Positions 1 to 64,000 of a stretch of 64,000 nt of DNA are shown here, piece by piece. A program made the translations under genes and the position numbers. The DNA comes from Lingula anatina (Eukaryota; Animalia; Brachiopoda). The first letter of the stretch is position 1, and every line of letters starts with the position of its first letter. Under the pieces are notes generated by a model that saw only the letters and a program-made list of their open reading frames with translations, searched no databases and was not told where the DNA came from. The stretch spans positions 15,128,001 to 15,192,000 of the forward strand of contig CM120640.1 in assembly GCA_051362555.1 (NCBI GenBank). The letters run 5' to 3'.

Positions 1-2
1 GT

Positions 3-314
3 GGTGGTGGGCGAGGGCGTGGAGAGGGTGGATTTGGAGGAAGGGGGCGCGGTGAAGGTGGATTTGGAAGAGGAGAGGGTGGCTTTGGTAGACCCGATAG
101 TGGTGGATTCGGCAGAGGGGAAGGCGGTTTTGGAAGAGGAGGAGACCGTGGTGGATTTGGTGGCAGAGGCCGCGAAGGTGGATTTGGGCGTGGAGGTAGA
201 GGTGGCCGCGGTGCACGTGATGGCTTCCGTGGAGGTCCAAGAGGCAGGAAGGAAGCTGCTCCAAAGTTTGATGATGAGAATGATTTCCCTGCATTGACTG
301 CAAAGGGGTCGTAA
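3..314 (+). CDS. SERBP1: SERBP1/HABP4 (PAI-RBP1, vig-like) RNA-binding protein, 3' coding end (partial)
   Basis: Frame +3 reads GGGRGRGEGGFGGRGRGEGGFG...RGGPRGRKEAAPKFDDENDFPALTAKGS*. An RGG box followed by APxxDDxxxFPAL is the typical SERBP1/HABP4 C-terminus. The ORF-track call 1..297 is the wrong frame. Confidence 0.85.
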   Translation, partial: GGGRGRGEGGFGGRGRGEGGFGRGEGGFGRPDSGGFGRGEGGFGRGGDRGGFGGRGREGGFGRGGRGGRGARDGFRGGPRGRKEAAPKFDDENDFPALTAKGS

Positions 315-956
315 CTCTTAATGGGGAAGTGCACAACGCACACATTTTGGTGTGAAGACTTTCACACAGGGTCGTCTTGAACTGTGGACGAGGGCAGGTG
401 ACCTACAACACATTGTAGACCGACTTGTTTTTGATTTGTGTATTATTGACATGCCACTTCCACTATAAGACATTGATGTATGGACTTAACTATGTCATCC
501 AAGTATGGAAGTGGGTTTGTACAATTCATTCATGGTAAGCTGTACAGAACTGGATAAGCAGTTGTATATTAAAGAGATTTATCAGGCTTATATAGGGATT
601 TCAACGGGAACTATTGTTAATGTTTATTTATTGTAAACATCATTTGCGCCAATATAAAGGATCTCGGAATCCTTTTTTTGAGTATCACAAGCTCGAATGC
701 CTATGGCACTACTGTTATTGCATGTAGTAATGCAGGACATTGTGAATTTGAGATAAGGGTGCTTTCTCAAATCTTATTTTATTTTCTTTTTTTTCTACAA
801 GGTAGATACTCCATTTGTATCGTATATGACCTTATGATCCAACTGCTGTACAGCTAAATCGTCAATATACAAAGGTCTTAAATAGTTGATAGTGTGACAA
901 ATTTATTGTATCAGTCTTATTTGTTTGTTATAAATTGCAAAAGAAAAAAATATTAA

Positions 957-962
957 AATAAA
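957..962 (+). terminator. Candidate polyadenylation signal of SERBP1
   Basis: AATAAA followed by a T/GT-rich downstream tract (about 981-1015). Confidence 0.5.
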
Positions 963-1204
963 AAGATGTACCCCTTAACAATTTTTGTTGGATGTTTGAT
1001 TTTTGGATTATTTGACTTGACGGTAATGCATTTTTGTGAAGGGCAATTCTTAAAACGGCAACCTTACCCTACTGAGAAACGAATTAAATCAATTCGTACA
1101 TATAAGTGGAAAAGCACAATGAATAAAGTTTTATGTTTAGGCCATGTATTTAAGTCAAATGCTTTCTCTAATGTAAAGTGAAGGGAAAGAAATTGTAATT
1201 GAAC

Positions 1205-1345
1205 TAAATGTTAAACATCAAAAGATAAAAATGTCTTAAATGACCAACAATGTAATCCTTAAAATGTTAACACTTAAATGTTAAACATCAAAAGATAAAA
1301 ATGTCTTAAATGACCAACAATGTAATCCTTATAAATGTTAACACT
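1205..1345. repeat. About 70-bp tandem duplication (2 copies)
   Basis: TAAATGTTAAACATCAAAAGATAAAAATGTCTTAAATGACCAACAATGTAATCCTT... repeated head-to-tail. Confidence 0.85.
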
Positions 1346-1621
1346 AAGTGTTGACTGTAATATAAGTTCAATATAAACAAGAATAAGCAATGCTATGTAC
1401 AAAACTTAAAAAGTGTAAATACATAGCTTATAAAACAAATAATCTATTTTAACAAATTGGTGATTCAGTTTTCTTTATCAATATCAAAGAACTGTAGGTT
1501 CTTGTCTTGAATATGGCTTTCATAATGTGTAAAGTATGTTTAATGTCAACCAAAGGAGTGTCCTCAACGCATGATAGAAATGCCCCTTCAGAAGAAAGTT
1601 TGAAATTCAAGTGGCTTCATT

Positions 1622-2232
1622 TCACTGAAGGCAAAGAGTACGAGCATCTAGTAAATCCAAATGCTTCTTTTCAAAGAATTTTGGTGCAATTTTATGCCTG
1701 TAATAAAAAAAGGTCAATATATGTTAAAAATAGTTCTGTTTATTGCATCTCTTCTAAATAAAAGCATAATTGGATAATACTTACCAAAGCCAATGACATC
1801 TAAAATTCTTGGCAATGTGTTTATTTGAAACACTTTTGTAAAGAAATTTATAAAATGTACAAGAAAATGCTTTTTGTACCTTATGGGAATCAGAAGCACG
1901 AGGATTGCTGGAAATGCTGGCTTCATTAATTTGTGAGGGGCAAATCCAAATGTACACAAAACAATCAGCTGTATTAGTTGAGCCAAGGTGAATAACAACA
2001 CTGTTTTGAGTGGTATATTTCTTATATAATGATTGGGATGATAAGCAGCCTGAAATAACAAAAACACTAATAACTAGAGGATCAATGAGGCAATACCACC
2101 TCCGGATATAGTACCACCAGCTGGAGTAAGCGCATTCGTATGGAAACCCCCCCCCCCAAAAAAAAGGTACACTGCCACCAGTCTTGTGCTTGACAAGCTC
2201 TATAAAATGCAATCAACAAGTTCTGGAAATAT

Positions 2233-2269
<37 letters not shown>

Positions 2270-5200
2270 TATATGTGAATGGTACAATCAAGCAGATTTT
2301 CTAATTGACCTGCATTTTCCTAACATTGATCACTCCTGAGATTCTCTAGACAATAGGCCTCTTGGTTTTCCTTGAAATGTGTTGTCAGTGTTGCATATGT
2401 GCTGACAAAAGAGAAAACCTAGGGGCAACACCGGGCACATCTCTGCTAGTTTTGAAGATTATGAGGGGCAAGAAAATATGCAAAGCTCAGTTTATGGTGA
2501 AAAAGTAGGTCAAAGGTGAATTTCAATATCACAGTATTTGAATTTCTATTCAAGTTCAATAGTAACCATGGGCACTTCTTTGCCAATTTGGAGATTTAAA
2601 GGCCAGAAAACATGCAAAAAGCAGTTCATCATAAAAAGTAGGTCAATTTCAAGGTCACAGTTAGATTGCCAATGTATGACTTCCGGTTCAAGTTAAACAG
2701 CAACTTTGGGTGTATCTCTACCGATTTTTGAGATATAAGGGAAAGAAAATTTGCAAATTTGCTGAAAATTAGGTCAAAGGTTAATTTCAGGGTCACAGTT
2801 AGATTGCCAGTATATGACTTCCTATTCATGTTCAATACTAACTATGGGAGTATCTTTGCCAGTTTTTGAGATATAAAGATCAGAAAATATGCAAAGTGCA
2901 GTTTATCATGAAAAGTAGGTCAACGGTCAATTTCCAGGTCACATATTACCAGTATATGATTTCCTATTTAACTTCAATGGTAACTATGGACCTATGTCTG
3001 CCAGTTATGGAAATAAAAGGGAAGGAAAATTTGCAAAGTTCAGTTCATGGTGAAAATAAGGTCAAAGGTCAATTTAAAGGTCACATTTAAATTGCCAGTA
3101 CTGTATATGACTTCCTATTCAAGTTCAATAGTAAGTTAGTAACTATGGACCTATCTCTGCCAATTAGGAGATAAAAGGGAACGAAAATTTGCAAAGTTCA
3201 GTTCATGGTGAAAAAGTAGGTCAAAGGTTAATTTTAAGGTCACAGTAAAATTGCCTCTAATGACTTCCTGTTCAAATTCAATAGTAACTATGGTCCTATC
3301 TCTGCCAGTTTTGGAGATATAAGGGACTAAATGTTACAATTTTGGAGTTACAATAATGTACCATAAATTTCCTACAAAAGAAATTAATTGAAATAAAAGA
3401 AAAGTTCATTTTGGTTGAAATTCTTGCAATGGGAGGTGCTCAGAAGTTCCAGATGTTCAAATTTCATGAAATAATGTCATTTTTGACCAGAAGTCATCTG
3501 CCTCGCCAAGCCTTATATTTTATTTTCCAGAGGTTCAAAATTTATTATACATTACCGTATTGCACATTTTGCTTTCACCACCACAATGTACTTTTTGATA
3601 CAGCATAACTCGTAAACCATATGAAAATAAAAAAAAAACGGAGACCACCCCAGTGTTGGGCTTTACATGCTCTACAAAATGCAAAAAAGAATAGGCCTCT
3701 AGCATTAACAGTTCCCGAATTAGAGACAGTTTTCAGTTTTGGTATCTTATGGCCCCTACTCCCATGAAAATGCACCAATTGACCCCAAACTCACAGAGAT
3801 GAAAGATGACCCGAAGGGTAACACCTGCCAATAATATTATAGGTTAGGTCTGTGTAGTTTCTGAATATTAGCACAAATAATTTTTTTTCGTAAAAATTTT
3901 AGTTTTTTTTAAAAATATTTTGGCCAGTATATGACCTTGAAATAAAGGACAAAGGTCAAATCCAAGGGCATATTTGAAATCTCCACATATGACTTTCGGT
4001 CAGCCATCTATAGAAATTTTTCCCATAATTCCTTCCGTAGGGTAGATAATTAGCATTTAATTTTGCCAATTATGGACAAGGGTGCATTGCAATGAGCGCC
4101 ACACCTAGACCCCAGCACCGACAAAGCCCAAAAGAGCGAGTTGAGATAATAGGTGACCTAAATCAAAGAGATGGGTACACAGGCCCTTGTAGTCTAGGAG
4201 GAGAAGCGATTATGGTAACATGGCGACGGAGCAGGCGGAACCGGCGGAGCAGGCAGAATGATCCGGACAGGAATAAAACCATGCTTACCGCCAGCGCCTA
4301 CACTGGTGGTACAATAAACGGGTATCAAAGTATATAAGTTCAATTATTTGCAAGTAAGCCTTGTCTTATATTTATAGTTCTGCACAATGTCTTAAAGATG
4401 TCAATCAAAGATAGAACTTGGGTTATTAAACAGAATTTTAGGGACCATTCCCAGAGCCTATAGTAACTTTGGATTTATCTCCAAGGGTATTCTCACTAAA
4501 TTGCTATCAACTTAAATGGGCATACAAAGCGGTTTTAGTTGGAAATTATTCACAAAAAAACAGCACTTCAACAGCATCAAACACTCCAAATAAACAAGAT
4601 TATTACAAATTTAACATCTAACACATGTCCAGTATGTAGAAATAAAGAACTAAAAATCGCATTTACATCCCACGATTGTAACATACCTTGCATGTCACGT
4701 GACTCAGATACTAGCATATTAATGAACGGGTGGGAAGATGTGTGACAAAACTGCTCAACCTACTTTCGGTGAAGGCCGAGTTAGCAGGGTTACCACATGA
4801 CTGCCATAACTTAACTACGGTAAAGTCTTGAAAATTTCGTCGTTCTTGAAAATTTTGTCGGCAGGCAATTTTCGGCCGACATATTTTTTTTCACTTTGAA
4901 AATTTCGTTGAACCTGAAAATGAGCCTATTAATATTTGAAAAGTTCATCACCTAATATGGCCGCGTTGTAAAGCTCAAACATGAAGTTAATGCTTCAGTT
5001 GATTCAAGACAATAATACGCTCAGGATATCATTGACGGTAACACTCTCAATGGGAGATAGGAACAATAGTGCGCCCATGCGAGCGGCTACTCACAACATA
5101 GTAGTTTACGTGTGAATTTCCGTTCTCAAATGCGGGAACGTCGGCTTTTTGTCTTTAGTGTCATTACTATAACCTGGCTCAGTGCGTTATCAAGCCGGTA

Positions 5201-8200
5201 AATAGAAGTCACAGGCCGCGGCTCTGTCATGGGTAAGGCCGTTAATGTTATCAGCGGCTGTCTTACATGAGGAAGACAGAATGAAAAAATCAAGATATTA
5301 TCTCGAAGGGAAATTTACCCGTCACTTCTATTCATGTCCATTGTGCAATTTAGGACTATTTAACGAATACTTGGCTCGTACATGGAGGTCGTTCGCAATG
5401 CGAATGGGACGAGATGGCAATTTTCATATCTTCAGCGGAGAATTGTTCGCGTAATATCGTCAACAGATCGTTTGCGATCCAAACGAGACGAGAAGATAAT
5501 TTTCATATTTGTAGCCGTATCCGTTCGCGTAAGATCATCAGTAGGAGGTTGTTGAAATGCAATTTTCTTATTAGTTCAAGGGATTTAAGGAACTTCGTTC
5601 GCAGAAGATAGTCAGCGGGAGATCATTATTTAAACCCCCCCCACACACACACACACTTTGGATTTTTTCAATTCATTTTCATTTTATCTTTAATCCCCCC
5701 ACTCCCGGTATATATTCGGCGGAGAATCGTTCGCGTAATATCCTCAGGACTTTGTTCGCGTAAGATCGTCATAGAGAGATCGTTCTCAATCCTAACTAGA
5801 CGAAAAGGCAATTTTCATATCTTCATCGGGAGATTGTTTGCGATGTAAGAAATAATAAAATGCAGTTTTCATATTATCTTTAACCCCCCCCCACTCTCGG
5901 CACTTGGAAAAGTTGGACTCCCTGTAAATTTTTAGGAAATTACAGATGGTTATTTTAGAAGGCCTGACACTCAATCATGGGAAAAGCCCTGCATGCAACA
6001 AACGTTGCCAAGTGCAAATATGTCGCGTCAAGTTTATGATGCAAGGTTGCAATTAGGCTTATCTTGATCCCTCTCCTCTATCAGGAGGTATGTTTCTTAC
6101 CGAAAAGATAATTCTAAACATATTTACGGGTACAGCTGTAAGTTAAATATAACTTAATCAAAATGCACTAATAAATAGATTATTATTTACCACCAGAAAA
6201 TGACTTAGGAAGTAGTAATAAATATCCCACAATATAGGAGGGTCAAAGATAACAGCCGCTAAGGATAAAAGCCCAAAGGCCGGATTTTTGAAAATTTCAT
6301 CATACCCAGGAGTCGGGGAGAGGTAATTTTGAAAAATTAGTCGGATTTACACAATTAAAAATATTAATTAATTTTTAAGCGACGAAATTTTCAAGACTTT
6401 ACCGGAGTCAATGCAGCTGACGATCCCAAGAAAAAACTTTCAAGCACATAAGGAGGATAAGAAGAAGGGATACAACACAAAACTTGCACGAATAAAAGTG
6501 GGGTTATAATAGAGAGGGCAATGGCATGTCAACAGAGGTAAATAATACGTTTAACATTCAGAGACCTTGCACTTAGACAATGTCGAATGATGCAATTGCC
6601 ACACTGGAAGCTCTGATAGTATTAGTAGTAAAAGGTGCGCGTGCAGTGAATAAATTGTGCGTGCGCAAACTGTTTTCGAAGATAGCAGAGCGAATAAACT
6701 GAATACAAAGAACGGACAAAAAAAGAAGTTGAAATTACGTTTTGACACATAATATACACATCTAATGGTGATGATTATTTAAGAAAAACAATTTTAGACA
6801 TCATTCTTATATCATCTCAACAACTATGATAGCACCCTCCCTCAGTTCGTATGCTTGTCCCTTTAAGTGGCTTAAATGTTTGTCACGCCTACTAAAGCTG
6901 TTAGGGGATAATTAACTACCGGAGGCCAAGCGTGCACAAAGTTAATGAACCTCTAGCTGATTCCGTAGGCGTGACAGACATTTAAGCCCCTTAAGCTAAT
7001 AGAAATTTAGCGTGAATCCCCATGGAGTTAGTTTGATTCTGTTGGATCGATTTAGGCATGGGAACCCAGTCTTATACTGCAAGAAGGAAAGACTAGTGTG
7101 GACTGACATCAGAGCATACCACATCAGTGAATATCAACATCATCCTTTCAAACAGCTGATTTCCAAACAATCCAATAATGGCCAAATACAACAGGAGGCC
7201 ATCCAGCACAGGAGTTGGGATGTAACCCAGTGGGTATGGGACCATGAGTAAGGACAGTCCTATCAGGATGTGACTCAATACTCCATCCAGCCTGGTTTCT
7301 CTCACTCTAATAATGCTGTGAAAAAAAAGGAAATCAAAGTATAATTTTGTATTTTTTACCAGTAAAAATATCCTGCTGTAAAAGAGGAAGAAATGCATCT
7401 TCCTTCATACATATTTATTATCATTAGTCAAAACAATTACTAAATTCTTTTTTATTTTTCAGAGCTAAAACTATAAAGCAAAAAAACTAAGCAACGACTA
7501 CAGTCACTGTGTCAAGTCATGCATGCAGACACCACTTTTTCACTTACTACATACATTTGTGAGATGTGCCCTTGGTCGACTCTTGATTCCACATCTGCAA
7601 GAGCACGAACATGCAGTTGTGATTGTGGAATCGCTCCATGGACCCATGGTAGACCATATACAGAGAGCACAGCATTAATGACACCTAAAACAAACATATC
7701 CCAGTGGTAGGCTGGTCCCTTTTCCAGTCTATAATAATAAGAAGAATAATAATGATAAATAAATACATAACTTTAACTAGACAGCAGAGCTGGCAAATGT
7801 ACAGACATTACAAACAAAAAAAAAAAGCTACTAATTTTGATGCAATGTTACATAACGCTTTAAAACAGCATAATCATTCTTTCCCTCTTATATTGTGTAC
7901 TACAGGTAACATGTACATTGAAAAATAGCAAGTGATTCAATTTTATGGGATATAAAAGTAAAGTAAGTCAGTAGATCGTTTGCGATCAGAGCGAGACGAG
8001 AAGGCAATTTTCATATTTGTTCAAGGGACTTGGTTCACACAAGATTGTCAGCAGAAGATCGTCGGTGATCCGAGCGAGACGAGAAGAACATTTTCATATC
8101 TTTAGCGGGAGATTGTTCACAAAGTAAGCAAGAATAGAATGCAATTTTCATATACATGTATTTCAAGGGACCTCGTTCGCGGAAGATGGTCAGCGGGAGA

Positions 8201-11200
8201 TCATTACCGATTATTTTTACCCCCCCCCCCCCCCTTTTGAATTCTTTTAAACAGGTTATATGTTTTCATTTTATCTTTAACCCCCCCAGGTCACAGCACT
8301 TACAAAAGTTGGACTCCCTGTAATTTTTAGGAAGTTACAGATGGTAATTTTAAAAATCCTGACACCCAATCTTGGGAAAACCCTGCATGCAACAAACATT
8401 GCTATTTAAGTGCGTAATTATGTGAAGTTGCAATTAGGCTTATTTTGACCCCTCTCCTATTTCTGGAGGCATGTTTTTTTACCGAAAAAAAAAAAAATCC
8501 TCAACTTTCTTTTCGGGTAAGTTGATATAATGAAATCGAGATGCACTTATAAACAGATTATCATTTATCATCAGAAAGTTACTTTGGAAGTAGTGATAAA
8601 TATCCCATAATATATGAGGAACAAGAATAAAAGCCGATAAGGATAAAAGCCCGAAGGTAGGAGTTTTGAAAATTTGTCTTGCCCAGGAGTTGGGGAAACT
8701 TAATTTTGAAAAATTCATCAGATATATGCAATTTAAAATATTAATTAATTTTTAAGCGACGAAATTTTCAAGTTTTCAGTTCTATAATTTTGGTGACATG
8801 AATTGAATAAATGATAGCCACTTTATGTGTACCACTTATGATAGTCTTATGGAAACTTACTTGTAGGGAGCACTGTTGACTTCAGCACTGGCCAGGCTCT
8901 GATCCATGAAAAACAGCAGGGATAATGGAAGAGCCAATCCCATTGCAAGAAACACGTTTCCTATGGTTAAAACATTTAGCGGAGCTCCATCCAGACTTAA
9001 ATCATCCTTATACTCAAAGATACCCACTGGAAAAAACAAAAGCAGAAAAGTTCAAATTAAAATATAATTCCATTTATTGTAAACTTGCACTAAGCTTTGG
9101 GTTGGGGGGGGGGGGGGTAGAGAAGAGGAAATTTTAAATTGACTCTGCTTAATTGTCTCAGATAATGCCCAATGGTAACATATAAAGAATTGTAGTCAAT
9201 GGTATTATAATAAATGTAATATTACACAAATTTACATAAAACTTCTAAACTTGGTAAATACTATCTCACTTATAATAGGATTATAAAAAATGCATAACCA
9301 TTACATTTTATTCCCTGGAAAATGTAAGATCCTACAAAGGTCATGAGAAGACATGATATGGGCAAGGCATAATCAGCAAGCAGCTCTCTATTCTTTTCAC
9401 TCAAGAATGGCCTGGATAAAAATAAATTGAATTTATGCACTACAAATATCCAAAATTGGTTGTAATATCTAAATAGATTAAAGAACTGTTTTAAAAATAC
9501 TGTTTTGATAATAATGAAATTATGATTAGGTGTTTAAGATAACAACAAAGGTATAAAGGGATTTATAGTTTACAGCAAACTGAACTCTAAGAGTGATAAT
9601 ATGCATGATTCAGATGTGGTAGATGCTTACAACTCAACTTTGTTATACTAACGTATGGGTAAAATTATACAAGTATGTCCCAACGAGCAGAGTTCCTATG
9701 GCAAGGAGTAAATACAACATGCTGATTTCTCTCTGACATTTGTCAACTCCTGTTAAACTTGACACATTGGAGATATTGACAAGTTCTGTACTCAAGTCAT
9801 CACATGACTTGTAGTAAACATCAAAATCTGTAAAAAGGTGGGGGCTATTAAATAATTTAAAGACAGTATGATAATTTTCAAAATTTAAAAACTTTGATAA
9901 AAGATTTTATATTAGTTAACATCTGTTGCTTAATGCCATTGTGGGTAAAGATATATTACACTACACAATAACTTCAAATGTAAAATTTTATAAGGTTTCA
10001 GCATAACTTTTTTTATAATCAGCTTAATAAGCAAGGCAGCAACCCTGCCAAATGTACAGACAAAAAGCAGTAAATGATGCATAAAACAGGCTACCATCTG
10101 CTATTTTGATGAATACAATTGTGCCCAATAGCAAATCAACACCAAAATTTTAGTTATGCACAACAGGTAACATATGGATGTAGGTAAAATGTCAATGTGT
10201 AACTAGTATAAAGTTTCAGGTCCAAGAAAGTTCAAATTCACACTTTGAAAATGCCAGAATGAGAAAAATAAAAATTTAAAAAAAAGTGCACAAATTCAAG
10301 GAAAAAAAATGATAATCCAATTGAGCTGGTTTTGCCATTCGAGCTGTATTCCTAAGAATCATTCTTGTAAGTTACAACATAATAATTAACACAGTTTTCT
10401 TTCCATAATGTTTATAGTGGCATTACACAAAGTTATTTATTTATTTATTTATTTATTTATTTTTTGGTTATTTCTGAAGCAATATCACATAATGACTAAC
10501 AGCATGACCACCACCAAATTTTAATTATTTACTATAGTCACAACTTGAAAATGCCAACTGTACAGAAATGAGTTTATTTCCATTTTCAAAACTCTTTTTA
10601 CAAAACACAAAGTATAACCAATTTACTATCATTTTCTGAATTTCATGTGATCTACTGAGAAAATTGTTGAAATGGGAAAAATATCAACAGAACAATTTTC
10701 AATGTCCAATTTGCTCCATTCTGAGATTCTGAACATGGTGAAGGACTGAATCTGACAAACTGCAATGATAGGAGATATCTCCATTTTGACACTTTATTTT
10801 AAAGTGCATGATAACAGATTTACAATCATTTTTATAAAATCAACTAACAATATTGTTAAGATGCAGAAAATGTCAAAAGAACACTTTTACGTATCTAACT
10901 GGAGGATCAGAGAGGCAATACTGCCTCCAGGTATTGTACCCCCAGCTGGAGTAAGCACATTCATAAAGAAAAAAGAAGGGACACCACCTCCAGTGTTGTT
11001 CTTGGCAAGCTCTACAAAATGCAGTAAACAGGAGTTCTCAATTTTTTTGTTGAAAATTAAAATATATATACGGTAAAGTCTTGAAAATTTCGTCGTTCTT
11101 GAAAATTTCGTCGACAGACGATTTTCCGCCGACGTAATTTTTTTCCCTTTGAAAACTTCGTCGACCTTGAAAATGAGGTACTCGATAATTTTTGAAAAGT

Positions 11201-14200
11201 TCGTCACCAAATATGGCGGCGTTGTCCTGCTCAAACGTGAAGGTAATGCATCAGTTGATTCAAGACTGATACGATCAGGATATCATTGCCGATAACACTC
11301 TCAATGGGAGATAGGAACAATAGTGCGCCCCTGCGAGCAGTTACTCACAATATAGATGGTTTAGATGTGAATTCCCGTTCTCAATTGCGGGAACGTCGGC
11401 CTTTTGTCTTTAGTTGCATTACTATTACCTGGCTTAAGGTGCGTTATCAAGCCGGCAAATAGAAGTCACAGGCCGCGTCTTTGTCATTTGTAACGCCGTT
11501 ATTGTTATCGGCGGCTGTCCTAAATGAGGAAGACCGACCCCGACCCCCCCCCCCCCCCACACACACACACACACTTTGGATTTTCATTTGATCTTTGATC
11601 CGCCCCCCCCCCCCCCCTTCCCCCGCTCACGGTATATCTTCGGCGGAGAATCGTTCGCGTAATATCCTCAGGACTTTGTTCGCGTAAGATCATATCAATG
11701 GGAGCTTGACGTAAAGACAATTTTCATATCTTCATCGGGAGATTGTTCGCGATGTAAGCAATAATAAAATGCAGTTTTCATATTAGTTCAAGGAACTTAG
11801 TTTGCGAACGATTGTCAGCGGGAGATCATTATTTAACCCCGCCTCCCCCTTTGAATATTATAAATAATATATATATTTAGTTTTATCTTTAACCCCCCTT
11901 CCCCGCTCACGGCATATCTTCGGCGGAGAATCGTTTGCGTACTATCGTCAGGACTTTGTTCGCGTAAGATCGTCAGAGGGAGATCGTTCGCGATCCGAGC
12001 GAGACGAAAAGGCAATTTTCATATCTTCTTTGGGAGATGGTCCGCGATGTAAGCAAGAATGAAATGCAATTTTCATATTAGTTCAAGGGATTTAGGGAAC
12101 TTCGTTCGCGGAAGATCGTCAGCGGGAGATCGTTCGCGATCCTTGCTAGACGAATAGGCAATTTTCACATCTTCATCGGGAGATTGTTCGCGATGTAAGC
12201 AATAATAATATGCAGTTTTCGTATTAGTTCAAGGAACTTAAATTGCGGAAGATCGTCAACGGGAGATCATTATTTAACTCCCTGTAAATTTTTAGGAAGT
12301 TACAGATGGTATTTTTAGAAGGCCTGACACTCAATCCTGGGAAAAGCCTTGCATGCAACAAACGTTCCCATGTGCGTAATTTTTTTAACGTCCAGCCAGG
12401 TTATGATGCAAGGTTGCAATTAGGCTTATCTTGATCCTTCTCCTCTATCAGGAGGTATGTTTCTTACCGAGAAAATAATTCTCAACATGTTTTCGGGTAC
12501 AGTAAGTTAAATATAACTTAATCGAGATGCACTAATAAATAGATTATTATTTACCACCAGAAAATGACTTAGGAAGTAGTGATAAATATCCCACCATATA
12601 GGAGGGTCAAAGATAACAGTCGCTAAGGAAAAAAGCCCAAAGGCCGGATTTTTGAAAATTTCGTCATACCCAGGAGTCAGTGAGAGGTAATTTTGAAAAA
12701 TTAGTCGGATTTACTCAATTAAAAATATTAATTAATTTTTAAGCGTCGAAATTTTCAAGACTTTACCGTAACTAAATAATGGGGAGAAGTCAAAGGTAAA
12801 ATTCAAGGTGACAAGAAGATTGTCAATATATGAGTTCTTATTCAAGTTCAGTAGTATCTATGGGCATATCTATGCCAGTTTTGGAGATATAAGGGACAGA
12901 AATTTTGCAAAGTTCAGTTCATGATGAAGTGTCAATTTCAAGGTCACAATTTCAAGGTCACAGATTGCCAGTGTATGACTTCCTATTCAAGTTCAATAGC
13001 AAATATGGGCGTATCTCTGACAGTTTTGGAGATATGAGGGACAGAAAAATTGCAAAGTTCAGTTCATGTAAAAAGCAGGTCAAAGGTCAATTTCAAGGTC
13101 ACAGTTAGATTGCCAGTATATGACTTCCTATTCAGGTTCAATAGTTACTATGGGCATATCTCTGCTAATTGAGTTACTGATTAATGAGTACCCAAATGCA
13201 GGGATCGTCCTGGGTCAAAGTGTGGTTGGGCCATTTTGGCCCACTTGGTCAAAAAAAGTTGGCCATTTTTTAAAAAATGTGTGACGTAAATTATTTAGTG
13301 AAAATTATATTTCAATATTTTTATATGATTAAAAACACTGTAAAAGGCACTCTGAAGTCCTAAATAATTGGAGCATGTGGAAAAATCTTCCAAAATTTAT
13401 AATTGTACTGTCCAAAAAATTGTACTGAATGGAAAAATCTTTCAGAACTTATAATTGTACTATGTCGAATAATTGCACTCACTGCATGGAAAAGGTTGAC
13501 AATTCCCACTTTTGTTGTGAAAAAAAAAGCCATTGCTCTGAAAAGAATTCTTCTTTTTAAAAATATTTGCATTCTTTTTTTAACCTGAAAATAATTAAGC
13601 AGTGATCAAAGCTGAGAGAAACCCATCTTATATATATCTATATTTACATAAAATCTAGCAAGCAACTACATAACATTACTAAAATTAGTTGGCATATCTA
13701 TTAATGAATTTACACATTAGGTATTTGTGATTATTACACGATCGACGAGTATAGTTAGATGATCGACGAAAAATAGTGAGAGCATTGGCTTTAATACACC
13801 GTAGACGAGAAATGTTTGACAACTGAATTGACGAAAATAGATGCTGAATTTATGATAGGCTCGTTTAAACTTGAAACTGAATCGATGGGAAGGCAGTGAA
13901 TCGACGAAACATAACTGAATCGTTGACATGAATTTTTGCCCTTTTGGCCGCCCATACGGTATTCTTTATTAGTTGACTTATGAGATTGTAAATATGACTA
14001 AGAAAAAAAAAAAAAAAAGGTTTGTAAAAATTGTCCGTATTTCAGTAAGATTGATCATGTCCACGAGTTTCAAGATAATACGTACGGCTATAGATTTTCC
14101 TTGAAATGTGTTATCACCATCCCATTTCATGCTGATTTTTGAACTTGACCTGCATCTTATGAAAATTCATCAGTTCCATAATATGAAGACAAAAAGTAAA

Positions 14201-17200
14201 ATGGTTTTCTACTTATAGTGATATAATTGAGTACCCAAGTGCAGGGATCGTCCTGGGTCAAAGTGTGGTTGGGCCATTTTGGCCCACTTGGTCAAAAAAA
14301 GTTGGTCATTTTTTAAAAAATGTGTGACGTAAATTATTTAGTGAAAATTATATTTCAATATTTTTATATGATTAAAAACACTGTAAAAGGCACTCTGAAG
14401 TCCTAAATAATTGGAGCATGTGGAAAAATCTTCCAAAATTTATAATTGTACTGTCCAAAAAATTGTACTGAATGGAAAAATCTTTCAGAACTTATAATTG
14501 TACTATGTCGAATAATTGCACTCACTGCATGGAAAAGGTTGACAATTCCCACTTTTGTTGTGAAAAAAAAAGCCATTGCTCTGAAAAGAATTCTTCTTTT
14601 TAAAAATATTTGCATTCTTTTTTTAACCTGAAAATAATTAAGCAGTGATCAAAGCTGAGAGAAACCCATCTTATATATATCTATATTTACATAAAATCTA
14701 GCAAGCAACTACATAACATTACTAAAATTAGTTGGCATATCTATTAATGAATTTACACATTAGGTATTTGTGATTATTACACGATCGACGAGTATAGTTA
14801 GATGATCGACGAAAAATAGTGAGAGCATTGGCTTTAATACACCGTAGACGAGAAATGTTTGACAACTGAATTGACGAAAATAGATGCTGAATTTATGATA
14901 GGCTCGTTTAAACTTGAAACTGAATCGATGGGAAGGCAGTGAATCGACGAAACATAACTGAATCGTTGACATGAATTTTTGCCCTTTTGGCCGCCCATAC
15001 GGTATTCTTTATTAGTTGACTTATGAGATTGTAAATATGACTAAGAAAAAAAAAAAAAAAAAGGTTTGTAAAAATTGTCCGTATTTCAGTAAGATTGATC
15101 ATGTCCACGAGTTTCAAGATAATACGTACGGCTATAGATTTTCCTTGAAATGTGTTATCACCATCCCATTTCATGCTGTTTTTTGAACTTGACCTGCATC
15201 TTATGAAAATTCATCAGTTCCATAATATGAAGACAAAAAGTAAAATGGTTTTCTACTTATAGTGATATAATTGAAAGTGCACAGCGACGACTACAACAGA
15301 TGCAGGTGATGGCTATATATACAGACACATCAGTGTCTCTACATAAAAATCAGCAGTGTAAAAATTTACAAAATGTAAATATTTCATGCAGTAAATTGTA
15401 TAATTATTACTTCATCTACGCTTAGAAAGAAGAAACATTCATACGTACTGTACACAATGTCTTTACTAGCATCAAATATGAATGCAGCAGACACAAAAAC
15501 TGCAGTTATCTCTTCTGTGGATCTAAAATTCATACAAACAATATTATGGCTTCGGTATGAAATAAAGATGCATTAATATTTTACAAACAAGGAAAAAAAG
15601 TGTCACTAAAGGTCAAATACAAAATACCTTAAAACATAATCACAACAATTCACAATTTTACTTATTATTACTTCATGATGTTACCTCCAATAAAAGATTT
15701 GACTTTTCTTACAGCCATGTAATAAAGTAATGCTACAATTTCAGTAATCTAAGGTGGATAACTTGAACCAGAGTAACTTGCAACTGCAAGATATACATTG
15801 TACCTTGTTGACCAATGTGCGAGTTGGCTCACATCAAAAACAGCATACAGGATTAAAAAGAGAGCATTAAAGAGACCCACACAAGAATACATGGCAGGGA
15901 AATCAATTCCATAGCTCTCAGCAACTTGATCGATGACTAGAAAGAATAGAACATCCCTATCTGTACAGCAGACTAAGAGAGAGAGAGTGACAAAAAGTCA
16001 GACAAAATAGTGCCAAACGAAAGAGATAAAGAAATGCTGTGAAGAACTTTGTAAAGGACAAAACAATGTTCAAGAATGTAATCAGTGATGTCCTTTAAGC
16101 CAGTGTTCAGTGCTGCCAATGGCAAAAATAATCCCTTTCCCTAAATCTATTGGTACCCTAATTATTATAGAGCAGTCACTGTATATACAGCCCTTCTCAC
16201 AACCTCTGAACATGGAGATCACAAAAAATGTACATATGCAGGGACAAGATTTTTCCAACTATTGACATATTTCCGACTTTTTGGGCGCCAAAAATATCAT
16301 TGGCCTAGTCAGTCCCCTGATAATTGTTTTAAAAGTTTTCTTTGCAGCTGGATTTATCTATATTTCATTTCTTTTTAATTGTCATGCAGAAATGTATGTA
16401 CCACAAAAATGCATTGTTCATAAAAAGTACTTACTGATGATGAATAAACTAATTGGAGCTGTGGTCATTATAATCATCATAGGCTGGCCTCCAAACAGTG
16501 AAAAAACCATACCTGCAATTGTCTGAGCTAAGATGTGATCTTTAACGGCTGAAAACCACAACATAAATACCAGTTCAGATCTGTGAAGCAAAAAATTTAA
16601 GTTTTTACAATTGCATCACCATAAAAAACTTTTTTTACTAAATTGTGGGATACCTTCTAGGTATGTTACATATATCCCACATTGCTTCAATAAATGAAAC
16701 AATAATGAAGTGAAATTTTTGAACCAGGACTTTAGGTGAAGGTGATATGAAGAAATTTTGGTGAATAATATGCAATACCAAAAAGCTATAGGTTGACATA
16801 TTAATCCTATTAAAATTTTCAATATCAACTTAAAAAAAAAAATTGAAGCAAAATCTCCCAGGCTATGGAGTCCATGGGAGACAAGCAAATATTGAGGGTT
16901 TATTGCAAGAGATAGAATTACATGGAGATGATTAAAAAAATAACTGTGCCTCAAATTTGACGTGAATATCAGCGAGAAACACATTGCAATTTTGGTGGAG
17001 AAAAACAGAAATAAGTATTCTAAAACTTACAAGGCAATACAAACACAATACTATTGACAAACTAAATAATTTGCAAAAGAAATTTCATTTTTAATTATTA
17101 TAAATGACAGCAAATTGTACCCATGGCTCCATGTGTGCTTTTGTGATTCACTTCACTGAATGCAATGGTTGGTAACAAGCAAGAGAAATACAAAAAGATG

Positions 17201-20200
17201 GTTGATGACAGGCACTTGGAAATTGTGTTTGGACCAACAATGCCTAGAAATACACAAAATAACTGTTAAAGTAATATTAAGATACTGATTTCAGTATAGT
17301 TTGAATTTTGATACTGCTCCAGTTTTTGTTCTTCTCATATGCATCTAACAGTACATTATGGGAAAATCAGGTAAAGGTAACAGTAGAAGGAATGCACAGG
17401 CGCCGGGTATGACCCACCTATCTTCAATGAAAACTTTGGAAACTTAAGTTAATTTCTTTTAAATTTTTTGCTAAAATTTAATTTTTCAAAACCTTAAATG
17501 CTTGAGGCATTTTTTCATGCACGTAAAACATCGTTCAAAATAAATGAGAAGCAAAACATAAGAGTGGAGAAGAGACATACTGAACATATATATTATTTTA
17601 TACCTTCTGCTAGAACTAAATTTTGATTTATTTTCTTACCATCTCTATAGTCAGACCAATAATAAGGGAGTCTTCTTTTCAAATCAGCTAGCATTCCTCT
17701 TCCAGGATAGAAGCTCCCCTAAAATCCACTTTTAGACTTAGGCTTGGTTCACATGCAATGTCTATTTTCTAAATTCTATTTGCAGTATGTCTTATGATCA
17801 CGGTCAGTGCCCTGAATATCCCGCGGAGTAATTACTAGCAGCGCGAGCCAGTTACTATAAGTTACTATAAGTAACTGGCTCACGCTGCCAGTAATTACGC
17901 GGCGGGATATTCAGGGCACAGACCGTGATCATAAGATAACGCGAATAGAAAATAGATTTTTAGAAAATAGACATTCCATGTGAACGAAGCCTTAGTACAA
18001 GCACGTTTTGGTTTTCAACAGGATAGTGTGGGAGAATGAGCTCAAAAACATACAGGCACATAATGATGAAAAGGGCATATCAAAAATCCATACCTGGCAA
18101 TAAACAGCTTCTGATGAATATAAAAAAAAAATAGAAAAAGTGACATAAGGTTTAAAAAAAAACACCTTTAACTCATCCACCAGTGCTTCTGAAGTGCTAC
18201 CCTTTCTCATATCTGGCTTGCTCTCCTGTTTAGACAACTCCTCCGAATGTTCCAAGAGTAACTGCTTGAAGCCTGCAACATTGTGGACATCATGCAATTC
18301 TTGTCTGAAGCGCAAATCTGCGAAGATGGTGGCTAATGCCTGTCCTGTGACTAGGGCTTCTTTAGATCCGGACTGAAAGGAAAAAGCAAATATTATGAAC
18401 TGATTCAGATATTTCATTTATACATAAGGGTTGTTCAAAAAGTTCTAAGCCTCACCTAAAAGGAGTTGTAGAAACAAGACACTTTTGTCATGAGCCATAT
18501 TTTTCGAGTTTCCTTAATTTTTCAAGCTCTTTATTCATTCTACAGAATTCTGCAGAATCCAAGACATCAGCCATTTAAAGACCCAACATGTACAAATTTA
18601 GATTCCCAAGGAATTTAATCAGTTTGATACAGGGGAAATTTCATTACATGTTAAAATACATGGAAGGCAAAAATCTAATTTTGTGTCAGAATCCCAAAAT
18701 ATCTCAGGAAACAAACGGTGTGACTGTCTGTCTCATGCTCTTCTTGTATTGATTCAAATTTATTTAATTCTTTATGCTTCCTTATGCTTTCTAAAGTTAA
18801 ACACCGAAAACAACGCTTATTTAGGTGAAAATGTTCATTCTTTGCTGGAAAAGCTACATCCTTTGGGGTAAACCTACATTGCCATTTAACCTCGTCATCT
18901 TGATTCTCACAAATACATGGCAGTTATTGTAGCACAAGAAAATTATAAGTTAAAACTATTTTAATTTCATATATTTTGGTCCCCGGTTCTCACTAGGAAG
19001 TCACAAAAAGTTTGCAAAATGAATTTGACTGACAAAATTGCCAATATCAGCAACCTGTTGGTCCTCAAGACAGACAAGGAAAAACTTATTGGTCAACTTA
19101 TTCATGTCAACCAAATGTTGTGTATGTTTAATCAAAAGTATCTAATCATATGCATGGAAAGTTGTAACAAGGCAGCAAAGCTGTCAAATGTACAGACAAA
19201 AAACAGAAAATAATTGTAGCCGTATGAATGTATTTTCTTCATTCGTGTTCGTCTTTTGTTTTGTCACGTGGGCGTCATCTTACTCTCTCATTCCCATTGG
19301 TCATCTTTCCCGCCTTTCGTCGCTTATAAATATCGTCGCTGCCCTTTTTCTGTCATTCTTCTTTGCTCATCGCTCTTTATATATTTACAGGTACGTGGTC
19401 AATAGTTTAATTCTTTTATGAATATTATCATTATTATTATTATACTTATTATATATTAAGATTATAGCTATTAACTAGAGGATCAGAGAGGCGATACCGC
19501 CTCCGAATATTGTACCACCAGCTGGAGCAAGCGCATTCGTATAGACCCCCACATACACAAAATAAGGGACACAGCCACCAGTCTTATGCTTGACAAGCTA
19601 TAAAAATGCAATCAACAAGAATTTTCAAAATACGCAAAAAATATATATTACTTAAAATGGTACAATCAAAGTTAGGTTAAGGTAGGTCAAAGGTCAATTT
19701 CAAGGTCACAGTAAATTGACTTTCTATTCAACTACAATAGCAGTGTAACTTTGGAGATAAAAGGGAACCAAAATTTGCAAAGTTCAGTTCATGGTGAAAA
19801 GTAGTTCAAAGGTCAATTTCAAGGTCACAGTAAGATTGCCAGTATATGACTTCCTATTCAACTTCAATAGTAACTATGGACCTATCTCTGCCAGTTTTGG
19901 AGATAAAAGGGAACCAAAATTTGCAAAGTTCAATTCATGATAAAAAGTAGGTCAAAGGTCAATTTCAAGGTTACATTAAGATTGCCAGTATATGACTTCC
20001 TATTCAACTTCAATAGTAACTATGGACCTATCCCTGCCAGTTTTGGAGATAAAAGGGAATCAAAATTTGCAAAGTTCAGTTCATGGTGAAAAGTAGGTCA
20101 AAGGTCAATTTTAAGGTCACATTTAGATTGCTAGTATATGACTTCCTATTCAACTTCAATAGTAACTATGGACCTATCTCTGCTAGTTTTGGAGATAAAA

Positions 20201-23200
20201 GGGAAGCAAATTTTCCAAAGTTCAGTTCATGGTGAAAAGTAGGTCAAAGGTCAATTTCAAGGCCACATTTAGATTGCCAGTATATGACTTCATATTCAAG
20301 TTCAATAGAAACTATGGACCTATCTCTGCCAGTTTTGGAGATAAAAGGGAAGCAAAATTTGCAAAGTTCAATTTATGGTGAAAAGTAGGTCAAAGGTCAA
20401 TTTCAAGGTCACAGTAAGATTGCCAGTATATGACTTCCTATTCAACTTCAATAGTAACTATGGACCTATCTCTGCCAGTTTTATAGATATAAGGGACTAA
20501 ATGTTATAATTTCGGAGTTACCATAATGTGCCATAAATTTCCTACAGAAAAAATTAATTAAAATAAAGAAAAGGTCATTTTGGTCAAAATTCTTGAAATG
20601 GGAGGTGCTCTGAAGTTCCAGAAGTTCAAATTTGATGAAATAATGTCATTTTTGAACACAAGTTGTCTGCTTTGCCTAGCCTTATGTTTTATTTTTCCGG
20701 AGTTCAAAATTTATTATCCATTACCGTACTGCACATTTTGCTTTAACCACCAAAATGTACTTTTTGATACAGCGTAACTTTGCAGATAAAAGGGAAGCAA
20801 AATTTGCAAAGTTCAGTTCATGATGAAAAGTAGGTCAAAGGTCAATTTCAAGGTCACAGTAAGATTGCCAGTATATGACTTCCTATTCAACTTCAATAGT
20901 AACTATGGACCTATCTCTGCCAGTTTTGGAGATAAAAGGGAACCAAAATTTGCAAAGTTCAATTCATGATAAAAAGTAGGTCAAAGGTCAATTTCAAGGT
21001 CACATTTAGATTGCCAGTATATGACTTCCTATTCAACTTCAATAGTAACTATGGACCTATCTCTGCCAGGTTTGGAGTTAAAAGAGAAAGAAATTAGCAG
21101 AGTTCAGTTCATGGTGAAAAGTAGGTCAAAGGTCAATTTTAAGGTCACATTTAGATTGCCAGTATATGACTTCCTATTCAACTTCAATAGTAACTATGGA
21201 CCTATCTCTGCTAGTTTTGGAGATAAAAGGGAAGCAAAATTTCCAAAGTTCAGTTCATGGTGAAAAGTAGGTCAAAGGTCAATTTTAAGGTCACATTTGG
21301 ATTGCCAGTATATGACTTCCTATTCAACTTCAATAGTAACTATGGATCTATCTCTGCCAGTTTTGGAGATAAAAGGGAAGCAAAATTTGCAAAGTTCAAT
21401 TTATGGTGAAAAGTAGGTCAAAGGTCAATTTCAAGGTCACAGTAAGATTGCCAGTATATGACTTCCTATTCAACTTCAATAGTAACTATGGACCTATCTC
21501 TGCCAGTTTTATAGATATAAGGGACTAAATGTTATAATTTCGGAGTTACCATAATGTGCCATAAATTTCCTACAGAAAAAATTAATTAAAATAAAGAAAA
21601 GGTCATTTTGGTCAAAATTCTTGAAATGGGAGGTGCTCTGAAATTCCAGAAGTTCAAATTTGATGAAATAATGTCATTTTTGAACACAAGTTGTCTGCTT
21701 TGCCTAGCCTTATGTTTTATTTTTCCAGAGTTCAAAATTTATTATCCATTACCGTACTGCACATTTTGCTTTCACCACCAATATGTACTTTTTGATACAG
21801 CGTAACTCGAAAACCGTATGGAATACAAAAAAACGGAGACCACCTCCAGTGTTGGGCTTTACATGCTCTACAAAATGCAAAAAAGAATGGGTTTCTAGCA
21901 TTAACGGTTCCCGAATTACAGACAGTTTTCAGTTTCGGTATCTTATGGCCGCTACACCCGTGAAAATGCACCGATTGACCCCAAATTCACACAGATGAAA
22001 GATGACCTGAAGGGTAATATTTTCCAATAATTTTATTGGTTAAGTCTGTGTGGTGTCTGAATAACAGCGCAAATAAATTTTTTTTCGTAAAAAAATTCAT
22101 TTTTTTGAAAATTTTTGCCCGTTTGACCTTGAAATAAAGGTCAAAGGTCAAATCCAAGGGCATATTTGAAATCTACACATATGACTTTTGGAAAGCCGTC
22201 TGTAGAAATTTTTCCCATAATTCCTTCCGTAGGGTAGATAATTAGCATTTAATTTTGCCATTTTTGGACAAGGGTGCATTGCAATGAGTGCCACACCTAG
22301 ACCCCAATACCGATAAAGCCCAAATTTTACGTGGAACGAGTTGAGATTATAGGTGACCTAAATCCAAGAGATGGGTATGGGGGCCCTTACCGTCTAGGAG
22401 GAGAAGCGGTAACGGTAACATGGCGGCGGAGCCGGCAGAGCCGCAGGAGCCGGCGGAACGGACCGGACGGGACCAAAACCATGTGTACCGCCAGCGCTAA
22501 CGCTGGTGGTACAATAACATTATTATGATGATCGCACATTCTTCTTTGCTCATCGCTCTTTATATATTTACAGATGGTATGGAATAAATAAGAACAAAGA
22601 GAAATAGACTTTGTAGTGAACCGTTGCATATGGCGCTGCGAGCATTTATTTTGATTAGGTGTACAGGTATGTAGATAATTTACTTTGAACTTGCAAATTT
22701 GTTTAGTTTTCACATTTTAGTGAAATTCCCTTGTCATAACAATTGTTTGTGGTGTTTATGTACATTAATTAAAGTGTGTGGTGTCATGTATGTTTTTGGA
22801 ATGTCATAACTAACACCAAACCTTATACTTCTATATTTGTTGCATTGGGGAATAGAGACAAAGACATTAAATATTGTGCTCATTTATTTATTTAATTTTC
22901 ATCTGATATCACTGAGTTATAGATTATCATTATTGTACCACCAGCGTAGGCGCTGGCGGTACACATGGTTTTAGTCCCGACCCGTATGTTCCGCCGGCTC
23001 CGCCGGCTCCTGCGGCTCCGCCGGCTCCTGCGGCTCCGCCGCCAAGTCACCGTTACCGCTTCTCCTCCTAGATGGTAAGGCCCTCCATACCCATCTCTTG
23101 GATTTAGGTCACGTATAATCTCAACTCGTTCCACGTAAAATTTGGGCTTTGTCGGTATTGGGGTCTAGGTGTGGCACTCATTGCAATGCACCCTTGTCCA

Positions 23201-26200
23201 AAAATGGCAAAATTAAATGCTAATTATCTCCCCTACAGAAGGAATTATGGGAAAAATTTCTACAGACAGCTTTCCAAAAGTCATATGTGTAGATTTCAAA
23301 TATGCCCTTGGATTTGACCTTTGACCTTTATTTCAAGGTCAAACGGGCCAAAATTTTCAAAAAAACAAAATTTTTGCCGAAAAAAAAGTTATTTGCGCTC
23401 TTATTCAGACACCACACAGACTTAACTAATAATATTAATGGAAAGTGTTACCCTTCGGGTCATCTTTCATCTTCGTGAATTTGGGGTCAATCGGTGCATT
23501 TTCACGGGAGTAGCGGCCATAAGATATCGAAACTGAAAACTGTCTCTAATTCGGGAACCGTTAATGCTAGACACTCATTCTTTTTTGCATTTTGTAGAGC
23601 ATGTAAAGCCCAACACTGGAGGTGGTCTCCGTTTTTTTGTATTCCATACGGTTTTCGAGTTACGCTGTATCAAAAAGTACATATTGGTGGTGAAAGCAAA
23701 ATGTGCAGTACGGTAATGGATAATAAATTTTGAACTCCGGAAAAATAAAACATAAGGCTTGGCAAAGCAGACAACTTGTGGTCAAAAATGACATTATTTC
23801 ATCAAATTTGAACATCTGGAACTTCAGAGCACCTCCCATTTCAAGAATTTTGACCAAAATGACCTTTTCTTAATTTTAATTAATTTTTTCTGTAGGAAAT
23901 TTATGGCACATTATGGTAACTCCAAAATTATAACATTTAGTCCCTTATATCTCCAAAACTGGCAGAGATAGGTCCATAGTTACTATTAAAGTTGAATAGG
24001 AAGTCATATACTGGCAATCTTACTGTGACCTTGAAATTGACCTTTGACCTACTTTTCACCATGAACCGAACTGTGCAAATTTTGCTTCCCTTTTATCTCC
24101 AAAACTGGTAAAGATAGGTCCATAGTTACTATTGAACTTGAATGGGAAGTCATATCCTGGCAATGTAAATGTGACCTTGAAATTGACCTTTGACCTACTT
24201 TTCACCATGAACTTAACTTTGCAAATTTTGCTTCCCTTTTATCTCCAAAACTGGCAGAGATAGGTCCATAGTTTCTATTGAAGTTGAATAGGAAGTCATA
24301 TACTGGCAATCTACATGTGACCTTAAAATTGACCTTTGACCTACTTTTCACCTTGAACTGAAATTTGCAAATTTTGCTTCCCTTTTATCTCCAAAACTGG
24401 CAGAGATAGGTCCATAGTTTCTTTTGAACTTGAATAGGAAGTCATATACTGGCAATCTACATGTGACCTTAAAATTGACCTTTGACCTACTTTTCACCTT
24501 GAACTGAACTTTGCAAATTTTGCTTCCCTTTTATCTCCAAAACTGGAAAAGATAGGTCCATAGTTTTTTTTTAATTTGAATGGGAAGTCATATCCTGGCA
24601 ATGTAAATGTGACCTTAAAATTGACCTTTGATCTACTTTTCACCATAACCTGAACTTTGCAAATTTTGCTTCCCTTTTATCTCCAAAACTGACAGAGATA
24701 GGTCCATAGTTTCTATTGAACTTGAATAGGAAGTCATATACTGGCAATCTACATGTGACCTTAAAATTGACCTTTGACCTACTTTTCACCATGAACTGAA
24801 CTTTGCAAATTTTGCTTCCCTTTTATCTCCAAAACTGGCAGAGATAGGTCCATAGTTTCTATTGAACTTGAATAGGAAGTCATATACTGGCAATCTACAT
24901 GTGACCTTAAAATTGACCTTTGACCTACTTTTCACCATGAACTGAACTTTGCAAATTTTGCTTCCCTTTTATCTCCAAAACTGGCAGAGATAGGTCCATA
25001 GTCTCTATTGAACTTGAATAGGAAGTCATATACTGGCAATCTACATGTGACCTTAAAATTGACCTTTGACCTACTTTTCACCATCAACTGAACTTTGCAA
25101 ATTTTGCTTCCCTTTCATCTCCAAAACTGGCAGAGATAGGTCCATAGTTTCTATTGAACTTGAATAGGAAGTCATGTACTGGCAATCTACATGTGACCTT
25201 AAAATTGACCTTTGACCTACTTTTTACCATGAACTGAACTTTGCAAATTTTGCTTCCCTTTTATCTCCAAAACTGGCAGAGATAGGTCCATAGTCTCTAT
25301 TGAACTTGAATAGGAAGTCATATACTGGCAATCTACATGTGACCTTAAAATTGACCTTTGACCTACTTTTCACCATAAACTGAACTTTGCAAATTTTGCT
25401 TCCCTTTTATCTCCAAAACTGGCAGAGATATAGTCCATAGTTACTATTGAAGTTGAATAGGAAGTCATATACTGGCAATCTTTAAGTGACCTTAAAATTG
25501 ACCTTTGACCTTCTTTTCTCAATGAACTGAACTTTGCATATTTTGCTTCCCCTTTATCTCCAAAACTGGCAGAGATAGGTCCATAGTTTAATAGTTTAAC
25601 TAGGTCCATAGTTTAACTTTGATTGTACCATTTTTAGTTATATATATATTTTTTGCATATTTTGAAAATTCTTGTTGATTGCATTTTTACAGCTTGTCAA
25701 GCACAAGACTGGTGGCTGTGTTCCTTATTTTGTGTATGTGGGGGTCTATACGAATGCGCTTGCTCCAGCTGGTGGTATAATATTCGGAGGCGGTATCGCC
25801 TCTCTGATCCTCTAGTTAATTTTTTTTTTTCGGATTTCTATAGTATTAAAATATCTTAGTATTAATATCACTTACCTATTTTTGCAAATAACTTCATTTA
25901 ATTTTTTATTAATTACAGTAAGTAAAGTGATTATAATTCTTATTGTTTCAATATAATTGGGGTTAAAGAGTTAAATATTTTCACCACGTAAAATAAGATC
26001 AGAGTCATCTGTTTTTTTTTTTTTCTTCACTATTTTTCTTATTTCATTTTCCATTTTATCATTTATCTCATATAGTGCTCATATCATATCTCATATTTTC
26101 AGAAAGTCGGATGTTACCTAATTGATTAAAATTATTTTTCACTCTTTCTCTAATTTTGATATTCAATCTATCGGTTTAAGCTTCATCATTTATCAATCTA

Positions 26201-29200
26201 TCATTTGTCATATTTCATATTTTTCGAAGTTTGGGCTTTAAGCTATTAATTTTTTTACATTGCAATCACTGTCATAATTTTATGTTATATCTGGCCTCAT
26301 CTTATGTCATTTTTTCTTGCTCGAGGCATTTTGCACTCACTTGATTTACCCTTTGATATATACCATTATTAGTATCTCAAAGATAACGTTATAATGGCTT
26401 CTCTGTGTGGAAGGACTGTGTGGTTGAAAGGGTTAAACAAGAAGTGTGCAAGGAAAGATATTGAAAGGATGTTATACAAAGAAGGTTTTGAGTATGACCA
26501 CATTGCATTTCAGGGAAGATGTGCTGCTTTAGTGTTTAGAGTGCATTTCCGCAGAACAATTCATTAACCACGCTGACGCGGGACTGTACATAAAAGGTAC
26601 TAAAGTTAAGGCATCGTCTCCAGCGCCGACAGAGGAGATGTTTATGGTGAGATTATTCGGGTTTACAGGTGACGAAGAATTAACCAAAGCGCAGGAAGCT
26701 CCAAAGGCCTCGCAAAGGGGTACGCGACCTAAAAATTCGAGTGCTTGTTTACATGGTCCAAGATCGATATCTTCTGAGGATGACGGAGAAGTCGCAGTCT
26801 CAGATAAAATTTCGAATCTTCCGTATTCATGCACTGAAAAGACTGATGTTTCTATTCATTCTGTTGGACCTCCTAGAATTACCTTGTTTTCGGGAGAAAG
26901 CGGCAAGGGCGAAGTCACATATAATCAGTGGAGGTTTGAAGTGATAGCATTACTAGGTGATCGTGTTTTTTCCGAACCGATTATTTTACAAGCAATCCGT
27001 AAATCAGTTCGAGGATCAGCAGCCGATGCTTTAATGCATTGCGGGGAAGGAGCTTTTGTCAACACAATATTGCAGAAATTTGACAGTATTTTTGGAGACG
27101 TGGTACCCGTTGCATGGGAAAAGTTTTACTCAGCAACCCAATACTCTAATGAGAAAGTTGTTAATTGGGCTTCTCGTTTAGAAGCATATTTTGATACAAT
27201 TAGTAGAGTAGATCCAGAGTTAGGGAAGGAAAAAAACGTGATAGAATTTTACGTTCGAAATTTTTCTCTGGATTGTTTTCAGTCAACGTTAAGCATGCAT
27301 TGAGGCATCATTACCATTCCGGAGAAACTTTTCAGGAATTGATGGTAAGTGCATGTGTGGCAGAATTAGAATTTTCAGGCTCCCGTGAAACTTCCTCATA
27401 CCAAGGTAAGCCTCAGTCTGATGTTTCCGTAGACTTGATGAAAAAAGTAGATATGTTAGCTTCTCGCATATCAGATTTAGAGCACTCTGATCCAAATGAC
27501 ATTTCTCAACGGAAAAATTGTGTTTATGAAGACAAAGATGAAATTTTCTCTGTCTTAGAAATGAATAGGAATTTAGATTTGTTGGTGTCGGGCATGGAAA
27601 AAATCGGCCGTCGGGTAAGTGATTTGGAGGAAAAAATGAGTGAGTCACAGAACAGAAATGCAAAGCCAATTGTTTGCTTTAAGTGTAATCAGGAAGGACA
27701 TATTTCTTCCAGGTGCCCTTTAAACGCACAAGGGTCGTCGATTCCGGGGCCCAGACCCTCGACCCAGTAAAGCGGGCCACGATTATTGGTAAAGTAAATG
27801 AAACAAAGGTGTGTGTTGATGGTATAGCATGTAATGCGTTGATAGATACCGGTTCAATGATTTCAACTGTATCAGAACATTTCGTGAAAGAGTGGTTAGG
27901 GAGAGAAATTATCCCTTTAAAAGATGTGTTGAATGTAGAATCGGCAGGGGGACAGATAGTACCTTATTTAGGATCTGTTGAAGTATATGCAACGGTTCAC
28001 TACAAAGTCTATTTCTCTTTGTTCTTATTTATTCCATACCATCTGTAAATATATAAAGAGCGATGAGCAAAGAAGAATGTGCGATCATCATAATAATGTT
28101 ATTAATAGCTATAATCTTAATATATAATAAGTATAATAATAATAATGATAATATTCATAAAAGAATTAAACTATTGACCACGTACCTGTAAATATATAAA
28201 GAGCGATGAGCAAAGAAGAATGACAGAAAAAGGGCAGCGACGATATTTATAAGCGACGAAAGGCGGGAAAGATGACCAATGGGAATGAGAGAGTAAGATG
28301 ACGCCCACGTGACAAAACAAAAGACGAACACGAATGAAGAAAATACATTCATACGGCTACATAATGATGCAAAATAGGTCATTTTGTCAATTTTGATGCA
28401 ATATGCTTATAATAGCACTGTTAGTCAACACTGAATTTTAATCATGCACAACAGGTAACATGGTCAATAACAGGAGCGGACCCAGAGATATTTTCTGACA
28501 GTATTCCAAAGTATCTTTGTTGATCCATCCTCCATTTTGATGGTCTTCCAACAGAAAAAAAATAAATATCGGTCAATATAAACTTAAAAACCCGACCATC
28601 TTCCGGAAGACCCAAAAGATGGTCTCAATCCATCCCTTCAATAAGATTACACTTTCAGGACCATGAGAATTCAAATTCACATGATGAAAGTCCCAATATT
28701 TGAACAAGGCAGCAAAGCTGTCAAATGTACAGACAAAAAACAGAAAATAAAGATGCAAAAAAGGTCATTTTGTCAATTTTGATGCAATAATAAATAATGC
28801 TTATAATAGCACTGTCAGTCAACACTGAATTTTAATCTTGCACAACAGGTAACATGGTCAATAACAGGAGCGGACCCAGAGATATTTTCTGACAGTATAA
28901 CAAAGTATCTATGTTGATCCATCCTCCATTTTGATGGTCTTCCAACAGAAAAAAATAGATACCAGTCAATATAAACTTAATAACCTGACTGTCTTCCGGA
29001 AGACCCAGAAGATGGTCCACCCCTTCAATAAAATTACAGTTTCAGGACCATGAGAGTTCAAATTCACATTATGAAACTTTCAATATTTGAAAAATGATGA
29101 CAGTGCATAAAATAATATTACATAATGTTTAAAGACATAAAAAACAATACAACTGCTTATGTGGAAATACAGAAAATGTGCAGAGCCCCAGGCAGATGAG

Positions 29201-29539
29201 AGTTAAAAGTCACAAATGCAAGTGTTTGAGAAAAAATTATAAAGGAAAACATAACAAAGCTAGAAAAGCACTTTGAGAGTGCAGACCTCTGCCAAGGCAG
29301 CAATTGTTGATTATTATTGATAATTGATTGATTATTGTTCCAGACCACCACCAAAAATTAATCATTGTCCTCTTTGGCCCACTTCCGACATTTCCTGAAA
29401 ATTTCTGCAAAATCAGTCCATAACTTTTTGTGTTATGTGGATGACAGACAAACGGGGGTGAAAATATGACCTCCTTGGCAGAGCTTGAGGTAAATATAAT
29501 TCCAATGAAGATGCTATTCAAACTTTTAATCTTCCAGTT

Positions 29540-29610
<71 letters not shown>

Positions 29611-32591
29611 AAAACTTATTTGCAATATTAAACAAAATTTACCTGCATAATTATCACTGCTTCCTTATTATTAATCTAGCAGAGAGCTTTACCTTTGGGA
29701 GTTTACAGGGAAATATCAACAAGTGTGCTTTATGTAATCTCATTTAATGGCCTATTAAGGCAAATGACTTTATAACTCTGAAATTAATCTAGTGATACCC
29801 AAGGGTAATTTACAGACTGACCCACTCAAAGGTCTTTAGGCCCATAAGTCACACTTTAAGAAAAGCACAAAACCATAATGCCCAAAATAGGAGACTACCA
29901 ATCCTGATGCAATAATACATTATGTTTAACTGCACAGTCAACATCAACATATGCACAACAGGTAACACAGACGAAATTAAAAGCATAAGGCTTCAGGCCC
30001 ATCGGAGTTCAAGTTTATACTTAGAAAGTGCCAGAATGAGAAAAATGAAAATTTCACAAAAAATGCATAAATTCAATAAAAATGATAATCCAATAGAGCT
30101 GGTTTTCTCATATGAGCTGAAGGCCAATCCTAAAAATCGTACTTGTAAGTTAAAAATGATAATAAGTAGCACAGTTTTCTTTTCATAATGTTTGCAGTAG
30201 CAGTGCAAAAAGATTGTTGTCAATTTTGATGTAACATTACATAATAAATTAGAGAATAATTATCACCAATTTTCGTTTATTGACTATAAATAGGATGGAC
30301 ATGTAGAAAATATGATTACCATTCGGCTTCATGTCCATGGGAGCTCTGAGTCCCACAATGAATATGCCAAAAAGATAATGAATATTACACTAAAATGTAT
30401 AGCTTCCAGAAAAAGAAGCCAATTAGACTGCTTTTCCAACTCAGGCTGCATTTTAGTCCTGTGTTTCTTTTTTGAAAGTTTGACAGTCATAAGTAACACA
30501 GTTTTCCCATAATGGTCATCAAAGCAGCAGCACCCAAAATTGTGTTTTCTTCTATTTTGATGCAACATTACATAATGCTTAATGGCATAATGACCATCGA
30601 TTTTTAATAATAAAATATAAGTGTCATGAATTTTCAGAAAATGTGACTAGCATGGGTCTTCAAGCCCGTGGAGGTTCTAAGTCACACCTTGGAAATGCCA
30701 ATATGTGAAAAATTACATATTCACAAAAAACTGTTTAATTGCCAGAAAAATTTACCAAACAGACTGCATTGCCTACTGAAGCTGTATTTTAGATCCATGT
30801 TTCTTTCCTGTAAGTTTGAGAACAGTAATTGACACGATTTTCCTTAAATGGTCATCATGGGAGCAGTGCCCAAAACAGGGGTTTCTTCAAATTTTGATGC
30901 AACATTACATAATGTTTAACAGCATAATGACCATCAATTTTTAATTATAAAATATTAGTATCATGGTTATTCAGAAAATGTGACTAGCAAAAGTCTTCAG
31001 GCCCATGGAACTTTAAAGTCACATATTGAAAATGCCAAAATGTAAACAAGACAGCACTGTTCTGAAATGGGTTTATTTCCATTTTTAACACTATTTTAAC
31101 ATAAAACAAAATAAACAGTTTACTGCCATTTTTATATGACCAATGAAGAAAATTGATGAGATGGGAAAAGTATCAATAGAACAGTGTTAAATGTCCAACT
31201 TCCTCCATTCTGAGATTCTGAACATAGTGGATGAATGCATCTGACAAACTGCAATGATATGAGTTTATTTCCATTTTTGACACTTTATTACACAATACAC
31301 GATAATAAGTTTACCATCATTTTTACATATTCAGCTAAAAATGTTGTAAAGATGCAGGAAATATCAAACAAACTCTTTTACATTTCTTATTAGTTCAATT
31401 ATGAGACTGTTAACATGCCTAAGAATTGAATCTGAGGAATTGTGAAAAAACAGCATAACTCCTAAAATAATGGCCCGATTATACTGATTTTTGAACTCAA
31501 CCTGCATTTTAGTAAGATTGACCACTCCTGTGAGTACAATGACAATTGGCCAATCTGTTTTTCTTATATTGTGTTTACGGTGTTGCATATATGCTGAAAA
31601 AAGTGAAAAAAAAGCATAACTTCCCTAAAAATTACCCGATCATGCTGATTTTCGAACTTAACCGGCGTATTATGAATATCCATCAGTACTGTAAGTTTCA
31701 AGCCAAAATGAAATACAGTTTTTCACTTATCGTGTTTACGGTGTTGCATATATGCTGAAAAAAGTGAAAAAAAGCATAACTTCCCTAAAAATTACCCGAT
31801 CATGCTGATTTTCGAACTTAACCGGCGTATTATGAATATTCATCAGTACTGTAAGTTTCAAGCCAAAATGTAATACAGTTTTTCACTTATCGTGTTTACG
31901 GTGTTGCATATATGCTGAAAAAAGTGAAAAAAAAGCATAACTTCCCTAAAAATGGCCCGATCATGCTGATTTTCGAACTTGACCGGCGTCTAATGAATAT
32001 TCATCAGTTCTGTAAGTTTCAAGCCAAAAGGTAAAATGGCTTTTCACTTATCGTGTTTACGGTTAAAGTGCACGCCAACGGCGACGGCGACAGCGACGAC
32101 AGACGCAGATGATGGCTATATGTACAGACACATCTGTGTCTGTACATAAAAATGATGACAGTGCATAAAATAATATTACATAATGTTTAAAGACATAAAA
32201 ACCAATACAACTGCTTATGTGGTAATACAGAAAATGTGCAGAGCCTCAGGCAGATGGGAGTTAAAAGTCACAAATGCCAGTGTTTGAGAAAAAATTAAAA
32301 AGGAAAACATAACAAAACTAGAAAAGCACTCTGAGAGCGCAGACCTCTGCCAAGGCAGCAATTTTTGATAATTATTGATCATTGATAGATTATTGACCCG
32401 AACCACCACCAAAAACTAATCATTGTCCTCCTTGACCCACTTCTGACAGTTCCTGAAAATTTCATCAAAATCAGTCCATAACTTTTTGAGTTATGTTGAT
32501 GACAGACAAACAGGGCTGAAAACATAACCTCCTTGGCAGAGGTAAATATAATTCCAATGAAGCTGCTATTCAAACTTTTAATCTTCCAGTT

Positions 32592-32637
<46 letters not shown>

Positions 32638-33825
32638 GGTAAAGTCTTGAAAATTTCGACGCTTAAAAATTAATTAATATTTTTAATTGAGTAAATCCGA
32701 CTAATTTTTCAAGATTACCTCTCACCGACTCCTGGGTATGACGAAATTTTCAAAAATCCGGCCTTTGGGCTTTTTTCCTTAGCGACTGTTATCTTTGACC
32801 CTCCTATATGGTGGGATATTTATCACTACTTCCTAAGTCATTTTCTGGTGGTAAATAATAATCTATTTATTAGTGCATCTCGATTAAGTTATATTTAACT
32901 TACTGTACCCGAAAACATGTTGAGAATTATTTTCTCGGTAAGAAACATACCTCCTGATAGAGGAGAAGGATCAAGATAAGCCTAATTGCAACCTTGCATC
33001 ATAACCTGGACGCGACGTTAAAAAAATTACGCACATGGGAACGTTTGTTGCATGCAAGGCTTTTCCCAGGATTGAGTGTCAGGCCTTCTAAAAATACCAT
33101 CTGTAACTTCCTAAAAATTTACAGGGAGTTAAATAATGATCTCCCGTTGACGATCTTCCGCAATTTAAGTTCCTTGAACTAATACGAAAACTGCATATTA
33201 TTATTGCTTACATCGCGAACAATCTCCCGATGAAGATGTGAAAATTGCCTATTCGTCTAGCAAGGATCGCGAACGATCTCCCGCTGACGATCTTCCGCGA
33301 ACGAAGTTCCCTAAATCCCTTGAACTAATATGAAGATTGCATTTCATTCTTGCTTACTTCGCGGACCATCTCCCAAAGAAGATATGAAAATTGCCTTTTC
33401 ATCTCGCTCGGATCGCGAACGATCTCCCTCTGACGATCTTACGCGAACAAAGTCCTGACGATAGTACGCAAACGATTCTCCGCCGAAGATATGCCGTGAG
33501 CAGGGAAGGGGGGTTAAAGATAAAACTAAATATATATATTATTTATAATATTCAAAGGGGGAGGCGGGGTTAAAATAATGATCTCCCGCTGACAATCGTT
33601 CGCAAACTAAGTTCCTTGAACTAATATGAAAACTGCATTTTTTTATTGCTTACATCGCGAACAATCTCCCGATGAAGATATGAAAATTGTCTTTACGTCA
33701 AGCTCCCATTGATATGATCTTACGCGAACAAAGTCCTGAGGATATTACGCGAACGATTCTCCGCCGAAGATATACCGTGAGCGGGGGAAGGGGGGGGGGC
33801 GGATCAAAGATCAAATGAAAATCCA

Positions 33826-33870
<45 letters not shown>

Positions 33871-36800
33871 GGGGGGGGGGGGGGGGGAGGGGTCGGGGTC
33901 GGTCTTCCTCATTTAGGACAGCCGCCGATAACAATAAAGGCGTTACAAATGACAAAGACGCGGCCTGTGACTTCTATTTGCCGGCTTGATAACGCACCTT
34001 AAGCCAGGTAATAGTAATGCAACTAAAGACAAAAGGCCGACGTTCCCGCAATTGAGAACGGGAATTCACATCTAAACCATCTATATTGTGAGTAACTGCT
34101 CGCAGGGGCGCACTATTGTTCCTATCTCCCATTGAGAGTGTTATCGGCAATGATATCCTGATCGTATCAGTCTTGAATCAACTGATGCATTACCTTCACG
34201 TTTGAGCAGGACAACGCCGCCATATTTGGTGACGAACTTTTCAAAAATTATCGAGTACCTCATTTTCAAGGTCGACGAAGTTTTCAAAGGGAAAAAAATT
34301 ACGTCGGCGGAAAATCGTCTGTCGACGAAATTTTCAAGAACGACGAAATTTTCAAGACTTTACCGTAACTTCCAGAAAATTAACTAATGAGACAGATTTT
34401 CCAACTGAAGCTGTATTTTAGTCCTATGTTTCTTTCCTTTAAGTGTAAAAAGAGCAAGTGACATGGTTTTCCTTTCACAGTCACTACGGAGGCAGTGCCC
34501 AAAATAGGGTTTTGTTCATTTTTGATGCCATATTACACAATGCTTAACAGCATAATAACCATCAGTTTTTAATGACAAAATAAAACTATCATGGATATTC
34601 ACAAAATGTGTCTAGCCCACAGAGTTCAGACACACTTTGAAAATCCCAAAATCTAAACAAGAGAAACTGAATTGAAAAGAGTTTATTTCCATTTTCAATA
34701 CCTTTTTTTACATAAAAAAAAATAATAATCGATTTACTGTCATTTTTATATGATCAATTAAAATATGTTGTCAAAGGAAAAATATCAATAGAACAAATTT
34801 AAATGTCCAACTTGCTCCATTCTGAGATTCTTAACTTAGTGAATGATGAATCTGACAAACTGCAATGATATGAGTTCCTTTCCATTTTTGATACTTTATT
34901 ACACAATGCACAATAAAAGGTGCACTGTCATTTTTATATAATCAACTAACAATGTTATAAAGATGCAGGAAATGTCAAACAAACACTTTTACGTATCTTA
35001 TTAGTTCAATAATGAGACTGTTAACATGCCTAAGAATTGAATCTGAGGAAATGTGAAAAACAGCATAACTTCTAAGATAATGGCCCGATTATGCTGATTT
35101 TCCAACTCGTCCTACGTTTTAGTAAGATTGACCAGTCCTGTGAGTATAATGACAATTTGCCCGTCTGTTTTTCTTATATTGTGTTATCAGTGCTGCATTT
35201 ATGCTGAAAAAAGTGAAAAAACAGCATAACTTCCCTTAAAATGGCCCGATCATGCTGATTTTCGAACTTGACCTGCGTATTATAAATATTCATCAATTCT
35301 GTAAGTTTCAAGCCAAAAGGTAAAACGGTTTTTCACTTATTGTGTTATTGGTGTTGCATATATGCTGAAAAAAGTGAAAAAACAGCATAACTTCCATAAA
35401 ATTGACCCGATAGCTCTGATTTTCGAACTTGACCTGCATATTATGAATATTCATCAGTTTTATAAGTTTCAAGCCAAAAAGTAAAAAGGGGTTTCACTTA
35501 TCATGTTATTGGTGTTATAATAATGCTAAAAAAAGTTAAAAACAGCATAACTTCCCTAAAAATGGCCCGATCATGCTGATTTTCGAACTTGACCTACGTA
35601 TTATGAATATTCATCAGTTCTGTAAATTTGAATACAAAATGTAAAACGGTATTCCACTTATCGTGTTATCGCTGAGTGCACGGCGACGACAGACACAGGT
35701 GACGGCTATATGTACAGACACATCTGTGTCTGTACATAAAAATTGAAAATCCTGAAAACATTGTGTCCTACTTCTAATTCACTGCTTGCTAGATTAAAGT
35801 TTGGGGGTGGTCGGCTCATGCCTTGATTAAACTACCTCTAATCAAAATAACACGATCCAAGGCTGGGCCCCTGGAGACGTGTTTTGACAGCGCCCCTAGT
35901 TAAAAGCTTTGAGATTGTTTGTGGGATGCTTCAGATTGAGAGTTAATGCTCTAATTCCCTTTGATTTTTCTCTTTCACGTTTGTGTAACGGAGTGATTTT
36001 ATGTATCAGTTTATATTTTTTTATCTGATAGTGTGACTGTTCATAGCCATATACAGCGTACTGCTTTTGGCTAGCATGACGTGAGGTGTCTCACCTCAGC
36101 GTGGTGTAGGAGGCGTCTCACCTCTGTATGAAATTGACCAAAGATAGGAAATAGGTTGTACGGGAAACGTACAACCTGATAGGGGAAGGGGGTGGACTGG
36201 TTGCAGGTCGGTCATCAGCTGCAGAGTCCGAAAGATAGGGGTGTTAGGGGGGTGGTCAGTGCTATATTGCGACAAATGGTTTTCACAAGGGGAAAACCCA
36301 AGTTCTCATCAAAGGTGTCTCGCCTTTGTGAGTGTGTGTCTGCTTGTGCAGATTGTAAATGCACTTATGTGCGAGGACGTCTCGTCCTGACAAAGGTGTC
36401 TCGCCTTTGTATGTGTGTATCTGCTAGCAGATCATAGTGAGAGTGGGGTATCCAGAGAATTAGCCAGAAATGGACTGACTGGGAGTGTAATTATAAAATC
36501 TGGGAGTGTAATAGCAACGAGGTCCAATGGACAGAAACACGGCCAGAGGCCACAGCAGGGGGGTAGAGGGATATGCCCCCCTCCGCAGGTGGGAGTTTGC
36601 GGGTCCTCCCCCAAGAAAATTTGGATTTTGAGAGGCAATTTGGGTCATTCTTGTGATATTTGGATATTAAATTTAACAAAATTTGGCCCTATTAAATGGT
36701 AGTTTTTAATATTGTTTGATCAAGTGCAACACACAATAAGTATGTAGAAAGTATCAGGCAAAAAAATTTCTTTACAACAATGTCACAGTCACACCAATCA

Positions 36801-39162
36801 TTTACTAAGTACTGTACCTTTATCTCAAAAACAAGTTAAACAACTGAGAATAAATGTAAGACAGTATGAATCAGTTTGCCAACTAAACTGTTTTTAAGGT
36901 CTATGTAAGGTTTAATTTACTTTTATTGAGGCTGAGGAGCCAGGTGACCGGCTCATCTAATGCAATGGACATTCATTTGCATAACTGATAACTTTTTATT
37001 CAGGGTGGTGCGCCATGAGTTTTGCACTTTATTTCATTCAGCACAGTGGCAAGTTGACATACCTTTTTGCAACGCACATGTAACGACAGAGCCGCAACAG
37101 CCGAGCCAAATGTGGCCGTTTTTGTTAACCCAGGAAACGATCTTTTTCTGAGTTTTAAACACAATTTTATGTGTTATTTATTAATTGTGAATAAAGAATG
37201 TATTGAAAATACACGGATTTATCGTGGGCCATGATTTGAAAAACTGACCGTGTTTCATGAAAAATGGCCGTGCAAAACAGGGCCACGCAACTGGCTGGCT
37301 AATTCTATGGGGGTATCAAGAGAAAGATGATACCCAGTGTATTGATCTATTTATAATTGTAATAAGTATTTTAAACACTGTTTGAGTAGTAATCCATAGT
37401 TATAAATATATATCCATTTATTTTTTTATTTGTGGTAGGGCTGACTGTCACATTTAATGCTCAAATAAATTATTATCATTATTATTATTTAATTGCATTT
37501 CAACCATATGGGGGTGGGGATGAGGGGCTTCAAATGAAGACTGAAACTTCTGAAGTCAGGCTTAAGTGTTAACTTTCACCTGATGCTTATTGCTAATGTT
37601 ACAGTATTAATCTGAATTTTAAAGGAATAGGGGTCTTCACTGCTATTTTTCATTAAATATATTATAATTATTAATAAACTCACCTCATCTGCAAGCACGT
37701 ATATGACAAATTTCACTTCTTGTGATGTGTGTCCTAAATTTGCTGCATGTTTAAGTGAACAAATTGCTATAGTTTGAGATTTCAGCTCTGGAATCAATCC
37801 CCTGAAAATAAGAACATACACAACAGGTCAAAACTTAATGTTAAAGGAACTACACAGCAAAGCTGGCAAATATAAAGACAATAAAAAGAAAAAAAACTTT
37901 TATAAAAAGAAGCTGGTTATGCTGATTTTCAAAAAGCTCCTGTCTTATCAACATACAAAGTCACTCAGCATATAAGAAGTGAAACATATGGTTTGGCACT
38001 TGAGTGGCGGCATCGCCAAAATATATGCAAAAAACATTTTTAAAATAATCCAATCATGCTGATTTTCACAAGGAACATTAAAAAAAAAACAAACAAAGCT
38101 ACTCCAAAAACGAAGTAAAACAGAAATATGGTCTGTCAGTTATAGGGACTGATGTTTAGGACAGTGATGGAGAAAGCACCAATGTTGCCACAGACAGACA
38201 AACACAGATCATTCTAACACCCCATTCTCATAGATTAGATCGACCTACATTGGATCGACCTAACTCCCTGGGGGTTCACGCTAAATAGCTGTCAGCCGGG
38301 CGGACACGAAAGTTAATTACCCCTTAAAGCTTGTAGTAGGCGGGGACGGACACTTAAGGGGGATTATCTGACAGTAATCTAGTGAGACTCCCTGCGGTGA
38401 TAGATCGATCTAAAAGTTGTGAGAACAGAGCCTTAAAAAGATCCAGCATTTTACCAAAATGAGCCAATGATTAAAATGGAACTTAAACAAAAATGTGCTT
38501 GGACATTTACTGGGTGAACAACAGATGTTTTGGGAAATGATGGCAAACAGAATAAATGCAGATACTTACAATGTCTGTCTAAAGAGGAAATTTGATAAAT
38601 TTCAAAAAGAAGGCTCTGAGACTGACAATTTTTTTATTTTTTCTTCTTATTTTCTTTTTATCTCATTGCAGCTATTTCTTGATTCATTTACTTAATTTTA
38701 TTATATTTTAAAACTTTGCTGAAAAACCAAAAATGTGCTTCTTTTCAGTGCTGTTATTTCATACACTGAGGTACATACACTTGAACAACTTTGTCATACT
38801 GTAGTTTGTATAGTCAACATTCCCATGCAAATGAGTATGAAATGATATACTAAATTATCAACATAAGGTGCGACACTCGTGCAGAAAATTGCAGGAATTG
38901 ATAATATAAATGCTTTTACAAGACAAAAGATTCCAGATATTATATATTTCATATACTTTGTTGGTTTAATATATTATCATCTTATTAGTATATCATGCAA
39001 CATTTAACAAATAATTGAAATAAATGGACTGCTAGCACCTAGCCAATGCAGACAGCAACCTGTCTCTCTATCAAACAAAGCCACTCAGTAAATTTATTCT
39101 TAAACAAAAATATGGTTTGATACTTATGAGGACAAACATTAATTGCCAAAATTGTGCAAAAA

Positions 39163-39254
<92 letters not shown>

Positions 39255-42200
39255 TAATAAAATAAATAAATAAATAAATAATAATAATAACTCAGTGTCT
39301 GTATATAATAAGAAAAATGATGTAAATTAACACATAATGAAAGTTAGATGACATTCCAAAAAACATATTTTCCCAAAATTTCAATATCATTTACTTGAAA
39401 GATCTCTTTAAAAAAACAATACATATGTACGTCAACAAAGGTACAACTGTTTTTAAAAATCTTACAATACAACAACCCATGACTGGTCATAGTCAAATCC
39501 ACCACCGCCTAAATCAGAAGTTCCTTGGATGGTTTTGCTAAGACAATGAACTAAAAATAAAAAATACATACCTCAGATAGATGGATGGATGGACAGTTAA
39601 ATAAATAAATAGACAGAAAGACAATAAGTCAGATGGACAGACATATTATATAAAACATAGATCATATTTTGCACATGAAGTTTTCAAAATTAGGAAAAAA
39701 GGATAAATTAACTTAAAGTCATAATAACTCTTCGTTTTGGCCAATAATTGGATTTTCCTGGAGTAAATGGCAATTTCCCCGTACTTACCAATGGTCAACG
39801 ACCCCATTCCTGCATTCAAAGTTAGTCCAGGTTTTTTTTCCTAAACGTTTGGTTTTGTGTTAAAATCTCTTAAGAAATTTTAACTGACGGAGCCCTCTCT
39901 GACACTGCATAGTCACGCGATATAGAGCAATATTTTCTGGTGACCTACTTAAAACCGCGGGAAAAGCAGACAAGCACTCCTATTGACAATTCTGATATGT
40001 ACTGGTTGTGCTAACGCATGAAAGCAAAGGCCTCAAAAAGTTGGAAATGAAAACTGGTTGCCGAACCAGCCGCGGTGTGGCAGCTCTTAAATTTTTATTT
40101 TACATCTCATCTCCTCATCACACACATTACTGTGAAGCCAACCAGTTTTCCCATCAACACAGGTATCACTTTCCTTAAATTCATCTGTCTATCTACCAGT
40201 TTGACCATCGTAAAATCATACATCCGCTATAAACAGACGAAAAACAGGTCAAATCTACTCAGGTCAACTGCCAGTAACCTACTGCGCATGAGCGGAACTT
40301 GTGGTCCACATGCTGTCTGGACACTCGACTCACCGTCGATTGATTCCTGCGTCATCTAGTTTCAAGGCGTTCGGAAGATAGCCGGAAATTGTCGAGGAGT
40401 TCCGAATGGCTGTCTGGACTCGGCTGGAACGAGGAGCACTAGGCAAGTCACCCGCTCTTTACGTTTCTGACACAATTAACTGAACTGATGAAAATAAAGT
40501 AGCCGAAATGGAATTTTCAACCATTTTTCATTCAAAATAAATGTTTATATTGTCATAAATACATAGTGAAAATCAACTAGAAGACAGTCTTTAAATCAAT
40601 TCCGCTCATGCGCAGTAGGTTACTGGCCCTCTCGTCATGACCTGAGTAGATTTGACCTGGTTTTCATCTGTTTATGAGGGGTGTATGATTTTACGACGGT
40701 CAAACTGGTAGATAGACATATGAATTTAAGGAAAGTGATACCTCTGTTGATGGGAAAACTGGTTGGCTTCACAGTAATGTGTGTAATGAGGAGATGAGAT
40801 GTAAAATAATAATTTTCGGCAACCGGTTTTCATTTCCAACTTTTTGAGGCCTTTGCTTTCATGTGTTAGCACAGCCAGTACATATCAGAATCGTCAATAG
40901 GAGTGCTAACACAGGAATTTTCATGCTAATCTACAATATGTGCAATTCTGGGCTTTTCGTTATCCGACGCACTGTACAAATACTCGCAACTTATTCTGCA
41001 GATTGCATCATGCGTTTGGCGCCATATGTTATTTTGGTCTCGAATGAATGCGAGAATCCGCGTGACACCCCAACGTCATTGGCAACGGATGCCGTGACGA
41101 CCGGGAAGAAAGGCATCGAAAGCCCTATTGACAAGCACAGATTTTAGTTTTACTACAATAAGAGCTGTTTTAGTGGTAAAATGCAATAGAATATATTTCC
41201 ATGTGTTGTTTACAATGTATTTCTTGCGGAATTTTGAATCTCAAAGGAAGAGTTATTATTGCTTTAATCCAAATTCATAAAAGACAACGTACTTAAAATA
41301 TCCAGAACAACATATAAATGATATGCATTATGTGCAGATATACAGAGCTCTAAAAAGAAAACATTGCACTAAAAACATTTTAAAATTTCTACATGAGTCA
41401 GCTGCATTTTTCTTATTGTATATTTTGACAATACTGTTACATACAAACTGTGGCAAATGAGGTTTACCGTTATCATGGGTAAATATGGCATCCATTAATT
41501 TATCAGTGTCAAACTCAGCACTGCTGCCAAAAGTAGTTGAAAGCATATTTCTTGTGATATCATCTAGTCTGGACTCATGCACATCTAACAGTACATGAGC
41601 ATTTTCAATGAGCAGCTTCATTGTATTGGCTGTTTCTTCCTCTCGCAAATCATTCAGTGGTATTGGCTTACAGATTCATGAAAGACAATGTCACATGTGT
41701 AAGAAAAATTAAATACTTAAAGGGATAATAACTCTTCGTTTTGGCCAAAAAATGAATTTTCCTGGAGTAAACAACAATTTTCCCATACTTACCAATGGTT
41801 AATGAATCCATTTTTACATTCAAAGTTAGTCCCTGTTTTTTTTTCTAAAAAGTTTGGTTTTTTGTTAAATTCTCTTAAGAGATTATAACAGAGTATAGCC
41901 ATCAATGGAGGTGACGTGGTCTGAAGACAAGTTCAGATATCAGAATAATAGCTATAACCGCTGTTTTTGTCGTAAAACAGAATACTAGTATATTTTATTT
42001 CTATGAGTTGTTTCTGTTGTGAAATATAGACCTCATACGAAGAGTTATTATCCCTTTAATATGCCACATCTAATATATTATGATTTAACCGCATGAAATA
42101 TCTATTTACATTTTAACATTTCAAAATTGTGCTATTAAAACACTGTATAGTGCCTACCTCATGCCTTGATAACATAAGAGAGGTCCGTCTATCTCTTCTA

Positions 42201-42388
42201 CAATCAGGCATTTCTATTTCAGTATCTAGTACTAGTACTGAAGCAGCTGGACTTATTCCAGTTGATTTTATAGGGGGTAATTTGTTAAGTACTGGTAGAG
42301 TAAGCCCTTCATTGTAAGCACTCGTCATATCTCCAGGTTCTAAGTCCGTGACTTGCAGGCTGGGAAGTTTATTGTGGCCCGCCGCCAT
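1622..42388 (-). CDS. SLC4A11: SLC4A11-like (BTR1/NaBC1) anion/borate transporter, 17 coding exons, about 808 aa
   Basis: Phase-consistent GT-AG exons: 42388-42158, 41666-41468, 39550-39466, 37801-37684, 18372-18166, 17718-17640, 17243-17121, 16548-16435, 15936-15804, 15522-15449, 9827-9653, 9411-9305, 9026-8861, 7728-7555, 7315-7120, 2049-1880, 1697-1622 (2427 nt). Motifs include [75 protein letters not shown] and [15 protein letters not shown]. Confidence 0.92.
2074..4314 (+). mobile_element. Non-autonomous Helentron/HINE-like element, family 1, with 146-bp internal array
   Basis: Starts CTAGAGGATCA, has central 146-bp units and a (CGG)-rich tract, and ends in the palindrome ACCGCCAGCGCCTACACTGGTGGTAC. 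No TSD. Homologous to 19475-22514 and 22933-25815. Confidence 0.75.
4818..6404 (+). mobile_element. Non-autonomous TIR element (Tc1/mariner-like, TA target), family TA-1
   Basis: TIR CGGTAAAGTCTTGAAAATTTCG at both ends; homologous to 11071-12768; the right-hand TA is not preserved. Confidence 0.8.
6864..7052 (-). mobile_element. Palindromic MITE remnant (same family as 38222-38432 and 45191-45410)
   Basis: Inverted arms CTTAAATGTTTGTCACGCCTAC / GTAGGCGTGACAGACATTTAAG; shares a reverse-complement motif with the two other copies. Confidence 0.5.
7969..8772 (+). mobile_element. 5'-truncated, diverged copy of family TA-1
   Basis: Same internal GATCGTTCGCGATC repeats and right end ...AAGCGACGAAATTTTCAAG. 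Confidence 0.7.
11071..12768 (+). mobile_element. Family TA-1 non-autonomous TIR element
   Basis: TA|CGGTAAAGTCTTGAAAATTTCG...CGAAATTTTCAAGACTTTACCG|TA; TA TSD; no transposase ORF. Confidence 0.9.
13185..15273. repeat. Near-perfect 1043-bp tandem duplication
   Basis: Identical ORF-track peptides offset by exactly 1043 nt (13360/14403, 13403/14446, 13717/14760); only a few substitutions visible. Confidence 0.95.
17741..17991. mobile_element. Fold-back MITE, PIF/Harbinger-like
   Basis: TTA|GGCTTGGTTCACATG...CATGTGAACGAAGCC|TTA; palindromic over almost its whole length. Confidence 0.85.
19215..22628 (+). repeat. 5' LTR (374 bp = 19215-19474 + 22515-22628, split by a family-1 insert)
   Basis: TG...CA ends, TATAAATA at 19325, AATAAA at 22583, followed by TA and the PBS. 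Confidence 0.88.
19475..22514 (+). mobile_element. Family-1 Helentron/HINE-like element inserted in the left LTR
   Basis: The right LTR shows the empty site (GCTATTAA|TAACATT); 146-bp units; internal 1028-bp duplication; terminal palindrome TGTACCGCCAGCG-CTAA-CGCTGGTGGTACA. Confidence 0.85.
22631..22644 (+). promoter_or_regulatory. Primer binding site, tRNA-Ser type
   Basis: TGGCGCTGCGAGCA begins 2 nt after the LTR CA end; it is complementary to a tRNA-Ser-like 3' end (...UGCUCGCAGCG-CCA). Confidence 0.8.
22933..25815 (-). mobile_element. Family-1 Helentron/HINE-like element (reverse) in the Gypsy leader
   Basis: Reverse complement of 19475-22514; about 11 tandem 146-bp units at 23950-25590. 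Confidence 0.85.
26394..27770 (+). pseudogene. gag: PNMA-like Gypsy gag (RRM-like N-terminus, capsid, CCHC knuckle), two frameshifts
   Basis: [14 protein letters not shown]... start; capsid [24 protein letters not shown]...[16 protein letters not shown]; knuckle [14 protein letters not shown]; frame breaks near 26538 and at the A-run near 27230. Confidence 0.85.
27719..27778 (+). promoter_or_regulatory. -1 programmed ribosomal frameshift signal (T TTA AAC plus predicted pseudoknot)
   Basis: Heptamer in the correct phase of gag, 6-nt spacer, stems GGGTC/GACCC and GGCCC/GGGCC; the protease lies in the -1 frame. Confidence 0.8.
27719..27987 (+). pseudogene. pol: Retropepsin aspartic protease (start of pol), truncated by the inverted LTR
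   Basis: [22 protein letters not shown]...[16 protein letters not shown] with catalytic DTG. Confidence 0.88.
27988..28361 (-). repeat. Second LTR, inverted (374 bp, uninterrupted)
   Basis: Reverse complement of the left LTR; ORF-track peptides 19188+ and 28155- are identical over the shared part. Confidence 0.92.
29260..29493 (+). mobile_element. Small HINE-like family 3 element
   Basis: CTAGAAAAGCAC...AGACCTCTGCCAAGGCAG ... ACCTCCTTGGCAGAG; homologous to 32318 and 44561. Confidence 0.7.
29542..29606. repeat. (TA)n microsatellite
   Basis: Perfect dinucleotide run; others at about 32595-32636, 39181-39250, 51143-51211, 52175-52236 and 54090-54126. Confidence 0.95.
32318..32545 (+). mobile_element. 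Small HINE-like family 3 element
   Basis: Sits at the same position within family-2 copy A as the 29260 element does within copy B. Confidence 0.7.
32637..34365 (-). mobile_element. Family TA-1 element, inverted relative to 11071-12768, inserted at a (TA)n tract
   Basis: Same TIRs and TA TSD; near-identical reverse complement (shared ORF-track peptide [15 protein letters not shown]...). Confidence 0.9.
36453..37309. mobile_element. Non-autonomous hAT-like element
   Basis: 8-bp TSD GGGGTATC (36445-36452 and 37310-37317); TIRs CAGAGAATTAGCCAG / CTGGCTAATTCTATG. Confidence 0.85.
38222..38432 (+). mobile_element. Short MITE-like repeat (also at 45191-45410)
   Basis: Shared TAGATCGACCTAACTCCCTGGGGGTTCA...TCTAGTGAGACTCCC...GATAGATCGATCTAAAA. 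Confidence 0.65.
39717..41263 (+). mobile_element. Kolobok-like non-autonomous element (TTAA TSD) containing a fold-back MITE
   Basis: TTAA|AGTCATAATAACTCTTCG ... GAAGAGTTATTATTGCT|TTAA. Confidence 0.75.
39974..40906. mobile_element. Fold-back element with about 310-bp inverted arms
   Basis: GCACTCCTATTGAC...CTGCGCATGAGCGGAA mirrored at 40600-40906; flanks CAA/TAA. Confidence 0.85.
41721..42055 (+). mobile_element. Kolobok-like MITE
   Basis: TTAA|AGGGATAATAACTCTTCG ... CGAAGAGTTATTATCCCT|TTAA. Confidence 0.85.
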
Positions 42389-42498
42389 ATTCAGCTGAAA
42401 TACTAAAAAGTGCTTAAGTTCAAAACTAACAAGTGACTTATCTACCTGTACCAGTTGTTCTACAGTACATCCAGTAGTGATGTTAGCGTTAAATATTA

Positions 42499-42677
42499 GG
42501 GGCCGTAGCAATACAGTAGTCCGAAGGTTCAATACTCCGAAGGTTCATTGGTCCGAATATTCACTATAGAACCTTCGGACCAATGAACCCTTGATTAAAA
42601 AATCGATGAAAACGTTACCACTTTTTGGCCCAATGAACCTTCGGACCAATGAACCTTCGGACTATCGAGACGCCCCC
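42499..42677. mobile_element. MULE-like MITE with 16-bp subterminal repeats
   Basis: GGGG...CCCC ends, TSD AAATATTA (8-9 bp), TCCGAAGGTTCATTGG units mirrored as CCAATGAACCTTCGGA. Confidence 0.75.
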
Positions 42678-43203
42678 AAATATTACATATGCTACACATT
42701 ACATATGCTAGTTGCTACAAATCAAAAACTTTTGATACAAAAAAATATCTTTGACTTTATCAACAAATTACTTCCATTTTTATGTGTCAATTTGTATACC
42801 AAATTATGTTATATTCATCATATTTGTTTTATATTTAAAAATAAATGATGATATACAGTCAAGACAAAGCTTTGGCTAAAAAATATCAGACTTATTCTAA
42901 TTTTAAACATAATCAGTGGCCTACAACTGGTGGTTAGGTAATACATTTTAACAATGTCATGAATGGTCTAACACTTAAGACTTATTTAAAGTGCAAAATA
43001 CATATGATCCATACATGTGAGTTTAGAAGTTATAACAGGAATAATACAATGGAGGATGTCAATCTTGGCTGCCAAGCTTGGCAGCGGGTCTTAAATGTCG
43101 GTAAATGGTATAAGTAGATCTAACATTCTTAGAGTACAGTGCCAGTTGAAATGGATGAAAAAGGGAAAACGTATAACAAAAGTTAATTGAACAACTTTTT
43201 TAC

Positions 43204-43575
43204 CTGTGAAATTCAATCGTCTTTTCGTACATTCATTTTCAAAATACTTCTTCTCAAATATTGCGTTTCGCAGAACGCGCTCTGCTACGTCATCAAGATA
43301 AGCTAATTGAAAACAGTCATGTTGTTACCTTATAAATGATGGATATCGTAGAGAGTAATTCTTATTTACATACAAAGGTGGTCAAAATATACTCAAAATT
43401 TAATGATGCGTAACTTTCACTATATCACTTACATCTTGAAAAAAGTTTCTTGAGGGGGGCGACAGCTATAGCAAAGAAGTAAAAAAGAGTTACGCATGCG
43501 CATTATGTTCAAAATAAATCTCGCCATTTTAAGCAAAATGATTTATAGTATTAGTAGTGTAACTTGCATCTCATA
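43204..43575. promoter_or_regulatory. Bidirectional promoter region SLC4A11-like / FCHO, including a probable non-coding first exon of SLC4A11
   Basis: Minus-strand donor CAG|GTAAAA at 43204; TACGTCA (CRE-like) near 43287; TACGCATGCGCA (NRF1-like) 43491-43502; CGCCATTTT (YY1-like) 43522-43530; FCHO ATG at 43576. Confidence 0.6.
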
Positions 43576-46500
43576 ATGCCGTCGTTTGAAGACAATTTTT
43601 GGGTAAGTGAAATGCGATTGTTGTACTATTTGAATATCACATACATTCATTGACCTTTTGTTTTTAACTACAGTTTCAAGAAATACAGACGCCTTGCTGT
43701 GCACCTAACATTTTTTTTGGCTCTGACAATCGGATTTGACACCCACCTGCTACACTATTAGATACCACCAAAAGTGTCACAAATAGTTCATGTCAAACCA
43801 CTTAATTATTTTTTTCTCGAGAATATTGGTCTTGTTCTTACGCCCCACATCTTCCATTGTTTTATTTTAAGTGAAGGAGTCTCGGGTGGCAAGATGTTTT
43901 TAGAGCCTGTTGAGTGTAAAAAGTTAAAAACAGTAGACAAGATTGAAAATGTCCATCTTATTACTCTCCTTTTATGTATAAGTTGAGGGATGGATGGAAT
44001 TGTTTATACAGATTTGGTAATTATTAAGTAGAATACAAAATTTTGTCAAATGTCTTAAAATGTCTGACCATAGAAATTATCATGTTTGATTAAAATACAA
44101 TATTTCCAGCCAATTTTACAGCTGTATCATTTTATGCTTTAATAGGTTGAAAAAATTGTTCATTTTTAGTTAATCAGGAGGTTGAAACATACATATGTGG
44201 CCTATGTGGCCTATTTGTGAGCCTAAGTGGACAAATTAGCTGGAGAGACAAGTGACCTTTGCATACAATACTAGTACTTGGCCTCTAGGAGTCCTTATCT
44301 ATTATGTATTGAGAAAAACTGAGAGTAAATTTTTAAACATTTGTGTGTGTGTGTGTCTATGTGTTAAAAATTTCCAGAATGGCTTGATAGAACAATAGTA
44401 ATTATATACCTCTTTTTAGACTTTACTCAGATATAATTTTTGAAAAGCATAGGATATGGTATCACATTACATAATGCATCTGTAGCTTTTGCGTGCGTAT
44501 GTTGTCATTAGCACTGAGCACTACATGTCATAAAGATGATAAAATGAAAATTATAATTAACTAGAAAAGCACTCAGAGAGTGCAGACCTCCGCCAAGGCA
44601 GCTCAGTTCCCCTATCATACTATCTCGAACTTCTTTATTTGTTTGAGGAGACAATAATACTTCTCAGCAACAATACTTCCCATTAAAGCATTTTATTTCG
44701 TTTCTTCAAATCATAATGAAATCAGTCATCATAACGAAAAATAGAATATATATTAAGAATCCTTTAAAAAAATCCTGGATCCAGACAGTGATCCAGATCA
44801 CCACCAAAAACTAATCACTTCTAAGTTAACCCATTTCTGACCTACCCTGAAAATTCCATCGAAATTCATCCCTAACTTTCTGAGTTATGTTGATGACAAA
44901 CAGACAGACAGACAAACAAATAAACAGGGGTGAAAACATAACCTCCTTGGCAGAGGTAATTATTCTTAAACTTACAAAAATGATTCATAGAACTAAATTA
45001 AGAGTTGTTAAGGTAACACTTAAAAGTGCTAAAAATTGAAAAATATACTTAATTTCTCTAACAGCTGCAAAATCCTTGAATTGTTATTTGTAAGTTTCAC
45101 TAGCTGTCTATACGTATTATGTAGGTAAAAGATAAGTTGTGATTTTGAACCTTAGATTATTGGTTTAATGGAAAAGGCAGGTGTACCTTAGGGTGCTTTC
45201 GCAGAGATTTAGATCGATCTAAAGATTAAGATTTAGATCGACCTAACTCCCTGGGGGTTCATGCTAAATTGCAGTCAGCCGAGCGGGCACCATAGTAAAT
45301 TACCCCCTTACAGCTTTTAGTAGGCGGGACAGACGCTTAAGCCGGCCAAGCTGACAGTAATCTAGTGAGACTCCCCACAGGGATAGATCGATCTAAAAAT
45401 CTATGGAAATGGTGTGTAACACTACCATTTCTAACAAGTGAGGGCCATGATCATATGATGAAAACATTGCTTAATGGATTCATGGTTGAGACATTCTTAG
45501 AGTGCATTCAGAACAGATGATCCATGGACTTAGTGATTAATGGACTAAATAAGGCCGATCCAATTTAAAAGCAAGTCGCTTAACCCCCTGATGATTCTAT
45601 GAAAAACAGCAAGGAAAGAAATGGCACTCCCACAGTGTGGAGTGAACAATTTAGCCGTAGAATATGTTTTGCGATCGTGTAAGCATGGCCCTCCATCTTT
45701 TTAAACTTGTTGGAGGAATACGTGTTTTAACAAATACAAGTATATACATTTTACAATATGGGAGACTTATGTTGTGGGTATAGGGTTTCCTTAGGGCAAG
45801 CAGTCACATCACACTCAGGTACACATACACAAAACAGAAAGGTGAACACAATACTTATAGTGGCTGACAGAGAAATATGCATGGACATTATTGCTCATAC
45901 CTATGGCATATACCTACCCTCTTCACAAAGATAATTTGCTGAATTATTATTCAGGTATCAAAGATATGTGGATTGACTCAGCTCTATGGGGCTCTTGCTA
46001 AATGCAAAGAGCTTAACCGAATGACATGAGTCTAAACAATTGGTAGGGATGTGGGTATGTGTTACGTTATAATGTACAACAATGAACAAAATTCATTTAT
46101 ATTTTTAGAGAAAAGTAGGATGAATCATTATCTCTAAAGTAATGTCTTTAATCACATATACTGTGCAAGGTGTCACTGTATTTAATTTAATCAAGTAGTC
46201 TAAGAGCGCATTCTCAACGAATTAAGCCAGGCTTTACAAAGCCGGTGACCTAAAAATGGCGGACGTACATGAAAGAAAAACCGCCTAATCTTTTAATAGT
46301 CTCTCCGCCTCTCACACGCCTCCCCACACGTCGTCCCTGCAGGGTACAGTAATTAAATCTCGGCTCCGAACATTAATATTTCCGTGAATATCTCTGGTGA
46401 TATTATCTCCTTAGATAGTCGATTCATTGCTGCTCTACGGGCAAAATTATTCCTTTTTCGTCTCTGTTTTCAAAGAGAATAGAACAGAAGAGCTTTTTTC

Positions 46501-49500
46501 CTTCGATCGCCTTCAGCCGCCATGCCTTCTTCACCACGAGTTTAACTGATGAGCATGAGCACTTAATATTTCTCAGGTAGCTTCCGCATAGCGAACGGAG
46601 CCGAGATTTAATTACTGTACCCCGCAGGGACGACGTGTGGGGAGGCGGAGAGACTATTAAAAGATTAGGCAGTTTTTCTTTCATGTACGTCCGCCATTTT
46701 TAGGTCACCGGCTTTGTAAAGCCTGGCTTAATTCGTTGAGAATGCGCTCTAAGTATAGTAAGATTTTTACCATTTAATCAAGGAGAAGAAATGTGTAAAC
46801 TATTGCCTTGTTTTTTCTTTGGGAAAAACGAGGTACAGTAAGTAGTGACATGTTTTATTACAGCTATCGAATAGAAGTCTAAATAGTTGAAATTGTGTTT
46901 TATATGATCATGTTGGGGGGAGGATGTTAATATTTATGATTATCCATTCTTACCCCCTCCTTCCCCATGGTTTTTAACTTTTTTTTTGTTGTGAATAATT
47001 TTATCTGTATGAACTGGTATTAGGGTATTACAGTTAAATGAAGGATTCGATATGGAAATACATAAATAATACAATGTGCAGTATTTTTTTTTTTTTTTTT
47101 TTTTTTTTTTGTTGGTATTGTAATAATTTCTACTGTAAAGAGTAGATGTATCTCTTTTTTTTTTTGCATAATTTTTAAAATATAGGAAAATCTAGATAAG
47201 ATAGATATGGTTTCACTCCTGTTTGTCTACTTGTACATTTTCTGCCCTGAAATAAGTACTTAATTTTGCTCACTTCTTAATTTCACACATATCTCAGTAT
47301 GGCAGTCATACCTCTCCAACTGACCATTTAATTTTGATTTGGCAGATGTACATAACATTTAACTGCATTATTTTCATGTTTCAGACTTTTTAAAGTTCAT
47401 AAAATGTTTATTTTTTTCATTAGTTGGTCATTTTTAAGTCATCATTGTATGGTATAACTAATTCATAAGGTCAGCTTGTGCTGATACATGGTTGGATAAG
47501 CAGCTGTTGTTTGAAATGAATTTCAGTTTGTTTGCATACTGTTGTATACCCTGATAAATTATAAACTGCGAAATTTATAACCTTTACAGTGATTCATTTA
47601 TAGTATTTTCTTGTTAGTAAAAGGGCCTGATTTGAGGATCTAGATGTCAGTGAAAGGCAATAGAAAAGCCATGGCATGGCATGGCAGTTTTTAGCAACCT
47701 ACAAATACCCATTTCCAATTTTTAAATATCAAAAATCAGAAAATCTCAAACAGCACAGGAAAGGCAAATCGTTTTTTTTTTTATTTAAAGAAAAACAGAC
47801 CATTCCTTTACTAGTTTCTGTGCTTTCTTTCAGTGGGGGTTTACTGATAGCGCTCTTAAGTATTTGATTGAAATTCCAGGGGGAAAAGAACAATGGGTTT
47901 GATGTACTCTACCAGAACATGAAACATGGTGCTACATCCAGCAAGGAATTGGTGGAATTTTTGAGGGAAAGGTTTGTATGATTTGAATTCAATAATGATA
48001 AAAAATTCTCATGAAACGCATTATTATAGTACATGAAATTTTCTGACAAAAATTTTGAAAATATGTATACCATGCCATATTTGTATGATTTTATTTGAAT
48101 ATACAAACTACATTTGCATGATTCAATATTCTATAGTAACTTACAAAGGAATTTTATTCTAAAGCTGATACCATGATGATATAAGTGCTCAGCAGGGCCA
48201 AGTGCTTTTACTCAACATCTGTTATCAGCAATATTGACTGGAAGATAATATAATTATCATTATTCTGTAGAATAGAAATCAAATTGCCTGGGTCAAGTAG
48301 TGTGCTGTGTTTCTCATGCACCAGCCTGTACTTAAGGAGGTGATAAACTTACCAACTTGGTCTCCATGTGGATTGCATTTATAAGTGCTACTGAATACTT
48401 GTCCACAAAATAAAAAATGAAATGAAACAGTAGGCGGTTAAGGTTTCACCTGAACTTGCAATCGGTATGATGGACATTAGTCGCACATTTAACAATAAAT
48501 AGTAAAATTTAAATGAGAAGTTCAGCAGGTAACTCAACATAGAAGCATTTAAAAGACAATTTGTACCAGATTATATTTAAGTAATGTTTCTTTTTTTCTC
48601 TCACTCATTTTTTTTGTATGTATATTTTGTAATGATACCTTTAGTTAGTATGTTTTATATCAGTGTAAGAGTCAGTGTGGACTGCTGTTGTGTAAAGTTA
48701 TTTTCCTCCTACTTATATGAAAGTCATACTACATGTATTGTCTATAAGCTTCTGTGTATTTTGTGTGTTGAATCAAAAATAATGTATGACAATTTTCAAA
48801 CAATGGTTACTGTATGATTTTTTTGTTGTCATTTTTGGTTTGATGCATGAGGAAAATACTTCAATCACAATGTCCAATACATGTTATTTACTTCAGTTGA
48901 CAAAGAGTAGTGTTTGTGGAAACATTGAACAAGATAAAAAGTCACAAAAGCATTTGGTCTTCAATGTGTCTTATGCCTCTGATAGAGTCGAATGCACGTG
49001 CCAATATAGGTTATGAAGCGTGATAACTTGAAACACTATATTAGTTTGGTAATAAACCCATTGTATCTTATAATTTTGTCATATCACAAACAGTCAATTA
49101 ATTTTTTTTTCATTTTTCTGACTTCATTAGTCTTCATCACTTGTTCTCCAGATGAATTTAAAGCAATGCCTTACACAAAAGCTGCAACAATTGCAGGCCT
49201 TCCCAACTACCAGACTCGGCACCTACGGGTCCAGTATAAACCGGTTTATCAGACCACACTACCCGTTTTCAAGGTGTGTGTCAGATCGCATTACAGGGTA
49301 TCAGCCACCACACCGATTTTGCCTGGTGCGCGATGTGATAGCAATGATCCTAAGCGGGGTTGGAAAGTAGTGCATCTCATCTAGATTCATGCGCTGCTGC
49401 AATTTTCTCTGTTTATACTAAAATCTGACAGTACCGCAATTTTTAACATAAAATTTAGGTTCGGACATAGCCAATGATGTTTTGTAAATAAGAACTTGCA

Positions 49501-51140
49501 AACTTATATATTAATTTAGAAAAGTAGACTTAATTTTGATAGCAGAAGCATATTCTGTCGGGGGTTAAATTATTTTCATGACTACCGGGATGGACGAGAT
49601 TGAGGGCAGGGGTAATCCTAGAGAGGGGTGAGAAACGTCTATTGTTCTCGTCAGCGAGGCTGTACTTTTTCAGGATTTGTATGCACGGACAGAAAACTTA
49701 AGTATTGGACGTGGGAACGTTACTAATGAAGCCACTGGTAGTACTAGTAGATATCAGCCTGTAGTCTTGAACAAGCGCCTCGATGACAAGTGAACAGTCG
49801 TCAAAAACAAAAGACCCAGGTGTGGTAGTTCAACTACTGTTCATGCGTGCCGCAACGACCAAACCTAATTGCTCCTCAAGGTCACAAAACAATAACCGGT
49901 ACTGACGGCTAGGCTCGTCTTAATCATATAAGTAGCGCGTTTCCACCCCCTGATTGAGGGAGTCGTCTGTTGTATTCATACGACTCCTACCTGACGAAAA
50001 CGAGGCGCGATACCCGGATGACAGGTAGGCTTACAGAATTTGTGAAAGGGTATGATACTCTTTTATGCGATCTGACACACACCTTGAAAACGGGTAGTGT
50101 GGTCAGATATACCGGTTTATTCTGGACCCGTAGGTGCCGAGTCTGGTAGTTGGGAAGGCCTGAATTGTTTTCCCTGTTTCTTTGCTGTGCAAAATCTCAA
50201 CTGGAGATTTAAGCAGTAAATTTCAGGGGTAAAGTGTATTTAATACTTGTTTGAAGGATTTAATTTAATCAATATAAGATTTATTTGAAAATATTTGTAA
50301 ATAATTGTCATGATAATATAAAACAACCCTTCAAACATGTAGCTAGGGTCAATTAGCATTTTCTCAAGATTGTGTGTATACAAAGTTACCAGTGACGTGG
50401 GTATGAAATATTAATTTGTTGCATATGATAATTACAGTTGCACTATTGAAGAAACGTACTCCAAAGCTTTGGGAAAGCTAGCAAATAAAGCAGGCAATTT
50501 TAGTGCTGTAGGGTAAGTATTTACATCTTTGCACATTACATATGAATAGTTATATTATTTGAGGAACACATTTTTTAATCCAGACAACCTATAATGGGTC
50601 AGAATGCTCAGAATTGATGTTGCTACTTATGTATTTTCAGTAGTCAAACTAAGTGCATTGGCAGTTCATAAATGAATTAATAATTTATTAAGTACTTGTT
50701 GCTGTGATGTCATTGTTGAATTTGACCTTTGATATAATTTAATATCTAATGACTTCATCGTGTTTGAAAAGCATGCAAGAGAAGGAATGTACTATGAAGT
50801 CAGACAATCCCTCTTGCTCTCTTTTTTAGAAAGACTTAAAACATAACAATTGTTCATTTTGGCCAAAAAATGAATTTTGCTGGGGTAAACGACAATTTTC
50901 TGATACTTATCAATGGTTAATAAATCCATTTCTACTGTAGTACATTCAAAGTTAGTGTTTTTTTTTTTTTTTTTCTAAAAAGAGATATATAATCTCTTAA
51001 GAGATTATTACAGACTTTAGCCATATGTGGAGGTCACGAGGTCCGATGAAAAGCACATATTTCAGAATAATTACTTTATCTACTGTTTTTGTTTTTTAGA
51101 ATATATTATATTTCTATGAGTTGTTAACAATGTATTGATT

Positions 51141-51213
<73 letters not shown>

Positions 51214-51570
51214 TATGAAGAGTTTTTATCCCTTAAATATATACGATATGTCACTTTGAGTATTTCCTCCAGTTCATTTATATGGAGAAGACATCATCTT
51301 AAATTCATTTTATCTAACAGGAAACAGCCATATCCTTCTCTGCTTGTATTATTACAGTTCTACTATGTTCAGTAATGTAATTTCTACTTCAGAACCTTTT
51401 CTCCCTTCTGGCAAGCTTTAAAGACTTTAGCAGAAAAACTATCCATCCTGCATGCAGAACTCGTTCATCAGTGGCAAGATTTGATCAAAGAAGTTCAGAA
51501 ATACACAGACACACTCAATAAAAAGCACAAGCAAGTATGTTGCATCCTGCTCAATTTATATTGAATCAAC

Positions 51571-51603
<33 letters not shown>

Positions 51604-52166
51604 AAGTCTTTAATTTTTCCAATCCCTTTCTATATAACCAAGCTTGTATCTGATAGACATGTTACATCCTTCTTAAGTAACTGAATTGTGACCTTTGCTT
51701 TTAAAACTGTTTATTTACTTGGAATTTACATGCAAGGAATTTTTTTTTAAAGAAATGGGAACCATCTTAATTCCTTTAATCTTTGAACATTTTTTTTTGT
51801 TTTGCTTTAAATAGTCCATTTCCCTTTCATTCATTTTAATTCCAGGTTAAAGAAAGTGAAGCTGCCACATCAGAGGTTGTTCAGGCAATACAACAGACGA
51901 TTGTAGCTTTGCATAAGGTAGGTATTGTCTCTTTTTTTTAACTAAGTTTAACTATGGGGATATGTATTGTTAAAAAATTCTTAAACCAATCTTAAGATCA
52001 TTTTAATGGATATGATGATGCTGGTGAAATGAAAGGTTATGTATGCAAAAAAATTTTGTTGAAGCTTGTAGTAATTCTGAAACCAGTAATTTTATGCTCT
52101 CAAACATCTTTTTAATTTTTTCTATCATCTATTAAAATCTAGGTACTTGAATTAGTTGTAAAATAT

Positions 52167-52239
<73 letters not shown>

Positions 52240-54080
52240 TAGTGACAGGCCCAGCTAAGCATGTGCATAAACATTCGTTTGGATGTAATATGCAATACAG
52301 CTGTTGTTATATTTAGACAATTATTTTATTGACTTTCAGTCCAAAGAAACATACCAAGCAAGGTGTTTAGATTATGAAAAATTAAAGCGAGAAAATGCTG
52401 CTCAAAAGGATATTGAGAAGGTAAACAGAAAGTTTAGCTTGCCTATTCTACAGTGACTCAAGTAAACAACTCTGTATTAATATTTGGTGTACATGGGGTT
52501 CATTAATGCTTGAAGGGTTTTATGTCTGCATCACTTTTGCTGGGATTATATTTCCAAATGCAAGAAAATACATGTTCTTGTTTTTTTTTTTTTTATTCCA
52601 GGCAGAAGTCAAATTTAAGAAAGCTAGTAAGTAATTTGTTTATTTCGTTTATTGACACCAGAACATTTTATCAGTCTATTATTTAAAGGATTTAGGACAT
52701 TGTAGGATATATTAAGCTAACATGCTGTATTGGTAGAGGGCTTGCTTCCTTTTGCATTTAAATACAACTTTGATTTTTCCTTTTCTTTGTTACAGGTGAA
52801 GACTATAGAAGTTTTGTAGAGAAGTATGCCAATATAAGAAATGATTTTGAAAGCAAAATGACAGATTCTTGTCGGGTAAGTTTACAATGTACATTTTTAG
52901 TTTTAATTTTATTTTCAGCTTAAGTCTTTAGAGTTGTTGTCTCAGTATCTTAATATTTGATTTAATGTACCATTATGATCTGAAGTTTTTGTTTCCTATT
53001 AATAGCGATATGATAGACAAAAGAAATAGTTATTGTTCTTGTGAGTAAAGGGCTTAATCTTTGAATGTCATATTTTTCTTATTAATTAATTATATTTTTT
53101 TACAGAATTTTCAAGAAATAGAAGTAGAATATTTATCAAAAATGAAAGATTTCATAGACAGTTATGCAAGGGCCCTTGGAGATCAGCATGTGAAAAAAGG
53201 GGAGGTAATTACTAGACACGAAATATCATTTTGCATGAAGTAATTTGCAGATACTGAACATCAACAATTATTAAGCTGTAAAAAAGAAGGTTATGTTCAA
53301 ATCTAAGTATGTTTAAATATTAAATATTGTAGCCATTTAATGTGTGTTTTGTCTGTAGGTTCAAGAAGAATTTCGAAATAGCTGTTGTGATTTGGCAGTG
53401 GAGAAATTATTAGAGACTTTTATTGAGGGTAAAAGTACAGGTCAAGAAAAGCCAGGTAGGGAGAGATTCCTTTTATTCAAAAGTGAATAAAAGAAAAAAA
53501 TGCTTGTTCTCTTAAACTAATTCACAAAATCTTAAAATGTTTTGGTATTTCCTGAGCTTTGCATGTCACTACAGGGGCTATTTTTTCTATAATATGCTTT
53601 TGTTGAATACTATTCCTGGGTCTTGCTAACATTATGTTAATCTAAATAGTTCATAAAATTGGCATGAGCCTAGTTTATGGTTTCCTTAATACTGAAATCT
53701 GTCTGTCTTCTGGTAAAAGCTATCATCATCTGGGATGAAGAAGCAGGTATAAGATGTTGTAAAACAGGGTTTTCTTTTTTGTTAGTAATTACTCAGCTTC
53801 CAAAATAGAAAATTGGATAGAAGTTCATTGTTTGTGTTTTTGCATGTTAAAAAGTCAGACCTATTTTACCTTTACTTTTTTTACCGTCATTTACTCTCTA
53901 TTTATTCATTTGGTAGAAGTAAGAGACATTTTTGTCTTCTGTACTGTAAAAGTTTTAATGTTGTATCTTTGCTTGATAAAGTACATCTTACTCACCATTA
54001 TGTATGTGTTAGATTAATCAGATCATTCGAGTCATGAAAAATATTTGATATTGTTTGTGATATTCATGGTGAAAGCGTAA

Positions 54081-54130
<50 letters not shown>

Positions 54131-57100
54131 TGTCACAGTCTGGTTTGTCTGATGTGAAATAGCTGTTAGTGATGAATATTAAACAAGATGTCAGTGATTG
54201 TAGATCATTTCTGATATATTAAAATATTAAATATGCTGGATGATATGGTGTACTTTGATAATTTTAAAACATGCTTTGAAAGATTAAGGTACATGTTTTG
54301 ATTATTGCTTCTAGGTCCCATAGAATTTGAAGAGGCAGATCTGTCTAGTTTGCCACCCCCTGCCGCCTCACCAGACTTGTCAGAAAAACGGGAGAGTATA
54401 GAAAAACAGAGAAAAGAAGGTAAGTATGGTGTCCCAAGTTCTGATAAGTACTGTACTGAAGAAAAAATCAAAGGCACTGTCAGCAATAATTAATGAATTG
54501 TAGAAAACTGATTAGATTTATCAGATGTGAAGTACCATTAATACATAGCATCTTGTTTATCCCAATAGCTAAAAGATAATAGTTTACATATAAATTCTAT
54601 AGATATAGGTAAAAAGTATAGTTTGAATGTTGATAAGTGAATGCTTAGATCAAATTATAATCCCTAAATATCAACTAAGCTTTGTTGGTGTGTGAATTGC
54701 CTAATTTCCCCCACTGTTTGTAGTAATTGTTTTGTACTGTTTTTTCCTAGATGTTTTCATGCAGATCACAGATAACATCACAGGTTATTTCTTTTCTTCC
54801 CCACTGGTCAAAGTTTGGACACCTAATTCCCACTTCATGTCTGATATCCTGAACATGTCAGCCTCTTGCTTCTCCCGCTTTATGCTTTATATTATTGATT
54901 TATTTATTATTATTTTTTAATCAATTATTGTATTTTTTTTTAATAACCTTTACACTTAATGTGGTGTTTTAGGAAAGTAATTGTTTTTTATTTAGTTTTT
55001 GATTTTACATGTATACATCTTTTTTTATAAGAAAGGTGATAAAATGGAAATGGGGGGAAATGCAGGAGGTTGAAGTGTAAGGATCCAATTATTTAGATAT
55101 AGCTTTCTGCATGGAATGGAGGGTAATACCAGAGAGCGGTGCTGAAATATTGCACATTTGTCTTATTTTTTTATATTCATTTTTGAATGCCTTTTGTTTA
55201 GAATGGTGCATTTATGTGTCCCATGTTCCAGTCATTATAATATATTATCTTTCCATAACTAAGGTGGTGATCTTCACTAAAAGGTAACTTCCCTGCCCCT
55301 GCTTGTATCACCTGTAGGCAGTAACCCTGTACACAGGCCACTGATTTGTGGCGCTACCATTAAGGCATGTCTCCTGTTCCTTTCAGAAACTGCTAGCAAC
55401 CTGGCAGACTCCAAAGAGCGTGGTTTGAGTAGGAGCCAAAAATTCCTACGGTTCTCACGAAGATGTATAACAATCCTTAACACATCTCTTTTTAACCCAG
55501 TAAAATTTACAAAGTGGGGAGCACATCATGAGTTTCAGCAAAATTATGTTGAATTTGTAGAGCAGAATTCTGCAGTGTTATGACATATGACTCAAGTTTT
55601 GGCACAAGTTGAGACAGCCTCACATTCTTCTGAACCTCTTTCAGTTGTTGTCTCCCTTCATTGTATTTGATTGTTGTGCTGTATAGTTTCCCTGTCACAA
55701 ACCATTTCATTCAGCCTTAGCACTCTCTTTGCATAAGGCAAATAACAAATGAGCTAATTAACACAGTTTGATTTAAAGCTCAGTTGTTTTCATTTATTTT
55801 TACTGGAAAAGAGTTTTTTGAAGGTCAATATATTGTCGTCATATGAGAACGACATTGTTTATGTTCCTAATACAGTATTTACTTTATGTACTAAATCAAG
55901 ATGGACTTTTACTAGACTACAGGGAGAGGGCATGCATGTTGGCAAGGATGTAGTTCTCAAGGCTTTTTCACTGTCTGCTTTTCCCGCTGGGACTGGCTTT
56001 ATGTTCAGTTTCTTTTAATTCGTTTATTCAGTTTTTCTCAAAGATTTGTCAAACAATATAAAGTTAAGTTTAATTGCTTTCACAACATGCTTCTTGCATG
56101 TGGCACCAGCTGTTAAAATGAAATTGTGTAGAAATTAAAAAATATTTCAATTATTGCTGTGATTTTTGAACAAGTGAACTTAAATCTTACATTGCTGTGG
56201 ATTTTTTGTTTTTCTTTACTTGCTGCTTACTTCAATTATCAGATGCATCAGTCATTGAATGGATAGTTTCTAGATTTAAAAAAAATCAAACAAGATAAAA
56301 CTGCTAATAAAATTGAATACAAGTATGTACAAATGGCATTCTCTATTTTACTCTCTCCGAAATGATGATATCTCAATTTACTCTACAGATATGTTTATTT
56401 GGTACAAGAAAGTCGGTTTGATCTTGTGAACTGCATATAACATTAGCCTCACCTATGCTGCCAGACCCTGCAGAAGTGGTAATTTACAGTGGCAATCTTG
56501 TGCCATATGCGGTAGTTTTACTTAACACAACATGATCCTCCTGGAATTTACTGACTGGGTTCATTTCAAGAAACTAATGATTTCAGTACTTTTGTTTTTC
56601 AGCCACTGTAATGAAGATTCAGTCACTGATGCATTTGGTGTGGAGACTGGACATGTAGATTAGTTCTGTTTCATATGTAGTGTTTGTCTTTTTGCTGTTT
56701 TTTTACTCTAATTGTAATTGTATCTGTGTTATAGGGTTGTTTAACAAAAACAAAAAGGAAAAGACAAAGACTAAGAAGAAGAAAAAGAAAGGAAAGAAAG
56801 GAGAAGATTCAGAGTAAGTGAATTGTGAATAAATTATGATGGAATTTTGTAGAATGTGATATTAAATGGACAAGAGTAATTTGCAATAATTTTCAAGTAT
56901 CTCTTCACATGAGTATGAGATTTGGATAACAATGAATTTTCTCAACTTCTAGGGAACAGAATGAACAAAATGAACAAGGAGAAGATGCCGTGGTAAGTGT
57001 CTACTAATCAAAACAAAACAAACTCTAGATCTAATACAACCCTGGCTGTTTAACCCAAATGAATGTTCTGTAAAATTGAAATTATTTTGCCAAGCAAGTA

Positions 57101-60100
57101 CTCGAAAGTATCATTTTACTTTAAGATGTAGTTACCTTCTTAACTTTTAGTTTTAATAAAAGAGTTGGTGCCACAGGTGTTATATCTTCTTTGCTATAGC
57201 ATGCTCCTGAGGTGGATGAAGAGGGCTTCAGGATTAGGCCAGAGGAGGCACCTGCAACAGAAGACAAAGACGGTTGGTTTTCAAGCTCAGAATCGGAGTC
57301 AGATCATGAGGATGAAAAGCGTAAGATCAAAGTTGAGATCAGGCCTCTCGGCACAAAGGGTCCAGCAGCCACTGGCACTGTGGAAGATATTAGAGCATCC
57401 ATGGGGAATTTAAGGTTGTCCCCTACAGCTTCTGTAAGTAGAATCTCCATGTTAAATGACATTAAACTAACTTGACCAAATATGTTACTTTTTTTAGGCA
57501 TATAATAATGGGTTTGAAATATTTTTACCTATCAGCAGTTTTCAAGCAACAGTTGTTAATGTGATAATAACATTGGTTTCAGTTGGCAGCTTTTTGCAAA
57601 TACTAAAACAGGTAAAAAGTTATTGTTATTCCACCACATTACATTACAGAAGAGGCGGAGTGCAGCAATGGAAAATGGAATGAAACGATCACAGTCAGTC
57701 TCAGAAACTATGCAGTAAGTAAAAGCTGTTGAATATGATTAGTACTGCAAAGTTAAGTAAATGATAGATGTTGTAAATGTCTGGAATGTATAGGCACATG
57801 TTTGGGAACATGCTGTGCAACAAATGGATGTTAAATGTAAAATTCCAGGTTTACCCTAAACAAAAACAAAACAATGATTTACAAGATTAAAGAAAAACTT
57901 GGTAATTTGTTTTGCTACTGTAACAGTACATCAGACCCACATATCCTCATCATGTTTTTATTTTCAGTGTGAAGAAACAAACCAACAGTGTAGTGGATCT
58001 GTTAGACATAGACTTTAACCCCTCGTCAAGTGCATCAACACCTACTGGTGGCAACTACAGCTCATTTCCCTCACCTTTATTACCAGGCAGCACCACAGGG
58101 GAGAGCTCAGCATCTACCACTCCTGTCACGGCTACAGGTACACCCAAGTTTTAATGCCAGTTTTGATTAATAGGCATGTTCATCTCCTTGTTTGTTTTCA
58201 GTTGAATGAGACTGTTTCAAAATGTCTATAGATCTTAACTGACATATTACTAAACAGAATAGATAGCACTTTTAACATCAATTTGACTATTGTTATTCAG
58301 TGGATGAAAACTGGTGACAAGAAGCTAGGGATAATAAGCATTTTCATCCTATTGATTATCATAAAAAATTTGTATCACATTGACCCTTTGCTGTATGACT
58401 CTTATCAATCTCGGTTCTTTAGGAGAGGCCTTCGGACCAGCAAGCTCAGAGAGCTCTCCAGCTTTATCAACAAGGCCAAGGTCCAACACACCATCAGGCA
58501 GCTTGGATGGTACATCAGTGATACCTGGCCCACCAACAGGAAGGCCAAGGTCCAACACCCCGTCAGGCAGCCTAGATGGCACCACGGCAATCCCAGGCCC
58601 ACCTCCAAGGCCCAGGCCAAATACTCCATCGGGCAGTTTAGATGGGGCACCTGCCTTGCCGGGTCCGCCTGCACCAAGACCAGTACCTAGAACTAAGCCA
58701 GGAGCTCCTCAGGTGAGGAGTTTTGTTTTTATAAAAGCCTTTGTCATAAATATTTTGTTTGAATGTTTAATTGGAAAACAAAGGCTGTGATTTTTTTAAG
58801 AAGTTTGCACCCTTATGTTATTTTGTTATTTTTTTCTTAGTTTGCTATTTAATTCATACTTTTCACTTTGGAGAGTCTTTTAGACATTTTGTGTCTGGCT
58901 TGGTGACTTGATATGTGTAATTCATATTCATCATTATGTCATAAAATGTTTAATGTACATATCTTAAAATATATAATATGTGAGATAGGAAGGTAAACAA
59001 TATATTTCCTATGGCCTCTAGGTTTCTAACAGACCATCTGGGATGATAAGTCCAGCATTTGGCAGGATAGACAGCCAGGGTAGTTTGTCTTCAGCCACTT
59101 TCAACACCACGTCAGCCCCAGTGGGAGCCTCCAGGGGGCCAAGTCCTCTCACCATTGGGCTCTCAGACACCATTCCATTAGCTATAGCTTTTACAGAAAC
59201 TGTCAATGCATATTTTAAAGGCTCAGATGAATCACGGCAAGTTTCTCTCTCTTTCTCTCTCAGTGCTCAACATTTAAGGAATATCTCTTTTTTTTTCCTC
59301 ATTGCAGATAAAGGTAAAATACGTGGCATTGGCAAGTGACACACTTTCTCAGATGTGAAATTTGATAGTATAATTTAATTTGGCCTTCTGTCTTTCTGGA
59401 TTCAGGTGCTTAGTGAAGATAACAGGAGACCTCATGATGTCTTTCCCTGCTGGTATTGTGAAAGCCATCATGGATAACCCTGCCCCAGCAGTTTTGTCAT
59501 TTAGAATAAAAAATATCCACCAACTAGAACAAGTCATATCAAATAAGCAACTAGTGACAGAGTAAGTGTTGACTTACATATGATAAAACATTGACTATTT
59601 TTTTCTAAACAACCTTAAGGGGTTTGATATGGTTGGATACATACATCTTACCTTTATGGGTGATCGTTTTACATTTAAGGAAAAGAGATTTTTATGTAAT
59701 AAAATTTATTTATTTTTGTTTACCATTCCTTTTCCAGAACATATTGAAAAGTTCTTATATATATATTTAGATATATTTATTTTATGTATCATTTATTTTT
59801 CTTTTTGGTAAATTTTTGCAGGGAACCCACAGACAACATATCACGGAGTTCATTGTATTCTTTCAATATGTCTGCACTGGCAGAACATCTGAAAATGCAA
59901 TCAGAGACAAACAAATCAGCCTCCTATTTCAACATTGATATCCTTAAATATCAGGTGAGACATCTTTCATAAAAGTATACTTTAAAACATAAATGTAGGG
60001 GAAAATGTAACTATCTTTGTAATAGTTGCACAGTTATTTCATTTGTTGTAGGTTCTAATATTTGGCACATGTGTTAACTGCAGATTGTATTTTGTATGAG

Positions 60101-61094
60101 TGAGACTGTTTGCAATAGAATAAAAGAATTATAAAAACATTTTAGATACCCAGATATTCTTAATTATTGTTAACCAGGTGAGAACCTTACCTGGTGTGCA
60201 GAGCACCCCTCTTCAGATAGTCACCTACTGGAAGTGTGAGCCATCGTCTACAGATCTCCGTGTAGACTACAGGTACAATGGTGCTGCTATGAGCAAGCCA
60301 TCTCCTTTGACAGGAGTGTCAGTGGCTGTGCCAGTAGATGGAGATGTGCAGTTAATGCAGTCTATTCCTCCTGGGACTTGGTAAGTCATCACATTAAACT
60401 TTTTGAGACAGCTAGGATTTTGTAAGTGTATTCGCTTTTCTTTTGTTTTATCAGTGAATGTGCATGTCCAAGGTTAGATTAAAGGAAGTATGCTATGATG
60501 TTATTTCTGTATTTTTTAATTTTTTATTTATTTGTTTTAATTTTTGCTAATGGACAGTGACCTTATGTCTTAAAATTAAAATTTGAAACTGCTGACAAGA
60601 TGATCATTAGTAATCTCCCTGTTGCTCAATTTCAGGTCACAGGAACACAAACGTGCCATGTGGAAACTGAATGAAATCTCTGATATGGGGGAGGATGGAG
60701 GGACGGGGAATCTAAGGGCTAAATTTGAACTTGCCGATGGACCAAGTTCACCAGGTGCAGTGGCTGTGCAGTTCTCCTGTGAAAATACCACTATATCAGG
60801 AATTGACTTTGAACTAAGTGGAACAGGATACAGGTTATCTTTGTCCAAAAAGCGATTTTCATCAGGTATATATATTTTTTTACAGAAAATGCAGTTAATA
60901 TATATTCAGTCTTGGTTAAATTTTAAAACACATTAATTCTAGTTCAACTTTTTGAAATGATTGTCAATACAGTACAATATGTTATACTCTTACCTATATT
61001 TCAGGAATTTATAAAAGATGCCTAAATAATATGTACATTTTCTTTTTTAGGTAAATATTTAGCAGAGACTGATTCTGAGGTTAGATATGTATAA
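43576..61094 (+). CDS. FCHO2: F-BAR domain only protein (FCHO1/2, muniscin), 23 coding exons, about 917 aa
   Basis: Exons 43576-43602, 47880-47971, 50438-50512, 51393-51534, 51846-51917, 52340-52420, 52602-52626, 52796-52875, 53106-53204, 53359-53455, 54315-54419, 56735-56813, 56953-56992, 57200-57433, 57650-57714, 57968-58137, 58423-58712, 59022-59236, 59406-59561, 59822-59954, 60178-60380, 60636-60865, 61051-61094 (2754 nt). Motifs: [26 protein letters not shown] (F-BAR), [10 protein letters not shown] (AP2 activator), [10 protein letters not shown]...[12 protein letters not shown] and [15 protein letters not shown] (muHD). Confidence 0.95.
44561..44959 (+). mobile_element. HINE-like family 3 element
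   Basis: CTAGAAAAGCACTCAGAGAGTGCAGACCTCCGCCAAGG start, (ACAG)n tract, end hairpin ACCTCCTTGGCAGAGGT. Confidence 0.75.
45191..45410 (+). mobile_element. Short MITE-like repeat (family of 38222-38432)
   Basis: Collinear similarity with 38222-38432. Confidence 0.6.
46204..46749. mobile_element. PIF/Harbinger-like MITE with about 165-bp TIRs
   Basis: TAA|GAGCGCATTCTCAACGAATTAAGCC ... GGCTTAATTCGTTGAGAATGCGCTC|TAA. Confidence 0.9.
49194..50162. mobile_element. Non-autonomous TIR element with 5-bp TSD (hAT5-like?)
   Basis: AATTG|CAGGCCTTCCCAACTACCAGACTCGG ... CCGAGTCTGGTAGTTGGGAAGGCCTG|AATTG; about 110-bp TIRs. Confidence 0.88.
50840..51232 (+). mobile_element. Degenerate Kolobok-like MITE
   Basis: Collinear with 41721-42055; right end GAAGAGTTTTTATCCC|TTAA. 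Confidence 0.7.
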
Positions 61095-62177
61095 AACCAA
61101 CACCATTGTGCACAAGAAACAGATTTTTTTACTCCTTGCTTATGTAGGAAAAAATTCAGCAATCTTTCATATCTAGTCAGGGAAACAGGCGCCAAATTTC
61201 TTTTTGGAAGCAAGCAAAAGAACAGTACTATACCAAAGATTGAAATTTTGGTGCAATTTCAAGAGAAAGCCCTGGGATACTGCATTACATTTGAATTAGA
61301 TGCATGACACAGATGAATGAGAGAGCAGCATATAATAGAATTTATGTCAGAATATATTTAGTTTTAAGGGCCTTCATGTATTCATTAAATCATTATTTTT
61401 AGTCCATCATTATCATTTCATATCTCACAAACTCCCAACTTAGATATTATGTGGAAAAAAATGACACCTAGACATTTAAACCCTTTTAATATAGAATTTA
61501 AAGAATTTAATATTTTCAGTCTCTGTTTATAGTAAGAAGTTATAAAAAAACTATTTATGCCACTTTTGATTTCTAATTGTGTAAATTGATGAGGAGCTTG
61601 AAGAAAAGGCCAGGTTGAAGTTGCCCCAAACACTACTGGTTTGGGTTCACATTGGGATTTAAAATTTTAGCCAAATGCTTGATATACTTGTTTTTGCAAA
61701 GGAAGTTATTTTCATCAAATTTATTATTGATTGAATTAAAAAGTACCTGATGTGGCCCCAGTGATTAGTTCATGTTTTTATTTAACATTCCATTGTAAAA
61801 AAAACAACAGGTTTGATTGATATGTAGGATGTGATTGCTCATTGACATATATTTAATGTGTTTGGGTCAATGAAAAGTACCTTTGCCAAATTATAGAAGT
61901 TCTGCTCATTGAGTTTTTTGGATTTGTTAGAATTTTGTGTTTTATCTGTTCTATCAACTTTTGTCCCGTAACGTTTGTGTATTCATGTTGATTTCAAACA
62001 GCAATTCCTTGGTGCTTAGAAACGTCCATGGGCATACTGTTACTGATGGTTTGTCTTCAGCTTATCAGACCAGAAAGATGAAAAAATCCTTTACTTTTGG
62101 ATGTTTTGTGTGTCCTTGGCAGGTCATATATATATATTTTTTTTTCAATGAAGCATTGATTTGTATCATATCCTTAA

Positions 62178-62514
62178 AGGGATAATAACTCTTCGTATGA
62201 GACCTATATTTCACGATAAAAACCTTGTGAATAACTCATAGAAATATAATATATTCTGTTTTACCACAAACACAGCAGTTATAGCTTTTATTCTGATATT
62301 TGAACTTGTCTTTAGACCACGTGACCTCCATTGATGTCTATACTCTGTTAAAATCTCTTAAGAGATTTTAACAAAAAAACAAACTTTTTAGAAAAAAACC
62401 AGGGACTAACTTTGAATGTAAAAATGGATTCAATAAGCATTGGTAAGTATGGAAAAATTGTTGTTTACTCCAGGAAAATTCATTTTTTGGCCGAAACGAA
62501 GAGTTATTATTGCT
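62178..62514 (-). mobile_element. Kolobok-like MITE downstream of the FCHO stop codon
   Basis: Reverse complement of 41721-42055; TTAA|AGGGATAATAACTCTTCG start. Confidence 0.8.
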
Positions 62515-64000
62515 TTTAGTTAATTACTTGGAGTGTTTCTCTCTGTAGTTTTGCAAGCATATTTAAGTGAATACTATCAACAAGTAAGGACATGGATCAC
62601 AGTGTTGCCTTGTTTATTATCTAAGAAACCTAGTTCACTGAAACAAACCTTGCTTACTTAAATAAACTTCATATGTTGGGGAAAATCATAAGGAGAGTGC
62701 TTTTGATGTTCTAATCCGGCCAAGCAGTTTGAACATGCTCTTTCTGTTAAAAATCTTATAGGAAATGCTAGATATCTGAAACAATAGAGATCTAATCAAT
62801 GTTTGATAATAACTGTATGTTTTAAATGTGTTCACTGATAGCATTCTCCTTGGCAACATTACTTTATCCTGTTGGACTTCCCCTAAATACGAGTCATATT
62901 TGGCCTAACTAAAAGCCAGAAAGAATTACATGTTTATATTTGTTTTATTTAGTAGCTTTTCTTTTTTAAGTGCTTGAAAGTTTAGATATGGAAACTTGAA
63001 TATCAGATAAAGCAAATATGTGCAATAATGCGACAAATACACAGGCAGTAATTATTTTTTGCTTGGATTCTTTTATTTCTGTGAAAGTGTTTATAAGCCA
63101 ATGGTTGAGATTCTCCAACTTGACATTGTTAATTGTTGTAGGTCATTTGTCAAATTTGCTTGTAGAATTTGATACAAGAGTAGATATAAATGTAGCATCT
63201 CGTTGCTTTTGTACAAAGCATGTTGATTCATAGAGGTATTTCCCATATTTGTGGACATCATAGACTGGTCTCTGATTCACCGTATTGTAAACTGTATAAT
63301 AACCATTCAGTCAATTATGGTTGTCATGAAAATGCCTACATTCACCACTGCTAATATAATAATAGCCAATTATATTTGTATTGTGGAGAGACCTAGGTTT
63401 TTGTAAGCATCTTTTTAATATTCCCGTACAGATTTGTGCAGCTTGATAATGGGTAGGATATTGACAATCCACATTTTGAATTTATGCTGTAAAGTTATTG
63501 TTTTACATCTGGCCTTTAATGGGAACTCCATTGATGCAGTGTATGAACAATTATGTAATGCTGAAACCGAATATGATTTTCAGTGGAAATATTTTTATTC
63601 GAAATAAACAATACAATTTGCATCGTGTACAGCAAAATAAAATCAATATAAACATCAAGTTTGTCTTGTGTATTTACACATTTCTAAACATACCAGTACT
63701 GGTCACAATCAACCCATACCAAATGTAGACTTCACGACAAGCAAAATTGTAATTTGTCAAATTCTTCTTTATTCCTGGCTAATCTGCAGCATGCCTTCTT
63801 AGATGTTGAGTAAACTCTTTTACTTGATAAAATTCCAGTCACTGAAATAAGGATGCAAAAAGTTATCCAAGTTATGACTCAAACAATCAAAAAGCCAAGT
63901 TTTGTCACTGTATTTGTACTTATACTACAAGGGTATTGTATCGGAATATCAGTCGTAAGTGGCCGATGCCAACTGCTGCCATTGCCCATAACTACTGCTC

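What the first reader, a model, noticed from the sequence alone, without database searches (positions are those of the whole stretch)
19211..28365. Gypsy-type gag-protease element with inverted LTRs and an intact 4-bp TSD
Seen: a 374-bp LTR (TG..CA, TATA box, AATAAA) followed by a tRNA-Ser PBS, gag, -1 frameshift and protease. The protease is cut at 27987 and joined to a complete, apparently identical LTR in the OPPOSITE orientation. Both outer ends are therefore the U3 end (TGTAGCCG), and they are flanked by TAAT/TAAT. The paralogous empty site is visible at about 28741 (CAGAAAATAA-AGATGCAAAA), so the unit appears to have integrated as one piece. Established: Metaviridae have direct LTRs; DIRS have inverted repeats but no protease or TSD; Ginger DNA transposons have TGT termini, TIRs and 4-bp TSDs with a Gypsy-like integrase but no gag. 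Inference: an integrase used two U3 ends of an aberrant cDNA (plus-strand strong-stop DNA jumping into protease via TAT microhomology, or one-ended autointegration), producing a TIR-like retroelement. Gag has two frameshifts while the LTRs look identical, which hints at trans-mobilisation of an already defective unit. It could be a propagating inverted-LTR family or a one-off event.
Basis: partly seen in the sequence, partly recalled or inferred. Interest (0 to 1): 0.9.

Follow-up and report, generated by a model that had tools for sequence, protein, structure and literature searches.

The report
Gypsy insertion with two U3 ends
A broken Gypsy-type jumping gene has its two identical end-repeats facing opposite ways under a single 4-base insertion scar; it is most likely a one-off copying accident that the family's integrase would still have pasted in, not a new mobile family.

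Summary
The structure is real: identical 374-bp LTRs in inverted orientation, U3 ends outward, TAAT on both flanks, in register in a high-copy host repeat whose empty form has TAAT once. Corrections: 5.9 of the 9.1 kb are two nested HINE-like repeats, one splitting the left LTR; the protease ends at 27985; microhomology is 1 nt, not TAT. In 4 of 5 DNA runs the family's contig passes 27985 into other sequence (3.6 kb in one), which does not start with TA. So the inverted LTR keeps the two bases that integrase normally trims: the inner joint is an untrimmed reverse-transcription end, not autointegration. No listed contig of 5 samples shows the inverted joint (tables cut). The unit has no purine tract, direct R repeat, RT or integrase. 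Best reading: a one-off two-U3 cDNA from a decayed copy, integrated in trans (0.7). The locus itself is not confirmed by reads. This scan noted three similar insertions in other genomes (unchecked); ten literature searches found no description. Interest 0.38.

The parts
19166..19210 (+). 5' part of the host repeat copy (target), continues at 28362
   Evidence: 48 nt identical to paralogue 28703-28750; empty form in family contigs
19211..19214 (+). left copy of 4-bp target site duplication TAAT
19215..19474 (+). left LTR, nt 1-260 (U3 end outward, TATAAA at nt 111)
   Evidence: 0 mismatches to right LTR
19475..22514 (+). nested non-autonomous repeat 1, HINE (Helentron)-like: subterminal inverted repeat, 146-bp tandem array, 3' hairpin, no TSD beyond a shared AA
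   Evidence: features as in PMC7492417 passages
22515..22628 (+). left LTR, nt 261-374 (AATAAA, ends TTGCA)
   Evidence: 0 mismatches to right LTR
22629..22630 (+). 2-nt spacer TA between LTR and primer binding site
   Evidence: X4 record 25; X3, X8 loose ends; X8 record 10
22933..25815 (-). nested non-autonomous repeat 2, same HINE-like family, in the leader
   Evidence: 89-95% to repeat 1, inverted
26394..27770 (+). broken gag (PNMA-type capsid, CCHC knuckle), frame breaks near 26550 and 27250
27719..27725 (+). slippery heptamer TTTAAAC, predicted -1 frameshift into protease
   Evidence: phase checked, downstream hairpins predicted
27689..27985 (+). protease frame with DTG motif, cut at 27985
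   Evidence: Pfam Asp_protease_2; family contigs leave the window at 27985
27985..27987 (-). inner joint: untrimmed TA of the LTR's U5 end plus one base shared by protease and primer binding site
27988..28361 (-). right LTR, complete, inverted (U3 end outward)
28362..28365 (+). right copy of target site duplication TAAT
28366..29094 (+). rest of the host repeat copy and its uninterrupted tandem paralogue (28703-29094)
   Evidence: 89%; very high depth in all four runs

Best explanation
This is a dead Gypsy-type insertion with two identical, outward-facing U3 ends under one 4-bp duplication, most likely made once when a reverse-transcription intermediate was mis-joined and then integrated by the family's integrase supplied in trans. 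Shown: the anatomy; the true TSD; the family's normal form (LTR-TA-PBS at the 5' end, protease running on into 3.6 kb of further internal sequence); the inner joint falls exactly two bases beyond the LTR's CA with one shared base. Inferred: (1) an already decayed copy (frame breaks, leader deletion starting inside the PBS) was transcribed and packaged by intact family members; (2) a short plus-strand strong-stop copy of the LTR, ending at U5-TA without a usable PBS copy, could not make the normal second jump and was joined by 1-nt microhomology to the sense strand inside the protease (mis-priming by RT; snap-back of the nascent plus strand or host end joining would give the same sequence); (3) completion gave a linear DNA with two U3 ends, which integrase inserted into a high-copy repeat; (4) HINE-like repeats landed in it, one after the LTRs were copied. 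The unit cannot be copied again by the normal LTR route and encodes no enzyme to move itself.
For: LTRs identical at 374 of 374 and both carry a base at LTR nt 126 (28236 and 19340) that differs from the majority contigs of 5 of 5 DNA runs: one template. Flanks collinear with the host repeat; empty form with a single TAAT in 13 (X2) and 15 (X3) contigs. Family contigs match the protease up to 27985 and then run on for 61, 61, 61 and 3,628 letters in X1, X2, X4, X8; the X8 continuation does not begin with TA, so TA comes from the LTR end. Integrase removes the bases beyond CA before joining (PMC12789967 section 21; PMC2644782 passages, where loss of the dinucleotide marks autointegrants). A free U3 end arises only from plus-strand strong-stop DNA (scheme in PMC6894440 passages; the 'only' is my inference). 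No purine tract before either U3. 17 listed internal places where all four runs differ from the window, spread 3/4/5 over codon positions (12 counted), against 0 LTR-LTR differences: P about 0.003 if all decay came after insertion. Mis-directed plus-strand strong-stop transfer is the proposed cause of asymmetric HIV proviruses (PMC9278108 passages).
Against: No read or contig confirms any of the three junctions: the window's own individual does not seem to be among the runs (best share of words 0.66), and no genome is held. One shared base cannot tell mis-priming from snap-back or end joining. The parent's continuation letters come from one contig of one run (X8); in X1, X2, X4 only the end point 27985 is given. 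That this family's integrase trims TA is taken from retroviruses, not tested. Two 3-kb nested insertions with no LTR substitution sit uneasily with a young insertion; gene conversion between the inverted LTRs is not excluded. No paper held describes in vivo integration through two U3 ends.
Confidence: 0.7

Rival explanations
1. Two-step genomic rearrangement: a second, inverted family copy inserted into the right TSD of a normal element (or a tail-to-tail cDNA dimer integrated by its two U3 ends), and the unstable palindrome later lost its centre, from the protease of one arm to the PBS of the other.
For: Gives the same outer junctions; long near-perfect palindromes are unstable (established knowledge); would allow time for decay and nested insertions.
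Against: The deletion must stop within 1-3 bases of the natural cDNA end out of several kb; the two-insertion form needs the same 4-bp site twice; LTRs share a private base and are identical while the interior has decayed. Plain recombination between inverted LTRs cannot do it: it keeps the U5 half beside the right TSD and swaps TSDs, which is not seen.
Confidence: 0.1
2. Assembly or library artefact (chimeric read or amplification inversion).
For: No run laid shows any of the three junctions; the region is dense in inverted repeats.
Against: The inner joint has a 1-nt overlap, so an assembler would not join it unaided; an artefact would also need a second switch exactly at the U3 end that restores TAAT and the register of the host repeat; no N in the window.
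Confidence: 0.07
3. A propagating inverted-LTR family moved in trans by Gypsy integrase (TIR-like element).
For: Both ends are intact integrase substrates; the template looks older than the insertion; contig tables are cut and contigs drop rare variants, so a few copies could be missed.
Against: 0 of 5 DNA runs list a contig across the inner joint, while 4 of 5 pass it unbroken in the parent form and a minority variant at 0.13-0.21 of internal depth survives in 4 of 4 runs. No purine tract, direct R repeat, RT or integrase; excision by such integrases is unshown (PMC2836005 Discussion).
Confidence: 0.06
4. One-ended autointegration: integrase joined a U5 end into the protease on the opposite strand, the product integrated by two U3 ends, and LTR-LTR recombination later removed one internal region.
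For: Opposite-strand autointegration is known for HIV-1 and Arabidopsis elements and would put a U5 end against antisense internal sequence, as here.
Against: The joint keeps TA beyond CA and the parent protease does not supply it; processed ends lose these bases; needs an extra recombination step.
Confidence: 0.04

Closest known systems
Metaviridae (Ty3/Gypsy) LTR retrotransposons with PNMA-type gag
   Same: TG...CA LTR with TATA and AATAAA (motifs as in PMC3601003 passages), PBS two bases inside, gag with CCHC knuckle, -1 slippery site, aspartyl protease, 4-bp TSD; 1,503 gag relatives at E<=0.001, and 20 of 20 scanned match PNMA.
   Different: LTRs inverted, two U3 ends, no purine tract, no RT, RNase H or integrase; clade not fixed because pol was not readable.
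Aberrant reverse-transcription insertions: asymmetric and inverted HIV-1 proviruses (PMC9278108), template-switch complex elements of Triticeae (PMC1950507)
   Same: Defective or rearranged cDNA made by strand mis-transfer and then integrated as one unit.
   Different: In the passages and abstract read those keep one U3 and one U5 end in direct orientation; here both ends are U3.
Autointegration inversion circles (HIV-1 PMC2644782; Arabidopsis SISYPHUS PMC7197481)
   Same: An LTR end joined to internal sequence on the opposite strand.
   Different: Those are circles with processed CA ends and are dead ends; here the joint is untrimmed and the product is chromosomal with a TSD.
Ginger1/Ginger2 DNA transposons (PMC2836005)
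   Same: TGTAG fits the TGTNR terminus, inverted terminal repeats, 4-bp TSD, AT-rich target as in Ginger2.
   Different: No integrase gene, 374-bp repeats are whole LTRs (Ginger TIRs 40-270 bp), carries gag and PBS, one known copy. The paper's proposed route uses two separate insertions around an integrase; this unit shows a one-step route but caught gag-protease.
DIRS-1 (PMC7192593)
   Same: Inverted terminal repeats around gag.
   Different: DIRS repeats are non-identical, with an internal complementary region and tyrosine recombinase; none is seen here, and a protease, PBS and TSD are.
HINE / Helentron non-autonomous elements (PMC7492417), for the two nested repeats
   Same: Subterminal inverted repeat, central tandem array, 3' hairpin, insertion at TT/AA without a TSD.
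   Different: No autonomous partner identified; family not named.

Membership tests
Metaviridae (Ty3/Gypsy) element | LTR with TG...CA, promoter and polyA motifs, tRNA-type PBS just inside | tested here: met
   same LTR-TA-PBS joint in X3 and X8 contigs; tRNA identity recalled only
Metaviridae (Ty3/Gypsy) element | gag and aspartyl protease of Gypsy type | tested here: met
Metaviridae (Ty3/Gypsy) element | two LTRs in direct orientation with a purine tract before the 3' LTR | tested here: not met
   inverted, no purine tract: a derivative of the family, not a canonical member
Metaviridae (Ty3/Gypsy) element | RT, RNase H and integrase, and their order | not testable with these tools
   absent from the unit; the parent runs on 3,628 letters but the tool gives only 30
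Metaviridae (Ty3/Gypsy) element | 4-6 bp target site duplication | tested here: met
   TAAT twice; once in empty family copies
Ginger DNA transposon | TGTNR termini, TIRs, 4-bp TSD | tested here: met
   repeats longer than the 40-270 bp reported
Ginger DNA transposon | Gypsy-like integrase gene between the TIRs, or several copies sharing ends with an autonomous element | tested here: not met
   no integrase frame; joint not listed in 5 DNA runs
DIRS | non-identical inverted repeats, internal complementary region, tyrosine recombinase | tested here: not met
   LTRs identical; no further LTR match inside the unit apart from the LTR's own 37-nt repeat; no recombinase frame
Autointegration product | processed CA end joined directly to internal sequence | tested here: not met
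   TA kept; parent continuation does not begin with TA (one contig)
Inversion by recombination between inverted LTRs | swapped or inverted TSD halves, U5 end beside the original right TSD | tested here: not met
   direct TAAT pair, U3 at both ends
HINE (nested repeats) | subterminal inverted repeat, tandem array, 3' hairpin, TT site, no TSD | tested here: met
HINE (nested repeats) | ends shared with an autonomous Helentron | not testable with these tools
   no genome held

The most novel reading that the evidence does not exclude
Mis-joining of a short plus-strand strong-stop LTR is a recurrent, undescribed route by which Gypsy elements make integrase-competent units with two U3 ends, turning LTRs into terminal inverted repeats in one step; when the captured piece holds the integrase, this would be the missing path from Gypsy to Ginger-type DNA transposons, and this unit may already have a few trans-mobilised copies.
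Probability: 0.12. Interest if true: 0.75.

Novelty: new variant of a known kind. Interest (0 to 1): 0.38.

Why it matters
It is a clean genomic fossil indicating that an LTR-retrotransposon integrase can use two U3 ends in a germ line, and its inner joint marks the untrimmed U5 end of the cDNA to the base. The Ginger paper calls the steps from LTR retrotransposon to TIR transposon unclear and proposes two separate insertions (PMC2836005 Discussion); this anatomy offers a one-step alternative that can be counted in long-read assemblies, where finders that demand direct LTRs would pass it over (inference). As a single dead copy without integrase it changes little on its own.

Tried and rejected
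Whole-genome copy count: not possible, no genome held. RNA: no RNA holder listed; about 6 in 100 of runs X12 and X15 gave 2 reads each, on the LTR only: no evidence either way. Word-indexed protein searches for longer relatives found none (75 and 1,348 candidates, 0 passed); PDB search of the protease 0 hits; metagenome scans gave 0 gag loci of 181 stretches and one 20-nt chance match, L001, with no further likeness. Rfam and ARAGORN found nothing. P0122 has gag followed by integrase, which might hint at Gmr1-like domain order, but it lacks a protease motif and is 1 of 150 hits: not used. TAT microhomology rejected. Inversion by recombination between inverted LTRs rejected on TSD geometry. Papers not held: the Ty1 plus-strand strong-stop paper, the Ty1 autointegration paper and the alt-EJ paper; the last was seen only through a review's passages. 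PMC9258317 passages held nothing relevant. Look-ups of earlier scan notes by sequence and by place gave nothing. No supplements were read.
Full report
1. The observation. The right LTR lies at 27988-28361 on the minus strand, 374 bp, TG...CA, with TATAAA at nt 111 and AATAAA at nt 329. It equals the left LTR at 374 of 374 positions, but the left one is in two parts, 19215-19474 and 22515-22628, with 3,040 bp between them. That insert and a second, inverted 2,883-bp copy in the leader (22933-25815) have a subterminal inverted repeat, a 146-bp tandem array and a 3' hairpin, and sit at AA/TT without a duplication, the features given for HINE elements in the passages read of PMC7492417. The rest is LTR, TA, PBS, leader, a gag in three frames, TTTAAAC at 27719 in phase for a -1 shift, and a protease frame. 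The gag piece has 1,503 relatives at E up to 0.001; 20 of the best 150 were scanned and 20 of 20 match PNMA. No other gag or protease match lies in the window.

2. The TSD is real. TAAT stands at 19211-19214 and 28362-28365. The two flanks are consecutive parts of one copy of a host repeat: 48 left-flank bases are identical to, and about 350 right-flank bases 89% like, the tandem paralogue at 28703-29094. That paralogue reads TAAA. The repeat is of very high copy number, and 13 contigs of run X2 and 15 of X3 carry left-flank letters directly before 28361, that is the uninterrupted form with one TAAT (table 7, a cut table).

3. The parent family. No genome is held. Of 21 runs listed, 10 hold the stretch; I laid 7: five DNA contig sets from five samples and three studies, and two RNA read sets. 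In 4 of 5 DNA runs a contig follows gag-protease to exactly 27985 and then runs on unlike the window for 61, 61, 61 and 3,628 letters (X1, X2, X4, X8); in X3 the listed protease contigs stop at 27975. In X3 and X8 the LTR contig runs from 27985 into PBS and leader, the normal 5' arrangement. So an ordinary, longer family exists. The one continuation whose letters are shown (X8) does not begin with TA, so 27986-27987 are the LTR-PBS spacer, and only 27985 is shared by both sides. The window's PBS agrees with the family's for 14 bases and then differs; contig lengths (X4 record 25, X8 record 10) suggest about 0.8 kb of leader is missing (inferred).

4. Is the inverted joint a family? 0 of 5 DNA runs list a contig across it. 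The tables are cut (11,541 pieces not shown; 29 pieces and 4 loose ends) and contigs drop rare variants, so this excludes only a sizeable family. As a yardstick, a 43-base duplication variant at 0.13-0.21 of internal depth survives in 4 of 4 runs. The outer junctions were not seen either, so the locus is private or rare, or was dropped, and rests on the assembly. The unit has no purine tract before either U3 end, no direct R repeat, and no RT or integrase frame, so the normal cycle (PMC6894440 passages) could not copy it again.

5. Order of events. One search lists 17 places in 25830-27985 where all four runs differ from the window (103 rows not shown). Twelve lie in coding frames away from breaks (four non-coding places and one beside a frame break left out) and fall 3, 4 and 5 on codon positions 1-3, as in unselected decay. 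At that rate about 5.9 differences are expected between the LTRs if decay followed insertion; 0 are seen (P about 0.003). Both LTRs share one base (nt 126) that differs from the majority of 5 of 5 DNA runs. Against a very young age stand the two nested repeats, unless they came along from the source copy, which is testable.

6. Mechanism. Integrase removes the bases beyond CA and joins CA to the target, giving a 4-6 bp duplication (PMC12789967 section 21 part 1); loss of the dinucleotide is the mark of HIV-1 autointegrants (PMC2644782 passages). Here the outer ends are flush TG/CA against a TSD, while the inner end keeps TA. So integrase likely made the outer joints and not the inner one. The right arm is exactly U3-R-U5-TA, the form of a plus-strand strong-stop copy that has not copied the primer (inference from the scheme). 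I commit to mis-joining of such a copy onto the sense strand in the protease, followed by completion and integration through two U3 ends (0.7). A PBS cut to 14 bases in the source would hinder the normal second jump (inference). Snap-back of the nascent plus strand or host end joining give the same sequence; a role of alt-EJ at this step was seen only in a review's passages (PMC11092383). Rivals: palindrome-then-deletion 0.10, artefact 0.07, mobile family 0.06, autointegration 0.04. Recombination between inverted LTRs cannot place a U3 end at the right TSD.

7. Comparison and novelty. It derives from a Gypsy-type family but fails the direct-LTR test; it fails the defining tests of DIRS (PMC7192593 passages) and Ginger (PMC2836005 passages and Discussion), though its ends fit TGTNR with a 4-bp TSD. 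Related accidents in print are asymmetric or inverted HIV-1 proviruses (PMC9278108 passages), template-switch elements (PMC1950507 abstract) and inversion circles (PMC7197481 passages). Ten searches (terms on inverted LTRs, two U3, strong-stop, autointegration, template switch, Ginger, Helentron) listed no paper whose title, abstract start or read passages describe an integrated element with two U3 ends and a TSD; the library lacks most subscription papers, three key papers were not held, and no supplements were read. This scan noted three similar insertions in other genomes (e1-9921380, e1-9998558, e1-9507202), which I did not check and which are leads, not support. PMC3601003 (passages) gave the LTR motifs. 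The tRNA-Ser label and the guess that the host is an invertebrate animal are recalled or inferred and come from no call.

8. Verdict. A real, well-bounded and unusual structure; most likely a single dead product of aberrant reverse transcription integrated through two U3 ends. New variant of a known kind; interest 0.38. If such units prove recurrent and one encloses an integrase, the route would bear on the open origin of Ginger transposons (probability 0.12, interest 0.75).

Noticed in passing
window 27687-27729: All four runs hold a minority family variant that goes back 43 bases over the slippery site at the gag-protease border (0.13-0.21 of internal depth).
   Followed up: no
window 19741-21807: Nested repeat 1 holds an internal tandem duplication of about 1,039 bp at 97.2% identity.
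   Followed up: no
window 2060-4317: A third, older copy (83-85%) of the nested HINE-like family, with the same ends; further pieces at 10896-11041 and 12785-13170.
   Followed up: partly
window 11069-12778 and 32627-34367: An inverted pair of a 1.7-kb repeat at 96.9% identity brackets the whole region.
   Followed up: no
window 13175-15274: A tandem duplication of about 1,050 bp at 99.3% identity; recent duplication or assembly artefact.
   Followed up: no
window 28043-28079 and 28186-28222: The LTR holds an exact internal 37-nt direct repeat; family contigs vary around it.
   Followed up: no
window 28228-28362: Runs X1 and X3 hold a diverged LTR subfamily matching only the U3 end (15 differences in 135 bases).
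   Followed up: no
P0122: A gag relative fused directly to an integrase with no protease motif.
   Followed up: partly
window 58232-58690: An open frame of 152 codons on the plus strand with a 69-bp tandem repeat at 58472-58603.
   Followed up: no
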